Origin: Vicinamibacterales bacterium
GTDB taxonomy: Bacteria; Acidobacteriota; Vicinamibacteria; Vicinamibacterales; JAMQPK01
Reading direction: 5' to 3'
Assembly (NCBI GenBank): GCA_963744405.1
Contig: CAVUTO010000001.1
Span: forward strand, 52,339 to 116,338
Length of the DNA stretch: 64,000 nucleotides
How positions within the stretch are numbered: the stretch's first letter is position 1; every line of letters starts with the position of its first letter. Under the pieces are notes generated by a model. The model was given only the letters and a program-made list of their open reading frames with translations, had not been told where the DNA came from and ran no database searches. Positions 1 through 64,000 of the stretch are shown here, piece by piece. The translations under genes and the position numbers were made by a program.

Positions 1-296
1 AGCGTGGAAAAACGCTGAAACACCCGGATCGGATCGTCGGTACTCAAGACGGTGACGGCCGAGCCAAGGAGGATCCGCTCGGTCTCGCCGGCGATGGCCG
101 CCAGCACGACCTCCGGCGCGGACACGGAGAAATCGGGCCGATGATGCTCGCCGACTCCGAACGCGTCGACGCCAACCTGCTCCGCGAGCACGCCTTCGGC
201 CACGACATTCCGCAGCGCCTGTGCTTGCGTGACAGGCCGCCCGTCGCCGTCGTACATGACATCGCCAAATGTATCCAGACCGAGCTCGATCATCAT
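1..296 (-). CDS. LLM-class (luciferase-like) flavin-dependent oxidoreductase, N-terminal ~98 codons; gene continues past the left edge
   Basis: Hand translation of the minus strand from ATG (rc of 294-296) gives MMIELGLDTFGDVMYDGDGRPVTQAQALRNVVAEGVLAEQVGVDAFGVGEHHRPDFSVSAPEVVLAAIAGETERILLGSAVTVLSTDDPIRVFQRFS, open to base 1. The GVGEHH...SAPEVVLAAIA...LGSAVTVL string is characteristic of the family. It is absent from the ORF track because no stop lies in the window. Confidence 0.8.
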   Translation of the reverse strand, partial: MMIELGLDTFGDVMYDGDGRPVTQAQALRNVVAEGVLAEQVGVDAFGVGEHHRPDFSVSAPEVVLAAIAGETERILLGSAVTVLSTDDPIRVFQRFST

Positions 297-336
297 TTCA
301 GTATGACGCACGAGGATGTAGAGTGGATTCGTTCAC

Positions 337-437
337 AAGAGTCCGGGAGGCCAAGAGTCGAGGAGTCCAGGAGTCGGAAAGAGTCCGGGAGTCGACAAAG
401 TCCGGGAGTCGACAAAGAGTCCGGGAGTCGGTGAGTC
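337..437. repeat. Degenerate 17-19-nt tandem repeat (AAAGAGTCCGGGAGTCGAC-like, about 5 units, ten GAGTC cores) in a divergent intergenic region
   Basis: Read directly: aagagtccgggaggcc / aagagtcgaggagtccaggagtcgga / aagagtccgggagtcgac / aaagtccgggagtcgac / aaagagtccgggagtcggtgagtc. It lies between the minus-strand LLM start (296) and the plus-strand NHL start (482/512). An 8-bp-stem hairpin gtcggcgc-ccgt-gcgccgac follows (442-461). Confidence 0.8.
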
Positions 438-481
438 ATGGGGTCGGCGCCCGTGCGCCGACATTGGTAATCAGGTAGATT

Positions 482-1579
482 ATGCGGACGCTACAGCCAC
501 TGAGAGGACCTATGAAAAAGCTCATCATTCTCGCTCTGTCGTTGCTGACGATCGGCGTGATTGCGCAGGCGCCTCTTCCGCAGGGTGCACCCGGGCCCAA
601 CATCCCGAAGGGCAAAGCGCCGGAACAGGGTTACGTGCCGGAAGGCTGGCCCGCGCATCCGGGATCGCTGATGAAGTACAGCGTCGAGATTCGCTTCGGC
701 GAAGAGCCGGAGACGATGCCCGAGGGGATGAAGTTCGGACGGGTGTCGGCGGTGACGACCGACAACGAAGGCAACGTGTACGTGTTCAAGCGCGACCCGA
801 AAACCGATCAGCTCGTCGTCTTCAGTCCGCAAGGAAAATATCTGCGTTCGTGGGGCAAGGGGATGTTCACACGGCCGCACGGCCTGCGCATCGATCGCGA
901 TCAGAACGTGTGGGCGCTGGACGATGCCGGGCACCAGATTTTCAAGTTCACGCGCGATGGAAAGCTGCTGCAGACCTGGGGCGTCAAGGACAAGCCGGGC
1001 AACGACGCCAAGACCTTCAACCGGCCGACCGACATCGCGTGGGACTCGCAGGGCAACGCGTACATCTCCGACGGCTACGGCAACAGGCGTGTGGTCAAGC
1101 TCGACAAGGCCGGCAACTTCGTCGCGACGTGGGGCACCGAGGGCGATGGTCCGGGCCAGTTCCGATTGCCGCACTCGATCGCGGTCGACGCAAAGGACCG
1201 CGTGTATGTGAGCGATCGCGAGAACAACCGCATTCAGATCTTCGACACCGGCGGCAAGCTGCTGAATACCTGGACACATCTCGGCTGCACGCAGGGCATG
1301 TACATCTCACCGAAGAACGAGATGTGGATCATCACGCACCGCAACAACACCGAAAACGTCACCTACGACACGCTCGCGGGACAAGTGATGAAGATCGACG
1401 TCGAGAGCGGCAAGATTCTCGGCTCGTTTGAATCTCCTGGCCACATGCTGACGGCGACGCCGAACGGCGTCGTCTTTGTCGCGAGCCTGACGGGCAACGT
1501 GTTCAAGTGGCAGCCGGATCCGTGGTGGCCGGCGCGGGCGCACGAAGCGATCGCGCGCGGGGTTCCGCCGCCTAAATAA
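482..1579 (+). CDS. Secreted NHL-repeat six-bladed beta-propeller protein
   Basis: 365-aa ORF with signal peptide MKKLIILALSLLTIGVIAQA. The more likely start is ATG 512, preceded by gagagga. NHL-type blades include NRPTDIAWDSQGNAYISDGYGNRRVVKLD and LPHSIAVDAKDRVYVSDRENNRIQIFD. Confidence 0.85.
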   Translation: MRTLQPLRGPMKKLIILALSLLTIGVIAQAPLPQGAPGPNIPKGKAPEQGYVPEGWPAHPGSLMKYSVEIRFGEEPETMPEGMKFGRVSAVTTDNEGNVYVFKRDPKTDQLVVFSPQGKYLRSWGKGMFTRPHGLRIDRDQNVWALDDAGHQIFKFTRDGKLLQTWGVKDKPGNDAKTFNRPTDIAWDSQGNAYISDGYGNRRVVKLDKAGNFVATWGTEGDGPGQFRLPHSIAVDAKDRVYVSDRENNRIQIFDTGGKLLNTWTHLGCTQGMYISPKNEMWIITHRNNTENVTYDTLAGQVMKIDVESGKILGSFESPGHMLTATPNGVVFVASLTGNVFKWQPDPWWPARAHEAIARGVPPPK

Positions 1580-1590
1580 CGCGTCTTACA

Positions 1591-1660
1591 GGAGATCAGA
1601 AGATCGGAGATGAGATCAGAAGGATTCTTGCTTCTGATCTTTTGATCTTTTGATCTTCTG
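1591..1660 (+). terminator. Nested inverted repeat of GATCAGAAG-type words with T-rich runs; probable intrinsic terminator of the NHL gene
   Basis: agatcagaag (1613-1622) pairs with cttctgatct (1631-1640), and cagaagatc (1597-1605) pairs with gatcttctg (1652-1660). tttgatcttttgatctt follows the inner stem. The element starts 12 nt after the stop at 1579. Confidence 0.5.
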
Positions 1661-1980
1661 TCGAGTCGGGCCGTGACGTTCGTAGTGCTGATAACTATCG
1701 CAGTTGTCTGGTCGCAAGAGGCGTCGACGAGCTACGCGATTACGTTTACGCGGCGTCGTATTTCTGTCATGCCTACAGCGCAGGAGCCGTACATGACCTC
1801 ACGTCCTCTGCGTTTCGCGGCGACATTCGTCAGCTTTGCGCGCCCATCAGTGGCATCGGATGAGTGCCACGCGCTCGCCGTAACTCGTGATATTCCAGCG
1901 AGTGGAGGCGGGACGACGGTAGCATCGTCGTCGAGGGAAAAACAACAGAAGTACGCAGGAAACCAGAAGGGAGATCGCAT

Positions 1981-2645
1981 ATGGCCTCGCGGCTACGAGT
2001 TGTTACAGCAGTCCTCACAGTTGCTCTCGCATCTGCGACAGGGCTGCTTCCCTCCCCTGACCGTGGTGGCACAGGACGGATGGGTGTCCGCTCTTCGACG
2101 GCAAGTCGCTCGACGGCTGGACCGTCATCGGCGGCGTTCGCTGGAGCGTCGTCGATGGCGCGATGTCGGCAGAGCCTGCATCGCAGCCGATCACGCCCAC
2201 AGGCGATTCGAAACAGACGTGGCCGCAGGGATTTCTTCGCAGCGTCGCCACGTTCAGCGACTTCGAACTGACCGCGGAGTTCTGGAGCGAAGAGGACACC
2301 AACAGCGGACTCTTCATCCGTTGCGCGGCGCCCGCGAATCCGGGCAGCCTCGGAAGCTGCTACGAAATCAACATCAGCGATCCACACGCCACTACCCCGA
2401 CGGGCGGCATCGTCGGCGTGCACTCGCCGCTGCCGTATCGCGTCAAAAGCGCCGGCAAGTGGAGCAGGTTCGACGTGCTGGCCGACGGCCCTCACCTCGT
2501 CGTAAAGGTGAACGGCGAAACGCTGACCGACGTGCGCGACGAAAAACTTCGCGAAGGCGCGATAGGCCTGCAGGCGGGCGGTCCGACTGGCTCAGGTCCG
2601 GTGAAGTTCCGAAACATCAGGATCCGCCCGCTTCGATCCAAGTAG
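1981..2645 (+). pseudogene. DUF1080 (3-keto-disaccharide hydrolase-like) secreted protein; two frameshifts as assembled
   Basis: The signal peptide MASRLRVVTAVLTVALASATG is in the frame of ATG 1981. The family N-terminus DGWVS/LFDGKSLDGW is split: ggatgggtgtcc-g-ctcttcgacggc needs one base removed near 2087-2090. A second shift lies in the C-rich run near 2045-2060. The remainder is the 160-aa ORF 2163-2645, ending VKFRNIRIRPL. Confidence 0.75.
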
Positions 2646-2664
2646 ACCAATGAAAAGTTTCCAC

Positions 2665-2744
2665 GTCTCATCGCAAAGACGCGGGGACGCAGAGTTCTCT
2701 TTAAAAGACGTTCTCTGCGCCCCTGCGTCTCGGCGGTGAAGACA
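2665..2744. repeat. REP-like palindromic element, family copy 1 (TCACCGC..GACGC..GCGCAGAG / CTCTGCGC..GCGTC..GCGGTGA)
   Basis: The left arm gtctcatcgcaaagacgcggggacgcagag and right arm ctctgcgcccctgcgtctcggcggtgaagac flank the loop ttctctttaaaagacgtt. It lies between convergent stops at 2645 (+) and 2758 (-). Confidence 0.8.
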
Positions 2745-2757
2745 CAGAAGCCCTCTC

Positions 2758-5700
2758 CTACCAGATCAGCTTCGCCGCCACCTGTACCACCCGCCCGGGT
2801 CCTGAACCGGTGATGCGTCCGAACGTGCTCGACGAGATGTTGGTCACCGGATTGTTGAAGTTCACCTCATCGAAGGCGTTGAAGAACTCACCGCGCAGTT
2901 GCATGCGCATGCCCGGCCCGAGGCTCAGATACCGCAGGATCGCCAGATCTGTGGTGGAGTCTCCCGGTCCGTAAATAAGCCCTCGTGTGGCGTTGCCGTA
3001 CGTTCCGCGCGGGATGCTGTTCAACGGCACGAACGCCGACGTATTGAAGTACATCGCGAGCATGTCTTCCGTGCTGGAATGATCCCGTCGCAGGTCGTCC
3101 GCTGTCGCTCCAGGCACGAGTGCGGGGTACTGTCCCGCTGCATTCAGCACGCCGTTCTGCGCGACGTCGACGCCCGTCGTGAATACCAACGGCGTGCCCG
3201 ATTGGATGCGATGGAAGCCTGTCAGCGTCCATCCGTTCAGCAACACATCCGAGATGGCATTCGAGTAATCGTGCTGCGGAATCCACACCCACGACGCAGC
3301 CACGACGTGCCGGCGGTCGAGGAACGACGGTCCCCACAGCGAGTCGAGGTCGAACGGATTCGGAATATTGCTGATCAGACCGGTCGTGTTCTCGGGCTGG
3401 TTCGTCGTGTTCTTGGACAATGCGTACGACGCCGAGAACGAGAAGCTGCGAGCCATGCGGCGTTCGACTCTCAACTGCATGCTGTGATATTCGCTTCCGA
3501 AGAAATTGCCGAGCACTCTCGAAGCCGTGCTGATGATGCCCGGGCTGGCCGGCACCCGCTCCTCGACGTTCTGCAGCGACGGCGGCAGCCCTGTGAGCGG
3601 AGAATTGATGTACGGCGCGGCGTTGAAGAAATTGTGGCCGACCAGTTTTTCGCCGACCTTGCCGATGTACGAGCCTTCGACGACGAAGTTCGGCGTGAGC
3701 TGGCGCTGCAGCGATGCGCTCACGTGATGCGTGTAGGTGGTCCTCAGGTTCTGGTCCGTGTAGACGGTTCGAATCGGTATTGGATACTGCGCGCACTGCA
3801 GGCCCGGGTATCCCGGAGCGGCGGAGCATCCGAACCGGCCGGGCGATTCCGGCGGCGGTTCGGTTTGCCCGAGCGAGCCGAACGGATCTTCGATGCGTCC
3901 CTGACGCAGCTGTGTGGTCCCTCGCCACGGCGCTTCTGCAGCGTGCGTGGTCTCACCGTTAATCTGCTGGTAGAAGATGCCGTACCCTCCGCGGACGACG
4001 GTCTTTGCGTTCCCGGTCACATCCCAGGCAACGCCCAGGCGCGGCGCAAAGTTATTGAGGTCGCTGTTGGTCAGCCGTGACGGCACCTCCGGATCGCCTG
4101 GGAACAGGATCCCCTTCGGCGCATCAGGCACGACCGTGGACTGCACGCCCGGCACCCATGTGGTGTGACGGCCGCCCTTCTGATCGAACGGGATGAACGG
4201 CTCGTACCGCAGGCCGTAGTTCACCGTGAGCCTCGGATGAATCTTGTACGAGTCTTCGATGAATGCCTGGTGCTTCACCGTCGAAGGACTGTGATCGGCA
4301 ATCCCGAACTCGATCGTGGACAGCTCGAACGCCCCAATCATGAAGTCGGCGATGGCGTTTCCCGTCCGGGTCCCCTGGAAGTTGGCGTTGCGGTTGAGCG
4401 CCAGGTTGAACTCGAAAACCGGCCTGATGAACTCGTATCCCCATTTCAACGTGTGATTGCCCACGTTGAACGTCATCGTGTCCTTCAGCTGGTAGCTGTA
4501 ATAGTCCTGCGAGTTGACGCCCGGGTAGTTGAGCAGGTTGATCGATCCCGACACCGAGTAGCTCATCCCTCGCCCGTCGTTGCCGACATCGACGTTCACA
4601 CCCTGATCTCGCGGAGCGATGTGAGTGACGGCGCCGCCACCGGATTTCGACGTCAGGTACGAGAACGTGACTTCGTTGACGAGCCTCGGACTGAACACGT
4701 GCACATCGTTGACGCCGAACTGATTCACGTCGCTGAACACCTGCTGCTGTACGTAGTTGAGGTTTCCGGGCCAGGACGTACTGTCGCTTCGATCGGCGAA
4801 GAAGTGGGCATTCAGCTGATTGCTGCTCGAAAAGTGATAGTCTCCGCGGCCGATGTAAACCGCGTGGTCGCGCGGAGCGGGCGTCAACGTGACGATGGTG
4901 CCGCTGTCGGACGCTGGTACATACGCATCCAGCAATCCTCTCGCCACCGGGCTGATGCAGCCGGCCCTGATGATGTTGCCCGCCACACATGGAGCGCCCG
5001 AGCTGTCGGTAAAGGGCGCGCGCGTAATTGGATTGATCGGATTCGTCAACGTGGTGCTGAGCGCCGTAAAGTTGCCGGTACGCTGTGCGTTGGTCGGCAC
5101 GGTCGTCTGACTCGACCCGGCCTCGGACCGGTCCCAGAGCCGCTGGTACGAGCCGAACCAGAACAGCTTGTTCGTGATGACGGCGCCGCCGGCGCTGGCG
5201 CCGGCCTGGTTTTGCTTCTGTTCCGCCTTTCGCGACCCTTGAAGCTTCAGGAAGTAACTTTTCGTATTCAGCGCAGAGTTGCGATGAAACTCCCACGCCG
5301 TACCGTGGAAGGTGTTCGAACCCGCCTTTGTGACGATGCTGACCTGGCCCCCGGCGGTGTGGCCATATTCGGCCGAGAAATTGTGCGTCTGGATCCGAAT
5401 TTCCTGAATGGCGTCGGGCGGCGGAGGATTGAAGCCCGTCGTCTGGTTGAAATGGGTGAAGACGGAACCGTTCAGCGTGAACAAGTTGTGGTTCGTGTTT
5501 CCGCCGTTCACCGACATGATGGGGCCCTGGCGGCCGTCCGACGTGTCTTGATTCGCGCGTATCGACGTGACGCCGGCGTACGTGCCCGCGAGCGCGACGA
5601 CGTTGCGGCCGTTCATCGGCAGGTCCTGAACCCGCTGGTCATCGATCAGATTCGACTGCGTCGCCGTGCGCGATTCCACCATCGTCGACTGCCCCGATAC

Positions 5701-6057
5701 GATGACCTCTTCGGTGACGCCGCCTACTGCCAGCGCAAAGTCCAGGCGCACGTTGGCGCCGGCCGTCACCTCGACATTCCGTTGAACCTGCGTCTGAAAT
5801 CCTGAGATCTCGACCTTCACCACATACGTGCCGCGCGGGAGAGCCTGCAAGTCGAAGAATCCGGTCTCATTGGATTGCGTCGTGCGCACCAATTGCTGTC
5901 CAGTCAGCTCGGCAGTAACGGTGGCACCGGGCACCATGCCCGCACCCTGGTCCTGCACGTATCCGCTGATGGTGCCGGTGACTTGCGCGTGTGATGAGGG
6001 CGGAAGGAGGAAAAACAACGACACGGTCGCGAGAGCGGACACAAAGATGCGGGGCAT
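2758..6057 (-). CDS. TonB-dependent outer-membrane receptor with N-terminal carboxypeptidase-regulatory-like domain
   Basis: Intact 1099-aa ORF with signal peptide MPRIFVSALATVSLFFLLPPSSHA. It has the CarboxypepD_reg string QVTGTISGYVQDQGAGMVPGATVTAE...GTYVVKVEISGF and a plug-like DLPMNGRNV. A long beta-barrel region ends in the aromatic terminus AAKLIW. Confidence 0.9.
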   Translation of the reverse strand: MPRIFVSALATVSLFFLLPPSSHAQVTGTISGYVQDQGAGMVPGATVTAELTGQQLVRTTQSNETGFFDLQALPRGTYVVKVEISGFQTQVQRNVEVTAGANVRLDFALAVGGVTEEVIVSGQSTMVESRTATQSNLIDDQRVQDLPMNGRNVVALAGTYAGVTSIRANQDTSDGRQGPIMSVNGGNTNHNLFTLNGSVFTHFNQTTGFNPPPPDAIQEIRIQTHNFSAEYGHTAGGQVSIVTKAGSNTFHGTAWEFHRNSALNTKSYFLKLQGSRKAEQKQNQAGASAGGAVITNKLFWFGSYQRLWDRSEAGSSQTTVPTNAQRTGNFTALSTTLTNPINPITRAPFTDSSGAPCVAGNIIRAGCISPVARGLLDAYVPASDSGTIVTLTPAPRDHAVYIGRGDYHFSSSNQLNAHFFADRSDSTSWPGNLNYVQQQVFSDVNQFGVNDVHVFSPRLVNEVTFSYLTSKSGGGAVTHIAPRDQGVNVDVGNDGRGMSYSVSGSINLLNYPGVNSQDYYSYQLKDTMTFNVGNHTLKWGYEFIRPVFEFNLALNRNANFQGTRTGNAIADFMIGAFELSTIEFGIADHSPSTVKHQAFIEDSYKIHPRLTVNYGLRYEPFIPFDQKGGRHTTWVPGVQSTVVPDAPKGILFPGDPEVPSRLTNSDLNNFAPRLGVAWDVTGNAKTVVRGGYGIFYQQINGETTHAAEAPWRGTTQLRQGRIEDPFGSLGQTEPPPESPGRFGCSAAPGYPGLQCAQYPIPIRTVYTDQNLRTTYTHHVSASLQRQLTPNFVVEGSYIGKVGEKLVGHNFFNAAPYINSPLTGLPPSLQNVEERVPASPGIISTASRVLGNFFGSEYHSMQLRVERRMARSFSFSASYALSKNTTNQPENTTGLISNIPNPFDLDSLWGPSFLDRRHVVAASWVWIPQHDYSNAISDVLLNGWTLTGFHRIQSGTPLVFTTGVDVAQNGVLNAAGQYPALVPGATADDLRRDHSSTEDMLAMYFNTSAFVPLNSIPRGTYGNATRGLIYGPGDSTTDLAILRYLSLGPGMRMQLRGEFFNAFDEVNFNNPVTNISSSTFGRITGSGPGRVVQVAAKLIW

Positions 6058-6187
6058 ATGTGTATCCTTTCTGTCTGTGACTCTGTGACGCGGAAGCCTT
6101 GAGCGTAAACGAATCGCGAACGGCGGGCAACCGCCTTCGCCAAGGCTACGGCGGTCAAGAGGCGGACATGACGCACGGAGGACGACA

Positions 6188-7177
6188 ATGAGGCGAAAGC
6201 TCGCTCTGGTTTTGGCGATAGGGCTGCCGGCGGCCGCTGTTGTGTCACTAATCGCACAATCTGCGCCTCAGCCGGGTGTTCAAGCGGTCTCCCGCGCACA
6301 GTTCGAGCGCTGGAAGACGGAGCTGTCGAACTGGGGGCGGTGGGGGAAGGACGATCAACTGGGCGCGCTCAATCTGATTACGCCCGCGAAGCGGCGGCAG
6401 GCCGCGGCTCTCGTACGGGAGGGGTTCTCCGTTTCACTCTCGCGCGACGCCGATCGGCAGAAAGCGATCGACAACCCGGATCCGTTCGAACACAGCATGA
6501 TCGCCATCGGCGCCGATCGAATGGGCGTCATCCCGCACGGCGTAGCGCACACGCACCTCGATTCACTCGCGCACATTCACTACGACGGCGTTTTCTACAA
6601 CGGCTATAAACCAGACGCGGACAGCGTACTGAAGAAAGGCCATGCGAGAAATTCGATTATCAACCTCAAGAACGGGATCTTCACGAGAGGCATCCTCGTC
6701 GATCTCCCCCGCCTGAAAGGCGTGCCGTATCTGGAACCTGGCACCCCGATTTACGCGCAGGATATCGAAGCGTGGGAGAAGATTGCCGGCGTCAAGGTCT
6801 CGCCCGGCGATGCGCTCTTCATCCGCACCGGGCGCTGGGCGCGCCGCGCGGCCGTCGGCCCATTCGATACGAACCGCACCGCGAAGCGATCGGGACCGAG
6901 CGCGTCGATGATTCCGTGGTTGAGGCAGCGCGACGTCGCGCTTCTAGGCGGCGATGTCCCGCCGAGCGTTGCGCCATCGGATCTCGAGGGAGAAACCGGC
7001 GCGGTCCACGACTTCGCGCTCGTCTACCTGGGTGTCTACGTCTTCGACAACGTCGATTTGGAGGCCCTGGCGGAAGCTGCGCAGGCACGCAAGCGATGGG
7101 ACTTCCTGCTGACAGTGGCTCCGCTCGCCATCCCCGGCGCCACCGGCTCGCCGGTGAATCCGATTGCGACGTTCTAG
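6188..7177 (+). CDS. Cyclase-family (kynurenine formamidase-like) exported hydrolase
   Basis: 329-aa ORF with signal peptide MRRKLALVLAIGLPAAAVVSLIAQS. It carries the family strings WGKDDQLGALNLITP and the His cluster GVAHTHLDSLAHIHYDG. Confidence 0.8.
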   Translation: MRRKLALVLAIGLPAAAVVSLIAQSAPQPGVQAVSRAQFERWKTELSNWGRWGKDDQLGALNLITPAKRRQAAALVREGFSVSLSRDADRQKAIDNPDPFEHSMIAIGADRMGVIPHGVAHTHLDSLAHIHYDGVFYNGYKPDADSVLKKGHARNSIINLKNGIFTRGILVDLPRLKGVPYLEPGTPIYAQDIEAWEKIAGVKVSPGDALFIRTGRWARRAAVGPFDTNRTAKRSGPSASMIPWLRQRDVALLGGDVPPSVAPSDLEGETGAVHDFALVYLGVYVFDNVDLEALAEAAQARKRWDFLLTVAPLAIPGATGSPVNPIATF

Positions 7178-7180
7178 TCA

Positions 7181-7256
7181 TCTCACCGCAGGAGACGCGA
7201 AGACGCAAAGCTCTTTTGTTAAGAAGTCTCTGCGCCATTGCGCCTCCGCGGTGAGA
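7181..7256. repeat. REP-like palindromic element, family copy 2
   Basis: tctcaccgcaggagacgcgaagacgcaaagctc ... gtctctgcgccattgcgcctccgcggtgaga. It lies between convergent stops at 7177 (+) and 7265 (-). Confidence 0.8.
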
Positions 7257-7264
7257 CAAGGCCG

Positions 7265-10200
7265 TCAGAACTCGAATCGCAGTCCGATCTGCATCTGCCG
7301 CGGCGAGTTGCTCTGTGTCGTCACCCGTCCGAAGTTCTGGCTCGTGATCGTCGAATCCGGGTTACCCCATCTCGTGCGATTGAGCAGGTTGAACACTTCG
7401 AACCGGAACTCGAGGCTCGTCGTCCGCATGTCGAACGTGCGCGCGATCGAGATGTTCTCGGTGAGGAACCACGGGCTGCGTTCGTTCGGGTTGCGAATCG
7501 TCGCGTTGCCGAACTCCGCCGTCAGCACGCCGGCTTTGTATCCCTGGAGCTGCGCGACGGTGTCGACCGGGGTTCGATTGAACAGCGCGGGATCCCACCA
7601 GAGATCGACGAGCGGATCGAAGTCGTCTCCGCGGGTGGCCGCGCGCCAGCCGGTCTCATCCAGCACGGTCAACCGGTTGTCGCCGGCGTTGAGCGGGAGA
7701 CCGTACCCGGGCCCCACAGACAACGCGAAACCCGAGGCATACGAGTGGACGCCGGAGATTCGCCAGCCGCCCGCAATCTTTGACATCACTCCGTCCTGCA
7801 CGAACGGCTTGCCGGGACCAAATGGCAGCTCGTAGCTGTAGTTGAGTTTGATCGAGTGCGGCTGATCAAACGCCGACAGGCCATAGTCGAGCTCCCGGTT
7901 GTAATGATTCATGGCCCGGCCGTCGCCGGCGTTCGCGCGGTCGGAGCGCAGCGTCATCGATTTCGACCACACGTAGGACGTCATGAACGTGAGACCGCCC
8001 TCGTAACGTTTCTCTCCGCGAAGAACGAACGCGTGATAGCTCGAGCGGCCGCTGCGGTCGCCACCATCGGCGCCCGTATTGATGTCGAGGTACTGCGGGT
8101 AAGGACGTAATGCCTGCCGCACCTGCTGCGCGGGAGAGAATTGAGGATACGGGTACGGGATTCCGGCCTGGCGCGCGATCGTCGAATCCATGCGCGAGTT
8201 CATGAGGTTGATCGCGCCCGCCGGCCCGTACTGCCGGACGAACCCGTTGAAGATTTCGGGATCGACCTGATTCAGGCTCAGCAGATTCGCGGTGAGATGC
8301 CGGCCGATCTGCGCGTTGTAGCCGACGTCGACCATGAATCGGCCCGGCAACTGCCGCTGGACGTTCATTGTCCACGAGCGGTACTCCGGAAGACGGCCCG
8401 CGTCTTCGGGTTGCCAGTAGGGGATGTTGTTGTTGTTCAGGGTTTCGGGAACAAGAAACGGCGGCTGCGGCCACGCGGGCCAGCCGCTATCCCAGTTGAA
8501 CGCAGAGCTTGCCGGAAAGGCCGGCGTGGTCACGTTGTACCCGCCGATGAAGCCGTTCCAGTGCGAGCTGCCGCCCGTGTTCTTGACCGATCCAAACGTG
8601 CGCGCGGCGCTGAAACGAGCGACCGTGTTGGGATCCACGCTGTACACAACACCCACTCGTGGGCTGAGACCCCACGGCCATGCCTCGTACATGGTGTTCT
8701 TTCCGGTCCTCCCCGGCCCTTCGCCAGCGAATTCAGACGCGCCGAGCCGCCCGCCTGCGGCAGGGTTCGGCAGGTTCGGATTGAAGTTGGAATATCCGTT
8801 CGGGTAATACCCCTCCCACGTAGGCGGCGTGTACTCGTACCGCACTCCGTAATTGACGGTGAACTTGTCGTTCACGCGCCAGTCGTCCTGCGCGTAGCCC
8901 GAGTAGTAGCGCCAGCGATCCGACACGTATCGATTCGTGGTGATGTCGGAAGACTGCACTTCGCCCAGCAGGAACGAGGCGAACGCGTTTCCTGTCGCGC
9001 CCGTGCCGTCGAGCGTGCCGTTGGGCAGGAACCCGGAAGTCGCGCCGCGATTGAAGTTGTATGTGCCCGCCGCCGTGTGCCATCCGTATCCGTCGTAGTG
9101 GTCCTGTTGCACGATGAAGCCGAACTTCCACGTGTGTTTAGCTTTCACCCAGGTGAGGTCGTCGGTCACTGCCCACAAATAGTTGCCCGACCCTCCCCAC
9201 TCTGATCGTCCCCAGTCTTCATACTCGTGCGAAAAATCAACCAGCGGGAAGAGCAGTTCGGAACTCGGCACGTTCTTGAGGCCGATCTTCGTTCCCCAAC
9301 CCTGGTCGCGATTGTACGAAGCGCGGAGCTGCCACCAGTTGTTGTGCCCGAACGTCACGCGGTTGAGGAGCGTCGGGCTGATCACGCGATCCCAATTCGC
9401 TCGATACACGTAGGTGTGCGAGTCCTCGTCGCGGAAGTTGTTCAGCGGCACGGGGAACCCGCCCGAGGGACCACCGCTTGGCGGAATCACGAGCGTTTCG
9501 CCCCAATGGAACAGAAACCCGAGCCGATCGTTCATCGTGAGGTTGTGATCGAGCTTGACGCTGAACTTGTTCCACGGGTTCGTGGCGATGGCGTCACCCG
9601 GCGTGAAGACGAAATTATTACGCACGCCCGGCAGGTCCGGCCGCATCGTGGCCAGGTTCAGCACCTCGCGCGAAATTTGGCTGAACCGGTTCGGCGGGAT
9701 GATGTTTCCCGGAAAAGCATCGCGGACAAATCCCGTCCCGTTCGGGTTCACACGAGTAGTCGCCGGGTCGTAAATGGGAATGAGGTTGCCGTTCGCGTCG
9801 CGCCACTGAGAGAAGTCGCCGCCGTGCATGGCTGCCGTCGGGATGGTGATGGTCCTCGGCGCCGCGGAAGTTTTATTTCGATAGGCCTCGTAGGACGCGA
9901 AGAAAAACGTCTTGTTGCGACCGTTATAGAGTCCCGGCACCATCACCGGGCCGCCGAACACTCCACCGAAGTCATGTTGCTCGAGCGGGGGCTTCGGGCC
10001 GGTTGAGCGCCTTGCTGAAGTAGTCGATCGAATCCAGCGAGTCGTGCCGGAAGAACTCGAACACTTTGCCCTGCCAGGTGTTCGTGCCCGACCGCGACAC
10101 GAAGCTCACACCCCCACCTCCTGCGTGGCCGAACTCCGCCTTGAACCCGTTCGTGTCGACGGCGAACTCCGTGATGGCTTCGACCGACGGAGAATTGAGC

Positions 10201-10841
10201 GTCGTCCACAACCGCTGTTCGAACGGTGCGGCGGGAGTCGCCGACACGCCGTCGACGGAAAGATCCCACCCGCCTTCCTGACCGCCGCCGATGACGATGT
10301 TTCCGCGGCTGCCGTCGCCGCTCGTCCCGGACTTCACCTCCGGCGCGATCAGGCTCAGATCCAGCGGCGAGCGGAGCTGGCCGCCGACGACGAGCGGCAG
10401 ATCCTGGATGAACTTGCTGCTGATCGCCGAGGTCACCTTCACGCTGTCGGTCTGTATCTGGCGGACCTCAGAGGTCACCGTCACAGCATCGAGCAGGGCG
10501 CCGACGCGAAGCTGCGCGTCCACGCGAACGGTGCTGCCGGCAGTGACCTCGATGTTCTCGAGCGTGGTCGTTTGAAAATTCTGGACGGTGACGATGACGA
10601 CGTAGCTGCCGACGGGAAGTTGGGTGATGGTGTAGGAGCCTTCGTTCGAGGTCGTGACCTGCCGCTCGAAGTTGGTAGCAACGTGCACGGCTTTGACGGA
10701 GGCGCCGGGAATGATCGCGTCTGATTGATCGGTCACCTGCCCGGTGAGAGTTCCGCGATCGCCTTGAGCGTGAACCGCGGCGACACTCGCGAACTGGAAT
10801 ACGACGACAAGGAGGCACGCCTGGAGGGAACCACGAAACAT
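7265..10841 (-). CDS. TonB-dependent receptor (CarboxypepD_reg type), split by one frameshift as assembled
   Basis: The 289-aa ORF (9972-10841) holds the signal peptide, GTLTGQVTDQSDAIIPGASVKAV and the plug. The 898-aa ORF (7265-9961) holds the barrel, ending LRFEF. The junction reads ...NRPEAP|LEQHDFGGVFGGPVM if one base is removed from the G5 run at 9987-9991 (C5 on the coding strand). Confidence 0.85.
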
Positions 10842-10988
10842 AGCCGCTCCTTTCGATGCCGATGTAATCGATTACCGATGGAGTAAGGTCGTTACCGCGT
10901 ATCCTGAGCCTCAACCGCAGCGGTGTCAAGTCAACCTCACGTCAACCTCACGTGGACATCTCATGCGCTCGACGGTATCTTGTCCTTC

Positions 10989-11807
10989 ATGGAACGAAGA
11001 GGCTTTCTCCTGTCTGGCCTGATTGCCGGCGGATTCTCATCGCTGTGGAACGAGCGCGCAGAAGCGGCGGGGGCGCAAGGCACCAACGTCCCCGAAAAAG
11101 CGCGAGGCATGCAGTTGCTCGTCTTCGACACCTTCGGCACCGTCGTCGACTGGCGGTCGTCGGTAATCGCCGAGGGAGAGCAGCTCGGAAAGGCCAAGGG
11201 ACTGAAGGTCGACTGGGCCGCCTTCGCCGACGCATGGCGCGGCGGGTACGGTCCGTCGATGAATCGCGTACGAACCGGACAGCTTCCGTGGACGAAGCTC
11301 GACGCCCTGCATCGCATGGTGCTCGACGAGTTGCTGGTGAAGTTCAAGATCGACGGGCTGTCAGAAGAGGAGAAGGTGCACTTTAATCGCGCCTGGCATC
11401 GCCTTCGCGCGTGGCCCGACTCGGTCGCCGGTTTGACACGCCTGAAGAAGCGATACGTGATCGCTCCGCTGTCGAACGGGAACGTCTCGCTGCTGACGAA
11501 CATGGCGAAGTTCACCGGGCTTCCGTGGGACGTGAACCTGTCGACGGAGCTGGTGCGGCACTACAAGCCCGACAAGGAAACTTACCTGATGCCGGGCGAG
11601 TTCTTCGATCTGCCGCCGTCGGGCGTGATGATGGTGGCGGCGCACCCCGGTGATCTGGACGCAGCGCAAAAGCTCGGCCTGCGCACCGCCTACGTCCACC
11701 GGCCGCTCGAATTCGGGCCGGCCCGCACGCCGACCGCGCCGGCCCAGGGCCGCTACGATTTCATGGCCAAGGACTTCCGGGAGCTTGCGACCCAGCTTGG
11801 CCTCTAG
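10989..11807 (+). CDS. Haloacid dehalogenase type II-like HAD hydrolase with a twin-arginine signal
   Basis: The start is taken at ATG 10989: MERRGFLLSGLIAGGFSSLWNERAEAAG (RRGFL Tat motif). The HAD motif I context is LLVFDTFGTVVDW, and SNGN is a motif-III-like string. Confidence 0.85.
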   Translation: MERRGFLLSGLIAGGFSSLWNERAEAAGAQGTNVPEKARGMQLLVFDTFGTVVDWRSSVIAEGEQLGKAKGLKVDWAAFADAWRGGYGPSMNRVRTGQLPWTKLDALHRMVLDELLVKFKIDGLSEEEKVHFNRAWHRLRAWPDSVAGLTRLKKRYVIAPLSNGNVSLLTNMAKFTGLPWDVNLSTELVRHYKPDKETYLMPGEFFDLPPSGVMMVAAHPGDLDAAQKLGLRTAYVHRPLEFGPARTPTAPAQGRYDFMAKDFRELATQLGL

Positions 11808-14146
11808 TCAGTTGGTACGGAGTTGCTGCCGGAGCCGTTCCGGTGTGAACGGCACTTGTCGAAGGCGCGTGCCGGTGGCGTCGAAAATCGCGTTGCCGAT
11901 CGCCGCGGCCGTGACGGTGATCGACGTCTCCCCTGCCCCGCACGCTTCCGCTTCCATCGTGTTGATGAGCACGGTCTCGAGCTTGGGAATCTTGAATCCG
12001 ACGGGGAACGTCCTGTACGTGCGCCAATCCACCGACGTCACCTTCTCGTCGTCCCACATCACCTCTTCGAACAACGCGCGGCTCATGCCGTGAAGCGCGC
12101 CACCTTCGGCCTGATTGCGAAGGCCGTCGGGGTTCGAGATGGGACCGGAGTCGAGCGCCATCACGAGACGTTTGACGTCGACCGCGCCGGTGTCGAGGTG
12201 GACGTCGACTTCGGCGACCATCGCGCAGTAGCCGTTGTCGCCTTCATATAAGACGCAGGCGATGCCGCGGCCGGAGTCACATCCCGGTTCCGGTTCCGGT
12301 TCGGTCGGTTCCGGTTCGGGTGACGGGCCGCGCCTGCCAGTTCGCGGCTTTCGCGGCTGCCTGCACGACTGCCTTCAATCGCGGGTCGCGGAGATGGCGC
12401 AGCCGATACTCGCACCGGATCCGCCTTTCGCGGCCGCGGCAAGCTCGTCCATCATGCATTCGTGAGCAAACGTATTCTGCAGACGGTTCGGCGAACGGAG
12501 CGGGCCGGTCCAGAACGGCGATTCGACCACGCGCGAGAGCATGCGCTCGCACTTGACGGTGCCGGTGCCGCCGGCAGACGCCGCCGACCGTGCCGGTGAC
12601 GTAAGACGGCACGACGTTTTGACCGTTCGCCAGCGGGCCGGTCGGCGGCCGGCGCCGGCGATCGCGGCAGCGAACGGCGCCGGCTGGAAGCCCGCAAGAA
12701 ACCCGGTCACCTGATTGCCCGGGCTGCGTATGGCCGGGACGACCCCCGCGCAATCGGAGACCACGCTTCGTAATCCCACGCGATGATGTTGCCTTCCGCG
12801 TCGAGGCCGACGCGCTGATCGACGACGAACGCGAGGCCGAAGTTTTCGTGCGCCATCTCGTCTTTGCGCGAGAGCTGCACCCGCACGGGACGGCCGACGG
12901 CCTGCGACAGCATCGCCGCGTCGTACGAAACCGTGTCTGCGCCGTTTATGCCGTAGCAGCCGGAGCCGCGCGCGTAAATCACCTTGACCTGCTGCGGTTT
13001 CATGCCGAGCACCATCGCACAGCTGTCGCGCTGCGGATAGACGCCCTGCGTCGGCGACCAGACGGTCGCGCTGTCTGCTTTCACATCCGCGACGGCGCAC
13101 GACGCACCGATCGATCCGTGCATGTGATACGGATGCAGATATGTCGAGCGCACGATTTGTGCCGCCTTCGCGAGCGTGGCATCGACGTCTTTCGAGTCGA
13201 CGAGAAACGTATCGCGGCTCGGCAGCCTGCGCATGTGATCGTAGAAGCTCGCCTGAGGCGGAAGCTTCGGACCGGGCTTCCACGTCACTTTGAGTCGGTT
13301 CGCCGCTTGCACCGCCTGCCATTGCTTCTCGAAGACGACGCCGACGAAGTCTTTTTTCACCACAACTCTTATGAACCCGGGCATGCTGCTGACTGAGCTC
13401 TCGTCGACGCTTTCGACGGCCGCCCCGACGGTGGGCGGACGCACGACCCGGCCGTGCACCATGCCGGGAACGCGCACGTTGTGCACGTATTCGAACCGGC
13501 CGGTCACCATCTCGGGCATGTCGAGACGTTTCACCGGGTTGCCGAGGATCGTCCACTCGCGCGGCACCTTGCGCTTCGCCGCGGCATTGAGCGACAGGTT
13601 GAACTTCCTGCCGCCTATCAGATCGCCGTAGCTGATCGCCTTCGCGTCGTGACGAACAACGCCGTTTTCAGCCGTCAGCCGATCGACGGGCACACCCCAC
13701 TGGGTCGACGCCATCTGCAGCAGCGCTTCGCGCGCGGTCGCGGCTGCGAGCGCGAGATTCGCGTGATTGAAATTCTGCGGATGCGATTGCGCGCCGGAGG
13801 TCACTCCCTGATCGGGTGTCGTGCCGGTAATGCACTCAATCAGCTTGACGCGATCGACAGCAACGCAGAGCTCTTCGGCCACCAGCTGCGTCTGCGCCGT
13901 GTAGAGCCCCTGCCCCATCTCGCACTTGCCGGTGAGCGCTGTGACCGTGCCGTCCGCGTTGATCGCGATCCAGCCATCGAGCTCTTTGGGCGGATTGCCG
14001 ACCAGGGTGGCGACTGCTTGCCCAAACACATCGGTTGGCGTGAGAGCAAAGCTCACGACGAGCGCGCCGGACGCTTTCAACATCGCGCGCCGCGACACTC
14101 CCGAATCCCCAATCCCTAATTCCAAATCCCAACGGGCGTCGGTCAT
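11808..14146 (-). pseudogene. Molybdopterin-binding large subunit of an IorB/aldehyde-oxidase-type oxidoreductase; at least 4 frameshifts as assembled
   Basis: ATG 14146 overlaps the small-subunit stop (ATGA). The Tat signal is VSRRAMLKASGALVVSF. The body lies in the 536-aa ORF down to about 12750 (GKCEMGQGLYTAQTQLVAEEL, MHGSIGASCAVA). The text then continues in other frames: SRVVESPFWTGPLRSPN, LRHLRDPRLKAVVQAAAKAANWQAR, PEPEPTEPEPEPGCDSGRGIACVLYEG. The C-terminus is the 137-aa ORF 11808-12221. Confidence 0.85.
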
Positions 14147-14611
14147 GCCGCACCCCCGTTCGCGTATCTCTTGACCGCCGCGATCATGCGCTGGTGCGTA
14201 AAGCAGCGGCACAACACGCCGGACAACGCCTGCTGAATCTGATCGTCGGTCGGCTTCGGCGTGCGATCGACGAGCGCCTTGGCCGCGAGGATGACGCCGC
14301 TCAGGCAGAAGCCGCACTGCGCGGCCTGCTCATCGATAAATGCCTGCTGAATCGGATGGGGCTTTTCGACCGTCCCCAGGCCTTCGAGCGTCGTGATCTC
14401 GCCGCCGGCCACAGCCTTCACGGGCGTGACGCACGACCGGATCGCCTGGCCTTTGACGATGACCGTGCAGGCGCCGCACTGCCCGAGGCCGCAGCCAAAC
14501 TTCGGGCCATTGAGCGCCAGCTCGTCGCTGAGCACATAGAGCAGCGGCGTGGACTCGATCGACATCGACGGTCTGCGGCCGCCCGTTGACCCGCAGATTT
14601 ATTCTGGCCAT
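14143..14611 (-). CDS. (2Fe-2S)-binding small subunit (IorA-type), one frameshift near its 5' end
   Basis: ATG 14611 gives MARINLRVNGRPQTVDVD, then the frame changes near 14558 (gtcgat-c-gagtcc). It continues as ESTPLLYVLSDELALNGPKFGCGLGQCGACTV...QCGFCLSG...CRC, which are typical [2Fe-2S] Cys clusters (140-aa ORF 14143-14565). Confidence 0.85.
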
Positions 14612-14688
14612 GCAGAAAAACTAGCACAGGAACGGCCGAAAGCAGAGGCATTAAGTGGAGGGCCGTTAACCGCGCTAAACTGTTGACT

Positions 14689-15504
14689 ATGAGCTTCATT
14701 GCAAAGCCGTTCGTCGCCGTCCTTGCCTTCTGTTCGTATCGCCTCGCCGCTGCGTCGCGGCGGAAGGATTTCTGATGGTCGAGCAAACGGTCATGGGCTC
14801 GGCCACGCGGTCGAGCCAGGTGCAGCTCGAGCGCGAGCGCATGCGGGCGGAAATGAGCGGTCCTACGGGCGACACGCAGATCATCGTCTTTGACGGGCCG
14901 CAGCAGGTGCTTCGTATCATCAGCCCCAGCCGCAAGACCTACTCCGAGATGACCAAGGCAGATGCCGACCGCATGGGCGGGCAGATGGCCATCGCAATGG
15001 CGGCGATGAAGGAGAAGATGGCCACCATGCCGCCCGAGCAGCGCGCCAAGATGGAGGCGATGATGGCGCAACCTCGGAGGCGCCGCGCTGGGGCGGCGAA
15101 GCCCGAATATCGCCGCACCGGCAGCGACAAGGTGGGCAAGTGGGCGTGCGACAAGTACGAGGGCTTCAGAAACGGCCAGAAGGTTTCAGAGGTCTGCACG
15201 GTCGAGCCGAAAGTCCTCGGACTGACGATGGCCGACTTCGAGGTCACCAAGCAGGTGGCGTGCGTTCTTCGAGAAGATACTGCCGAAGGCATGGACCAGA
15301 TGCGTCGGCATCGCCACGTTCGAAGCGCAGGGGTTCAGCGGCATTCCCGTCCGCCGTGTTGCCTACAACGGAGACAAGGTGCAGGCGATCAGCGAGGTGA
15401 TGGACGTGAGACGCGAGAACTTCGCCGGCGTCATCGTACGAAGTGCCCGCCGGATTCAGAAACAGGCGGTGGGGGGCAGGAAGCCAGGTGAGAGTCCAAA
15501 GTAG
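14689..15504 (+). pseudogene. DUF4412-like exported protein, at least 3 frameshifts; 3' end uncertain
   Basis: The signal peptide MSFIAKPFVAVLAFCSYRLAAAS runs from ATG 14689 and stops at 14773. The text continues in the frame of ORF 14775 (EGFLMVEQTVMG...KVGKWACDKYEG). After about 15250 the sensible reading FEKILPKAWT..GIATFEAQGFSGIPVRRVAYNGDKVQAISEVMDVRRENF is in another frame, and YEVPAGF is in a third. Confidence 0.55.
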
Positions 15505-15522
15505 AAAGTGCAAAGCCGCTAG

Positions 15523-16432
15523 TCAGCGCTTCCGCACCAGCTTCCGCACGTTCGTGCCGTTCACTTCGCCGATGTAGATCGCGTCGTTCGCGTCGACCGT
15601 CACGGCCGTGGCGTTTTTGAGCCCGTCGATGCGCTCGAGAATCCTGCCGTCCTTCGTGCTGACGATGAGCAGGCAGTTGGCTTCGGTGCCGTCCACAACG
15701 TAGAGGCGGTCGTCCTTCACGAAAACGCCCCACGGCGTGCTCAGGTGGTTCCACTGCGTAAGGAACTTGCCGCTCTGATCGAACACCTGCACGCGCTTGT
15801 TGCGGCGATCGCCGACGTAGAGGCGGCCATCCGAATCGATCGCGATGCTGTGCGGCTCGTCGAACTGACCCGGCTCGGTGCCCTTGCCGCCCCACCAGCT
15901 GACGAACTTGCCGTCCTTTGAATACTTCACGACGCGCGTGTTCGTGCTTTCACCGTCGGCGATGAAGATGTCGCCGTTCCTCGCGATGACGAGATCGGCC
16001 ACGCCGTTGAACGCATCGCGCGACTCGTTTTCGCCGACGACCCCTTTCTGGCCGAGCGTCATCAGCAGCTTGCCGTCGGGACTGAACTTGAAGACCTGAT
16101 GATCGCCCCTGTCGGTCACCCAGACGTTCCCCTCGCGATCGGTCCTCAGGAAATGCGTCGTCTTGAACATCCCCTGGCCCCAGGCCCTGCAGGAATTTTC
16201 CGTTCTTGTCGAACGCCATGATCGGCATCGACTCGTTGCGATGGAAGACGTAGATGTTGCCGTTACGCTGGTCGATGTCGACGCCGGTGGCGGCACTCCA
16301 GGCGGTGACCCCTTCGGGAAACGTCGCCCAGTTCTCGACGACCTGGTAAGTGCTCTCGGCGTTCTGCGCGTGCGCAGCAGAGGCAAGGCAAAGAATCGCG
16401 ACAATCGCAGCGAGGACGCGTGCACAAGTCAT
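15523..16432 (-). CDS. Secreted NHL-repeat beta-propeller, paralog of 482-1579; one frameshift as assembled
   Basis: ATG 16432 gives MTCARVLAAIVAILCLASAAHA. The text runs ...FDKNGKFLQ then WGQGMFKTTHFLRTDREGNVW once one G is removed from the run in ctgcagggcctgg (about 16185). The rest is the 300-aa ORF with blades such as EPHSIAIDSDGRLYVGDRRNKRVQVFD. Confidence 0.8.
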
Positions 16433-16489
16433 GGACGTTCCTTTCGGTGAGCCGAACGTTAGCGCTGAATGGCGTGCCCTGTCCACCGT

Positions 16490-16573
16490 GTCGTCACCGC
16501 AGAGACGCAGGGGCGCAGAGTTTCTTTTTCTTGAAGAAATTCTCCGCGTCTTCGCGTCTTTGCGGTGAAGACA
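16490..16573. repeat. REP-like palindromic element, family copy 3
   Basis: gtcgtcaccgcagagacgcaggggcgcagag - tttctttttcttgaagaaat - tctccgcgtcttcgcgtctttgcggtgaagac. It lies just downstream of the DUF1080 gene stop (16583). Confidence 0.8.
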
Positions 16574-16582
16574 TAGAAAGAC

Positions 16583-17143
16583 CTACAGTCTCCGAATCTG
16601 CACGTTCCGAATCTTGATGTCCCCGCCCTGATACTGCAGCGCGATGGGGCCGCTCTTCAGCGTGCTGTCGTGGGCATCGACTGTCTTCGTGCCGTTCAAC
16701 ACCACGACGATGTGGTCGCCGCGGATGGTGATTTCGTACGTGTTCCACTTGCCTTCCGCGTTGACGATAGCGATGGGCGGCGCGTAGTTCGGGATGCCGC
16801 CCGTGCGTCCTGACTGATCGGGACGGTTGTCGTAGACGTTCGCCTCGTAGCAGGTCTTGTCGGTGATCTTCGTTCCGTCGAGGCAGCGCATGTAGACGCC
16901 GCTGTTGCTCTTCGGTCCGGCGTAGAACTCGACCTTGATCTCGAAATCGGTGTAGCTCTCCTTCGAGACGAGATGCCCGGCCCCCATGGTGGCCTGGACG
17001 ACTCCGTCAGCGATCTCCCAGTTGGCGGTGCCGACCTGGTTGAAGTTGCTCAGGTCCTTGCCGTTGAACAGGGTCACCCAGTCGCTTTTGGCCTGGGCGG
17101 AGAGCGCGAACAGCGCGAGTGCGATGATGGACAAGCGTTTCAT
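16583..17143 (-). CDS. DUF1080 (3-keto-disaccharide hydrolase-like) secreted protein
   Basis: The start is taken at ATG 17143 with RBS ggaggt upstream: MKRLSIIALALFALSAQAKSDWVTLFNGKDLSNFNQVG...IALQYQGGDIKIRNVQIRRL. The longer 348-aa track ORF is an out-of-context 5' extension. Confidence 0.85.
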   Translation of the reverse strand: MKRLSIIALALFALSAQAKSDWVTLFNGKDLSNFNQVGTANWEIADGVVQATMGAGHLVSKESYTDFEIKVEFYAGPKSNSGVYMRCLDGTKITDKTCYEANVYDNRPDQSGRTGGIPNYAPPIAIVNAEGKWNTYEITIRGDHIVVVLNGTKTVDAHDSTLKSGPIALQYQGGDIKIRNVQIRRL

Positions 17144-17145
17144 GC

Positions 17146-18048
17146 CTACCTCCGTTTTCTTGCAGGTTTTTTCGTCTTCTTCTTCTTCTGGCCTTTCGTG
17201 GCCTTCCTGATCGTCGTCTTCGTACTCTTTCCCTTCGCGGCGGTCTTCTTCACGCTCTTTGCATCCCTGGCGGGCGCCTCTTTCTTCTTCGAATGCGCTG
17301 CGAACATCGCGCCCTGGGGATCGACGCCCGTAAACACCCAGCTGCCACCCGGTACCTCCGCGGGCCCGTGGGCGATGCTTGCACCGTGCTCTTTTGCGAT
17401 CTCGGCGGTGCGCCGCGCGTCGGCGACCATCACGTACGGAATCCAGAGCGGACCGCCGGACGGCAGTCCGCCTGGATTGAACAGGCCGCCGAGCTGGTGG
17501 CCGCCGGTACCAAAAATCTGATAAGTGCCCTGCGGTCCCATGTCCATCGCTTCCATCTTTTCCCAACCGAACAGCTTCGAGTAAAAGTCGAACGCGGTCT
17601 GCCAGTTGGTCGTCATCAGCTCGTGCCACGAAAAATCGCCGAGCTGCGGATCCTTATAGCGGGAGCGCTGCTCCTGCGATGACACCGCAAACGACGCGCC
17701 TTGCGGATCCTGCAGGTGCGCCATGCGGCCGACCGACGGCACGTTGTAGGCCGGCACCACGACCTTGCCGCCGAGCTCGACTGCCTGCCGCACCGTGGCG
17801 TCTACATCGGGGGTGCCGATATAGCTCAGCCAGCTGGGTGGCGGCGTCGCCACGTTGGGCAATTCGGTAATCAGGTAAAGCCCGGCCTTCGATTCGCGCC
17901 TCGTAACAAACAACTTGTAAGCCGGGTTCTGACTCCAGTTTTCGGCTTTCCATCCGGCGACCTTGGCGTAGAAGGTTTCGCCCGCGCTCAAGTCGCTCGT
18001 ACCCACCTCGTGCCACACAAACAGACCGCGATCAGAGGATGTCGGCAT
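17146..18048 (-). CDS. Two-domain VOC (glyoxalase/bleomycin-resistance fold) protein with a C-terminal lysine-rich tail
   Basis: 300-aa ORF with two VOC-like halves (FVWHEVGTSD...GRMAHLQDPQGASFAV and FSWHELMTTN...WVFTGVDPQGAMFAA). The tail is KKKEAPARDAKSVKKTAAKGKSTKTTIRKATKGQKKKKTKKPARKRR. Confidence 0.75.
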   Translation of the reverse strand: MPTSSDRGLFVWHEVGTSDLSAGETFYAKVAGWKAENWSQNPAYKLFVTRRESKAGLYLITELPNVATPPPSWLSYIGTPDVDATVRQAVELGGKVVVPAYNVPSVGRMAHLQDPQGASFAVSSQEQRSRYKDPQLGDFSWHELMTTNWQTAFDFYSKLFGWEKMEAMDMGPQGTYQIFGTGGHQLGGLFNPGGLPSGGPLWIPYVMVADARRTAEIAKEHGASIAHGPAEVPGGSWVFTGVDPQGAMFAAHSKKKEAPARDAKSVKKTAAKGKSTKTTIRKATKGQKKKKTKKPARKRR

Positions 18049-18130
18049 GGGCAGAGATTATAATGAGCATCTTCGGCGCGCGATCGGCGTCAAAACAAGG
18101 CAGAAACCCCACAGTTTGTCCTACATACCT

Positions 18131-19258
18131 ATGAAACCCGAGCAGAATCGCATCTTTCTCGTTACTTTTCTACTATTTGCGACCATCTCATGCGGCGGCG
18201 GCGAGGGGGCGGCAGGCGGCGCCGCAGGCGCTGCCGGGGCCGAGATGCCTGCGATGGCCGTCGATCTCGTCACACTCGAGGCTAAACCGATCGAACAGAC
18301 GACCGAGTTTGTCGGAACAGTGAAATCGCGCAGATCGACCGATATTCAGCCGCAGGTCGAGGGGTTCATCACGCGGATTTCCGCAAGGCCCGGGCAGCGC
18401 GTGGGCGCCGGGACGCTGCTGATGGAAATCGATTCGCGCGTGCCCCAGGCGCAGGTAGCGGGCCTCGAATCGGTGCTCGCGCAGCGCGAAATCGACGTCA
18501 CCTATGCACGGCAGGAGGCCGAACGCGCGGCAAAGCTGCTGAAGGCGGGCGCCGCCAGCCAGATGGAGGCCGAGCGCGCGGCGAATGACCTGAAATCCGC
18601 GGAAGCGCAGCTGCGAACGGTGCAGGAGCAGATTAGAACGGCGCGCACCGATCTCGGCTACTACCGTGTGACCGCGCCTACGACGGGGATCGTCGGCGAC
18701 ATTCCCGTCCGCGAAGGCGATCGCGTCACCAAGGCCACCAAGCTGACGTCGATCGATGCGAACGCCGGCCTCGAGGTGTACCTGAACGTGCCGGTGCAGC
18801 AAGCACCCAAACTGCAAGTCGGCCTCCCTGTACGCATCGTCGACGATACAGGCGCGACGATCGCCGAAGAAAAGATCTCGTTCATCTCGCCATCGGTCGA
18901 CGAACGGACGCAGACGGTCCTGGTGAAGACGCCGGTAACGGCGCCGGGCACACTGCGCACCGATCAATACGTGCGCTCGCACGTCATCTGGACAACAGAG
19001 CCCGGACTGACAGTGCCGGTGACGGCCGTCACTCGCATCAACGGGCAGTGGTTCGCATTCGTGGCCGAGCCGGGCGAAGGCGGCAAAGGTCTGGTTGCTA
19101 GACAACGGTCGCTTCAACTCGGACCGGTCGTCGGCAACAACTACACGGTCGTGGGCGGATTGAAGCCCGGGGAAAAACTCATTGCGGGCGGCATACAAAA
19201 GGTCCGCGACGGCGCGCCGGTGCAGGCGGCCCCTCGAGCTACCGGCGGAGGCGCGTAA
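18131..19258 (+). CDS. RND efflux periplasmic adaptor (membrane fusion protein), lipoprotein
   Basis: The start is taken at ATG 18131: MKPEQNRIFLVTFLLFATISCGG (lipobox-like). It has a coiled-coil hairpin and barrel strings. The stop overlaps the RND start (TAATG at 19256-19260). Confidence 0.9.
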   Translation: MKPEQNRIFLVTFLLFATISCGGGEGAAGGAAGAAGAEMPAMAVDLVTLEAKPIEQTTEFVGTVKSRRSTDIQPQVEGFITRISARPGQRVGAGTLLMEIDSRVPQAQVAGLESVLAQREIDVTYARQEAERAAKLLKAGAASQMEAERAANDLKSAEAQLRTVQEQIRTARTDLGYYRVTAPTTGIVGDIPVREGDRVTKATKLTSIDANAGLEVYLNVPVQQAPKLQVGLPVRIVDDTGATIAEEKISFISPSVDERTQTVLVKTPVTAPGTLRTDQYVRSHVIWTTEPGLTVPVTAVTRINGQWFAFVAEPGEGGKGLVARQRSLQLGPVVGNNYTVVGGLKPGEKLIAGGIQKVRDGAPVQAAPRATGGGA

Positions 19259-22200
19259 TGGTCACCGACGTCTTTATCAAACGGCCCGTCCTCGCGACCG
19301 TCTGCTCGGTTCTCATCACGCTCGCCGGGGCCATCTCGATTCCGACGCTGCCAATCGGCCGCTACCCTGAGCTGGCGCCGCCAACCGTCACCGTGAGCGC
19401 GTTTTATACCGGCGCGAATGCGCAGGCCGTCGAAAGCGCGGTCACCACGCCGCTCGAGTCGGTCATCAACGGCGTCGAGAGCATGCTCTACATCACCTCG
19501 GCCTCGACCAACAACGGCTTCTGCCAGATCACCGTGACGTTCGAAGTCGGCCGCAACCCCGATCTCGCCGCGGTCGACGTGCAGAACCGCGTCAACTCCG
19601 CCCTCGGCCGCATGCCGCTCGAGGTGCGCACCAACGGCATCACCGTCACGAAAGGCTCGACGGGATTCCTGGGCGGCTTCGGTTTTTACGCCGACGACAA
19701 TCGATACGACGCCCTCTTCATCAGCAACTACGTGGATCGGTACGTCCGTGACTCTCTGAAGCGCGTCCCGGGCGTCGCCGATCTCATCATGTTCGGCGAG
19801 CGCCGCTTCGCGATGCGCCTGTGGCTCGATCCGAACCGCCTCGCCGGACATGGGTTGACGGCCAGCGACGTCAGCAACGCGCTGCGCGAGCAGAACGTGC
19901 AGGTCGCCGCCGGATCGGTCGGCGCGCAGCCGTCTTCCGTAGATCAGATGTTCCAGCTCAGCGTGCGTGCGGCGGGACGCTTGACTGAAGTGCGTGAGTT
20001 CGAGGACATCATCGTCAAGGCTGGGCAGGACGGCGCGCTGGTGCGCGTCCGCGATATCGGCCGAGTCGAGCTCGGTGCCGAAGACTACTCGTCGCGGGTG
20101 CGATTCGGCGGCGTCGAAGCCGCGGGGCTTGCGGTGGCGCTTCTGCCGACAGCCAATGCCATCGACACGTTCCGCGGCGTCATTGCAGAAATGGAACGCC
20201 TTGACGATCAGTTCCCACCCGGCCTTCAATGGCGACTCGCCTTCGACAACGTCACGATCGTTCGCGAGTCGATCATCGAGGTGCTCATTACGCTGGCCGA
20301 GGCGATTGCGCTCGTCATCCTCGTGATGTTCCTGTTCCTGCAGAACTGGCGCAGCACGGTGATTCCTGCGATCACGATTCCGGTGTCGCTCATAGGAACG
20401 TTCGCGTTCGTGAAACTCCTCGGCTATTCGATCAACACGCTGACGCTCTTCGGCATCGTGCTCGCGACGGGCATCGTCGTCGACGACGCGATCGTCGTGA
20501 TTGAGAACATCGAACGACACATGCGCGAGTTCGGCAAGAGCGCGCGCGACGCGGCCGTCGATGCGATGCGCGAGGTGTTCTCCGCCGTCGTTGTCATCGG
20601 CATCGTGCTCGTCGCGGTCTTTCTACCGGTCGCGTTCTTTCCCGGCACGACGGGCCGCATGTATCAGCAGTTTGCGATGACGATCACCTTCGCGGTGATC
20701 CTGTCGGTCTTCAACGCCGTCACGTTTACACCTGCGTTGTCGGCGCTGCTGCTCGACAAGGAGAGCCACACTCACGGCAGGTTCTTCACCGGTGTGAACC
20801 GGGTCATCGACGGGGGCACGGATCTGTACGTGCGCGCGGTCGACGGCGCGCTGCAGTGGAAGTGGGCGATGGCGCTCGTCTTCGTCTTGTCGCTGGGAGC
20901 CACGTGGTGGGTCTATCGCGCCGTGCCCAGCGCGTTCGTTCCGGCCGAGGACGAAGGCTACTTCATGACGATCGTGCAGGCGCCGTCCGGCGCATCCCTT
21001 GAATACACCACGAAAATCATGGAGCAGGTCGAACAGATCTATTTCAAGCAGCCGGAGATCGCGGGCGTGTTTTCACTTGCCGGGTTCAGCTTCAGCGGCG
21101 CAGCGTCGAACAACGGCATGATGTTCGCCCGCCTGAAGACATTTGATGAACGCGAAGGCGATGAGCATTCGCTCGACGCGGTGCTGAATCGCGTGCGCGG
21201 ACAGCTCGTCGGCATTCCGGGCGCGATGGTCATCCCCGTCGCGCCTCCGGCCATTCAAGGTGTCTCGAGGTTCGGCGGACTTCAGATGGAGGTCCTCGAT
21301 CTGGCGGGCGGCGACATCGGCCAGCTGTCGCAGGTGACGCAGCAGGTCGCGGCCGCCGGCAACCAGTCGGGCCGCGTGGCCGGGCTGTTTTCGGCCTTCA
21401 CGGCGAACGACCCGCAGCTTGTCGTGACGATGGATCGTGACAAGGCGCGGTCGCTCGGATTGCCGATCCGCGAGGTGACCGACGCGCTGGCGGTGCTGCT
21501 GGGATCGCAGTATGTAAACGACTTCGACTTCAACAACCGCGCTTACCGCGTGTACGTGCAGGGCGATCAGCAATTCCGCGCGCAGCCGGCAGACCTCAGC
21601 CAGTACTACGCACGGGCGTCGAACGGCGATATGGTTCCGCTGTCTGCTGTGGTTCGAACGTCGGAAACGACGGCGCCGGCAGTCATCAATCACTTCAACC
21701 TGTTTCGCTCGACCGAAATCACGGGTTCTGCGCTGCCGGGTGTGAGCTCGGGACAGGCGCTGCAGGAGATGGAGCGGGTCGCGCGCGAGACGTTACCGCA
21801 AGGCTTCGACTTCGCCTGGGCGGGAATGTCGCTCGAAGAAACAAAGTCGGGCAGCCAGGCAGCGTATCTGTTCGCCCTGTCGATCGTGCTCGTCTATCTC
21901 GTGCTCGCCGCGCAGTACGAGAGCTGGGTGCTGCCTTTCATCATTCTGCTCGGCGTGCCGCTGGCGGTGTTCGGCGCGTTGAGCGCGCAGTTGATTCGCG
22001 GATTCTCGAACGACGTGTTCTGCCAGGTTGGTCTCGTCATGTTGATCGGTCTCGCGGCAAAGAACTCGATTCTCATCGTCGAGTTCGCGGAGCAGCTGCG
22101 GGGACAGGGGCGATCGATTGTCGAGGCTGCGGTCGAAGCTGCGCGCATCAGACTTCGGCCTATTCTGATGACATCGTTCGCCTTCATCCTGGGCGTGCTT

Positions 22201-22392
22201 CCGCTTGCCTACGCGACAGGCGCGGGCGCCGGCGCCCGAAACTCAGTTGGGACGGCGGTGGCCGGCGGCATGCTCGCGTCGACCTTTCTGTCGATCCTGT
22301 TTATTCCGGTGCTTTACGTGATTATTCGGAGTATCGCGCCCGGAAAGATCCGCCATGCACAAGTGACGGCCGCGGGAGGCGCGCATGTTTAG
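19258..22392 (+). CDS. RND (HAE1/AcrB-type) inner-membrane efflux permease
   Basis: Intact 1044-aa ORF. It begins FIKRPVLATVCSVLITLAGAISIPTLPIGRYPELAPPTVTV and carries VDDAIVVIENIERH plus paired 6-TM halves. Confidence 0.95.
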   Translation: MVTDVFIKRPVLATVCSVLITLAGAISIPTLPIGRYPELAPPTVTVSAFYTGANAQAVESAVTTPLESVINGVESMLYITSASTNNGFCQITVTFEVGRNPDLAAVDVQNRVNSALGRMPLEVRTNGITVTKGSTGFLGGFGFYADDNRYDALFISNYVDRYVRDSLKRVPGVADLIMFGERRFAMRLWLDPNRLAGHGLTASDVSNALREQNVQVAAGSVGAQPSSVDQMFQLSVRAAGRLTEVREFEDIIVKAGQDGALVRVRDIGRVELGAEDYSSRVRFGGVEAAGLAVALLPTANAIDTFRGVIAEMERLDDQFPPGLQWRLAFDNVTIVRESIIEVLITLAEAIALVILVMFLFLQNWRSTVIPAITIPVSLIGTFAFVKLLGYSINTLTLFGIVLATGIVVDDAIVVIENIERHMREFGKSARDAAVDAMREVFSAVVVIGIVLVAVFLPVAFFPGTTGRMYQQFAMTITFAVILSVFNAVTFTPALSALLLDKESHTHGRFFTGVNRVIDGGTDLYVRAVDGALQWKWAMALVFVLSLGATWWVYRAVPSAFVPAEDEGYFMTIVQAPSGASLEYTTKIMEQVEQIYFKQPEIAGVFSLAGFSFSGAASNNGMMFARLKTFDEREGDEHSLDAVLNRVRGQLVGIPGAMVIPVAPPAIQGVSRFGGLQMEVLDLAGGDIGQLSQVTQQVAAAGNQSGRVAGLFSAFTANDPQLVVTMDRDKARSLGLPIREVTDALAVLLGSQYVNDFDFNNRAYRVYVQGDQQFRAQPADLSQYYARASNGDMVPLSAVVRTSETTAPAVINHFNLFRSTEITGSALPGVSSGQALQEMERVARETLPQGFDFAWAGMSLEETKSGSQAAYLFALSIVLVYLVLAAQYESWVLPFIILLGVPLAVFGALSAQLIRGFSNDVFCQVGLVMLIGLAAKNSILIVEFAEQLRGQGRSIVEAAVEAARIRLRPILMTSFAFILGVLPLAYATGAGAGARNSVGTAVAGGMLASTFLSILFIPVLYVIIRSIAPGKIRHAQVTAAGGAHV

Positions 22393-23654
22393 GACCCTGA
22401 CAGGGTCATTGGTGGCTGCCCTGCTGACTGCCCCGGTGCTGGCGCAAACGGCGCCGCCGATGGAAACAGTGACGCTCGAGCAGGCGGTCGAGCGGGCTCT
22501 GAAGAACAATCCGACGGTCGCGCAGGCGGCGCAGGGCATCCTGCGCGCCGAAGGGCTGCTGCAGCAGGCGCGCTCGGCGGCGATGCCCTTCATCAACGCA
22601 CGGATCAACACCGTGCTCAACAGCACCGAGCGCCGCTTCGACGACGTCGTGACCAGTCCGCAAATGCAGGGAACGGTGTCGGCACAGATTGGGATGCCGT
22701 TGCTGGCCGCGTCGAGATGGGCCGCTGCGGCCCAGGCGCGCGATCAGGTGGAGATCGAATCCCTCTCGAGCGCCGACGTGCGCACCGACATTGCGGTCTC
22801 GACCGCGCAGGCGTATCTCGCAATTATCGCGCTCAAGCGCGAGGTCGAAGTGACACAGAGCGCGTACCGACACCTCTCTCGCTCACCTCGACTACGCGCG
22901 GAGACGACTCGAGGCCGGGGCGGGGACGCGGGTCAACGAGCTGCGGGCCGGCCAGGAAGTCGCCACGAACGAAGCGAGGCTCGAGACGGCGCAGCTCGGC
23001 GTGCGCCGCGCGCAGGAAGCGCTCGGGGTGCTCATCGTGTCGGAGGGCCCGGCCGATGCCGGCGTCGAACCGGCATTCGAGATCCCTGCCGTTATCGACG
23101 AAGCCGGATGGATGGCCTTACGCCCCGACCTGCGGCTCTTCACCGCACAGGAGCGCGCATCCGAACGCATTTGGCGCGACAGTTCGAAGGACTGGTTTCC
23201 GACGGTCATCGCATCGTTCGATCCCCAGGCGATCGTGCCGGCGAGTATTTTCACCTCGCCACGGAGCTGGCGATTCGACGTCACGGTCACCCAGCCTCTC
23301 TTCGATGGCGGGCAGCGGCGCGGGCTGAAGCGCGTGCGCGAGGCCAACTTCGTGGATTCCCAACTTGCGCTCAGAGGCCTGCAAATTGAGGCGAGATCGG
23401 AGGTGCGGGTCGCGCAGGACAGGGTCCGCAGTTCGGAACGCGCACTCGCCTTCCTGCGCTCGGCGGCCGGTCAGGCCGCCGAAGTGCTGAAGATCACCTC
23501 ATTCGCGTTCGAAGCCGGCGCGACGACGAACCTCGAAGTGATCGACGCGCAACGCCAGGCGCGAGACGCCGATACGGCCGCGGTGATAGCCGAACATTTG
23601 CTGCGACGAGCACAGCTCGATCTGCTAACTGCTTTGGGGAGATTCCCGCAGTGA
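22385..23654 (+). CDS. TolC-like outer-membrane efflux factor, one frameshift as assembled
   Basis: ATG 22385 overlaps the RND stop. The signal peptide is MFRTLTGSLVAALLTAPVLAQ, followed by LEQAVERALKNNPTVAQA. The frame changes near 22865-22870 (gcgtac-c-gacacc). It continues DTSLAHLDYARRRLEAGAGTRVNELRA... to GRFPQ (ORF 23001-23654 and its upstream extension). Confidence 0.85.
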
Positions 23655-23658
23655 TCGT

Positions 23659-23735
23659 GTCTCACCGCAACGACGCAACGGCGCAAAGATCTTCTTGAAG
23701 GAATTCGTAGCGTCGTGGCGTCTTAGCGGTAAGAG
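23659..23735. repeat. REP-like palindromic element, family copy 4
   Basis: gtctcaccgcaacgacgcaacggcgcaaagatc - ttcttgaaggaattc - gtagcgtcgtggcgtcttagcggtaagag. The right arm overlaps the last codons and stop of the amidohydrolase gene (23723). A loop-plus-right-arm half copy is at 25006-25049 (ttcttcaaaaagaattctgcggcgccgcgtcgttgcagtgaggac). Confidence 0.75.
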
Positions 23736-24994
23736 TACGGATTCCCGTCGATCCACACGGACTCGATCGTTCGTGTGTTCCTGATGTCGGCGAGCGGATC
23801 GGCAGCGAGCACCACGAAGTCGGCGCGCTTGCCGGGCTGGAGCGTGCCCACTTCCTTGTCGATGCCCATCACTTTCGCGGCATTGCCGGTCGAGGCGACG
23901 AGCGTCTGCATCGGCGTCATGCCGGCCTTCACCATCAGTTCCATTTCGACCTGCTCGAAGTAGCCCTGCCATCGGCCAAGGCCGGTGCCGCTGTCGGTGC
24001 CCATCGCAATCATCACGCCGCCGTCCGACAGCAGCTTGAGGTTGCGCAGCGCCTGTTCGAATTGCTGCTTCGCCCGAAGCGTGCCGGGATTCGCTTTCGT
24101 CTTCGCATGCACTGCGGGATCCTTTACACGCTCGATTTGCGCCGCATACACCGGCAGCCCGCGCAGGAAGAACGGGTCGTTCACATATTCGGGTGTCGAT
24201 TCGTACTGAAACACCGACAGGTCGCGAGTAAGCGTGGGAATGTAGCCGACGTTGCGACGCTTCAGGTCCGCTACGAAGGCCGTGTCGACATCCTGATCAC
24301 GGATACTGTGCGCGATCACATCAAGGCCGGCGTTCACGAGCCCCTTCGCGTCGGCCAGATTGACCAGGTGGGCCGCAACACGCAGCTTCCGCTTGTGCGC
24401 TTCGTCGATCAGCGCCGTATACACCTCCGGCCGCATGTTGGCGCCGCTGTTGCCCTCGCCGATGCCCGTCTTGATGATATTGACGCGCCGCGCATGACGA
24501 TCGGCAATCGTTTTCCGAGCCTCTTCGGCCGTACCGGCGGTTGCGCGGGCCCCGGACACGAACACTCGCGCGCGGGTGAGCGGGACGTTGTTGTTCTCCT
24601 CGCTTACACGCACACTCTGCACGCCGTCGTCGCCGAGCGCGTACACCGTCGTCACACCGAATTTCGGATAGAGCTGCAGCTGCTGGATGATCTGATCGTA
24701 GACAGGCAACTTGTTGTCGCCGTGGCCGAGATGCCCGTGTGCGTTCACGAGCCCGGGGACGATCGTCTTGCCTGCGACATCGATTCGCGTCGCGCCGGCG
24801 GGAATCTTCAGCGATGCTGTCGGCCCGATCCGCTCGATGCGCGCGTTGCTGACAAGGACGGTCGCGTTCGCCATTGGCGCCGCGCCGGTGCCGTCAATGA
24901 CAGTCGCACCGACAAGCGCGATTGTTCCTGGTGCTTGTCCTGACACAGCGGCAATCCAGGCAGCCGCCACGGTTAGAATCAACACTCGTTTCAT
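23723..24994 (-). CDS. Secreted amidohydrolase-family metallohydrolase
   Basis: The start is taken at ATG 24994: MKRVLILTVAAAWIAAVSGQA. It has IALVGATVIDGTGAAP...GKTIVPGLVNAHGHLG (the HxH metal motif) and later VAAHL / IAHS / GTDSG strings. Confidence 0.85.
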   Translation of the reverse strand: MKRVLILTVAAAWIAAVSGQAPGTIALVGATVIDGTGAAPMANATVLVSNARIERIGPTASLKIPAGATRIDVAGKTIVPGLVNAHGHLGHGDNKLPVYDQIIQQLQLYPKFGVTTVYALGDDGVQSVRVSEENNNVPLTRARVFVSGARATAGTAEEARKTIADRHARRVNIIKTGIGEGNSGANMRPEVYTALIDEAHKRKLRVAAHLVNLADAKGLVNAGLDVIAHSIRDQDVDTAFVADLKRRNVGYIPTLTRDLSVFQYESTPEYVNDPFFLRGLPVYAAQIERVKDPAVHAKTKANPGTLRAKQQFEQALRNLKLLSDGGVMIAMGTDSGTGLGRWQGYFEQVEMELMVKAGMTPMQTLVASTGNAAKVMGIDKEVGTLQPGKRADFVVLAADPLADIRNTRTIESVWIDGNPYSYR

Positions 24995-25056
24995 GCTGTG
25001 CTCGTTCTTCAAAAAGAATTCTGCGGCGCCGCGTCGTTGCAGTGAGGACAGTAAAT

Positions 25057-26208
25057 TTAACCCGGCGACGATCCCTGCGTATTCGTGTACACCGCGTAGA
25101 GCGACTGCCCTGCGGCCATGAAGAGCCGGTTGCGCTTCGGGCCGCCGAAAGCGACGTTGGCGCACACCTCCGGCAAGCGGATGCGGCCGATCAATTTCCC
25201 CGCAGGGTTCCACACGGTTACCCCGCTGTAGCCGACATTGGCACCCGCGTTGCTGCTGGCCCACAGATTCCCGAACACGTCGGTGCGGATGCCGTCGGTG
25301 CGGCACGTGATGCCGTCGACCATGAAATCGGCAAACTGGCTGGGCTTGCCTACTTGATGCGCCGGCCCGACAACGTCGAGCACCGACACAAGACCGCGAT
25401 TCACGACGTACAGCCGCTTGTAGTCGGGCGAGAAGGTAATGCCGTTGGGGATGGCGCCGAGCGCCTCTTCGCTGATGACCATATCGATGCGGCCGCTCGG
25501 ATCGGCACGATAGACGTTGCAGCTCAACTCGCGCTTCAACACACCCGATCCCGCCGGCTGCCCTACCTTCGCATTGAGGCGCCCCTCCTTATTACTTGGA
25601 CCGCCCGCCGCGTCCGGCATCCCTTCGTAGAGCTGTCCGCCGTACGGCGGATCGGTGAACCAGTAGCTGCCATCCTGATGGCATGCGACGTCGTTCGGCG
25701 AGTTCAGCCGCTTGCCCTGAAACGAGTCGGCAATCACCGTGATCGAGCCGTCGTGCTCGTAACGCACAACGCGTCGCCCCGAGTGTTCGCACGAGAGCTG
25801 GCGTCCCTGATGATCGAACGTATTGCCGTTGCTGTTGCCCGACGGCTGCCGAAACACAGTGACGCGCGCGTCGTCTTCGATCCACCGCATCTGGCGGTTG
25901 TTCGGAATGTCGCTCCAGATGAGATATTGCCCCTGCCCGTTCCATGCGGGTCCCTCGCACCACATCCCGCCGGTCCAGAGCCGCTGGATCGGCGTGTTAC
26001 CGACTCGCAGCGCGTTGAACGACGGGTCGTGCGTGAGGATGTCGGGATCGGGATAGGTGACGGGCCCCGAAAAGTCGCGTGGCGGATTCGAGATGACGCT
26101 CGGCGGATCGGCCTTCTGCGCTGTTTGTGCGCTGACGAGGCGCGGAGCGAGTGCTGCGCCCGCGGCGCCGCCGATTCGGATTAAGGCTTCACGGCGAGAA
26201 AAACTCAT
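25057..26208 (-). CDS. SMP-30/gluconolactonase/LRE-family beta-propeller with Tat signal
   Basis: The start is ATG 26208 (RBS ggaggg): MSFSRREALIRIGGAAGAALAPRLVSAQ. It carries CEGPAWNGQGQYLIWSDIPNNR, PNDVACHQDGSYWFTDP and PNGITFSPD, typical of the family. The start overlaps the upstream gene end by 20 nt. Confidence 0.8.
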   Translation of the reverse strand: MSFSRREALIRIGGAAGAALAPRLVSAQTAQKADPPSVISNPPRDFSGPVTYPDPDILTHDPSFNALRVGNTPIQRLWTGGMWCEGPAWNGQGQYLIWSDIPNNRQMRWIEDDARVTVFRQPSGNSNGNTFDHQGRQLSCEHSGRRVVRYEHDGSITVIADSFQGKRLNSPNDVACHQDGSYWFTDPPYGGQLYEGMPDAAGGPSNKEGRLNAKVGQPAGSGVLKRELSCNVYRADPSGRIDMVISEEALGAIPNGITFSPDYKRLYVVNRGLVSVLDVVGPAHQVGKPSQFADFMVDGITCRTDGIRTDVFGNLWASSNAGANVGYSGVTVWNPAGKLIGRIRLPEVCANVAFGGPKRNRLFMAAGQSLYAVYTNTQGSSPG

Positions 26209-27709
26209 CCAACCCTCCGTCTTTGTACTTGTTCTGTATCGCCAGGATGTCGTCCAGGCACTCAAAGAATACATCGATGACACGGGGATCGAAGTGCTTG
26301 CCTCTGCCGTCGCGGAGTATCTGCAGCGCGTCTTCGTTTGGGAATGCCGGCTTGTACGGCCGCTCGCTCGTCACCGCATCGAACACGTCGGCCACCGCAC
26401 AAATCCGCCCCCACAACGGGATATCGCTGCCCACGAGTCCGCCTGGGTACCCGCCGCCATCCCAGCGTTCGTGGTGATTCAGTGCAATCACCCGTCCCGC
26501 TTGCAGGATCTGCGACGACGAGTTCTCGAGAATCCTGCCGCCGATCGCCGAGTGCTGCCGCATGACCTTCCACTCCTGCGTGTTGAGCTCTGCCGGCTTG
26601 CGTAGGATCGCTTCGGGCACGGCAATCTTGCCGACATCGTGCATGCGGCTCGCGTGAAGGATCAGCTCGACCTCTGAGGGCGGCAGCTTGAGGCCGCGCG
26701 CGATGACCGCGCTGTATTCGCTCATGCGCTGGATATGGTGGCCGGTGATCTTGTCTTTGTATTCGGCGAGGATCGCCAGCCGCTCGACCGTTTCGAGTTG
26801 TGCCTGGTACGCCACGCGCTGCGCCTCGGCCATATGCTCGAGCGCCTTGCGAAGGCTGACCGTGCGCTCTTCGCACATCGTCTCGAGGTGCGCTTGATAG
26901 CGTTTCACCTCGTCGTGCGCCATCTTCATCCTGAGGAGCGATGTCGTGCGGACGCGGAGCTCGGTCTCGTCGACGGGCTTGGCAATGAAATCGTTCGCAC
27001 CGGCTTCCACCGCGTGCAACCGGTGCTCTCTCGTCTCGAGGGTCGTCACCATGATGACTGGAACATCCCTGCCGAGCGGATCCTGACGGATGCGGCGGCA
27101 CACATCGAACCCGTCGAGCCCTGGCATGACCACGTCGAGGAGCACGAGATCGACGCCGAGATGAAGCTTCGCGAGTCCTTCGAGCCCGTCGCGGGCAGCT
27201 TCGACGTCGTGTCCGAGACCTTCGACGAGCATCTGCGTGATCCTTCGAATGCCCTCATCATCGTCGATGACGAGAATGCGCCTGCGGCCGAGGCCCGGAG
27301 GCGGCTGCTGCGAGCGATGCGCAGGAAGCGCCGCCCCGCCGGGCAGGGTCTCGGTCCAGCCGACGAGAGCTTTGCGGATGGATTCGATGCCCGACTCGAG
27401 CTGTGCCACCAGCGGAGTGACCTGGTCCAACGAGCCGCTGCGCGCGGTCTTGACGAGCTCGGCGCACGCGCGCGCGACCGACTCGGCGCCAACGATGGCG
27501 ACGCTGCCTTGCAGCGAGTGGGCTGCCCGATAGAGCGCTTCGCGGTCGCCTCTTGCAGCGGCGTTGCGGACGGCCTCCATCTGGCCCGAGCTCTCGCCCA
27601 TGAGCGAATCGATGAGCTGCGCGACCAGTCCGCGGGAACCGCGCGCCTCGAGACGGCGCAGGTGCCGAGTGACTTCGCCCGCGGGATCGAATGTGTGTCG
27701 TTGGTTCAC
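26189..27709 (-). CDS. Hpt - receiver - HD-GYP (c-di-GMP phosphodiesterase-type) response regulator
   Basis: Intact 506-aa ORF with GTG start. The Hpt-like N-terminus is REALYRAAHSLQGSVAIVGA. The REC domain reads RILVIDDDEG...DLVLLDVVMPGLDGFDV...IMVTT...FIAKP. The HD-GYP domain reads HHIQRMSEY...HDVGKIAVPEAIL...HHERWDGGGYPGGL. Confidence 0.85.
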   Translation of the reverse strand: MNQRHTFDPAGEVTRHLRRLEARGSRGLVAQLIDSLMGESSGQMEAVRNAAARGDREALYRAAHSLQGSVAIVGAESVARACAELVKTARSGSLDQVTPLVAQLESGIESIRKALVGWTETLPGGAALPAHRSQQPPPGLGRRRILVIDDDEGIRRITQMLVEGLGHDVEAARDGLEGLAKLHLGVDLVLLDVVMPGLDGFDVCRRIRQDPLGRDVPVIMVTTLETREHRLHAVEAGANDFIAKPVDETELRVRTTSLLRMKMAHDEVKRYQAHLETMCEERTVSLRKALEHMAEAQRVAYQAQLETVERLAILAEYKDKITGHHIQRMSEYSAVIARGLKLPPSEVELILHASRMHDVGKIAVPEAILRKPAELNTQEWKVMRQHSAIGGRILENSSSQILQAGRVIALNHHERWDGGGYPGGLVGSDIPLWGRICAVADVFDAVTSERPYKPAFPNEDALQILRDGRGKHFDPRVIDVFFECLDDILAIQNKYKDGGLDEFFSP

Positions 27710-27720
27710 CGTTGTGCCGT

Positions 27721-28239
27721 TTACCGTTTACCGTTCAAAGTTTGAAGGCGCTCGAGGGTATCGCTGCAGAAGCCCACGAGCTGTTCGGTTGTGAGATCCG
27801 ACGCGAACTCTTCGGTGAGCTGCAGCGTATGGCGCTCGCAGCCGCGCACGACATTCTCATACTCCTGGCACGCGCGCGCAACGTCGCCGCGCTCGCGGTA
27901 GAGGTTCCCGAGCCAGAAGTGCCCGAGCGCCAGTGAATCGTCCAGATAAAGCGCCCGGCGCAGCGACTGCACTGCATCTTCATGACGCTGGCGTCGCGCC
28001 GCGATCATGCCGAGCAGCAGATGCGCGCGCGCCTCCAGATCGTTCACTTTCAGTGCCGTCTCCGCCTTTGCCATCGCATCGTCGAGTCGCCCTCTATGAG
28101 CGTACAGGCCACCGAGCAACAACAATCCTGGCACGAACGTCGGGCACGCCTCGACGAGAGCAGTGAGCGCCAACTCGGCCCCGGCCCAGTCGCCCGCACG
28201 AAACGCGGCGAGGCAGGAATCGGTACTCGGTTGAGGGAT
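27721..28239 (-). CDS. TPR domain ORF, probably the C-terminal domain of the upstream CheR (WspC-like fusion broken by a frameshift)
   Basis: The frame is open from 28239: IPQPSTDSCLAAFRAGDWAGAELALTALVEACPTFVPGLLLLGGLYAHRGRLDDAMAKAETALKVND...HFWLGNLYRERGDVARACQEY. Its only in-frame start is TTG 28173 with no clear RBS. The CheR frame overlaps it down to 28094. Confidence 0.7.
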   Translation of the reverse strand: MPQPSTDSCLAAFRAGDWAGAELALTALVEACPTFVPGLLLLGGLYAHRGRLDDAMAKAETALKVNDLEARAHLLLGMIAARRQRHEDAVQSLRRALYLDDSLALGHFWLGNLYRERGDVARACQEYENVVRGCERHTLQLTEEFASDLTTEQLVGFCSDTLERLQTLNGKR

Positions 28240-29077
28240 TCACCGCTGACGAATTTGCCGTAGTGTCCGCCTTCAGGCGGACCTGCGCGGTCCGGCCAAA
28301 GCCGGACACTACCGATTTTGACGTGACCGGCGTTTGCGCGCCGTGCTCGCTCTTCCGATAACAAAACGCATGGTCGTGCTCGACAAGCGAAAAGTCCTCG
28401 GACACCTGCCAGAGCGACTCGGCGTGCCCCAGCAGCAGGAAGCCGCCTGGCGCGAGCGTATCGCGAATCCCTCCGATCAGCTTGCGTGTGACGTCGCCGC
28501 TGAAATATATCGCGACGTTCTTGCAGAACACGACGTCCTGCCGGCCTGTCGACGGCATCGGCGTCCGCGTAAGGTTGCCGAATTCGAAGTTGACGCGGCC
28601 CCGGATGGCGTCCTTCAGCACAAATGTTTTCCCATCGCCGACAAAATATTCGTCGAGCAGCCGCCCTTCAACATTACGGACGGCGCGCGCGGTGTACACA
28701 CCGCGGCGCGCCTTCTCGAGCGCCTCGCTGTTGAGATCCGTACCGATGATCTCGACGGTCCAGTCCGGGTGGGCTTGATACAGACCCATATCGTCGAGCG
28801 TGATGGCGATGGAATAGGCCTCTTCGCCGCTGGAGCAGCCGGCACTCCAGATGCAGATTTTCTTCGAGCGGTCCTCGTTCTTTGAACGCGCGGAGATCAA
28901 CGTCGGCACGATGTAATCGCGAAGGAGGCGGAACTGCGAGGCGTCACGGAAAAAGCAGGTTTCGGTCACCGTGACCAGGTTCAGCAGATTCCGCAGCTCG
29001 CTTTCGACGATGCCCGGAACAGCACCCCGCAATCGATAGAGGTATTCGTCTTCACTCAGAAGGCCAAGCTGCTGCAT
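28094..29077 (-). CDS. cheR: CheR-type chemotaxis protein methyltransferase (SAM-dependent)
   Basis: 327-aa ORF with TETCFFRD, ICIWSAGCSSGEEAYSIAI and VVFCKNVAIYF...LAPGGFLLLGHAES. The frame stays open upstream of ATG 29077 (IADLASFAAVRNLIEERCGLRFDDSQRGSLSDSVATR), so the true start is near 29170-29204 and overlaps the cheB end; no canonical start was identified there. The last ~75 codons (from about 28320) read through a 53-nt palindrome and are then out of frame with the TPR. Confidence 0.85.
   Translation of the reverse strand: MQQLGLLSEDEYLYRLRGAVPGIVESELRNLLNLVTVTETCFFRDASQFRLLRDYIVPTLISARSKNEDRSKKICIWSAGCSSGEEAYSIAITLDDMGLYQAHPDWTVEIIGTDLNSEALEKARRGVYTARAVRNVEGRLLDEYFVGDGKTFVLKDAIRGRVNFEFGNLTRTPMPSTGRQDVVFCKNVAIYFSGDVTRKLIGGIRDTLAPGGFLLLGHAESLWQVSEDFSLVEHDHAFCYRKSEHGAQTPVTSKSVVSGFGRTAQVRLKADTTANSSAVNPSTEYRFLPRRVSCGRLGRGRVGAHCSRRGVPDVRARIVVARWPVRS
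28260..28312. repeat. 53-nt nested palindrome inside the CheR-TPR linker
   Basis: The outer stem is gtagtgtc/gacactac. It encloses the hairpins ccgcc-ttca-ggcgg and tccggc-caaa-gccgga. The cheR frame translates it without a stop as VVSGFGRTAQVRLKADTT. Confidence 0.8.
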
Positions 29078-29175
29078 CCGCGTAGCGACCGAGTCAGACA
29101 GCGACCCTCGCTGGCTGTCGTCGAAGCGAAGCCCGCAGCGCTCCTCGATGAGGTTCCGGACGGCGGCAAACGAGG

Positions 29176-30276
29176 CTAGATCAGCGATCGCACACGCTCC
29201 ACATGCAGGGCTTTGAGGCAGCGGACGATGCCCGCTGGAGACAGCACTTGCTGCGCGGCGCCCAGTTCGGTGGCCGCTCGCGGCATGCCGAAGATCAGGC
29301 TGCTCTCTTCATCTTGCGCGATCGTGACGCCGCCCGCTTTGCGAATCGACAACAGCCCCTGGGCTCCGTCCGACCCCATCCCCGTCAGCAGCACGCCCGC
29401 CGATCGGGCGCCGTACACTTTTGCCACCGAGTGGAGCGTCACGTCAATCGACGGCCGGTGGCCGTTCACCGGCGCCGCATCCGAGAGGTGCACGCGTCCG
29501 CCGATGCCCACGACGAGATGCAACGCCTCGGGGGTAAACAGCACCCGCCGCGGCATGATGGCATCGCCTTCTTCCGCCACCTTGATCTGCAGCGCGCAGC
29601 GTTCGCGCAGCCACCGCAGCATGCTCGACGTAAACCCGTCGGTCATATGCTGGACGACGACGATGCCGAGCGCGTAGGTCGACGGCAGGCTCGACAGCAG
29701 CGTTTCGATGACGCGCGGTCCGCCCGAAGACGCGCCGATCGCCACCACGTCGGCGGCCGGGCCGTTATACGAGTCGGCCTGCGACGCTTCCTGTGCGAGC
29801 AGCTTACGCGCGCCGTGAATGTGCGCGATGACGGGCACTTTCGCGAGCGCCTTTACCTTCTGCACGAGCTTGCCGGCAGCGTTGTGCCACCGCCAGTCCG
29901 GCATCAGCGCGGGTTTCTCGACGACGTCGAGGGCGCCGGCCGCAATCGCATCGGCCCGCGAGTAGGTGCCTTCCTTGTCGAAGAACGAGCTCAGAAACAG
30001 CACCGGCGTCGGATTGCGGGCCATGATGCGGCGCGTGGCCTCCATCCCGTCCATGCCTGGCATCATCAAGTCCATCGTCACGAGATCGGGACGCAGCGTT
30101 GCCGTCATCTCGACAGCCTCGGCGCCCGTCGACGCCTGTCCTATGACGCTGATGTCGGAATCCGAGTTGAGCAGCGCTGTCAGCACCTCGCGGGTGACGG
30201 CCGAATCGTCCACGATGAGAACCCGCACGGTTGGCGGCCGGACGTCTGCCTGACCCTGGGCGTTTGCCTCAGACAT
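29176..30276 (-). CDS. cheB: CheB: receiver domain plus chemotaxis methylesterase
   Basis: ATG 30276 lies inside the last codons of cheA (8-nt overlap). The REC domain reads VRVLIVDDSAVTREVL...PDLVTMDLMMPGMDGME. The methylesterase domain reads VVAIGASSGGPRV..., GIVVVQHM, HRPSIDVT and LLTGMGSDGAQG. Confidence 0.9.
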   Translation of the reverse strand: MSEANAQGQADVRPPTVRVLIVDDSAVTREVLTALLNSDSDISVIGQASTGAEAVEMTATLRPDLVTMDLMMPGMDGMEATRRIMARNPTPVLFLSSFFDKEGTYSRADAIAAGALDVVEKPALMPDWRWHNAAGKLVQKVKALAKVPVIAHIHGARKLLAQEASQADSYNGPAADVVAIGASSGGPRVIETLLSSLPSTYALGIVVVQHMTDGFTSSMLRWLRERCALQIKVAEEGDAIMPRRVLFTPEALHLVVGIGGRVHLSDAAPVNGHRPSIDVTLHSVAKVYGARSAGVLLTGMGSDGAQGLLSIRKAGGVTIAQDEESSLIFGMPRAATELGAAQQVLSPAGIVRCLKALHVERVRSLI

Positions 30277-32550
30277 GACTGTTCTTTTTGGGTCGCGGGG
30301 ACTCCCCGTCCCGCGTCTCCCGATCGGCAGGCCGGCCAATCAGACGCCTGACCGTGTCGAGCAGGTGACTTTGATCGAACTCGCGCTTCAGCACGTACGC
30401 GTCGGCGCCGACCTCGAACCCCCGGCGGCGGTCGTCGATCGTGTCGCGCGAGGTCACGATGATGACGGGAATGTCGCGGAACTGCTCGTCTGCCCGCATG
30501 CGCTCGGTCAGCTCGAAGCCCGTCATCCGCGGCATGTCGACGTCTGCGATGACGAGATCCCAATCCTTGCGATGGAGGAATTCGAGCGCCTCGACGCCGT
30601 CGCTGGCAATCTCGGATTCGTAGCCGGCCGTGAGCAGAATGTTCTTCTGCAGCTCGCCGGCGACGAGCGAGTCGTCCACGACGAGCACCCGGTAAATGCG
30701 CGGAGCGGGCCGGCGCTGCATCGTCGGTGCGGAGGAGGGCGACGGCGCCCGCGACGCCAGATCGAAGAGCGCGTTCACGTCGAGAATCGGCACGATATCG
30801 CCATTGCCGAGCAGCGCCGCGCCGGTGAAGGTCTTCTGATTGCGGAGCGGACCGCGCAGCTCCTTGAACACGAGCTCCTGCTCTTCGTGCACCGCTTCGA
30901 CGAGGATGCCGAACCGTCCGTCGCTGCCTTCGGCCACGATCACCGTCTGACGCCCTGCCGACGGCGACGCGGGCACTCGCAACATCGCTGACAAGGACGT
31001 CAGTGAAATGCTCTCTCCGCCCACGTCCGCGACCGGGCCCTGTTGCAGTTGACCGATCTCGGCCGAGCCAACCTGCAGGATGCGCCGAACAGCGGCCGTT
31101 GGCAGAGCGAACAGCTCTTCGCCCGCCTCGAGCAGCACCACGCGAAGCAGCGCGAGCGACAGCGGCAAATTGAGCGTGATGCTGGTCCCTTTGTCGATCT
31201 CGGATTGGACGCGCACGGCGCCGCCCAGGCGCTCGACCACGCTCTTGACGACATCCATGCCGACACCGCGGCCCGAGACATCCGTCGCGGACGAGCGCGT
31301 GCTGAAGCCCGGCTGGAAGATCAAATCGACAAGCTGCTCGGGCGACCACCGGGCGATATCAGTTGCGGACGCCAGTTGCCGCTCGGTGGCCACGGCTCGC
31401 AACATGTGCAGGTCGATTCCAGACCCGTCGTCTTTCAGCGTTATCAGAATGCGGTTGCCCTGCTGCTCGGTTGAAAGGATCAGATGGCCGGCGGGGGGCT
31501 TGCCGAGGCGTTCGCGGACCTCAGGGGCCTCGATGCCATGGTCCACCGCATTGCGGATAAGGTGAGTCAGCGGCTCGGCGATCTGCTCGATGATTTTCTT
31601 ATCGAGCTCGGTCTCACGGCCGCGAATCTCGAGCTCGATTTCCTTGCCGAAGGTACGCGCCAGATCGCGCACCGCCCGAGGGAACGCGTCGAAGACCGAC
31701 GCGACCGGCAGCATCGTCAGCTCGATGACGTTCTGCCGCAGCTCTTCGGTGATGAGGTTCAGTCGCACGCGATCGTCGCTGAAACTCACCAGAAACTCGC
31801 GCAGGCGCCGCGTGACCGCATCGAGCCCATCGGCGTGCTCGGCGAGCTGTGCGCCGCGATCGATCTCGCTGGTTTCGGGCGTCAGACGCGCCTCGCGTGC
31901 GCGGTCGCGTAGCCGGCTGAGCATTCGCTCGAGCCGCCGCAGCTCGGTGTGCCGCTCGAACGCCTTGAGGCTCTGCACGACCATCTCGGGCGCCAGGTGC
32001 GCCAGCCTGTCGAGCTTTTCGATCGGCACGCGCAATGACTGGCGCAGCTCCGGCGCCTTCGGCATGCGTGTGCCGGGGTCTGACACCCGTATGTACGGGG
32101 GTCAGACCCCACGTGGGCGATCAGGCCGTCTTTATTGCGCGTTTTCGTCTCGGGGTCAGACCCCGACTGCAGCAAGGCGGCGAGCTGCTCACAGGTGTCG
32201 CCGACCTCGATGACATCCATGTGGCCGCGCGCGAGCTCTTCGATTCGTGACGCCACCCGGTCGACGCTCCCGAAGATGACGTCGAACGCGTTGCCGTCGA
32301 GAAGCGACGGGTTGGTCTTTGCGGCGACGAAGAGCTCTTCGAGTTGATGTGAGATCTGAGAGATGTCGGTGAACCCCAGCATCAGCGCCGAGCCTTTGAT
32401 GCTGTGTGCCTCGCGCAGCACCTCGGCGATGGCGTCGCCGGCTCCTGGCGTCTGCTCCAGCCGCAGCAACGCCGCGCCGAGCGCTTTGAGGCGATCGCGG
32501 GCTTCTTCGACGAACTTGCCGACGAATAAGGAGCTGTCTATCGAGTTCAT
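30269..32550 (-). CDS. cheA: Hybrid CheA histidine kinase (Hpt-dimerisation-HATPase-CheW-like-REC), one frameshift inside a REP-like insertion
   Basis: ATG 32550 gives the Hpt domain MNSIDSSLFVGKFVEEARDRLKALG...EAHSIKGSALMLGF. The frame changes near 32085, and the 605-aa ORF 30269-32086 follows. It carries SLRVPIEKLDRL, HLIRNAVDHGIE, LKDDGSGIDL and GFSTRSSATDVSGRGVGMDVV, then a CheW-like domain. The C-terminal REC reads YRVLVVDDS...DLVIADVDMPRMTGFE...IVTS...YVLKRE. Confidence 0.9.
32075..32164. repeat. Three GGGGTC(T/A)GACCCC words (one inverted pair plus one) embedded in the cheA Hpt-kinase linker
   Basis: ggggtctgacaccc (32075-32088) and gggggtcagacccc (32097-32110) form a hairpin around gtatgtac. 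A third copy, ggggtcagacccc, is at 32152-32164. A fourth, gggtctgaccc, lies in the cheW-cheA spacer (32602-32612). On the coding strand they read SGSDPE, VGSDPR and VSDPGT. Confidence 0.85.
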
Positions 32551-32621
32551 GCCGTCAGCCTGGCCGGATCGACCGCCCGACTTTCGATTTTCGCAAAAAT
32601 AGGGTCTGACCCTCCGGCTGC

Positions 32622-33113
32622 TCATACCTTCGTCACCTTGGCGAGATCGAGCAGTCCCATCAAACCGACTGTGACACGCGCCGCGCCGACGAAACAGGCG
32701 GTACGCTCGGCGGGCCAGGTCGCAGGCGGCGGTTCTATCTCGCCGGCCGAGACCGAATAAATGTCTGCGATCGAGTCGACGATGAGGCCGAGCGGATCGC
32801 CAAATCCGCGCAACGCCACGAGGAACGGCGATTCCGTCGACGTGGACGCAGGCAAGCCGAGAATCTCGCGCACGTCGAGCGCGCACAGAATCTCGCCGCG
32901 CAGGTTGACGAGTCCCGCAACGCCTACAGGGGCGCCTGGCACGCGGCGCAGATGATCGACGCGCGCAACTTCGCGCAACTGATGCAGCGGCAGTCCGTAC
33001 ACTTCCGTCCCCAGATAGAACCCCAGATACGGAACCCGTTCCTCTTCCTCGCGAGGCTCCACTTCGCTGTCGCGCTGCTGTTCGATCGCGGCAAGGATGG
33101 CGTCCGGATCCAT
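32622..33113 (-). CDS. cheW: CheW coupling protein
   Basis: ATG 33113 lies 8 nt after the MCP stop. The text reads MDPDAILAAIEQQ...YLGFYLGTEVYGLPLHQLREVARV...VGVAGLVNLRGEILCALDVREILGL...GLIVDSIADI. The 951-aa track ORF in this frame is a spurious 5' extension. Confidence 0.85.
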   Translation of the reverse strand: MDPDAILAAIEQQRDSEVEPREEEERVPYLGFYLGTEVYGLPLHQLREVARVDHLRRVPGAPVGVAGLVNLRGEILCALDVREILGLPASTSTESPFLVALRGFGDPLGLIVDSIADIYSVSAGEIEPPPATWPAERTACFVGAARVTVGLMGLLDLAKVTKV

Positions 33114-33121
33114 AGAGGCTC

Positions 33122-35071
33122 TTAAAGCTTGAACTCTTTGATTCGGGTTTTGAACTGGTCGGCCAGCAGGTTGAGCTCGCCGACGGAATTCGCCGATTGC
33201 TTCATGCCCGACGCCGCCTGTCTGGTCACCTCGGCGACTTCGCGCATCGTCTGCACGATCTGCTCGCTGGCGCTCTGCTGCTGTTGCGTGGCGAATGTAA
33301 TCTGGCGGATCGCCTGCGTGGTGCGATCGACCATCTGGATGATCTGCTCGAGGCTGCCTCGAGCGCGTGTGGCCAGCGACACACCGATTTCCACCTCTTT
33401 CACACCCTGCTCGGTCGCGAGCACCGACGTGTTGGTCGCCGACTGAATCTCGCCGACAATGCCTTTGATTTCTTCTGCCGACTCGCGCGTGCGCTCGGCC
33501 AGCCTCCGCACCTCGCTCGCCACGACAGCGAACCGCTTGCCGTGCTCGCCGGCAGCGGCCGACTCGATGGCCGCGTTGACGGCGAGCAGATGGATTTCGC
33601 CGGCGATGTCCTTGATGAGGTTGAGCACTTCTGAGATTCGCTGCGACCGCTCGCCCAGCAGCAGCGTCTTGCCGGAGATGTCCGCCACACGGCGGCGGAT
33701 CTTCTCCATCGCTTCGAGCGCCTCGCCGACAGAGTCGTAGCCGGCATGCGCCGCCTGCGCGCTGTCGTCGGCGATCTTCTCCACCGACGTCGCGCTCATC
33801 GCAATCTGCTTGGCCGTATTGGTCAGCTCTTCCATTGTCGCAGTGACCTGCGCGATCGAAGCGGCCTGCTGCACGGATCCGGATGCGTGCTCTTCGGCGG
33901 TCGTCAACACTTGCGTGGACGCGCCCGTGATCTGAATCGACGCGTGCTGCAGGTCCTGAAGCAGCTTGCGCAACTGATCGGCCATGTCGTTTGCCGCGTC
34001 GGCGAGCATGCCGAGCTCGTCGCGGCGCCCGATGGAAATGCCGTGAGAGAGGTCGCCGGCGGCCACCGACTTGAGGAACGGCACGAGCGACATGATCGGA
34101 CGCGAAAACTGCGTCGCCCAGTAGAGCGACCCCGCGGCGGCAAGCGTACCAAGCACGATTGACAACACGACGATGGCCCAGAGCAGGTTTCCAAGCGGTG
34201 CAAACGCCACATCCGTGCGCATCAACAGGATCGTCCGCCACGCGTCGGGCAGGTACGGGCGTTTCTCCGTCGTCGCGTAGCCAACCAGGTATGTCGAGTC
34301 GCGCACCTCGAGCTCGCCGCTGCCCGCCGGCGCGGTGGTGATCGTGCCGACGGAATCGAGCCCCAGCGCGTTCAGACGCGTTCGGCCGGGCTCCCAGCCC
34401 GACAGGAATGGCGGCGCCGCGAGGAGCACGCCCTGCGAGTTCGTCAATACCAGGTAGCCGCGCTCGTCCTGCCCTTCGGGGACCACGCGAACGGCCTGCA
34501 GCGTCGCCAGAACCTTCGGCCAGTCCAGAACCGCCACGAGCACGCCGACCGGCTTCGAGCGATCGAAGCTCGCCTGCAGCGGAAACGCAAGCGGCATTCC
34601 GATGCGGCCGGTCAGATCCTGCATCATGGGCAATCCTACCCACGACTCGCCTCGCCGCGCCGCCTGCAGGAACTCGCGGTCGCCGACTTCTCGACCGCGC
34701 AGCGTCGGCAACGTTGACGCAATCACGGTTCCGGCAGCGTTCGCGACCCAGTACTCCTGCGCCACGTCGGTGTTGCGCTTGGCTTCCAGAAGAAACTGCT
34801 GGATGCGGCCGTCGGCGTCGCCGGTCACCGCATCGTCGCGGATGAACCCGAGCTGCGACCACACCGCCAGATTCTGATGATGATCGAGCAGCAGCCGCTC
34901 GAGTTGCTCGTCGCTCTGCACCGCGAGCGTTTCGAGGTTGAGGCGGATGCGCTCTTCCAGCGCGCCGCGCGCAATCTGGTACGCAAGGATGCCGACCACG
35001 GCGATCGGCAGCAGCGACAACGCTACCGACACGAGCGCCAGCTGCCATCGGATGCTGAGTTTCAACGCCAC
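33122..35071 (-). CDS. Methyl-accepting chemotaxis protein with a Cache-like periplasmic sensor and HAMP
   Basis: Intact 649-aa ORF with GTG start and RBS agggaga. TM1 is LALVSVALSLLPIAVVGILAY. A ~270-aa periplasmic region and TM2 follow, then a HAMP domain. The signalling hairpin reads LLAVNAAIESAAAGEHGKRFAVVASEVRRLAERT. Confidence 0.9.
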   Translation of the reverse strand: MALKLSIRWQLALVSVALSLLPIAVVGILAYQIARGALEERIRLNLETLAVQSDEQLERLLLDHHQNLAVWSQLGFIRDDAVTGDADGRIQQFLLEAKRNTDVAQEYWVANAAGTVIASTLPTLRGREVGDREFLQAARRGESWVGLPMMQDLTGRIGMPLAFPLQASFDRSKPVGVLVAVLDWPKVLATLQAVRVVPEGQDERGYLVLTNSQGVLLAAPPFLSGWEPGRTRLNALGLDSVGTITTAPAGSGELEVRDSTYLVGYATTEKRPYLPDAWRTILLMRTDVAFAPLGNLLWAIVVLSIVLGTLAAAGSLYWATQFSRPIMSLVPFLKSVAAGDLSHGISIGRRDELGMLADAANDMADQLRKLLQDLQHASIQITGASTQVLTTAEEHASGSVQQAASIAQVTATMEELTNTAKQIAMSATSVEKIADDSAQAAHAGYDSVGEALEAMEKIRRRVADISGKTLLLGERSQRISEVLNLIKDIAGEIHLLAVNAAIESAAAGEHGKRFAVVASEVRRLAERTRESAEEIKGIVGEIQSATNTSVLATEQGVKEVEIGVSLATRARGSLEQIIQMVDRTTQAIRQITFATQQQQSASEQIVQTMREVAEVTRQAASGMKQSANSVGELNLLADQFKTRIKEFKL

Positions 35072-35089
35072 ATTCTCCCTGTCGCGCTC

Positions 35090-35518
35090 CTATTTGATCG
35101 GCATGACGCGGACGGTCTCGTCGACTTCGGATGGCGGCACGTACGAGATCGCGCCCGGCACGCCCGCCACGAACCGCAGTACCGCCCGGGCGGATCGCTG
35201 CGTCGAAGGAGGCGTCACACCCTGCGTCATCGACTGTTGCACCCAGTAGTCCTGCATCTCGCGAACCGTCCGGTCGAGCACATCCTTCGAGAAGACCGCA
35301 CGCATGTAATGCGTGCTGTCCCAATCGACCGGCACCATCGGTTCTCCGTGCGGCCACATCCGAGACTGCTTCATAAAGATGCGCCGCAGCTCGACCATGG
35401 TAAGCGACGTTACCGGATTCGCGTTGTTGACGATGACGACGAACGGGATGATCTCCGTGGACGCGTGCCCCGTCCACATCAGAACGATCAACGCCGCGGT
35501 CACGAACCTGCGTACCAC
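35090..35518 (-). CDS. Small periplasmic PstS/PBP-like substrate-binding-domain protein
   Basis: 142-aa ORF with GTG start and signal peptide MVRRFVTAALIVLMWTGHAST. The text reads FVVIVNNANPVTSLTMVELRRIFMKQSRMWPHG...GVPGAISYVP, which resembles the short PBP_like_2 proteins found next to sensors. Confidence 0.6.
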   Translation of the reverse strand: MVRRFVTAALIVLMWTGHASTEIIPFVVIVNNANPVTSLTMVELRRIFMKQSRMWPHGEPMVPVDWDSTHYMRAVFSKDVLDRTVREMQDYWVQQSMTQGVTPPSTQRSARAVLRFVAGVPGAISYVPPSEVDETVRVMPIK

Positions 35519-35523
35519 AGCGA

Positions 35524-36792
35524 TTAGAAGAAGAACACCGCTGCCAGCGCGATACCGTTGAAGGGCTTGCTCTCCTCCTCGCCTTCAGAGTGAAGGAAGT
35601 CGCGCTCCAGCGGCAACGATCGGTAGAGCTCGCCCTTCAACGCAATCTGTGGATAGGGCCGGTAATTCACGCCGGCAAAGTGCCGCCGCTCCGCCCTCTG
35701 AATTCTCGGGCTCTCGAGCTGCTCCCAGCGATAAAACGTAATCCAATCTTCGTCGATCCGATACGCCGGCTGGACGTAGTAGCCCGTGCGCGTCAGCCCC
35801 AACGAGTTGCCGCGCGCCCACTCACTCTGGAACAGGAACTGCGAAACCTCGAGCTGCGATTCGAACCCCCACACGTGGTCCTCCGCGAGCCCCTCGTCCC
35901 CAACCCCCACCCTGCCACGATACATATCCAGTGCCACGTCGAGACGCCTCAACGCGCCCTTCGCCGGGAAGCGAACTTCTCCGCGAGCGCCCCACGATTT
36001 GGCGTCGCTGCGGTCCGTGCGGCTGTTGCCCTCGACCTCGTTGTTGGCGACGTAGAACTTGTAGCCGACGCCGAGCTCTGACGTGCCGACCGGCTTCGCC
36101 GCTGACCCTTGCACCGTCACGCCGATCAGTTCCGCCGGGAACAACTCGCGGAGGTAGATAGGAAGAGCAGTCGACAGCGTGAGGTTTGGATAGTGGTTCT
36201 GCCACCAGTATTGTGGTGACAACTGCTTGCCAACCCGCACGCTCAAGAAGCGGTGGTGATTGTATTCCATCCACGCGTTCTCGACGGTCACCGGCCCCTC
36301 TCCGCTGATATCTTGTGCGCCGCCTTCTTCGGCCACGGGCTCCACCTCTTCGTCGCCCCCCGCCGAGATTTCGGAGTGGTGGGGAATGTTCTGAAGCTCG
36401 AGCTCCATGAGGAAGTTGAACTTGCCGAGCTGCTTGGCCATCAGCACGCCCAGGTGATGCTGCTGGAAGGCAATCGGCTCGTCGGAGCCATCGGCAAAGA
36501 ACCTGAAGTTGTAGTAGCCGTTCAGATTCACCTTGCTGTTGACGGTCTCGCGCAGGGAGGAGATGGAGTCTTCCTGCGCCTTGATGTCTTCCTCCAGATT
36601 CTCGAGGCTCTCGGCCACAGCCGACGCGGGCTGCTTCTCGATCGCCTCGATGCGCTTCAGCAGCTGCGCAATTACGACTTGTTGCTGCGCAAGCTCGGCG
36701 CGGAGGACGGCAATATCGCTCTGCTGGGCCAACAAGGGATGCGCCCCGCATACGAGCAGAGTTGCCACCACTAAGAGGAGAACGCGTTTCAT
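35524..36792 (-). CDS. Outer-membrane beta-barrel (porin-like) protein with an N-terminal coiled coil
   Basis: The start is taken at ATG 36792: MKRVLLLVVATLLVCGAHPLLAQQ. A heptad-rich segment (VLRAELAQQQVVIAQLLKRIEAIEKQ) follows, then alternating beta-strand-like sequence. The terminus is AAVFFF (OMP beta-signal). Confidence 0.5.
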   Translation of the reverse strand: MKRVLLLVVATLLVCGAHPLLAQQSDIAVLRAELAQQQVVIAQLLKRIEAIEKQPASAVAESLENLEEDIKAQEDSISSLRETVNSKVNLNGYYNFRFFADGSDEPIAFQQHHLGVLMAKQLGKFNFLMELELQNIPHHSEISAGGDEEVEPVAEEGGAQDISGEGPVTVENAWMEYNHHRFLSVRVGKQLSPQYWWQNHYPNLTLSTALPIYLRELFPAELIGVTVQGSAAKPVGTSELGVGYKFYVANNEVEGNSRTDRSDAKSWGARGEVRFPAKGALRRLDVALDMYRGRVGVGDEGLAEDHVWGFESQLEVSQFLFQSEWARGNSLGLTRTGYYVQPAYRIDEDWITFYRWEQLESPRIQRAERRHFAGVNYRPYPQIALKGELYRSLPLERDFLHSEGEEESKPFNGIALAAVFFF

Positions 36793-36905
36793 CGGGGCTC
36801 CTTCACACGATTGCATAGCGGTTCACGAAGACACACGCCCGCTGCTACCAGTTATCGGCCCAAGGGTGCCAATTCAGTACATCTGACCACGACCAGACAC
36901 GACCA

Positions 36906-36955
36906 GGGATTGGGGGTTACTTAGGGATTGGGGATTAGGGATAAGGGATTAGGGG
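36906..36955 (+). repeat. (GGGATT)-type G-tract repeat with seven G3-5 runs; G-quadruplex-capable
   Basis: gggattgggggttacttagggattggggattagggataagggattagggg. It overlaps the last codons and stop of the peroxidase gene (36949) and lies upstream of the chemosensory operon start (36792). The 16-mer ttagggattggggatt recurs on the minus strand at 14105-14120. Confidence 0.8.
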
Positions 36956-38454
36956 TGCGGCTTCTTCTCGCAGGCCTCGAACGTCAGCACCGCCAGCCCG
37001 CTCGGTACGGACTTCGGAATGAGGCCGCACAGTTTCCCTTTTTCCGCTCGCGGATCGAGCAGCCCGGTCTTGACGAATTGCGTGACATCCCGAATCTGCG
37101 GTTCCGACAGATCGATTCCGCCGTTCTGGAACAACGGATGGAAATACGATTCGTGGATGCGCGGTCCGATCCGGCGTCGAAGGTCTCTGTCTATGCCCGC
37201 GGTGTCGGGGTTGTAGGGCTGCGACGGGTCCAGGTGGAATCGAATCGCATCCTCGAGCCTCGCAAACGCGCCGTTGTGGAAGTACGCCGGCGCCAGCGCG
37301 ATGTTCCTGAGCGGCGCCGTGCGGAACTTGTACTTGTCGGCCGGATCGCCTGAAATCTGCATAGCGCCGAAGTCCTGATCGAAATCGGGACCGTCATACA
37401 CCATATTGCTCTTGCCGAAAGGCGGCGCGAGCTGGGGGATGCCGGCGACGTGATTCTCGAAGTCGCTGAACATCTCGTTCGACCGCCCCCTGGTCGCGTG
37501 GCACGCAATGCATTTGCCTTCGCCGAAGAACACGAGAGCGCCGCGCTTCTCCTCGTCGGTCATCGCGTTGTGCTGTCCACGCGCGAACCTGTCGATCGGC
37601 GCCGTGGCGAACGTCAGCGTGAACTCGAATTCGGCAATCGCGCGGCCAAACATGTCGAAGTCAATGGGCGCGCCGCGTTTCACTTCATGAAAGACCTTCC
37701 CGAACGCAGCCTGGTATCCGGGCGTCGTGTTGAAAATCTCAAGCACCTGCATCCGAATCGGATCGTTGCGGAATCCAGACTCGTCCGGCAACGGAACCGG
37801 CAGCCCCTTTCCATTGTCGAAGATCTCGAAGATTGGACTGAGGTCGGTGCCAGACGTGCCCGTGAATCCCGCCACTTCGACGAGCTCGGTCGGCGGAGTG
37901 AACGCCTGCGCCTGCAGAAGGTGATCGAGATAGCCCAGCGAGAGACCCTCGGGCGCCGGGAACGTGAACCCGAACATGTTGCTGAACGCATCGCCCAGCG
38001 TTCTTCCGGGGGCAGGGTTTGCGAAGAACCGGCCGTTCCACATCAGCTTCGGGTAGAAGGCGGTATTTATCACGAGCGGCGAGCGGCGCTGATTGCGCGG
38101 ACCAACGCGGTTCGGCCCGACGAGCAAATTGTTGTCGACGCCGATGGCAATCGACTGCGTGTCGCCAAAGCCGTTCGTAGGTGAATGACAGCCGCCGCAG
38201 GTGTTGTCGCGATGCAGCGATTGGACGTTGTCGAACCACAGCAGGCGGCCGAGATTTGCCAACTGATTGTCGATGCGACGTCCAAGCCGGTCTTCGAGGG
38301 TCGACTCCACGCGGCCGGTAAAACCGTGCTGACGAAGCACACGAGCGAGCCAGCCATCCAGGTCCGATCCGCGGCCATCGTCTGCAGAGACGACGAATCC
38401 GAGCGACAGCGCCAATATAACGCTGACCGCGATAACCAACTTTCCGGCTCTCAT
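36949..38454 (-). CDS. Di-haem cytochrome c peroxidase (CCP/MauG family)
   Basis: Intact 501-aa ORF with signal/anchor MRAGKLVIAVSVILALSLGFVVSA. It has two CxxCH motifs (NTCGGCHSP and GKCIACHA). Confidence 0.9.
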   Translation of the reverse strand: MRAGKLVIAVSVILALSLGFVVSADDGRGSDLDGWLARVLRQHGFTGRVESTLEDRLGRRIDNQLANLGRLLWFDNVQSLHRDNTCGGCHSPTNGFGDTQSIAIGVDNNLLVGPNRVGPRNQRRSPLVINTAFYPKLMWNGRFFANPAPGRTLGDAFSNMFGFTFPAPEGLSLGYLDHLLQAQAFTPPTELVEVAGFTGTSGTDLSPIFEIFDNGKGLPVPLPDESGFRNDPIRMQVLEIFNTTPGYQAAFGKVFHEVKRGAPIDFDMFGRAIAEFEFTLTFATAPIDRFARGQHNAMTDEEKRGALVFFGEGKCIACHATRGRSNEMFSDFENHVAGIPQLAPPFGKSNMVYDGPDFDQDFGAMQISGDPADKYKFRTAPLRNIALAPAYFHNGAFARLEDAIRFHLDPSQPYNPDTAGIDRDLRRRIGPRIHESYFHPLFQNGGIDLSEPQIRDVTQFVKTGLLDPRAEKGKLCGLIPKSVPSGLAVLTFEACEKKPHP

Positions 38455-38822
38455 CTATATGACCGCTCTCTTGCTCCACGCGCTTACGCGACGAGCGTTT
38501 CCGTGCCGAGGCGTCCGGCGAGGTTGACCTAAAGCAATCTAGATACCGCGTTGCAGGACGTAATGCGGCTCTATAAATATCTGACGTGTCGCTACTTACA
38601 GATTTGCACTCTTTTTCTTCAACTCCGAGAAGTGTGCACCTTGCGTACGCCTTCGGAGCAAAGTCAGGTAAACATCACACAGTCAACTACTTAGGCGTGT
38701 GCGATTTCGGCACCCGACCACGAAGTTGGTGTCGTCCTCGTAACTGTCTGATTGATCAAACTTTATCTGCGCTGGCCTGCGTGCGATGTGCCGAAACGAC
38801 ACACGACACGACGAATGCGAAA

Positions 38823-39194
38823 TTAGCGTCGCCGGTTGAGAGCCCCGCGGATTTCGGCAAGCAGCGGACCGAAATCGGCAGCCTTCTTCACGAAGGCGTC
38901 CGGTTGCGGGTGTCGGACGATGTGATCGGGATCGTGCGGGTCGCCGGATGTAAGCATGATCACCGGCACCGCCTCGGTTGCCGGGTCGGCTCGAAGCGCG
39001 TGCAGGAACGAAAACCCATCCATGCCCGGCATGATGCTGTCGGTGACGATCACATCGGGCAGCGACTGGTGCACCTTCGCCAGGCCATCAGCGCCATTGA
39101 CGGCCGTGTCGACTTCGTACTTTTCGCTTTCGAGAATCATCCGCAGGAAGTGGACGATGGTCTCGCTATCGTCGACTATCAGCACTCGGCTCAT
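38823..39194 (-). CDS. Stand-alone CheY-like receiver-domain response regulator
   Basis: 123-aa ORF reading MSRVLIVDDSETIVHFL...DVIVTDSIMPGMDGFSFL...PVIMLTS...AFVKK. There is no output domain. Confidence 0.9.
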   Translation of the reverse strand: MSRVLIVDDSETIVHFLRMILESEKYEVDTAVNGADGLAKVHQSLPDVIVTDSIMPGMDGFSFLHALRADPATEAVPVIMLTSGDPHDPDHIVRHPQPDAFVKKAADFGPLLAEIRGALNRRR

Positions 39195-39469
39195 GAAGGT
39201 GCGGGATTATAGCGGCTGGGTGGTCGATGGTCTATGGTCTTCGGGGCGCCCCGACAGCGTCGCCGTCCGGGATCACCGGTGCCGCAAACAAGGGAAGCTC
39301 GGCGCGGCAAAACACGTCGCCGACGGTTGTTGTTCAATGCCATGGCGCTCGGACCAGGCTTGGTCCTCGCGGAGGTGGTCGCCTCCGTGTTTTGTCCACT
39401 GACGCCCTCGCGCCGCCTTCATTGTTTGCTGTACCGGCGCTCCCGGCCGGCGCCGCTGACCGCCCGCAT

Positions 39470-40312
39470 ACAGCGTGGGTCCCGCCGGGGAGACAGGCTT
39501 CCTGCAGCGAGCCATCGCGAGCGACGCGACACGCGGCGCAGCCGGAAACGCATCGGGAGGCGTGAGATCCGCATGGCGACGGCGAAGAAACGGACTCCTC
39601 GACCGTCGGCGACACCGCGCCGGGAGATGCCCTCCGCGGGAAACGCCACGCGTGGCGTTTCCAGCGCACTTAGCGACCGAACGCACGCAGTGTCCGCCGG
39701 GCAGACAGGCTTCCTGAAGCGCGCCATCGCGAGCGACGCGACGCGCGGCGCAGCCGGAAACGCATCGGGAGGCGTGCGATCCGCGTGGCGACGACGAAGA
39801 AACGGACTCCTCGACCGTCGGCGACACCTCGCCGGGAGATGCCCTCCGCGGGAAACGCCACGCGTGGCGTTTCCATGCGCACTTAGCGACCGAACGCGCG
39901 CAGTGTCCGCCGGGGAGACAGGCTTCCTGAAGCGAGCCATCGCGAGCGACGCGAATCACTGCGTAGCCGGAAACGCATCGGGAGGCGTGGGATCCGCGTG
40001 GCGACGGCGAGCAACGGACTCTTCGACCGGCGGCGACACCTCGCCGGGAGATGCGTTTCCCGCGTCGTCGAGCTGGCTCACGGAAGGAAGCCTGTCTCAC
40101 GGTGGAACGTGCGCCTCGATGCGCTAAGTGCGAAGCGGAGCCTCTCCCGCGTCGTCGAGCTGGCTCACGGAAGGAAGCATGTCTCCCCGGTTGGAAACGT
40201 GCGCCTCGACGCGCTAAGTGCGAAGCGGAGCCTCTCCCGCGTCGTCTAGCTGGTTCGCGGAAGGAAGTGTGTCTCCCCGGGTGGAAGAGGATCGGGCGCG
40301 CTAGTGCGAGGC
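39470..40312. repeat. Composite repeat array: about 2.8 direct copies of a 212-213-bp unit, then 3 copies of an 87-90-bp unit that is the inverted homolog of part of the long unit
   Basis: The word gacaggcttcctg recurs at 39492, 39704 and 39917. Each full long unit holds the perfect 24-bp palindrome ggaaacgccacgcgtggcgtttcc (39639-39662, 39851-39874). Short units start with cgcgtcgtc at 40061, 40148 and 40238. They contain ggaagcctgtctc and gcgctaagtgcg, the reverse complements of gagacaggcttcc and cgcacttagcg in the long units. Confidence 0.9.
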
Positions 40313-40320
40313 TTTCACCA

Positions 40321-41136
40321 TCAGTGCGTCATCGCGTAGAGGAGGATGTTGATCCCGATCGCGTAGCCTTCGACCGAGAACCTGTAGAAGAACTCGGGAT
40401 CGTCGGCTTCGCGCTCGTACGCATCGCCGAAGTCGGTGTTGTGCGTCGTCAGCACGACGATGCGGCTGTTCGCATCGACCAGCGCATAGGCGTGCGGCAC
40501 CCTGCTGTCTTCCCACTGCTCTGACGTCTGCCCGCCCGAACCGCGGAAAAAGCCGATGTTAGGGATTTGCGGTATGCGTTTCGCCTCGAACAACGTGCGG
40601 AAAATCGAGTGAGTGATCGGCAGATCGACAAGCGGGTATTCGGCTGCCGGGAGGATCTTGCGAAGCTCGTCGAGCCAGTGATCCCAGGCATAACTTCCCC
40701 ACGCATCGTCGGCCCACAGGAACCCGCCCTTCATCAAGTACGCGCGAAGCGCCTCGACTTCGTCTGGCGCGAAGAAGGCGCGGCCGTGATTGGTGACCAT
40801 CAGGAACGGACACTTGAACAACTCAGGCTCGATCGCTTGAATGACGACGTAGTTCGGCGTGCCCTGCTTGTCGAAATTGACCGCGGCTTCGGACAGCTCG
40901 GAGAGCCGAATCGACAGATTCTCGTCGGCACGCGGGTAGTCGACGCCCCACCCTCCGCCATATCCGCCGAACCCTGAGCGGAACGCCAGCCGGCAGAACG
41001 TGAAGTCCCCTTTGAATGTGTCGGCGGCTGGCCGGCGCACGCCGTAGTAGCCGCCGCCGCCTCGCTGGGCGTACGCAGCTGTCGACACGACGACGAGTGC
41101 CGCCACCATCAGCCGGCTGCCGTGCTTGAAAAACAT
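40321..41136 (-). CDS. DUF4159-like exported protein
   Basis: 271-aa ORF with signal peptide MFFKHGSRLMVAALVVVSTAAYA. It carries FTFCRLAFRSG..WGVDYPRADENLSIRLSEL and PFLMVTNHGRAFFAPDEVEALRAYLMKGGFLWADDAWG, as I remember the family. Confidence 0.65.
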   Translation of the reverse strand: MFFKHGSRLMVAALVVVSTAAYAQRGGGGYYGVRRPAADTFKGDFTFCRLAFRSGFGGYGGGWGVDYPRADENLSIRLSELSEAAVNFDKQGTPNYVVIQAIEPELFKCPFLMVTNHGRAFFAPDEVEALRAYLMKGGFLWADDAWGSYAWDHWLDELRKILPAAEYPLVDLPITHSIFRTLFEAKRIPQIPNIGFFRGSGGQTSEQWEDSRVPHAYALVDANSRIVVLTTHNTDFGDAYEREADDPEFFYRFSVEGYAIGINILLYAMTH

Positions 41137-41222
41137 AACGAGGCAGTTATTCTACCGGAGCTCAGCGAAGTTTGGCGTAACGCATTAGCGCGCGCACGCG
41201 TCCTCTGGTAAATTCTCCGGCC

Positions 41223-42898
41223 ATGAGAGCTCTGGCGATCGCCTCATCCCTGTTCGTCGCACTGTCGGTTGTCGGATGCCGGCCGGCGCCTGCCGAACAG
41301 CCGCCGGCGCCGACGACGACCGCGCCCCCTGCAGCCGCCCCACAACCGCCGCTCACCTTCGGCGCAGCATCATCACCCCATCCGTACGTCGAACGCCGAG
41401 GCGCAAAAGATGTTCGATCAGGGGATGGCGCAGGCTTTCGGCTTCAACCACGAGGCCGCGATCCGATCGTTCGAGCGCGCAGCCGAACTGGATCCGTCGG
41501 CACCGATGCCGCACTGGGGTAAGGCGTGGGCGCTCGGCCCGAACTACAACCTCGATATCGACGAAGCTCGCGCGAAAACGGCGTACGACGCGCTCGCGAA
41601 AGCGCAGTCGCTTGCCGCCACCGGAGCCGACAACGAGAAGGCATACGTCGAGGCTCTGGCCGTGCGCTACTCCACCGATGCGAAAGCCGATCGCGCCGCG
41701 CTCGCGCGCGCGTTCAGCCAGGCGATGGGCGATCTGTCGCGCCGGTATCCGGACGATCTCGATGCCGCCGTGATCTACGCAGAAAGCCTGATGAACCTGA
41801 CGCCGTGGAAGCTCTGGACGCCGGACGGCACAACCGGCGGCGAACACCGAGGACATCGTCACCGTGCTGGAATCGGTGCTGCTGCGCAGTCCGAATCACC
41901 TCGGCGCGAATCATTACTACATACACGCGGTCGAGGCTTCGCGCACGCCGGCGCGCGCGCTGGCAAGCGCACAGCGCCTGACCACGCTCGCAGAATCGTC
42001 GGGGCATCTGGCTCCATATGCCCGCGCACATTTACGCGCGCACGGGCGACCATGCAGGCGCCGCGGCGGCGAATGCGGCGGGCGCGGCAGCCGATCGCCG
42101 CTACCTGGTCACGCGCGCCGCCGAACGGGATGTACGGAATGATGTACTACCCGCACAACCTGCAGTTTCTCGCCGACTCGCACATGATGCAGGGACGATT
42201 CGCCGACGCGAAGCAAGCTGCCGATCGCGTGGCGGAGCACTTGAATCCGCACGCGGCGATGATGCCGATGGTGGAATCGGTGGTCGTCATGCCGGTGTCG
42301 GTCCTTCTGCGGTTTTCGAAACACGCCGACGTTCTCGGACTGCAGACTCCGCCCGCAGACCGACCCGTGCAGCGCGCCTGGCATCACTTCGCGCGTGGAA
42401 CGGCACTCGCCAAAACCGGCAGAGTGGATGAAGCCGCGGCGGAGAGAAAGCTGCTTGCGACGGCGATTGCGGCCGTTCCTGAAACCGCCGCATTCGGCGG
42501 AGGCGGGTGGGCGACGGCAGCAAGCGCGCTCAGCGTCGCCTCGCTCTCGCTCGACGCGCGTATCGCCGCAGCGCGCGCAGAGCACGATCGGGCGATCAAG
42601 TTCATGGCAGCAGGCGGTCGCGGCGGCCGATCAGCTTCCGTATGACGAGCCACCCGTGTGGTTCTATCCGGTGCGCGAGTCGCTGGGCGCCGCTCTGCTC
42701 TCCGCAGGGCGCGCGGCGGACGCGGAGCGTGTCTTCCGCGACGATCTCGTCAGGCACCCACGTAACGCCCGCTCGCTGTTCGGGCTGAGGACGGCTCTGA
42801 AGGCGCAAGGCAAGGAGGCGGATGCGGCCTGGGTGCAGCGCGAATTCGACGAGGCGTGGAAGAACGCGGATACGAAACTGACGCTCGACGATTTCTGA
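41223..42898 (+). pseudogene. TPR-like lipoprotein, about 5 frameshifts as assembled
   Basis: The lipoprotein signal is MRALAIASSLFVALSVVGC. The sensible text hops frames: NAEAQKMFDQGMAQAFGFNHEAAIRSFERAAELDP...; LESVLLRSPNHLGANHYYIHAVEAS; HMPAHIYARTGDHAGAAAAN; GMYGMMYYPHNLQFLADSHMMQGRF...; ADQLPYDEPPVWFYPVRESLGAALL...TKLTLDDF, with the stop at 42898. Confidence 0.6.
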
Positions 42899-42968
42899 GT
42901 TCACCGCAGACGGCGCAACGATTTCTTAGAGATAGTTCTTGGCGTCGTCGCGTCGTGGCGGTGAGACA
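42899..42968. repeat. REP-like palindromic element, family copy 5
   Basis: gttcaccgcagacggcgcaacgatttc - ttagagatag - ttcttggcgtcgtcgcgtcgtggcggtgagac. It lies between convergent stops at 42898 (+) and 42973 (-). Confidence 0.8.
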
Positions 42969-42972
42969 GCCA

Positions 42973-44402
42973 TCACAGGTACAGCCACGCAAGACCGAGA
43001 AACAGAAAGAACCCCATCGAGTCGGTGATGAACGTCAGCAGGACGCTCGATCCCTGGGCGGGATCGCGGCCCATGCGATGCAGCGTGAAGGGAACCAGCA
43101 CGCCGACGGCTGCCGCAATCATCAAATTCAGGATGATCGCCGCCATCATCACCGCGCCCAGGGCAAGTCGCCGGTAGAACAGGCCGGCAGTGATTCCAGC
43201 CAGGCTGCCCCAGATGAGCCCGTTCAACAGGCTCACCACCATCTCCTTGCGCAGCAAGTGGCGCCGCGTGTCGTCGGTCAGCTGCTCGAACGCAAATCCG
43301 CGAATCACGAGGGCTACGGTCTGGTTGCCGGTGTTGCCCCCGATGCTCGCGACGATCGGCATCAAGGTGGCGAGCGACACGAGATCCTGAATGGTGGATT
43401 CGAAGAACCCGATGAAGCGCGTGGCGGCGAATGCGGTCATCAGATTCACGAACAGCCAGGGCGACCGGTTGCGCGCCGACTGCCAGACGGACGCGAACAT
43501 GTCCTCGGCGCCGCGAAGGCCGGCCATCGCGAGCGCGTCTTTGTCGGCCGTCACGCGAATGAAGTCGACGACTGCATCGACCGTGAGTCGCCCGACGAGC
43601 TTGCCGCGATCGTTGACGACCGGCAGCGAGACGAGATCGTACCGCTCGAACGCGCGCGCGGCGTTGGCCGCCATGTCGGTGGGCCGGAAGGCCAGAGGGT
43701 CGCGCTCCATGATGCTGTCGACCGACATCTCCGGGTGCGCGACGACGAGCGACTGAAGACTGAGGGCGCCGCGCAGCAGGTTCCGGCCGTCGACGACGAA
43801 CAGGCGATCGAGATGGTCCGGCAGCTCCGCCCTCGCCTGCAGATCGCGCAGCACTTCAGCGATCGTCTGCGTTTCGCGCACGGTCGCCACGTCGAGGCTC
43901 ATCAGGCGTCCGACCGATTGCGGCGGATAGGCATCAGCCTGCTGTAGAAGCGTGCGATCGACCTCGCCAAGCGATTCGCGCACCTGCCGCATGACGTCTT
44001 CGGGCAGGTCATCCGAGATCCACGCCAGATCGTCGGGATCGAGCGCCTCGGCGATTTTGATTAGGCGGTGGTTCGGCGTTTCGCCGATCAGCCACGCCCG
44101 CACCGACTGCATCGAGCTCGACGATGGCTTCGGCTGCCTGCCGCGGCTCGAGGGCCGTCCAAATCCGCAGCCGGTCCTCGGGCTCGAGCCCTTCCAGCAC
44201 GAAACCCAGGTCGGCGGGATGGAGCCCTCGCACCCTGCGCTGCAGGTCGGCGGCATTCTGCCGCTGCTGCAGCTGGACGGCTACCCCCGCTGCGAGCGAT
44301 CCTGGCTTTCTGCGAGCGCCTCGAGCGTGCGGTGGTGCTCGAGCAGGTCAGTAATCTCGAGAAACGTCTGATGAAGGTCGTTCGCTGGTCTTCGTTCTGC
44401 AT
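42973..44402 (-). pseudogene. mgtE: Magnesium transporter MgtE, about 3 frameshifts in the N-terminal region
   Basis: The 427-aa ORF 42973-44256 holds CBS pairs and a TM domain with IGGNTGNQ. N-domain text is in other frames upstream: [39 protein letters not shown] (74-aa ORF frame) and [26 protein letters not shown] possible ATG is at 44402. Confidence 0.85.
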
Positions 44403-44440
44403 GTCACACCAAATTTACACAAGACACTGTCAATCAATGG

Positions 44441-46507
44441 ATGCACTTCATGACCGACGGCCCCGATCTCTCGGATCCCTCGCTGTACATCAACAGAGAG
44501 CTCAGCTGGCTCGCGTTCAACGAGCGCGTGCTGGCTCAGGCCAAGTCCGACGCCCATCCCCTGCTCGAGCGGGTGAAGTTTCTGGCGATCGCCGCCAACA
44601 ATCTCGACGAGTTCTTCATGGTGCGCGTCGCCACGCTCGCGCGCCAGCGCCGCGCGGGTTACGAGATGGCCGCGCCCGACGGCCTCACCGCCGGGCAGTG
44701 CCTGACGATGGTGCAGGACGAGAGCCGAGGAGATGCTGCGCGAAATCGCCGACTGCTGGGACAACACGCTCGCGCCGATGCTGCGCGACGAAGAGATCAC
44801 TATCGTCGAGCCGCCGGACTACACCCCGCAGGTGCAGCAATTCCTCGAAGAGTATTTCAGCCAGAGCGTCTGTCCCGGTCCTGACGCCTCTTGCGTTCGA
44901 CCCTGGCCATCCGTTCCCGTACATCTCGAACCGCAGCAAGAATTTCGCGGTCGTCGTCAAGGGCGACGGCCGCACGCGGTTCGCGCGCGTGAAAGTGCCC
45001 GACGTCCTTCCGCGATTCGTGCGCGGTGCCGCCGCTGCTGGCGGGTAGGCGCGGTCTCACGTTCGCGCTGCTCGAGGACGTGATCCGGCTGAACCTCGGC
45101 CAGCTCTTCCCCGGCATCGAGGTCGTCGATGCGCACCTCTTTCGGGTGATTCGCGAAACCGACATCGTCCTGCAGGAGGAGGAGGCCGTCGATCTGCTCG
45201 AATCGGTCGACCAGGGGCTTCGCGAGATTCGGCACGGCCCGCCGTCGCTGCTGCAGGTCGATGCGGAGATGCCGGCGCGTGTGCTCGATATCCTGATCGA
45301 GAACTTCGAGATCGAGCGCGAGGTCGTCCTGCGATCGCCCGCCAGGCTGGGCTTCGCCGACTGGATGGCGCTGACCAGCGTCGAGCGCCCGAAGCTGAAA
45401 GACACGCCGTTCGTGTCGCGCACGATCTGGCACCGCCAGGATGCGGACGGCATCTTCGAGCACATCAAATACCGCGACACGCTGCTCCATCATCCGTTCG
45501 ACTCGTTTGCGACGTTCGAGGCGTTTCTCGACGCAGCGGTAGACGACGCGCACGTCGTCGCCATCAAGATGACGCTCTATCGCGTCGGCAACAAGTCGCC
45601 CCTCGTAGAACGGCTGATGGCCGCCGCCGAGGCCGGCAAACAGGTGGCCGTGCTCGTCGAGCTCAAGGCGAGGTTCGACGAGCGGAGCAACATCGGATGG
45701 GCGTCGCGGCTTGAAGAGGCCGGCGTACACGTCGTGTACGGGCTCATGAACCTGAAAACGCATTGCAAGCTGTGCCTGGTCATCCGTAAGGAAGGCGATG
45801 CGATTCAGCGATACGTGCACATCGGCACCGGCAACTACAATCGCGCCACCGCGCAGGTGTACACCGATTTCGGCTTGTTCACCGCCAATCCGCGGATCGC
45901 CGCCGACGCGTCCGAGCTTTTCAACTATCTCACCGGCTATTCGAAGCAGACCACACTATCGCGAGCTGATTGTGGCTCCGGTCGCGCTTCGCGAGCGGCT
46001 GACGGCGCTGATCGAGCGCGAAGCCGAGCACCAGCGCGCCGGCCGGCCGGCGGGCATCATCATCAAGAACAACGCGATTTCCGATCCCGGCATCATCCAG
46101 GTGCTGTACCGCGCGTCGCGCGCAGGCGTGCCGGTGCGCGCGATCGCGCGCGGAATCTGCTGCCTTCGACCGGGTATCGCTGGAGTGAGCGACACCATAC
46201 ACGTCCGCTCCATCGTCGGCCGCTTCCTCGAACATTCGCGCGTCTACTACTTCGAGAACGGCGGAACGCCGGTCGTCTACCTCGGCAGCGCCGATCTTGA
46301 TGGAGCGCAACCTCGATCGGCGCGTCGAAACGCTCTGCCCGGTGCTCGATCCCGACATCGCGCGCTTCATCCGCGAGCACGATTCTCGAGGCCTATCTCT
46401 TCGACACCGAGCGCGCCAGCGTGCTGAGAGCCGACGGCTCGTACGAGTCGCCGGCAGCTGGTGCCGCCTCGGTGGACGCTCAGCAACTTCTCGCATCGCG
46501 CGCCTGA
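44441..46507 (+). pseudogene. ppk1: Polyphosphate kinase 1, about 6 frameshifts as assembled
   Basis: The N-terminus is [49 protein letters not shown]. Later text in shifting frames reads [70 protein letters not shown] and MERNLDRRVE. The stop is at 46505-46507. Confidence 0.9.
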
Positions 46508-46526
46508 GAATCTGTTCCATCGTCTG

Positions 46527-47509
46527 ATGCCGCGCCGCAGAAAAAGTGAGATTCTCCTTCTCGTCCTCGCGTTTGCGGCTGCCGCCGCAGCGCAATCACC
46601 CGCCGGTTTCGAACCTGGCCGCCGGGTGCTGCTCGACGCGCACAACGCGTATCCGTATCAAGGGCGCTGGAACGACCGCATCGAGCGCGCTCTCGCCACA
46701 GGCGCTGCCACTTGCCATCGAACAGGACCTCGTGTGGCGTCCTGCGAGCAGCCGCGACGCCCGCGCATTCGATCGTGTCGCATGGCGAGCCCTTCACCGG
46801 CGACGAGCCGACGCTGCGTGATTTCTTCGAGCGCATCCGCCCGATCGTGGCGCAGGCGCTGAGCTCCGGAGCTCGCGAGCAGTGGCCGCTCATCACACTG
46901 AACCTCGATTTCAAGGACAGCCATCCGCAGCATTTCGCCGAAATCTGGAGTCTGCTGGGTGAATACGAGGCATGGCTGACGACCGCGACGCGGACGAACT
47001 GACGCCGAGCGCGTCGAGCCGCTTCGCGTCGGTCCATCCTCGTGTTGACCGGTTCGGATTCTGCGCAGCAAGCCGCTTTCACCATGCCGTGCCGGCGGGA
47101 GCCAGGCTGCGCGCTCTTCGGCGCTGTTCTTCCGCCTCCGCGCCTGGTGGTGCGACGGTGGACAGCCCGCCGTCGCGCCCCAGCCACGAACTATCGCCGC
47201 TGGTCGAACAACCCGTGGAACGTGTCGAGCCTGAAGGGCCAGAACAAGGCCGGGGAATGGACGGCAGCAGACGCCGACTAGATTGCGTCTGCGGGTGCGA
47301 GGCGGCGCATCGACGCCGGATTGTGGATTCGCTTCTACACGCTGAACGGCCATTCGCCCGAACACGGCGAGCGCATGGGATGGACGCCGGGCTACAACTT
47401 CAAGTCGCTCGACGCCGCGCGCATCCGGTGGCGCGCCGCAATCGCCGACGGCGTCGATTTCGTGGCGACCGATCAGTACGAAGAGTACGCGAAGATTTCA
47501 TCCCGCTGA
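46527..47509 (+). pseudogene. Exported PI-PLC/glycerophosphodiester-phosphodiesterase-like protein, at least 5 frameshifts
   Basis: The signal peptide is MPRRRKSEILLLVLAFAAAAAAQ. Fragments in different frames read LLDAHNAYPYQGRWNDRIERALATG, PLAIEQDLVW, PLITLNLDFKDSHPQHFAEIWSLLGEYEAWL and WIRFYTLNGHSPE...DFVATDQYEEY. The family call is from memory. Confidence 0.5.
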
Positions 47510-47576
47510 GTCACTGCCGTTACGCCTCCGTTGCGCCGGCTGTCTAGGATTGCCGCGACTGTACGGAGGTATCGAC

Positions 47577-50500
47577 ATGACATTCCGATTGCTCTCATTC
47601 ATCCTGTCATAGTCCTTCTTGTGTTTCCGGCGTCCGGCCGCGCGCAGGTCGATCGCGCGGCACTTACGGGCATCGTGCACGACAGCTCTGGCGCCGTCGT
47701 GCCGGGCGCGCTCATCAAGCTGACGCCCATCGCCGGCGGCGCGGAGCGCGAGGTGAAAGCGACTGACGCCGGCGTGTATCAGGTCACCGGGCTCGGCTCC
47801 GGCGAGTGGCTCGTCGAGATTGCCGCCGCGGGCTTTCAGACAGTCGCGCAGACCGTCAGGCTCGAGGTCGGTCAGCGCGCGCAACTCGACGTGACGCTGC
47901 CGGTCGGCGGCGTCAGCGAACGCGTGCTCGTCGAAGGGGTCACGCCGCTGCTCGACACGCAGTCGGCGGTGCTCGGCACCGTGGTGAGCCAGAAAGAAAT
48001 CGCGACGCTTGCCGCTGGCGCTGCGCAACTGGGACGACATGCTGTTTCTCGTCCCCGGCGTCCAGGGTTACCGGTACACCGAGGAATCGGGCGGCACGTC
48101 GGCCGGCAGAACCGGCGGCATCAGCGTGCACGGGCACCGCTCGCTGCAGAACAACTTCCTGCTCGACGGCGTCGACAACAACAGCATCTCGACCAACGTG
48201 CAGGAGCTGTCGACGCAGCTCTCGCGGCCGTCCATCGACGCGATTGGCGAATTCAAAGTGGTGACGACGCCCGTTCACGGCCGAATACGGCCGCGCGCCA
48301 GGCGCCACGATTTCGGTGACCACGAAGTCGGGCAGCAACGCGCTGCGCGGCACGACCTACTACTACTTCCGCGACGAGCGGACTTCGACGCCAACACGTT
48401 CTTCTCGAACCGCTCCGGCTTGCCGAAGCCGACCAACAATCAGAATCAGTTCGGCGGCAGCCTCGGCGGACCGCTCCGAAAGGGCACGGCCTTCTTCTTC
48501 GCCGACTACGAAGGCACGCGCATCACGCGCGGCGTGCTGCGCACCGGCACCGTGCCGACGGCCGACCAGCGCAATGGCGTGTTCAGCATCGCCGATTCGC
48601 GATCCGCTGACCGGACAGAACTTCGCGAACAACACGATTCCGGCCTCTCGCATCGATCCGGTGGCCGCGGCGATTCTCGCGATGGTGCCGATGCCCAACG
48701 CCGCGGGCAGCAGCAATTTCATCCGCCAGCCGGACATCACCGACGACAACGACCGCTTCTCGGGCCGCTTCGACCTCCGCGGATCGTCCGAACGATAACT
48801 TCTTCGTTCGCTACAGCTACAACAAGCGATTTCCGTTTCGTGCCCGGATGGTTCGGCGGCCTGCTCGACGGCAGCTCGACGTCGGCCTGGGGACGCAACG
48901 ATCTGAACTCACAGAGCGCGGTAGCGGGGTGGACGAAGATCCTCGGCCCTTCTGTCGTCAACGAGTTCCGATACGCGTGGTCGCAGGGGCGCTCGGACGG
49001 CTACCAGGATCCCAAAGGCGAAGACGGCATGGCGTTGATCGGCTTCACCGGGGTCCCAGAGGAGAACCGCACTGGCGGCATCATCGGCGTCGACGTGCAG
49101 GGGCTCATCCGCATGGGCTCGCCGAACTTCATGCCGAAGTATCAGCACACCGACCAGATGCAGTTCATCGACACGATGTCCTTGCTCCGCGGCCCGCATC
49201 AGTTCAAGTTCGGCGCGGAAATCACGGCGCCGATGAAGAACAACTACGTCGACGTCCCCGCCACGCGGGGCGACACCGTGTTCCGCAACAACATGTTCAC
49301 GGGCAGCGCGCTGGCGGACTTCATGCTCGGCTATGCGACGTCGGTGCAGCTGTCGAACTTCCACGAAGTGCACCAGCGTCAGCACGCGTATTCGTTCTTC
49401 GTGCAGGACGATTACCGCGGCTACCGATCGGCTGACGTTGAATCTGGGCCTGCGGTACGACTTCGTCACGCCGCAGATGGATGCGGAGAACCGCGTGGCG
49501 AACTTCGATCCGGCAACCGGGCAGCTCTACTACGGCGCCGACGGCAGCATCGAAGATCGCGCGCTGGTCGCGCCCGACCGCAACAACTTCGGCCCGCGCC
49601 TCGGCATTGTCTACAAGGCGAATACGGCGACCGTCATCCGAGGTGGCTACGGCATCTACTACAACCTCGTCGAGCGGATGGGATCGGAAGATCAGCTGTC
49701 ACTGAATCCGCCCGGACTGCGGAACATCAGCATCACAGCCCCTGCCGGATCGACGACGCCCGCGTTGATTCTGCAGAATGGCTTCCCGCCGAACTATCTC
49801 GACGTCGGCGAATATCAACTACCGCACGCTGCTGCTGCGGACGGCGCAGCGCGACGGCAGGAGCTCGATGTTCCATCAGTTCGCCGTCGGCCTCGAGCGG
49901 CAGGTCTCGACGAGCTTCGTCGCGTCGGCGGACGTCGTCGGGTCGCTCGGGCGCAACATCACGCTGCTGCGAAATCTGAATCAGCCCGCCAACGGAAACG
50001 GGGCGCGGCCGTATCCGAACTTCGGCGCCATCCAGTACCGCGACCACGCGGGAGAAAGCCGGTATCGAGGGCTCGACCTCTCGCTCGAAAAGCGGTTCAG
50101 CCAGGGGCCACAGCTATCGCGTGTCGTACACGATCGGCGACCAGCGCGACAACACGCCGGAGCATCTGTCCGCTGCCTCGCCCCGGCCGCAGAACACCAA
50201 CGATCTCGACGCGTGGGAAGCGCCGGGCGACAACGACATCCGGCATCGCTTCGTCGGCAGCTTCATCGCCGACCTGCCGCTCGGCCAGCAATCCGATCCT
50301 GCGCGACTGGCTCGTCGCCGGCATCATGACGGCGCACACAGGACGGCCGTTCACCGTCACGCAAGGCAGTCTCGAGGGCGCCGGGTGGGTGCCGAATCGC
50401 GTTGCCGACACCGAGGGCCCGAAGACCGTCGACCAGTGGTTCAACGTCACCGATTTCCAGGTCGTGCCGGCGGGCACGTTCGGCGACGCGGGTCGAAACA

Positions 50501-50725
50501 TCCTGCGCGGGCCCGGCTGGTTCACGCTCGACTTCAGCCTGCAGCGCCGCATCGTGATGAGCGAGCGCGCTGGCGGCCACTCTGCGGTATGACGTATTCA
50601 ACGCCACCAACCGCACGAACTTCGGCAATCCGAACGCCGACGTCACCGCGGGCAATCGCGCGACGATCACGAGCCTTGCGGGCGACCCGCGGTCGATGCA
50701 GTTTTCGGTCCGGCTGGAGTTCTAA
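47577..50725 (+). pseudogene. TonB-dependent receptor (CarboxypepD_reg type), a dozen or more frameshifts
   Basis: RBS ggaggt sits 6 nt before ATG 47577 (MTFRLLSFI then a frame change to VIVLLVFPASGRAQ). Family text is scattered over all three frames: AALTGIVHDSSGAVVPGALIKL, LRNWDDMLFLVPGV, SVHGHRSLQNNFLLDGVDNN, AEYGRAPGA, FFFADYEGTR, LNLGLRYDF and RYDVFNATNRTNFGNP. It ends MQFSVRLEF, with the stop at 50723-50725. Confidence 0.85.
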
Positions 50726-50785
50726 CTTGTGAGGCTCACCAGCGGCTTGTCCCAGGCGACTGGTTCAGTATCATAATGGCTGTCT

Positions 50786-52249
50786 ATGAAGCCTTGGCAG
50801 ACACAGATTACCGTCATCCTTGCAGCCGGCACGGCCTGGGTGGCACTCGGGGCTCTGCAGACGGACCGAGAGTGGCTCGCCGGGGATTCGCACATTCATA
50901 GTCACTGGAGCGCCGACTACGACGAGACGAAGAATCCGCCCGAGCCGATCGTCGGCGTCGACGGCCGGTACGCCACGCCCATCAACGCACACCGCGCGCG
51001 GATGTACGGGCTCTCCTGGATGGTGACCACCGATCACGGCGGCCCGAACCACTCGAAACTGAATCTCACGCGCGCGTATGCGGAGCTCAGGGACTCGCGC
51101 AAAATGGTTCCCGAGGTGCTTCAGTTCTACGGCATGGAGCTCAACATGCCCGCGATGGATCATCACACGCTGATCATCCCGAACAGCGAGCGCGAAGCCT
51201 CGATGCTCTACGACATCGAGAGCCGCTTCGACTCGCAGGAGGCATGGCCACGGGATCCGTCACGCAATGAGGAGGCGCAGGCAAGGCGCGCGCTCGAGTA
51301 CATGAAGGCACTGCCGCTTCTGCCGCTGATGTTTGCCAATCATCCGTCTCGATCGGCGACGGGCGTCGGCGTGTACGGAGTCACCGAGCCGCGCGAATTG
51401 CGGGCGAATAACACCGTCGCGCCGGACGTGTATCGAGGCATGGAGGGCGCGCCGGGCCATCAGGCCGGGGGGCTCGCACGAGACGGCTCGCAGAAGCGCG
51501 ACGCGGCAGGAAATCCCGCGGGGGCGCGAGGTGCCTATGGCCGCGAAGGCGCTCGGACGTTCGGCGGCTTCGACCAGATGACGGCAATCGTCGGCGGACT
51601 GTGGGACTCGATGCTCGGGGAAGGCCGCCGCTTCTGGATCGTCGCGACGTCGGATTCACACGCGCACTATGCCGACGAGTCGCGAGCCGGCTCGGACTTC
51701 TGGCCTGGGGAGTATCAGAAGACGTATGTCCATGCGCAGCGAAGCTACAGCGGGGTGCTCGACGGGCTGCGCAGCGGACGGATATTTGCCGTCGCGGGCG
51801 ACCTCATTACAGGGCTCGACGTCCAAGTAGGCACAGGCCAGCGCATGGCCGGCCTCGGAGACACCCTCGCTGCCGAGAAGGGCCAGCAACTCGTCCTCAC
51901 GGTGAAGTTTCGCGACCCCGACTCCAACAACACGCACGGCGATAATCCGCGCGTCGCACGCGTCGACGTGATCGTGGGCGAGATTCACGGCGCATCCGAA
52001 GACGCAAACGCCGACCGCAACCAGACGGCTCGCGTGATTGCGAGGGTCGTCGAGAAGCAATGGAAGCGCGACGGCGACACCTACACTTTCACAACCCCGC
52101 TTCCACAGGCCGACCGCAGCTTCTACGTTCGGATCCGCGGCACGAACACCGATGACATGGAGCCTCCGATGGACGTCATCGGCGAGAGTCCATGGCCCGA
52201 TCTGTGGTTCTACTCCAACCCGATCTTCGTTGAGGTGGGCGGCCGCTAG
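50786..52249 (+). CDS. PHP/CehA-like metal-dependent phosphoesterase (predicted exported)
   Basis: Intact 487-aa ORF. It has an N-terminal hydrophobic segment, then WLAGDSHIHSHWS and WMVTTDHGGPNH His/Asp-rich motifs of the PHP-type fold. The call is tentative. Confidence 0.5.
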   Translation: MKPWQTQITVILAAGTAWVALGALQTDREWLAGDSHIHSHWSADYDETKNPPEPIVGVDGRYATPINAHRARMYGLSWMVTTDHGGPNHSKLNLTRAYAELRDSRKMVPEVLQFYGMELNMPAMDHHTLIIPNSEREASMLYDIESRFDSQEAWPRDPSRNEEAQARRALEYMKALPLLPLMFANHPSRSATGVGVYGVTEPRELRANNTVAPDVYRGMEGAPGHQAGGLARDGSQKRDAAGNPAGARGAYGREGARTFGGFDQMTAIVGGLWDSMLGEGRRFWIVATSDSHAHYADESRAGSDFWPGEYQKTYVHAQRSYSGVLDGLRSGRIFAVAGDLITGLDVQVGTGQRMAGLGDTLAAEKGQQLVLTVKFRDPDSNNTHGDNPRVARVDVIVGEIHGASEDANADRNQTARVIARVVEKQWKRDGDTYTFTTPLPQADRSFYVRIRGTNTDDMEPPMDVIGESPWPDLWFYSNPIFVEVGGR

Positions 52250-52276
52250 GCGCACCGCCGGTCGAAGCTGACATCA

Positions 52277-52438
52277 GCGGTTCGCAGGTCGAGTTCCAGT
52301 TCGGGGTTCTGGTTCTGGGTGCAGGTTCTGGTTCCGGGTTCCGGGTTCGCTGGAGCAGAAACCGAAAACACTCAGAGCGAGAACCTCTGGAACCAGAACC
52401 CCAGAACCCAGAACCACCCCAGAAAACCTCAGAACCGC
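52277..52438. repeat. About 160-bp imperfect palindrome whose arms are (GGTTCY)n / (RGAACC)n hexamer tracts
   Basis: The left arm is gcggttcgcaggtcgagttccagttcggggttctggttctgggtgcaggttctggttccgggttccgggttc. The right arm is gaacctctggaaccagaaccccagaacccagaaccaccccagaaaacctcagaaccgc. The reverse complement of the right arm starts with the same gcggttc as the left arm. It ends 46 nt before the ECF sigma start. Confidence 0.85.
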
Positions 52439-52484
52439 TGTGGCCACCAACGTCCCCGCCCTTTCCTCCGTCTAAGCTGTAAGG

Positions 52485-53009
52485 GTGAGCAGGCCGGATG
52501 CCGAACTGGTCGCGCGCTGCCGGGCGGGCGATAGCGATGCCTTCGAGTTGCTCTACCGGGAGCATTCGCCGCGGCTCTTTGCCCTCGCCCGCAGGATGAC
52601 GGGGTCTCCGCAGGAGAGCGAAGACCTTCTGCAGGACATCTTTCTCCAGGTCCATCGAAAGCTCGACAGCTATCGGGGAGACGCGGCGCTCGGCACCTGG
52701 CTGTATCGCCTGGCCATCCGCCAGTGCCTCGACTTTCTACGAAGCCGGCAGGGGCGGATGCGCGCGGCGTCGCACCCACTCGAAGACGACAGTACCCATA
52801 TGCCGTCGACGCGCGAGACCCACGGCGCAAGGATCGACATCGAACGTGCGGTCGCCCGGCTGCCGGAGGGATGCCGGGTTGCCTTCGTGCTCCACGACGT
52901 CGAAGGGCTCGAACACAAGCAGATCGGCGAGATGCTCGGCGTCAGTGAAAGCACCTCGAAGAGCCAGGTATTCAAGGCGCGCATCAAGCTGCGCGCGATG
53001 CTGCGATAA
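52485..53009 (+). CDS. ECF-type RNA polymerase sigma factor
   Basis: 174-aa ORF with GTG start. Region 2 reads DAFELLYREHSPRLFALARRMTGSPQESEDLLQDIFLQV...LGTWLYRLAIRQCLDFLR. Region 4 reads LPEGCRVAFVLHDVEGLEHKQIGEMLGVSESTSKSQVFKAR. Confidence 0.9.
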   Translation: MSRPDAELVARCRAGDSDAFELLYREHSPRLFALARRMTGSPQESEDLLQDIFLQVHRKLDSYRGDAALGTWLYRLAIRQCLDFLRSRQGRMRAASHPLEDDSTHMPSTRETHGARIDIERAVARLPEGCRVAFVLHDVEGLEHKQIGEMLGVSESTSKSQVFKARIKLRAMLR

Positions 53010-53014
53010 GACAC

Positions 53015-53828
53015 ATGACGCATCCAGACGAAGAAGTCCTGAACGATTACGTCGAACGCGAGCTCAGCCCGGCCGACCACGTTCGCATCGCCACGCATCT
53101 CGAGACGTGCGTCGACTGCGCGCTCGTCGTCGACGACATTCAGCAGATCGTGCGAGACGCCGCGGCCCTCGGTCCGATCGCGCCGCCTCCTCACGTGTGG
53201 GCGCGAATACAAGCGCAGCTCGAGACAGTCGGCAGTCGACAGTCCACAGTCCACAGTCGAAAGTCCACGGTCCACAGTCCACAGCCAACAGCCTGGAGTC
53301 CAGAGCCCACAGCGAGGCTGGCAGCCCTTTGCGTGGGCGGCAGCGACGGCCGCGCTCATCGTCATGGCATTTTTCACCGGGCGGTTTACCTACGAGCGCG
53401 AGCAACAGGACGCGGTTCAGCAAACCCCTGTCGCCAGTACCGGCCGCGCAAGCGTCGAAGACGCGAACGTGCGCGAGCGCGTGTTGCTCATCGCGGTGGG
53501 CGATCATCTCGAGCGATCGCAAATGGTGCTCGTCGAGCTGGCGCACGCCGACACGAGCGACGAACTCGATATTTCTGCGGAGCGGCAACTCGCGGACGAC
53601 CTGGTTGCGTCTAATCGCTTGTATCGCCAAACGGCGCAGCAGATGGGACAGACGAACGTGGCGGGGTTGCTCGACGAGCTCGAAAGAGTACTGGTCGAAG
53701 TGGCGCGCGGGCCGTCTACGGTGTCGATAGGGCAGCTCGCCGACATCCAGCAGCGTATCGAGGCGCTCGGAATTGTGTTCAAGGTCAAAGTGATCGGATC
53801 GGAAATCCGGCAGCAACCGGTTTCATAG
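53015..53828 (+). CDS. Anti-sigma factor (zf-HC2 N-terminus, one TM), frame broken inside a heptanucleotide repeat
   Basis: ATG 53015 lies 6 nt after the sigma stop. The N-terminus reads LNDYVERELSPADHVRIATHLETCVDCA. After the repeat tract (53226-53312) the sensible text is in frame +1: GWQPFAWAAATAALIVMAFFTGRF (TM), then the ORF 53364-53828. Confidence 0.75.
53226..53312 (+). repeat. Degenerate heptanucleotide tandem repeat (CAGTCCA consensus, about 12 units) inside the anti-sigma gene
   Basis: cagtcgg cagtcga cagtcca cagtcca cagtcga aagtcca cggtcca cagtcca cagccaa cagcctg gagtcca gagccca. All three frames are open across it. Confidence 0.9.
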
Positions 53829-53839
53829 GGAGAATCAAG

Positions 53840-55367
53840 GTGAGCTACACACGCTTCGTTGCGTTTACCGTCTGCGCGCTCGTCGCGCTGCCGGGTTCGG
53901 CACTCGCACAACCGCCGCAGCCGGTGCCGGCACTGCCAGCAACTCCAGCCCTGCCGCCGATGCCGCCGATACCGGTGCTGCCGGCATTTCCCCCGGTCAT
54001 GCCGGACTTGCCGATGTTGAAGGCCGACATCGAGCGGCTGAAGGCAGACAAGGAATTCTTCAAAATCGACAAGGAGCTCTTCAAGGCCGACATGGACGCG
54101 TGGAAGATCGACATGGAAGCCTTCAGAGCGGGCCTCGACGATTTCAAGGCCGACATGCTGTTCGAGTTCGCGCAAACCCCGAAGCCGGTCGCGGGTCCAA
54201 AGCCTGGCGCGGGTCCAAAGCCGGTGCCCAAAGAGATGCGCGTCGACAACAACGAGGATCGCAACTACCAGAACGGCACGCGGTCGCTCGACAACGGCCG
54301 CTGGGATGAAGCGATCGAACAGTTCACCCGCATCGTCGATCAGAACGGGACTCGCGCAGACGGCGCGATGTACTGGATCGCCTGGGCGCAGAACAAGCAG
54401 GGCAATAGCGCAGGCGGCGCTCGAATGGCTCGACAGGATGCGCAAGGCGTATCCGGAGAGCCGCTGGCTCACCGAAGGGGGCGCGCTCGCTGTCGAGATT
54501 CGCCAGCGCGCCGGCCAGCCAGTGAAGCCGGAAAACGTCCCCGACGAAGAGCTGCGGTTGATGGCGCTGAACAGCCTCGCGCGCGCCGACGATCAGCGTG
54601 CCATCCCGATGCTCGAGAAGATCGTCAACGGGACTGGATCGCCGCGCCTCAAGGAGCGCGCGCTCTATGTGCTGGCGCAGAACGGATCGCCGGAAGCGCG
54701 GCAGATCGTCATCAAAATCGCCCGCGGCGGCAACCCGGATCTTCAAGCGAGAGCCGTGCAGCACCTCGGTGCGTTTGGCGGCCCCGAAAGCAAGCAGGCG
54801 TTGCTCGACATCTTCAAGAGCTCCACGAACCTCGCCGTGAAGCGCAACATCCTCCGGTCGTTCATGAGCACGGGCGATCGCGCGCAACTGCTCGAAGTGG
54901 CGAGAACGGAGCCAATGCCGGAACTGCGCGCCGAAGCCGTGCAGCAGCTTGGCGCCATGGGCGCGCAGGAGCAATTGGCGCAGCTGTACGCCTCTGAAAA
55001 GAACGTGGAAGTGCGCAAGCGGATCATCCAGGCGATGTTCCAAAGGCACAACCCCGACGCGCTGCTGCAGTTGCTGAAAACCGAAACAGATCCGGAGCTT
55101 CGGCGCACTATCGTGCAGAACCTCGGCCAGATGGGATCTCCGCAGGGCGCGGCCGCCCTCGAGTCGCTGTATGCGTCGGAGAAAGACGAAGCGGTTCGTC
55201 GCAGCGTCATCGACGCCTTCGCGAATCAGCGCAATTCGAAGGTACTGATCGAGCTCGCGCGAAAGGAAACGGATCCGGCGATGAAGAAGCGCATCCTCGA
55301 GCGGCTGTCGCAGATGCGATCGCCCGAGGCGACCGACTACTTCATGGAAATCCTGGCGCAGCCATGA
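53840..55367 (+). CDS. Secreted HEAT-repeat protein with Pro-rich and heptad-repeat N-terminal regions; one frameshift
   Basis: GTG 53840 gives MSYTRFVAFTVCALVALPGSALA. The frame changes near 54400-54420 (…YWIAWAQNKQGN then AQAALEWLDRMRKAYPESRWL). The C-terminal half is made of HEAT/PBS-lyase-like units (RAVQHLGAFG, RAEAVQQLGAMG, RRTIVQNLGQMG). The stop overlaps the next start (ATGA). Confidence 0.7.
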
Positions 55368-56209
55368 AAGCCGCCGCGTTCGCCACGTTCGGCATCCTGG
55401 CGGCGTGTCCTGCATTCGCGCAGCAGCCGAGCTTCGTTAACGCGCGTGTCGTCACGCAGGCAGCACAACCGGACGTCGCGCGTGCAATTGCGGCAATCAC
55501 GAAAAGTGAAACCGGACCGGCGTGGATCGGCTACGCCGTTCCGGTTCTCAACAACGATCCAGCGGGACGTCACGATGGCTGGAGCGAGCGCTGCAGGCTC
55601 GAACAGCAGCGGGTGGATCCAGCGACTAACGCACCTGTGCAAGGGCCTGTCCGCCTCGAGCCCGCGCCGACGGTGATGGTGCTCGTGAGGGTGCAGGCCG
55701 GTGAGATTCGGCGCGTGCGCCCGGTCTCGGGCGACTGCCAGGTCGACGCGGGGGGTCTGCAGCTCTTCTGGCTCGGCGACGTCAACGGCGCACAGAGCAT
55801 CGATTTTCTCAAGACCCTCGTCAGCGACGTCGATACGGCGGACAAATCGGAAGCGGCATTGTCTGCGATGGCTCTGCACCGCGATCCGGCGGCCACGGCG
55901 GCGATTCTCGAGCTGGCGAAGAACGGCACGCCGCGAGTGCGCCAGCGCGCGCTCTTCTGGATCGCACGTCGCGCCGAATCGCAGGCCGCAGGCGTCATTA
56001 CCCAGGCAATCGACAACGATCCCGATGTCGAAGTGAAGAAGCAGGCCGTGTTCGCGCTCAGCCAGTTGCCGCGGAACGAGGGTATCCCGCTGCTCATCAC
56101 ATTGGCGCGGGGGCACACCCATCCGATCGTGCGGAAACAGGCGATGTTCTGGCTGGGACAATCGAAGGACCCGAGGGCGCTCAGCTTCTTCGAAGAGGTG
56201 CTGAGGTAG
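55364..56209 (+). CDS. Secreted HEAT-repeat protein
   Basis: 281-aa ORF with signal peptide MKAAAFATFGILAACPAFAQ. The C-terminal HEAT-like units are VRQRALFWIARRA, VKKQAVFALSQLP and VRKQAMFWLGQSKDP. Confidence 0.7.
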   Translation: MKAAAFATFGILAACPAFAQQPSFVNARVVTQAAQPDVARAIAAITKSETGPAWIGYAVPVLNNDPAGRHDGWSERCRLEQQRVDPATNAPVQGPVRLEPAPTVMVLVRVQAGEIRRVRPVSGDCQVDAGGLQLFWLGDVNGAQSIDFLKTLVSDVDTADKSEAALSAMALHRDPAATAAILELAKNGTPRVRQRALFWIARRAESQAAGVITQAIDNDPDVEVKKQAVFALSQLPRNEGIPLLITLARGHTHPIVRKQAMFWLGQSKDPRALSFFEEVLR

Positions 56210-56219
56210 GCAGTACCCG

Positions 56220-56347
56220 CTGTCCTCAACACGGGGGCACGGGCAACGCGTCGCGGACGCGTCGCCACGGAGTCTCCTGCGCCCCCCGGCGCCCCGGCGT
56301 CGCCATCTTAGGTATCTCCGTGCCCCCGTGCCTCAGTGTTGAGACAG
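56220..56347. repeat. About 128-bp nested palindrome at convergent gene ends (a different family from the REP-like copies)
   Basis: The outer arms are ctgtcctcaacacgggggcacgg / ccgtgcccccgtgcctcagtgttgagacag. The inner perfect palindrome is acgcgtc-gcg-gacgcgt (56246-56262), and cacggag / ctccgtg is also present. It lies between stops at 56209 (+) and 56371 (-). Confidence 0.8.
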
Positions 56348-56370
56348 CGATCAGCACAACGATGTGAGCG

Positions 56371-57246
56371 CTAATCCGAGAGATGTCGCCGCAGCTTCTC
56401 CATCGGCTGTTTCAGCGACCGTCCGCGCCGCCTCATATCGGCCCACGGGTCGCCGACCTTCGCAATGCGACCGGGCATGTTGCGCAGCGTGAAGGTGCGC
56501 GGCTCTACTTCCCCACGTTCCACTTCTTCCCACGTGCAGGGTGCCGACACCGGCGCGCCGGGCTTCGCTCGTACCGTGTAGGCGGCGGCGAACGTCGCGC
56601 TGTAGCCGTTGCGTCCCGTATCGACGTAAATCCGTCCGCGCCGATCAACCTTGTTGAACTCCTGCGTAAGGTGATCGGGCGCGTGACTCACGAAGAGCTT
56701 CCCCACCGCGTTCGCGAAACGCTCCACCTGTCCCATTTTCGTTTTCCCGTCGAGCGGGACGACGATGTGGAATCCTTTTGAGCCTGAAGTCTTGACCCAC
56801 GACGGCAAGCTGAGCGCTTCGAGCAGGTCGCGCAGACCGATCGCCGCGGCGCGAACCGCCGCCGGATCATCCTTAGACGGGTCGAGATCGAATACGCAGA
56901 TGTCGGGGGAATCCAGGTTCGGGACTCGCGAGGTCCACACATGCTGCGTGATGGTGTTCTGGTTCGTAATCCACAGCAGCGATCGCGTGTCGGTGACGAT
57001 CGGGTGGTTCACGACGCCCTCTTTTTTCGGAACCTTGACGCGCTCGAGCCACGAAGGAAACCCCTTCGACACATCTTTCTGCCAGAAGCCCTTCTTTCCG
57101 ATGCCCGCGGGGTACCGCTCCATCGTGATGGGCCGACCGCGCAGATGCGGCAGCATCACGGGCGCGACGGCTTCGTAATACGCCGCAAGATCACCTTTGG
57201 TGATCCCGTCAGTGGGGAAAAGCACCTTTTCTGGATGCGTGATCAT
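56371..57246 (-). CDS. LigD-type primase-polymerase (PolDom) as a stand-alone ORF
   Basis: ATG 57246 overlaps the ligase stop (ATGA). The text reads MITHPEKVLFPTDGITKGDLAAYYEAVAPVMLPHLRGRPITMERYPAG...DICVFDLDP...VKTSGSKGFHIVVPL...RIYVDTGRNGYSATFAAAYTVR. The 467-aa track ORF is an out-of-frame 5' extension through the ligase gene. Confidence 0.85.
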   Translation of the reverse strand: MITHPEKVLFPTDGITKGDLAAYYEAVAPVMLPHLRGRPITMERYPAGIGKKGFWQKDVSKGFPSWLERVKVPKKEGVVNHPIVTDTRSLLWITNQNTITQHVWTSRVPNLDSPDICVFDLDPSKDDPAAVRAAAIGLRDLLEALSLPSWVKTSGSKGFHIVVPLDGKTKMGQVERFANAVGKLFVSHAPDHLTQEFNKVDRRGRIYVDTGRNGYSATFAAAYTVRAKPGAPVSAPCTWEEVERGEVEPRTFTLRNMPGRIAKVGDPWADMRRRGRSLKQPMEKLRRHLSD

Positions 57247-58144
57247 TGCTCTCTCGTCACGGTACGGGCGTCCTTGTCGAACCGGACACCGAGGAGACGC
57301 GGATGCCGCAGCTTCCCGTGCACGGTCCACTCGATGAACGCCACCTGCACGACAATTTCCGGCCGTACCCAATGGGCGCGAAGCTTCGGCAGCCCCTTCG
57401 CCTTCGTAAACGGCGACGCCGGCAGCTCGATCGCGTCGAGCCGGCGCCGCAGGTCGAGCAGCAGCTTCGTGTCGAAGCCCGTCCCAATTTTGCCGGCAAA
57501 AACGAAATCGCCAGCGGCCTCGCCGAAGCCTTGCGAAGGCGGACTCTCGTAATAGCCCACAAGAAGCGCGCCAAGACCGACGCGTGTGCCCTGCGGATCG
57601 GTGAAGCCTCCCACAACCAGCTCCTGCGACGCCTCGCACTTCATCTTGAGCCAGTGCTTCGAACGGCGATGCTCGGTACGGCGAGCCGCGCCGTTTCGCG
57701 ATCACGCCCTCCCAACCCTCTCGTCGAGCGCGCTCCCACGGGTTCTTGTCGTCCAGCAGCTCGACTCGGCGCATCGGCGCAGTCGAACGGCAGGTCCTGC
57801 AGTAGCGCGCGGCGGTCTTCGAGCGGCAGCGACGTCACGTCCCTGCCATTCAGCCAGAGGATGTCGAAGACGTGATACTCGCTATGGCCGTCCCAGGCCA
57901 CCTCGCCGTCGAGGATTACTTCGTCTACGGGCAATTCGGCGACCGATGCAGCAATCGAAGACAGATGCTGCGGCAGCCGATTGCGCGAGAACAGCTCGAC
58001 GTCTTTGCCGCGTTTGTACGCGAGCAGACGGATGCCGTCGAACTTTCGCTCGAACAACCAGTCCTGGTTCTCGCCGAAGCGCTCTTGCGTCAGCGTAGCG
58101 GCCATCGGCTCGAGCCACTCGGGCATTTTCGCGGCGGCGGTCAT
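57243..58144 (-). CDS. ATP-dependent DNA ligase (LigD ligase-domain type), two frameshifts as assembled
   Basis: ATG 58144 gives MTAAAKMPEWLEPMAATL...WLFERKFDGIRLL (the KxDG adenylation motif). The frame changes near 57775 (…DLPFD then RRVELLDDKNPWERARREGWEGVIAKRRGSPYE). It changes again near 57665 (then HWLKMKCEASQELVVGGFTDPQG…FIEWTVHGKLRHPRLLGVR). Confidence 0.85.
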
Positions 58145-58249
58145 AACTCAATGTTACAGATCAGCGACACGGCTGCGCGACAAACGACCTGTCCACATCC
58201 TACCCATTTGGGTCGTGTGCACGGATTCGCATCCTGCAATCATTGCTGC

Positions 58250-59137
58250 ATGCTTACTGAGTTCTCCAATCAGCTCGCCGACATCGTCGACGGTGCGGCG
58301 CCCGCAGTCGTCCAGGTTATCGGCCATGGGCGTCGCACGAGCGGTCTTGTCTTTAACAACGACACCGTGGTGACCATGCTCGGCAGCATCGGCCGCGAAA
58401 ACGGACTGCAGGTGCGCCGCGCGGATGGCCACACCATCGATGCCGACCTTCTCGGATGGGATCCCGCGACCGGTCTGGCCGCGCTCACTGCACGCGGCCT
58501 GGATCTGGCACCTATCGCTCTGTCAGATGATCCTGTTCGAGTCGGACACATTGGAATTGCGCTCGGACGATCCCTGAGCAATGCGATTACCATGAGTGCG
58601 GGCGTCATTGCGATCATCGGCGGACCGCTGCAGACCGGCCCTCGACGCGCAATCGATCAGATATTCCGCACGACCGCGCCGATGCACGGCGGGTTCGCTG
58701 GCGGCGCGTTCGTCGACACGAGAGGCCGATTGATCGGCGTGGTAACCGCGCGACTCATTCGAGACCTCGGCGTCATCATTCCCGCGACGATTGCCTGGAA
58801 AGCGGCCGCGCACATCGTCGAGCACGGGCAGACCAAACGTGGCTACCTCGGCATCGCCGGGCAGGCGGCGAGACTGCCGGAACATCAACGAGGAGCGGGA
58901 GGCCGCGACCGCGGTATGCTGACCCTGGCGGTAACAGCGGGCGGCCCTGCAGCGAGTGCGGGCGTGCTGGTCGGCGATGTGCTGCTGAGCCTCGATGGAG
59001 CGCCTGTCGAATCGCCCGAAGATCTGCTGGAGCTGCTCATGAGTCTGGGTGCCGGCCGTACGGCTCGACTGCAATTATTGCGTGGTGGCGTGCCGACAGA
59101 GTTGAGCGTTCTCGTCGGCGAGCGCCCGGCGTCGTGA
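58250..59137 (+). CDS. HtrA-like trypsin-fold plus PDZ protein that appears to lack the catalytic triad
   Basis: The start is ATG 58250: MLTEFSNQLADIVDGAAPAVVQV... At the positions where HtrA proteins carry TNxHV, D(L/I)A(V/L)L and GNSGGPL, this ORF has VVTMLGSI, TGLAALT and HGGFAGGAF (by-eye placement). The C-terminal PDZ-like region reads GYLGIAGQ...GVLVGDVLLSLDGAPVESPEDL. Confidence 0.7.
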   Translation: MLTEFSNQLADIVDGAAPAVVQVIGHGRRTSGLVFNNDTVVTMLGSIGRENGLQVRRADGHTIDADLLGWDPATGLAALTARGLDLAPIALSDDPVRVGHIGIALGRSLSNAITMSAGVIAIIGGPLQTGPRRAIDQIFRTTAPMHGGFAGGAFVDTRGRLIGVVTARLIRDLGVIIPATIAWKAAAHIVEHGQTKRGYLGIAGQAARLPEHQRGAGGRDRGMLTLAVTAGGPAASAGVLVGDVLLSLDGAPVESPEDLLELLMSLGAGRTARLQLLRGGVPTELSVLVGERPAS

Positions 59138-59138
59138 C

Positions 59139-59528
59139 GTGCGCGTCCTCCTTGTCGGGAAGCTGCGCGAACGCGCGACGCTCGGTCCCGAGCTCGAGGA
59201 AGCAGGCATCGAGATCGCCGGGGAGTTCGACACGCTGGCACAAGCCCAGGTAGCGACGATTACGGCCGATGCGATTCTGTTGACCGGCCGCGCCGGCGAC
59301 TCCCCCACGCAGGACGAAGAATGGATCGCGCAGCCGCTGACGCCTCGTGAGCTCGAGGTGCTGCAACTGCTCTCGGACGGCTTGTCCAATAAATCAGTCG
59401 CCGAACGCCTCGGCATCAGCGATCAGACCGTCAAGTTTCACGTCGCTTCCATCTCGTCAAAACTCGGCGCCTCGAACCGCACCGACGCCGTTCGCCTGGG
59501 CCTGCGGCGGGGACTGATCAATCTGTAA
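59139..59528 (+). CDS. LuxR/GerE-family HTH protein with a short degenerate receiver-like N-terminus
   Basis: GTG 59139 lies 1 nt after the upstream stop. The C-terminal region LTPRELEVLQLLSDGLSNKSVAERLGISDQTVKFHVASISSKLGASNRTDAV is a GerE HTH. The N-terminal 60 aa (MRVLLVGKL...) lacks the acidic DD pocket. Confidence 0.75.
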   Translation: MRVLLVGKLRERATLGPELEEAGIEIAGEFDTLAQAQVATITADAILLTGRAGDSPTQDEEWIAQPLTPRELEVLQLLSDGLSNKSVAERLGISDQTVKFHVASISSKLGASNRTDAVRLGLRRGLINL

Positions 59529-59551
59529 GCACCGCCTGTTAGAGTAGACCG

Positions 59552-60922
59552 ATGCAGGACGGCGCGGAGCGCGAGATTCTAACGGTCGCCGGCCGCGACA
59601 TCGCGATTTCAAACCCAGGCAAGGTGCTGTTTCCTCAGACGGGCTACACGAAGCTCGACCTCGCTCGCTACTATCTCGCCGTGTCGGACGGCGCATTGCG
59701 TGCGGCCGGCGGAAGGCCAAATGTGCTCGTGCGGTATCCGGACGGTATCGACGGCGAGTTCTTCTTCCAGAAGCGCGCGCCGAAGTCGCGCCCGGAGTGG
59801 ATCGAAGCCGTCACGCTGCGCTTTCCGTCGGGCCGAACGGCAGAGGAGATCGTTCCGCGAGATACCGCGGCGCTCGTCTGGATGGCAAACCTTGCGTGCC
59901 TCGAGCTTCATCCGCATCCGGTGCGCGCGGAGGATCTCGACCATCCCGATGAGCTGCGCGTCGACCTCGATCCCGTGCGCGGCGTGCCGTTTGCGGACGT
60001 CCGCAAGGTCGCGCAGGTGCTGCGCGGAACGCTCGAGGACTTCGAGCTCATCGGATGGCCGAAGACATCGGGCTCTCGCGGCATTCATGTCAACGTGCGC
60101 ATCGAACGAAAGTGGACCTTCGATCAGGTACGACGCGCGGCGCTGGCCCTCGCGCGCGAGGTCGAGCGGCGGGCGCCGGAGTTAGCAACGAGCAAATGGT
60201 GGAAAGAAGAACGGCACGGCGTGTTTCTCGACTACAACCAGAACGCAAAAGATCGCACCGTGGCTGCGGCGTATTCGGTGCGTCCCACGCCTGATGCGCG
60301 CGTATCGGCGCCGTTGACCTGGGACGAGAGCGAACTGGCGGAGCCGGGCGATTTTACGCTCGCGTCCATGCCTTCGCGCTACGCGCGCGTCGGTGACGTC
60401 CACGCCGCGATCGATCGGCATCCGTGTTCGCTCGATCGGCTGCTCGAGCTCTCGGCAGAACAGGAACGCGAGGGTTTGGGTGACGCCCCGTGGCCGCCGC
60501 ATTATCGAAAACAGGCCGATGAGCCCACGCGCGTTCAGCCATCGCGGCGTCGCGCCTCGCCCGAACCGCAGAAGGCACGTGGTGGGTCACGACAACCGAG
60601 CCGGCCACTCGTGGAGATTGCGCGCGCACAGCGGAAAGCCGACGCGCTCGCCGGTCTGGAGCGATGGCGGGCACGCCACCCAGAGGCTGCCACGCATCTG
60701 CACGCGTCCGATGTGCTGGTCGACGCCATGCGTGGACGTTTTCGCACATGGACGCGCATCCGCGTGAATCTCGAGCACGTGCCCGAAGACATGCGCCCAC
60801 CTCAAGAGGCGCTTGATCCGGACGACGGCCCAAAGGGGTGGGGACCGTCAGACGGCTCAGCAGGTGTTACCGGGCGCCGCGCGCAGCGCCGAACACCTTC
60901 GCGAGCTCGTAAGGAGTCGTAA
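59552..60922 (+). CDS. LigD-family primase-polymerase with a ~150-aa C-terminal extension (Prim-PolC-like)
   Basis: 456-aa ORF reading ISNPGKVLFPQTGYTKLDLARYYLAVSDGAL...VRYPDGI...ELRVDLDP...PKTSGSRGIHVNVRI...VFLDYNQNAKDRTVAAAYSVRP. The extension includes LERWRARHPEAATHL...RTWTRIRVNLEHVPE. Its 3' end overlaps the convergent ligase gene by 56 nt. Confidence 0.85.
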   Translation: MQDGAEREILTVAGRDIAISNPGKVLFPQTGYTKLDLARYYLAVSDGALRAAGGRPNVLVRYPDGIDGEFFFQKRAPKSRPEWIEAVTLRFPSGRTAEEIVPRDTAALVWMANLACLELHPHPVRAEDLDHPDELRVDLDPVRGVPFADVRKVAQVLRGTLEDFELIGWPKTSGSRGIHVNVRIERKWTFDQVRRAALALAREVERRAPELATSKWWKEERHGVFLDYNQNAKDRTVAAAYSVRPTPDARVSAPLTWDESELAEPGDFTLASMPSRYARVGDVHAAIDRHPCSLDRLLELSAEQEREGLGDAPWPPHYRKQADEPTRVQPSRRRASPEPQKARGGSRQPSRPLVEIARAQRKADALAGLERWRARHPEAATHLHASDVLVDAMRGRFRTWTRIRVNLEHVPEDMRPPQEALDPDDGPKGWGPSDGSAGVTGRRAQRRTPSRARKES

Positions 60923-62006
60923 CCTCCAGCTGATCGTAGGTGCAGTCGGCCGGGCGTTTATCCGGACGCCATCGCTGAAACACCGCCGCGTGACGAAAAC
61001 GATCACCCTGCATGTGGTCGTATTTCACCTCGCACACCCGCTCGATGCGAAGAGGTTCCCACGACAGATCCTTGCCGGCGCTCCAGCGGCTCTGCCCTCC
61101 CGGCATGCGATTGAGCTCGCCCGCCTTCGCAGCCGTTTTCGCGGCCTGCTTCGGCGCGGCAGGCTCGGCCTTTGCCCATTCACGCCATGGATGGTCGTCG
61201 AGCGCCCCCTTCCGTAACGGCGCCAGCTCGCGCACGAGCGCTTCGCGCACAGCCATCGTAAAAGACGAGGTGACGCCGACATGCTGCAGCATACCCTTCT
61301 TGTCGTAGAGACCGAGGAGCAGCGATCCGACGCGCGTGCCGGTTCCGTTCTTGTGCCAGCGAAATCCCGCGACGACGCAGTCGGCCGTGCGCGCGTGTTT
61401 CACTTTGATCATCGCGCGCTTGCCAGGCTCGTAGATGCCTTCGTCCGGTTTCGCGATGACGCCGTCCAGTCCTGCGCCTTCGAATCGCGCGAGCCAGTCG
61501 GTGGCCTCTCCCGGATCGCGCGTCATCGGCGTCAGATAGACAGGTGGTGTGACGTCCCTGAGGAGACGTTCGAGTGCGGCCCGCCGCTCGCGCAGGGGCG
61601 CCTGGCGAAGGTCGCGCCGACCTTCGGCGAGCAGATCGAACACGACGAACGACGCCGGCGTTTCAGCCGCGAGCTTCGCCACTCGCGATGCCGCCGGGTG
61701 GAGCCGCATCTGAAGCGCGTCGAAATCGAGACCATGCGGCGTGGCGATGACGATCTCGCCGTCAAAGACGCCTTCCGGCAGCTCGGCCAGCAACGCGGCG
61801 TGCAGCTCTGGAAAGTAGCGATCGAGCGGCCGCAAGTCGCGGCTCTGGATAAAGACGTCGGACGGTCCCCGAAACACGATGGCCCGAAACCCGTCCCACT
61901 TGGGCTCGTACAGGAGGCCATCGCCCGCCGGCAGCTGCTCGGCGAGTTTCGCGAGCATCGGCTCGATCGGTGGTTCAAGAGGGAAAGTCGCAGCCACGAG
62001 TGTCAC
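60867..62006 (-). CDS. ATP-dependent DNA ligase (LigC-like, about 380 aa)
   Basis: Intact 379-aa ORF with GTG start. The text reads PMLAKLAEQLPAGDGLLYEPKWDGFRAIVF (KxDG), GLDGVIAKP, MIKVKHARTADCVVAGF and KYDHMQGDRFRHAAVFQRWRPDKRP. Confidence 0.85.
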   Translation of the reverse strand: MTLVAATFPLEPPIEPMLAKLAEQLPAGDGLLYEPKWDGFRAIVFRGPSDVFIQSRDLRPLDRYFPELHAALLAELPEGVFDGEIVIATPHGLDFDALQMRLHPAASRVAKLAAETPASFVVFDLLAEGRRDLRQAPLRERRAALERLLRDVTPPVYLTPMTRDPGEATDWLARFEGAGLDGVIAKPDEGIYEPGKRAMIKVKHARTADCVVAGFRWHKNGTGTRVGSLLLGLYDKKGMLQHVGVTSSFTMAVREALVRELAPLRKGALDDHPWREWAKAEPAAPKQAAKTAAKAGELNRMPGGQSRWSAGKDLSWEPLRIERVCEVKYDHMQGDRFRHAAVFQRWRPDKRPADCTYDQLEVTTPYELAKVFGAARGAR

Positions 62007-62080
62007 TGTAGCGTAACGCCGGTCATTTTTTTCCTGGAACCTCCGCCACCAAAAGCGCGTCCAAGAGTTTTATCAGGCCC

Positions 62081-64000
62081 ATGCTGCCGTCCACTCTCTC
62101 GGAACTGGAATTGCAAGCCGGCCCTGCACTCGATGGCCGCGGCGAACGCGACCGCTTGCGGCTGCTGAGTGAAGTATCGGAATCGATTGCGTCACATCGT
62201 GACCTGAACGAACTCTTTCGCGATCTCGCCCATCGCCTCCCGCGCATCGTCCCGTTCGACTACATCAACCTCGTGCTTCACGATGCCGCCCGAAACGTGA
62301 TGCGGCTGCAGTTGCTCGTCGCGCCGGTGGACACGACCTTCAAACCCGGCGCGGAGTTCCCGGTCGATGACTCCCCCGGCGGCTTCGTATGGAAGACGCA
62401 GTTGCCGCTCGTCGTCAATGACATCGCGCTCGAGCATCGGTTCTCGGCGGTCATCCCGCGATTGCGGGACAACGGCGTGCAGTCGTTTTGCACCGTCCCT
62501 CTGACGACGGCCCTCGGGCGGCTGGGCGCGATGGGATTTGGCAGCCTGCAGAAACACGAATATCGGGACAGCGATCTGGCCCTCATGCAGGAGGTGGCGA
62601 AGCAGGTCGCCGTCGCCGTGGACAACGTCCTGCACGACGAGCGTGTGCAGTCGACGCAGCTCGAGCTCGCGCGCGAGCGCGATCGGTTCCGGCTGCTTCT
62701 CGAGGTGAACAACGCGGTCGTCTCGCACCTCAACATGGACGACGTCTTCGCCTCGGTCAGCGGATCGCTGCAAAAGGTGATTCAGCACGACGGCTGCAGC
62801 CTGATGTTGTACGAGCCCGAAACAGGTCAGTACCGCTGCCACGTCCTGAAAGTGTCGAAGAACGAGAGCTTCGTGGAAGAGGGCCGGGCCGACCCGAACG
62901 TGAAGTCTCCGGGCTGTATCGCGTTTTCGACGCGAGCGCCGGCAGTGTTCGCCGAGCGGGATCTCGTCGCGCTGGCGTCCGAGTCGAAGATCGCGCAGCA
63001 CCTCCTGGCAGAGGGAGTGAAGTCGTTCTGTAGCATTCCGCTCCATTCTCACGATCGCATTCTTGGCACGCTCAACATCGGCCGCCTGCGCGAAGACGCG
63101 TTTACAGGTGCCGATGTCGAGCTGCTGACACAGGTGGCGCAGCAAATCGCCATCGCGGTCGAGAACGGGCTGGCGTATCGGGAGATCGCCGAGCTCAAGG
63201 AAAAGCTGAACGAGGAAAAGCTGTATCTCGAGCGCGAAATTCGCAGCGAGCACAATTTCGAGGAAATCGTCGGCGACAGCAGGCCGCTGAAAGCACGTTC
63301 TCTCGCAGGTAGAGATCGTTTCTCCCACCGACTCGACCGTGCTCATCCACGGAGAGACGGGCACAGGCAAGGAGCTCATTGCACGGGCCATCCACAATCT
63401 GAGCGGCCGCCGCTCGCGGACGTTCGTGAAGCTGAACTGCGCCGCCATTCCGACGGGACTGCTCGAGAGCGAGCTTTTCGGCCACGAGAAAGGCGCGTTC
63501 ACGGGCGCCATCGCCCAGAAGATCGGGCGTTTCGAGCTCGCGAACGGCGGAACGCTGTTTCTCGACGAAGTCGGCGACATTCCTCTCGAGCTGCAATCGA
63601 AGTTCCTGCGGGTGCTGCAGGAGCAGGAATTCGAGCGGCTGGGCAGCAACCGGACCATCCGCGTCGACATCAGGATGGTGGCGGCAACCAATCGCGATCT
63701 CGCACAGATGGTGACCGACAAGCAATTTCGAAGCGACCTCTACTATCGCCTCAACGTGTTCCCCATCCTCAACCCGCCGCTGCGCGAGCGGTCCAGCGAT
63801 ATTCCTGCGCTCGTGCAGTACTTCACGCAGAAGTTCGCAGCGCGGATGAAGAAGCGCATCACGACGATTCCTGCAGAGACGATGACGGCGCTTTCACGCT
63901 ACCACTGGCCTGGCAACATCCGCGAGCTCGAGAACTTCATCGAGCGCGCCGTTATCCTGACGCGCGGCTCGAGCCTTGTCGTGCCGGTAGCAGAACTGAA
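62081..64000 (+). CDS. Sigma54-dependent transcriptional activator with two N-terminal GAF domains (FhlA-like); one frameshift; 3' end beyond the window
   Basis: Hand translation from ATG 62081 gives [14 protein letters not shown]...[26 protein letters not shown]... (GAF1) and ...[19 protein letters not shown]... (GAF2), up to [14 protein letters not shown]. One extra base near 63295 shifts the frame. The text then reads [33 protein letters not shown]...[15 protein letters not shown]...[22 protein letters not shown]...[17 protein letters not shown], open to 64000. It is absent from the ORF track because both frames are open at the edge. Confidence 0.9.

Follow-up and report, generated by a model that had tools for sequence, protein, structure and literature searches.

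[quoted passage not shown] In the Wsp system of Pseudomonas (WspA–F and WspR), which is of this class, the kinase WspE activates WspR via phosphorylation of its REC domain, and the C-terminal REC domains of CheA homologs have mostly been described as phosphate sinks (PMC8846402; PMC10782961). A CheR-TPR cluster of Desulfatibacillum alkenivorans AK-01 is listed with the regulator 'REC - HDc metal dependent phosphohydrolase' (Table S2 of PMC3447774, 2012). The combination of CheR-TPR with a REC-HD output has therefore been catalogued already, and was tabulated once before the present case.

The window analysed here, 64 kb in total, comes from a soil acidobacterium of the order Vicinamibacterales. 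From 36792 to 26189, its minus strand carries an operon with eight coding regions, in which a porin gene is at the head and an Hpt-REC-HD-GYP gene is the last. This chemotaxis-like system, which belongs to the known Wsp-type pathways as a variant, would probably turn on a c-di-GMP-degrading enzyme rather than steer motility; the sequence of the present copy stems from an error-prone assembly. We consider it fairly likely that the locus is a conserved non-motility (ACF, Wsp-like) chemosensory operon of the Vicinamibacterales, whose output is a binuclear-metal Hpt-REC-HD-GYP cyclic-dinucleotide phosphodiesterase.

The chemosensory core and its envelope genes

From the porin to the output protein, successive coding regions are separated by 5, 18, 8, 71, −8, 14 and 11 nt. 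A preliminary description had listed eight consecutive minus-strand genes and quoted the motifs HSIKGS, HSLQGS, HDVGK and HHERWDGGGYP, all of which were found in the sequence. The positions, strand and identities of the genes, their domains, the Wsp-like core and the HD-GYP output were also as described. However, cheA and cheR are each interrupted by a one-base frame shift, which rules out eight intact genes in the window, and the likeness of the small periplasmic protein to PstS is incomplete.

The methyl-accepting receptor (33122..35071, on the minus strand like all of the genes below) is composed of a dCache-like periplasmic domain, a HAMP domain and a signalling domain 40 heptads long. In Pfam it matches MCPsignal (1.6e-37), with dCache_1 and HAMP under their cut-offs. 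The alignment of the signalling domain with the 40H-type PcaY_PP (6s18) is ungapped through the C-terminus, and the domain exceeds that of Tsr by 28 residues. The receptor is 95% identical to its counterpart in the related locus L003. CheW (32622..33113) matches Pfam CheW at 7.5e-24. The first part of cheA (32092..32550, frame −2) encodes the P1/Hpt domain (Hpt 1.6e-16), with its histidine in HSIKGS, and a GSDP-rich linker, while the second part (30269..32091, frame −1) encodes the dimerisation domain, HATPase_c, a CheW-like domain and the C-terminal REC, supported by Pfam (HATPase_c, CheW, Response_reg) and the NCBIfam CheA models. No P2 domain was found with Pfam. The start of cheB (29176..30276) overlaps the end of cheA by 8 nt, and its REC and methylesterase domains are recognised by Pfam (CheB_methylest 1.3e-58) and by NCBIfam PRK12555, with 343 bits against a cut-off of 342. 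The first part of cheR (28224..29161) encodes CheR_N and the SAM-dependent methyltransferase, and the second part (27721..28223), in a different frame, the TPR domain; the protein matches Pfam CheR (4.8e-51) together with TPR families. This core is Wsp-like. Judged by architecture alone (CheR-TPR, CheA-REC without P2 and a multidomain output), the cluster fits the ACF class. In line with the preliminary description, no flagellar or pilus families were found among about 40 ORFs scanned in the window.

The order of the genes, flanking genes included, is kept in nine relatives, all apparently Vicinamibacterales, and the porin and the small binding-protein-like gene are part of the conserved arrangement. 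Synteny from a MauG-like gene through the output gene to SGL, amidohydrolase and RND efflux genes was observed in L001–L004 and L084–L087, and partial synteny in L093, L096 and L099.

The porin gene (35524..36792), whose ATG at 36792 is preceded by a GAAGGAG ribosome-binding site, encodes an outer-membrane protein with a signal peptide, a long N-terminal helix at about residues 2-86, a 16-strand β-barrel and an FFF end. Its AlphaFold2 model (pLDDT 83.8, 16 strands) resembles OmpC, Omp32, OprP and OprO in the PDB (Foldseek, E ~1e-10), and among its distant homologs there are matches to Porin_O_P (5e-9) and Porin_4 (5.9e-17). The porin-like barrel that had been proposed is supported by this model and by transitive homology, although the protein itself has no direct Pfam or NCBIfam match.

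The following gene (35090..35518) encodes a secreted, PBP-like protein of 142 residues with a single lobe, resembling lobe II of PstS. It matches PBP_like_2 with an E value of 1e-3, under the Pfam cut-off, and TIGR02136 at 8e-6 over profile positions 122-232 of 295; in the PDB, its profile aligns with residues 82-189 of PstS 4exl (2e-6). Since these alignments span one lobe only, the earlier label 'PstS-like' holds for a single lobe rather than for a complete binding protein. Close relatives of the protein are labelled 'ABC-type phosphate transport system substrate-binding protein' in their source records. Given the single lobe and the failure of the structure model (pLDDT 42), a ligand-binding role is unsupported, and the single lobe also weakens the proposal that the porin and the small protein deliver a ligand to the receptor.

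Directly upstream of the porin lies a MauG/di-haem peroxidase-like gene (36949..38454), which matches the MauG-like and MbnH-like models of NCBIfam under their cut-offs, adjoins the porin gene in those relatives whose fetched DNA extends that far, and may be part of the same unit as the operon. Farther upstream, a stand-alone REC (CheY-like) gene (38823..39194; Response_reg 9e-21) is preceded by a promoter-like site at 39234-39206, and is kept at the same place in L084, L085 and L086.

The porin and the PstS-lobe protein might instead stand outside sensing, as merely co-located or co-transcribed envelope genes that, for example, act with the MauG-like enzyme in taking up nutrients. This periplasmic enzyme is conserved equally beside both of them, the analysis yielded no sign that they contact the receptor, and canonical ligand capture requires a second lobe, which is missing from the small protein. 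On the other hand, the gaps towards the receptor gene are only 5 and 18 nt, the co-occurrence is strict in all relatives examined, even in those without cheR or the ninth gene (orf125) described below, and the PstS-loaded chemoreceptor CtpL is a precedent (PMC4926252). We regard the envelope-gene explanation as plausible but on the less likely side; in a sensory role, the two proteins may deliver the ligand to the receptor.

The output protein and the path of the phosphate

The output protein (26189..27709) is composed of Hpt, REC, a coiled linker and HD-GYP (Pfam: Hpt 5.7e-12, REC 6.8e-27, HD_5 3.7e-34), and Hpt, REC and HD_5 were all present in 120/120 of its best database relatives (73-100% identity). 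The Hpt site H64, the REC residues D149, D150, D192, T222 and K244, and the HD-GYP residues D319, H325, H357, D358, K361, H386, H412, H413, GYP 420-422, D441, D444, R450 and K453 are invariant or nearly so in an alignment of 12 sequences. The best structural relative of the HD-GYP domain is PmGH (4mcw), to which it aligns without gaps (3e-51). Among the catalytic and substrate-binding residues of PmGH listed in PMC4159591, D183, H189, H221, D222, K225, H250, H276, H277, the GYP motif, D305, D308, R314 and K317 have identical counterparts, and the sole differing residue is the third-metal glutamate E185, which is Ile here and Val or Ile in the family. HD-GYPs without E185 form a binuclear group (PMC4159591), so the output domain is predicted to be of the binuclear type. 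The assignment of the last gene to HD-GYP enzymes with metal ligands, alongside its own Hpt and REC, is thus borne out both by the HD_5 model and by seven of the eight ligands.

The working proposed for these components, from ligand to substrate, is inferred at each step. A periplasmic signal would act on the dCache receptor; it may enter via the co-encoded porin, and the PstS-like single lobe may present it. The receptor-CheW-CheA array would set CheA autophosphorylation at the P1 histidine, and the phosphate would reach the output REC either through CheA-REC and then the output Hpt, in a His-Asp-His-Asp relay like that of RpfC/RpfG, or straight from P1. The phosphorylated REC would switch on the HD-GYP domain, which would lower c-di-GMP, probably no further than pGpG, and CheB and CheR-TPR would give adaptation through methylation.

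A relay from CheA to the enzyme is suggested by analogy with L005, a more distant relative, where a HisKA-HATPase-REC-Hpt hybrid kinase gene directly precedes a REC-HD-GYP gene whose product, an ortholog of the output protein, shares 70% identity with it. In a direct, Wsp-like scheme, CheA-P1 would phosphorylate the output REC with no relay in between, the REC of CheA would be a phosphate sink, and the output Hpt would serve for docking or dimerisation, or would be the point where another kinase, or the upstream stand-alone REC, feeds in. The conservation of this REC gene 2 kb upstream is consistent with such a scheme, as are the precedent of WspE and WspR and the prevalence of sinks among CheA REC domains (PMC8846402; PMC10782961). 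However, the output Hpt histidine and the AHSLQG motif around it are invariant across the family, which suggests that the histidine is used, and the classical kinase-REC-Hpt arrangement of L005 occurs with an orthologous enzyme. Direct signalling seems somewhat unlikely to us.

HD-GYP enzymes may be cGAMP-specific or work by protein binding. It is nonetheless improbable that the substrate is a different cyclic dinucleotide, for example 3'3'-cGAMP, or that the output domain acts mainly via protein-protein contacts: against the strong match to the cGAMP-specific HD-GYP V-cGAP3 (5z7c, 1e-35), the family-wide absence of the E185 ligand and the lack of a GGDEF gene among the ORFs scanned in the window stand the closest structural relative, PmGH, being a c-di-GMP enzyme, the retention of all of its c-di-GMP contacts (Y285, R314 and K317), and the best NCBIfam model, a response-regulator c-di-GMP phosphodiesterase, albeit under its cut-off.

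Frame shifts and the remnant of a ninth gene

The frames of cheA and cheR were mapped by tblastn. cheA (32550-30269) measures 2282 nt, which is no multiple of 3, and is spread over the ORFs 31882-32886 and 30269-32086. As compared to L003, one base is absent between 32092 and 32091, in the loop of a palindrome in the linker (32075..32110, 17-nt arms, RNA fold z −4.6); the L003 equivalent has perfect 18-nt arms and is in frame. Insertion of one base restores a CheA of 760 residues. The cheR ORFs lie in two frames (28094-29077 and 27721-28173), owing to one extra C at 28222/28223 in the alignment with L003, and removal of one base restores a CheR-TPR of 479 residues. The linker of this protein contains, in frame, a REP-like palindrome with GTAG heads (28260..28312, RNA fold z −6.0). 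The first canonical start of cheR is ATG 29077, as the GTG start of its relatives (L003, L085) reads GTC here; the called start of the L087 cheR likewise lies at the corresponding internal Met. [quoted passage not shown]

At least eight one-base frame shifts occur in the window. Besides those in cheA and cheR, at least six fall in conserved genes that are unrelated: the genes for an OEP efflux protein, for a TonB-type OMP and for a LigD ligase, and two further conserved genes, one of which is hit twice. The coding sequence flanking each shift is well conserved on either side. Because of these further shifts, errors of sequencing or assembly are the likeliest source of those in cheA and cheR. 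L001, a related contig of the same assembly series, is far more fragmented.

In the relatives, a ninth gene of about 125 codons (orf125) lies between cheW and cheA. Alignments with L003, L085, L084 and L086 revealed that the 71-nt spacer is what remains of it: a 75-nt remnant (32551..32625), in frame with cheA, in which the ATGA overlap of its start with cheW, one half of a dispersed palindromic repeat (GGGTCAGACCC TATTTTTGCGAAAATCGAAAGTCGG) and the final codons survive. The repeat also occurs at unrelated intergenic sites in soil metagenomes. Remnants of the same structure are found in L084 and L086, so the deletion is real; it recurs in the clade, and the tree indicates that the losses were independent among lineages. 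A hairpin with a T-run in the remnant was flagged as terminator-like, an observation that counts against co-transcription of the operon.

This true deletion, together with the half-deleted orf125 of L099, raises the question of whether the operon has in this organism become a non-functional relic in decay, with the cheA and cheR shifts being real mutations that followed the loss of orf125. The cheA lesion lies at a plausible slippage site in the palindrome loop, and the cheR shift and the missing GTG start could be genuine decay, since L084 and L086 have lost cheR entirely. Yet identical one-base lesions recur elsewhere in the 64 kb, in the unrelated conserved genes named above, nonsense mutations and larger damage are absent, and both halves of cheA and cheR are still 78-86% identical to intact orthologs, making a relic quite unlikely.

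Comparison with known systems

In the CtpL-PstS pair of P. aeruginosa, a PstS-type periplasmic protein presents the ligand to a chemoreceptor (PMC4926252), a role that is putative here. The PstS of CtpL is a complete two-lobe protein encoded elsewhere, whereas the 142-aa single lobe is encoded beside its receptor. The AK-01 cluster, known from its table entry alone, shares the REC-HD-type output but belongs to another phylum, and neither an Hpt nor a porin or PBP partner is noted for it.

The RpfC/RpfG system of Xanthomonas likewise ends in a REC-HD-GYP enzyme, in a pathway with two His and two Asp sites. RpfG (PMC4159591) and the output enzyme both lack the third-metal carboxylate although T-G follows, and the RpfC-like arrangement is exactly matched in L005. 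Here, however, the kinase is a CheA that is coupled to a receptor and subject to adaptation by methylation, and the Hpt is on the response regulator instead of the kinase.

The operon shares with Wsp the receptor, CheW, CheR-TPR, CheA-REC without P2 and CheB, a response-regulator output with an enzymatic c-di-GMP domain, and a cluster without CheY or CheZ. It differs in its dCache-like receptor sensor, its gene order and the porin and PstS-lobe protein at its head; the position of the second Wsp CheW is occupied in the relatives by the unclassifiable 125-aa gene, which is absent here. Finally, the Wsp output is a REC-GGDEF cyclase, whereas that of the present operon is an HD-GYP phosphodiesterase with an extra N-terminal Hpt.

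Gene content and reading frames of the operon

The operon lies on the minus strand between positions 36792 and 26189 and is composed of eight genes, with successive gaps of 5, 18, 8, 71, -8, 14 and 11 nt. The ORF listing and translation place a 422-aa porin at its head (36792-35524), with a start ATG at 36792 and a GAAGGAG site, followed by a 142-aa protein with partial PstS matches (35518-35090). The receptor (35071-33122) matches MCPsignal of Pfam at 1.6e-37, with dCache_1 and HAMP under their cut-offs. Pfam further identified CheW (33113-32622), a CheA with Hpt, dimerisation, HATPase_c, CheW-like and REC domains and without P2, CheB (30276-29176), a CheR with a C-terminal TPR domain, and a 506-aa output protein with Hpt, REC and HD_5/HD domains (27709-26189). 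The core set of MCP, CheW, CheA, CheB and CheR is thus found in one cluster (Pfam matches for five of five). An Rfam search gave no match. These results bear out the gene identities proposed in the preliminary description, and all of the motifs quoted there were found in the translated proteins; the match of the gene set to the claimed operon is far beyond chance. However, the eight genes are not all intact in the assembly, as cheA and cheR are each broken by one base.

The 2282 nt assigned to cheA span two frames: ORF 31882-32886 holds the Hpt part and ORF 30269-32086 the remainder. Alignment with the intact ortholog in L003, a close relative's locus, revealed one base absent between 32092 and 32091, where the P1-P3 linker sequence forms the loop of a palindrome with arms of 17 nt. 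The frame of cheR changes between its methyltransferase and TPR domains, through one additional C (28222/28223). With one base repaired in each gene, CheA becomes 760 aa long and shares 85% identity with its 757-aa L003 counterpart, and CheR-TPR becomes 479 aa long. The canonical cheR start is also absent, the GTG of the relatives reading GTC in the window; this is not confined to the window, and the gene in the relative locus L087 is likewise called from the equivalent internal Met.

Probing the window with intact proteins of relatives located further frame shifts in an OEP efflux gene (22867), in a conserved gene at 41365-42895 (42603), twice in a conserved gene at 46539-47506 (46705 and 46752), in a LigD-type ligase (57641-57701) and in a TonB-type outer-membrane protein gene (9972-10105), with a probable one in an IorB-like gene (about 12400-12700). 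Counting cheA and cheR, at least eight one-base shifts fall in conserved genes of the 64 kb, about one per 7-8 kb of assembly. Each has well-conserved coding sequence on both sides, and nonsense mutations are absent. Several of the relatives belong to one ENA assembly series with 'contig_N' names; L004 is an 'MFD' MAG, from a long-read soil project, and L001, one of the series, is heavily fragmented. Given that the same one-base lesions occur in unrelated conserved genes, that their flanks are conserved and that one contig of the assembly series is heavily fragmented, the cheA and cheR shifts are very probably assembly errors. With about one single-base shift per 7-8 kb, treating the window as eight intact genes is unsafe.

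The shifts point to an assembly with many errors, probably made from long reads, in which part of the errors may be linked to a motif. As a methylation-motif error would require, the shifts of OEP (22864), cheR (28223) and cheA (32093) lie exactly at GTAC, and that of the ligase (57676) probably does, but those at 42603, 46705 and 46752 lie elsewhere, so that GTAC is a partial pattern and not a rule. Insertion of REP-like elements was rejected as the cause, since the palindrome in cheR is in frame and the shift lies 40 nt downstream of it at a CC, and since L003 keeps the cheA palindrome in frame while the window is without one loop base only.

Two other features were observed in the window. 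A DNA-repair cluster (56377-62069) contains, besides a LigD primase-polymerase, two genes for ATP-dependent ligases, of which one is frame-shifted. A polyphosphate kinase gene nearby (44993-46300) is without its N-terminal domains in that frame.

Output enzyme and chemosensory class

The output protein matches HD_5 at 3.7e-34, and its HD-GYP domain aligns ungapped with PmGH, an HD-GYP phosphodiesterase of known structure (4mcw; 3e-51). According to the published PmGH residue list (PMC4159591), D183, H189, H221, D222, K225, H250, H276, H277, G284-Y285-P286, D305, D308, R314 and K317 are all identical in the window, where they correspond to D319, H325, H357, D358, K361, H386, H412, H413, GYP 420-422, D441, D444, R450 and K453. 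The HD and GYP motifs, the seven core metal ligands, the counterparts of the catalytic D183 and K225 and the RxxK motif are therefore present, and the designation of the last gene as an HD-GYP protein with its metal ligands holds. In an alignment of 12 family sequences these residues are invariant, except for R450, which is at least 90% conserved. The sole difference concerns PmGH E185: the window has Ile321 at this position and the family Val or Ile, and T-G still follows. HD-GYP enzymes without this carboxylate constitute the binuclear group and are reported to stop at pGpG (PMC4159591). Because the window and the family lack the carboxylate that the trinuclear (E/D-T-G) subgroup has at the E185 position, the output HD-GYP falls in the binuclear group.

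The REC domain of the output protein retains the full phospho-acceptor set (D149, D150, D192, T222 and K244). The Hpt profile matches the output protein at 5.7e-12 and CheA at 1.6e-16, and the phosphorylatable histidine of the output Hpt, H64, is invariant among the 12 aligned sequences.

[quoted passage not shown] Both are present here, as CheR + TPR and the Hpt-REC-HD_5 output, and the receptor is of 40-heptad length. As had been noted for flagellar and pilus genes, none of these turned up in the scanned ORFs of the 64-kb window, nor did CheY, CheZ, CheC, CheD or CheV, but a stand-alone REC gene lies 2 kb upstream. The CheR-TPR and the multidomain regulator, the CheA-REC without P2, the 40-heptad receptor and the absence of motility families among the scanned ORFs support assignment of the operon to the ACF class, as judged from architecture.

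The stand-alone REC gene (123 aa; 38823-39234 with its upstream site) has a sigma-70-like promoter match (10/12) directly upstream and is conserved beside the MauG-like gene in the relatives' loci L084, L085 and L086. Its product could serve the pathway as a CheY-like partner.

The head of the operon and its conservation among relatives

A direct family search with the porin gave no match. Its structure model (pLDDT 83.8) is a 16-strand barrel behind a long N-terminal helix, Foldseek returned only porins for this model, OprP and OprO among them, and its distant homologs match Porin_O_P and Porin_4, in agreement with the porin-like barrel proposed beforehand. The small protein had been described as a PstS-like periplasmic protein. 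The resemblance to PstS stands for one lobe: the second lobe alone is matched (PstS residues about 82-189; profile positions 122-232 of 295), with scores far under the family cut-offs, and the structure model is of low confidence (pLDDT 42, from a shallow alignment). At 142 aa it does not provide two lobes joined by a hinge around a ligand and, judged from its sequence, it is not a complete binding protein. PstS is the co-receptor partner of CtpL (PMC4926252), and a comparable co-receptor role of the small protein is possible by analogy. The spacer between the MauG-like gene and the porin measures 156 nt (36793-36948). About five copies of the 7-mer TAATCCC and its variants run from the stop codon of the MauG-like gene into this spacer (36915-36951, minus strand).

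The order MauG-like gene, porin, small protein, receptor, cheW, (orf125), cheA, cheB, cheR-TPR and output gene is conserved among the relatives, with SGL, amidohydrolase and RND efflux genes downstream. As the preliminary description required of the stretch from porin to output, this order is kept in all full-length relatives, whose output proteins are 74-89% identical. The upstream MauG-like gene and the stand-alone REC gene are likewise conserved. Among the best 120 database relatives of the output protein, Hpt, REC and HD_5 occur in 120/120, and the named ones belong to the Vicinamibacterales. In L084 and L086, cheR is lost while cheB and the rest of the operon are kept; the pathway may run without methylation in some lineages. 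The L084 remnant of cheR (16612-16944) is a 110-aa fusion, and at the L086 site (9942-10001) nothing remains. At the 3' end of cheA in L084 (about 15250-15487), a 27-aa unit (AADPRPLIRTRERRGAVGPRKRAGRSG) stands in three tandem copies, giving an 838-aa protein.

A contig search with generic peptide patterns found, among the matches listed, mostly unrelated REC-HD-GYP genes, L004 and the more distant relative L005 being informative. The same design is not found in L044 (Methylobacter), where the REC-HD-GYP enzyme follows a MASE3-PAS hybrid kinase, or in L067 (Eubacterium), where REC-HD_5 genes adjoin a flagellar-type che operon. The che operon of this Eubacterium MAG, cheR-cheB-cheY-cheA(P2)-cheW-mcp, is directly preceded by a PAS histidine kinase and three REC-HD_5 genes in tandem (10307-20279).

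In L001-L004, L085, L087, L093 and L096, a ninth gene, orf125 (125-138 aa), lies between cheW and cheA, its start and stop codons overlapping those of its neighbours. Of this gene the window retains 75 nt, in frame with cheA: the ATGA that overlaps cheW, a piece of 45 nt (GGGTCAGACCC TATTTTTGCGAAAATCGAAAGTCGG) and the final codons. A remnant of the same kind is found in L084 and L086, and the L099 gene is half-deleted. In a distance tree of five concatenated proteins the window groups with L003 and L084 with L085; both of these partners have an intact orf125, and the loss therefore occurred independently at least three times.

The piece kept in the remnant represents one half of a palindromic repeat of about 50 nt, GGGGGTCAGACCCTCTTTTTACGAAAATCGTAAAAAGAGGGTCTGACCCC, which is dispersed over unrelated intergenic places of soil metagenomes. 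Its sites include 32585-32613 in the window, 12919-12945 in L084, 12992-13018 in L085 and 6628-6654 in L086, and the database contigs L089, L091, L094, L095 and L098 carry it as well. Within intact orf125, the half-repeat lies in a variable loop. Plausibly, the recurrent deletions were caused by this recombination-prone repeat inside the gene. With its T-run, the repeat has a terminator-like look. The relatives of orf125, about 350, include none that is named and none with a Pfam domain, and its profile has no match in the PDB, even with 27 sequences. The comparison with CheW gave no proof that orf125 is a second CheW: it has no Pfam match, and its hhalign E-values against CheW are 0.3 and 0.63.

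Palindromes occur inside other operon genes as well. The P1-P3 linker of cheA (32075-32110 and 32152-32164) has a motif related to the repeat, GGGGTCTGACCCC, three times, twice as a palindrome, translated as GSDP repeats. The palindrome at 32075-32110 has an RNA fold z of -4.6, and L003 keeps it in frame, its 18-nt arms being perfect. The CheR-TPR linker contains an in-frame palindrome of 53 nt (28260-28312) that consists of two hairpin units headed by GTAG (GTAGTGTCCGSC...; RNA fold z -6.0) and resembles a REP doublet.

Proposed signal relay and relation to Wsp and RpfG

We infer a His-Asp-His-Asp relay from CheA to the output protein, which would run from the P1 histidine to CheA-REC, on to the output Hpt and finally to the output REC. 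In L005, an Acidobacteriota MAG, a HisKA-HATPase-REC-Hpt gene directly precedes a REC-HD-GYP gene 70% identical to the output protein (8492-10944; contig coverage 0.85x), and a partial CheR-TPR lies upstream. Here the Che core seems to have been replaced by a hybrid kinase of the classical type, and the kinase-enzyme pair matches the RpfC/RpfG layout. Since L005 pairs the orthologous enzyme with an RpfC-like kinase, the relay gains indirect support. Direct transfer from P1 to the output REC, as in Wsp, is a live rival to this relay.

A complete and self-contained sensing module, reaching from the outer membrane to the second messenger, would comprise a dedicated porin admitting a small, possibly anionic solute, a single-lobe, PstS-derived co-receptor on the dCache chemoreceptor, a CheA array that adapts by methylation, the four-step His-Asp-His-Asp relay and the HD-GYP phosphodiesterase; we consider it rather unlikely that all of these parts are correct together. 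If they are, Vicinamibacterales, which are abundant in soil, would be as sensitive and adaptive in lowering c-di-GMP as a chemotaxis array, in a mirror image of Wsp.

Wsp is the textbook chemotaxis-type array for c-di-GMP, acting via a cyclase. Acidobacteriota are a dominant, poorly cultured soil phylum, in which, to our knowledge, almost no signalling has been characterised. A conserved, phosphodiesterase-driving sister of Wsp in this phylum would show adapting receptor arrays at work on either side of the c-di-GMP balance. With its Hpt on the regulator, the operon makes a multistep relay fed by CheA testable, and the porin and half-binding-protein, which are conserved together, give a handle on what non-motility arrays sense. 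The literature searched describes no chemosensory pathway that has been characterised and has an HD-GYP output. For Desulfatibacillum alkenivorans, a 2012 supplementary table (PMC3447774) lists a 'REC - HDc' regulator in a CheR-TPR cluster, and the design is therefore only partly new.

As compared to Wsp, whose output is the REC-GGDEF protein WspR, the window's output has HD_5/HD and no GGDEF in Pfam, confirming the proposed difference from a cyclase, and one CheW takes the place of the two CheW-type couplers, WspB and WspD. The front end of the operon is Wsp-like and its back end RpfG-like; particular to it are the Hpt carried by the regulator and the joint conservation of porin and PstS lobe.

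Follow-up and report, generated by a model that had tools for sequence, protein, structure and literature searches.

BOX elements of Streptococcus pneumoniae have the order boxA - boxB(n) - boxC (PMC3049150). REP sequences, which make up the REP clusters or BIMEs of enterobacteria, are 20–40 bp in length and carry a GTAG or CGTC tag, REPINs are mobilised by RAYT transposases, and a published survey has noted in Acidobacteria a RAYT-like transposase clade that is distinct and has long inverted repeats (PMC3733652). Bacterial MITEs have likewise been defined (PMC11602168, PMC3049150), and these are the described systems with which the present locus is best compared.

The locus lies in a 64-kb window (by which we mean the whole stretch of DNA that was analysed) from a member of the Vicinamibacterales. 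These are abundant, mostly uncultured soil bacteria, and to our knowledge their non-coding DNA is essentially undescribed. We conclude that a 1.1-kb gap between two genes of the window is probably a lineage-specific insertion of a non-autonomous, modular interspersed repeat, similar in kind to a BOX element, BIME or MITE, that has been amplified locally. The hairpin modules belong to a previously undescribed family found between genes in soil Vicinamibacterales; they are ordinary in kind, and by itself the family reveals no new biological mechanism. It is nonetheless the first defined interspersed-repeat family for the order, with profile models, a module grammar and a documented filled and empty site. 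It should be of use in assembly and binning (repeats break contigs), in strain typing, and in annotation, by keeping Arg-rich ORFs that run across the arrays from being called genes. It also provides a starting point towards the enzyme by which, in Acidobacteriota, hairpin elements are moved with no duplication of the target.

Organization of the array and its neighbourhood

The gap between the response-regulator and DUF4159 genes spans positions 39195–40320 (1,126 bp), and its features are listed in Table 1. A sequence-only reading had described here a gene-free region of about 1.1 kb with about 2.8 copies of a 212–213-bp unit, a perfect 24-bp palindrome in the full units, and three units of 87–90 bp, and all of these are borne out. 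Tandem Repeats Finder (TRF) reports a long-unit array at 39482–40054 (period 212, 2.7 copies, 93% matches) and a short-unit array at 40058–40286 (period 90, 2.6 copies, 90% matches), and the palindrome occurs exactly twice in the 64 kb, compared to none by chance. When the three short units are reverse-complemented and aligned with the three long ones, the positions AGACA..CTTCCT...CCA...CGACGCG, together with CGCACTTAGCG, prove invariant; a pattern derived from the alignment columns that do not vary among the six copies matches three times on the plus strand and three times on the minus strand of the window, with zero expected, and every match is in the array. The same reading had taken the short unit for a reverse-complement homologue of part of the long unit at roughly 70%, and we find 70–82% identity to the reverse complement of the 5′ part of the long unit, while the short units are 92–93% identical among themselves. 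The array can be written (A-B-P-T)x2 + A-B + (inverted A-T′)x3, in which both T and T′ (GCGCACTTAGCGC / GCGCTAAGTGCG) and the A and inverted-A arms are inverted repeats. The segment formed by long unit 3 and short unit 1 is a full-length nhmmer match (model positions 2–265, E 6e-66), short unit 3 stops about 8 nt short of the DUF4159 stop codon, and nhmmer finds no further copies of either of the two repeat families of the insertion in the window outside this locus.

Table 1. Features of the insertion and its neighbours (positions in the window)
Feature	Position	Strand	Evidence
Inserted segment, whole, 1,081 bp	39240..40320	+	~97%-identical strain has 20 nt (GTAGGGCACTGGGCCACCCG) instead
Module X, ~200-nt non-coding hairpin module, second dispersed family	39255..39458	+	nhmmer E 5e-68
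Long unit 1 (continues after P with start of T)	39482..39693	+	TRF, six-copy alignment, nhmmer match 39480-39630
Long unit 1, part A	39480-39530		
Long unit 1, B core	39531-39634		
Long unit 1, P palindrome hairpin	39635-39666		
Perfect 24-bp palindrome P, GGAAACGCCACGCGTGGCGTTTCC, copy 1	39639..39662	unstranded	exact match
Long unit 2 (A-B-P-T)	39694..39906	+	TRF, alignment
Perfect 24-bp palindrome P, GGAAACGCCACGCGTGGCGTTTCC, copy 2	39851..39874	unstranded	exact match
Canonical fold-back element, long unit 3 + short unit 1	39874..40134	+	nhmmer
Short unit 2, inverted A + T′ + terminal GAAGCGGAGCCTCTCC	40148..40237	+	TRF, alignment, core pattern
Short unit 3, end degenerate	40238..40312	+	TRF, alignment, core pattern
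Response-regulator gene, CheY-like, receiver-only, 123 aa	38823..39194	-	Pfam Response_reg, E 8e-21
Sigma-70-like promoter of response-regulator gene, TAGACC-17-TATAAT	39206..39234	-	promoter scan
DUF4159 gene, 271 aa, neighbour	40321..41136	-	Pfam DUF4159, E 6.5e-32

The P hairpin looks like a collapsed form of the stem GGAAACGCATC...GATGCGTTTCC, by which the B domain is closed, and P variants at other loci keep their stem by paired changes (GGAAACGTCAC/GTGACGTTTCC and GGCAACGCCAC/GTGGCGTTGCC). The A-B core of long unit 2 is 94.5% identical to that of unit 1, and the nearest relatives of the three A-B cores of the window are each other (91–94.5%, versus at most 88% to any other copy), a mutual closeness that fits amplification of the modules, whether here or at a donor locus. 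It could be supposed instead that the tandem unit number has been inflated or collapsed by repeat mis-assembly, since such repeats are poorly handled by short-read assemblers and the public read sets yielded only the empty allele and no filled one; but the units are not identical, differing by 4–9% at scattered positions, and tandem arrangements of the same kinds (A-B-A-B, A-B-P-A-B and S-S-S-S) recur in independent assemblies of other loci, including a large MAG contig, and we consider an assembly artefact very unlikely.

Although the array itself has the extent given by the sequence-only reading, the repeat-derived segment as a whole begins further to the left than that reading had placed it. 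A search with the array masked shows that the seemingly unique spacer at 39255–39450 matches other loci at 85–90% identity, and it corresponds to a further module, X, with copies in 10 other loci that include L014, L021 (three copies), L022, L030, L041, L042 and L051. Module X folds as its own domain, usually adjoins the A side of the other modules, and has an ORF of 49 codons (39422->39273) that is destroyed in most copies.

The response-regulator gene does adjoin the array, as had been pointed out with the suggestion that it is an orphan regulator; however, it is a mere neighbour outside the element, because the order DUF4159 / response-regulator / MauG is conserved in relatives that lack the array. 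A link of the array to either the response regulator or DUF4159 was considered and rejected, the pair being syntenic without the array in the relatives L001–L003 and in metagenome contigs. Homologues of the window DUF4159 protein are from named Vicinamibacterales (Acidobacteriota), which assigns the window to that order; an exact look-up of the protein in the contig collection gave no record. The DUF4159 stop codon abuts the insertion. A promoter scan of 38700–40700 identifies only the response-regulator promoter, whose TATAAT is at the same place in L001 and L002, and none inside the array; the -10 box ends 11 nt ahead of the ATG, a distance that suggests a transcript with a very short or absent leader.

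It is conceivable that the array consists of functional DNA sites that bind a regulator or nucleoid or topology proteins and act on this promoter or on local supercoiling, a role that has been proposed for BIMEs. The palindromic P, T and the invariant motifs have the size of protein-binding sites, and the insertion ends about 5–15 bp upstream of the -35 hexamer. However, at other loci the modules adjoin unrelated genes, frequently at the 3′ end, and do so in either orientation, and the response-regulator promoter works without them in the relatives, such that we regard this explanation as improbable.

The promoter is overlapped by a short heptamer repeat (39221–39240; TRF, period 7). We observe heptamer tandem repeats of the form GACCATA/GACCATC/GACCACC just upstream of the TATAAT on the minus strand (39213–39245), and in the same place in L001 (6817–7000; GACTACC) and L002 (6811–7165; GCCCATA, GACCATC). 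In both of these relatives the same heptamers recur in inverted form directly after the DUF4159 stop codon, and the whole spacer can therefore form a hairpin; the heptamer sequence varies between genomes and the arrangement is kept. Elsewhere, a family copy truncated within A abuts heptamer repeats (GTCGGTAGTC GATAGTC...) like those of the L001 spacer (L027, 1600–1660), which suggests that such arrays are frequent in these genomes and that they may be insertion sites.

Empty sites, dispersal and mobility

Contigs of a strain that is about 97% identical in the flanks of the insertion join 39239 to 40321 with only the 20 nt of Table 1 between them, and we regard this as the strongest result on mobility. 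It comes from a single study with four soil metagenomes: the empty joint was seen in runs X49 and X51, and X50 has a matching loose end. An empty junction is also present in a contig of run X2. The syntenic relatives L001–L003 have the same gene order, with DUF4159 proteins that are 86, 83 and 79% identical to that of the window and spacers of 184, 355 and 93 bp, none of which contains family modules. Because the array is lacking both from the ~97%-identical strain and from these more distant relatives, the empty state is ancestral and the 1,081 bp represent one insertion. The empty site also excludes one of the proposals made from the sequence alone, that of a replication- or recombination-related structure, insofar as it would be essential to the chromosome. 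Alignment of the 20 nt to the filled ends suggests that the truly foreign part is about 39250–40309, and no clear target-site duplication is apparent in the comparison of the filled and empty sites. At the left end there is a perfect 14-nt palindrome (TCGGGGCGCCCCGA, 39240–39253) that is not part of module X at other loci and may have formed at the insertion junction.

In the same soil metagenomes the modules have a depth of about 111, compared to 1.5–5 for the single-copy flanks, and unrelated DNA is found attached to a near-identical A module; many near-identical copies must therefore be present in those communities. The core pattern is found at two further, non-syntenic places in one Vicinamibacterales MAG, and the conserved 20-mer CTCCTCGACCGTCGGCGACA matches 46 metagenome stretches, about 30 of which are true members (up to four of them on one 176-kb contig), the remainder being chance hits within a conserved coding gene. 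Members of the family are thus known from about 30 soil-metagenome contigs and the one MAG, and nhmmer reports 90 ABS matches and 30 X matches across the loci. All of the copies are intergenic, many of them 3–60 nt from gene ends, and their orientation to the neighbouring genes is mixed; the neighbours are unrelated to one another (TonB-dependent-type outer-membrane, NHL-repeat, GSDH, BON and DUF5916 proteins), and neither a transposase nor a conserved neighbouring gene was found beside family copies. A viral, plasmid or phage origin was rejected: the core pattern and the 20-mer have no matches in viral contigs, and comparison of the region with PLSDB and INPHARED gave no plasmid or phage match.

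The order of modules is colinear everywhere, (X)-[A-B(-P-T)]n-[S]m, and n and m vary. The commonest form, with about 14 non-redundant copies outside the window, is a fold-back of 260–300 nt with T and T′ at its ends: inside these, two complementary variable stems enclose A, the B core and then A again in inverted form (the short unit, S). A comparison of unit copy number between related genomes, as the sequence-only reading had proposed, finds the site empty in the close relatives, and it is between loci that module numbers differ. In one copy (L004, 3977–4010) an A-rich stretch (GAAACGAAAAACGAAAAAGGAAAACCGATC...) replaces most of the B core and both arms are kept, from which it follows that the B core can be swapped out. 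We also note a separate REP-like palindrome, GCCGACCTAAAGGTCGGC, that is present exactly in 10 of the fetched loci, often directly beside X or ABS copies (for example L012 871–888, L014 865–882, L017 8011–8062, L022 5202–5219, L021 2223–2240 and 8652–8669, three sites in L042, and others); it is absent from the window even with three mismatches allowed.

Copies have been gained, lost and recombined between orthologous loci. For example, L017 and L028, which are 88% identical through the adjacent gene, have the element at the same site, with arms of different subtypes (L028 is chimeric) and an extra 96-bp block in L017; L028 also has one more copy, without a counterpart in L017. Examination of 25 copies shows that the longest flanking direct repeats are 6–9 bp, against a mean of 6.7 and a 95th percentile of 9 in a mismatched-flank control, and in 24 of them there is no target-site duplication above that control. 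The sole exception is the L005 copy, bordered on both sides by a direct duplication of 18 bp without mismatch (CGATTTGCTGAATTGATT, 2584–2601 and 2959–2976) that includes the last codons and the stop of the upstream DUF5916 gene and is far longer than a usual target-site duplication. The same locus contains a G-rich short tandem repeat (GGCGGTGGTGG..., 740–842) inside a long ORF, which probably encodes a Gly-rich low-complexity segment.

These comparisons indicate that the family is mobile, or at least highly dynamic, and unlike a MITE moved by a DDE transposase. The lack of duplications and the conserved irregular hairpin would fit either single-strand mobilisation of the HUH/Y1, RAYT-like type or recombination-based copying. 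A crude HUH...Y..NP regular expression applied in six frames to 355 kb of carrier DNA, a small sample, has no match to RAYT-like genes; the Acidobacteria clade of RAYT-like transposases may offer a lead towards the mobiliser, though not a test.

Fold, coding capacity and transcription

The sequence-only reading had proposed that the whole locus can fold back as a long interrupted hairpin, and both strands do so, at about -590 kcal/mol over 1,076 nt. A consensus fold of 12 non-redundant copies contains 71 pairs. In its two outer helices 12 pairs have compensatory double changes, compared to 5.8±1.6 in column shuffles (none of 500 reach 12) and to 1–7 when the partners are slid, while the inner helices and the B core show no variation among the 12 copies; the B core is unvaried across genomes whose genes differ by 12–20%. 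All 12 aligned copies also conserve a GAA/GGA 3x3 internal loop and a 16-nt bulge. The hairpin structure is thus real and maintained, and the data fit maintenance at the level of either RNA or DNA. In L005 the segment 2602–2958 is a near-perfect palindrome (arms of 67 nt at 96% and 34 nt at 100%) in which the normally one-sided bulge has been copied onto the other arm, showing that palindrome formation at the DNA level does occur in the family. The stem mismatches (17 G.U versus 11 A.C) were considered as a guide to a putative RNA strand and proved uninformative, singling out neither strand.

The element has no coding capacity. Two ORFs of 297 and 275 aa exist and had been judged from the sequence to be translations of the repeat; they have no significant Pfam family and, because the 212-bp period is not a multiple of three, each reads successive units in different frames. 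By inspection, the small ORFs in the unit are broken or shifted by indels between copies. Coding potential was rejected on these grounds, together with the lack of conservation of the module X ORF. A search of the 64-kb window against Rfam 15 gives nothing at gathering score, a search of 38000–42000 at E up to 10 gives nothing on the array (the single permissive match, at 38070–38150, lies off the array with E 7.3, far below gathering score), and there is nothing relevant in six other loci; the view that the locus matches no described element is upheld by both Rfam and the literature searched.

Could the modules be multi-copy structured non-coding RNA genes, or UTR RNA modules of the neighbouring genes, with the array a tandem RNA cluster whose B core and purine-rich internal loops would be the binding sites of a protein or ligand? 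The invariance of the core and of the internal loop and bulge, and the compensated variation of the outer stems, are what would be expected of such an RNA. Furthermore, family words are present in at least 18 metatranscriptome libraries, and contigs from RNA libraries cover A-B and T-A-B-S. However, these contigs are read-length and unstranded, their depth of 2–4 is no greater than that of a DUF4159 fragment of the same library, and DNA carry-over is possible; no RNA runs that hold the window genome were found. Other observations also argue against an RNA: the array has no internal promoter, the insertion has a single terminator-like hairpin, which belongs to the X stem, orientation and gene context are as mixed as described above, near-identical strains differ in whether they have the element, neither the G.U and A.C counts nor Rfam lend support, and compensated palindromes can arise in DNA, as in L005. 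We think it unlikely, on balance, that the array is an RNA cluster of this kind.

A more specific suggestion of the sequence-only reading was a protein-sponge RNA, and a CsrA/RsmA-type sponge with many GGA words in hairpin loops might be envisioned. GGA is indeed enriched on the plus strand (29 versus 19.4±3.3 in shuffles; ANGGA 8 versus 3.6±1.8), and the conserved hairpin ACGC-AUCGGAAG-GCGU places one GGA in a loop of each long unit. However, the enrichment is as strong on the minus strand (20 versus 11.5±2.5), the density of about 35 per kb is modest, and several GGA words lie inside consensus stems. CsrB and RsmZ have their own promoter and terminator, dense loop GGA on one strand and a conserved locus, whereas this locus is without promoter and terminator of its own, is absent from relatives, matches no Rfam family and has ordinary RNA depth. 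The sponge explanation is not sustained, and we consider it highly improbable.

Origin of the insertion and comparison with described repeats

We therefore return to the insertion of interspersed repeat DNA as the probable explanation, in which the element most likely behaves as selfish mobile DNA. Non-autonomous DNA from two non-coding hairpin families, X and the fold-back, would have inserted between the two genes, and would have duplicated its own modules in tandem either after insertion or beforehand at a donor site; we infer this local amplification from the similarity of the units. The elements would be copied in trans by an enzyme encoded elsewhere, one that probably recognises a folded single strand (HUH/Y1-type), or would spread by recombination, rather than by DDE cut-and-paste; the first two are favoured because there are no regular target-site duplications and because the hairpin is irregular with an invariant core. 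Module numbers may then have changed by slippage or unequal recombination. As by-products for the neighbouring genes, the DUF4159 transcript would carry a very stable RNA hairpin in its 3′ end, and DNA upstream of the response-regulator promoter would be displaced.

Several observations weigh against a purely selfish repeat. The invariant B core and compensated stems could reflect selection for an RNA- or DNA-structure function and not just recent spread, a heuristic scan found no mobilising gene, the neighbours are ordinary genes, and family words occur in many metatranscriptomes. There is accordingly a small chance that the invariant A-B core of about 150 nt is a functional folded nucleic acid, either a new class of multi-copy structured RNA that soil Vicinamibacterales would express or a folded single-strand DNA signal for a recombinase, a reading that draws on outer stems that vary only by compensated changes and on the conservation of the purine-rich 3x3 loop and the one-sided bulge. 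Integron attC sites and REPs are DNA signals that are read by structure, and we know of no such recombinase identified to date in Acidobacteriota. Either form of functional signal would be more interesting if true.

As a non-autonomous interspersed repeat, the family resembles MITEs such as Correia, ERIC and Nezha in its terminal inverted repeats (at least 10–15 bp in MITEs), tight fold, intergenic dispersal in multiple copies and filled/empty polymorphism. It has no transposase inside, and its basic unit of 260–300 bp is within the MITE range of 50–800 bp, although the window composite of 1,081 bp exceeds the usual MITE size through amplification. Unlike MITEs, it has no regular target-site duplication of 2–10 bp, and its DNA is 68% G+C and not AT-rich. 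No parent insertion sequence sharing its ends was identified, the carrier DNA covered being 355 kb.

The family also resembles BIME, REP and REPIN mosaics, which are palindromic and assembled in direct and inverted orientation, intergenic, often just past stop codons, and which form hairpins, differ from strain to strain and have no target-site duplications (PMC3733652). A BIME-like REP cluster was the closest of the three options put forward from the sequence alone. However, the P hairpin (24–28 bp) is the only part of REP size; the main modules (A, B, S and X, 50–200 nt) are 5–10 times longer than REPs, which are imperfect palindromes of 20–40 bp, and on inspection neither a GTAG nor a CGTC tag borders P, whose flanks read CGCG... 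and ...ATGC.

In design, the family is closest to the pneumococcal BOX elements. Both are modular, intergenic, dispersed and non-coding, with pairing terminal modules, a variable number of internal tandem modules and no clear target-site duplication (PMC3049150), and the A-B(n)-C stem-loop plan of BOX is recognizable in the arrays described here. The likeness is one of design only, the host phyla being unrelated, and we claim membership of no named family. Unlike BOX, the family has larger modules (50–200 nt) that are G+C-rich, and amplification has involved the arms as well as the central box.
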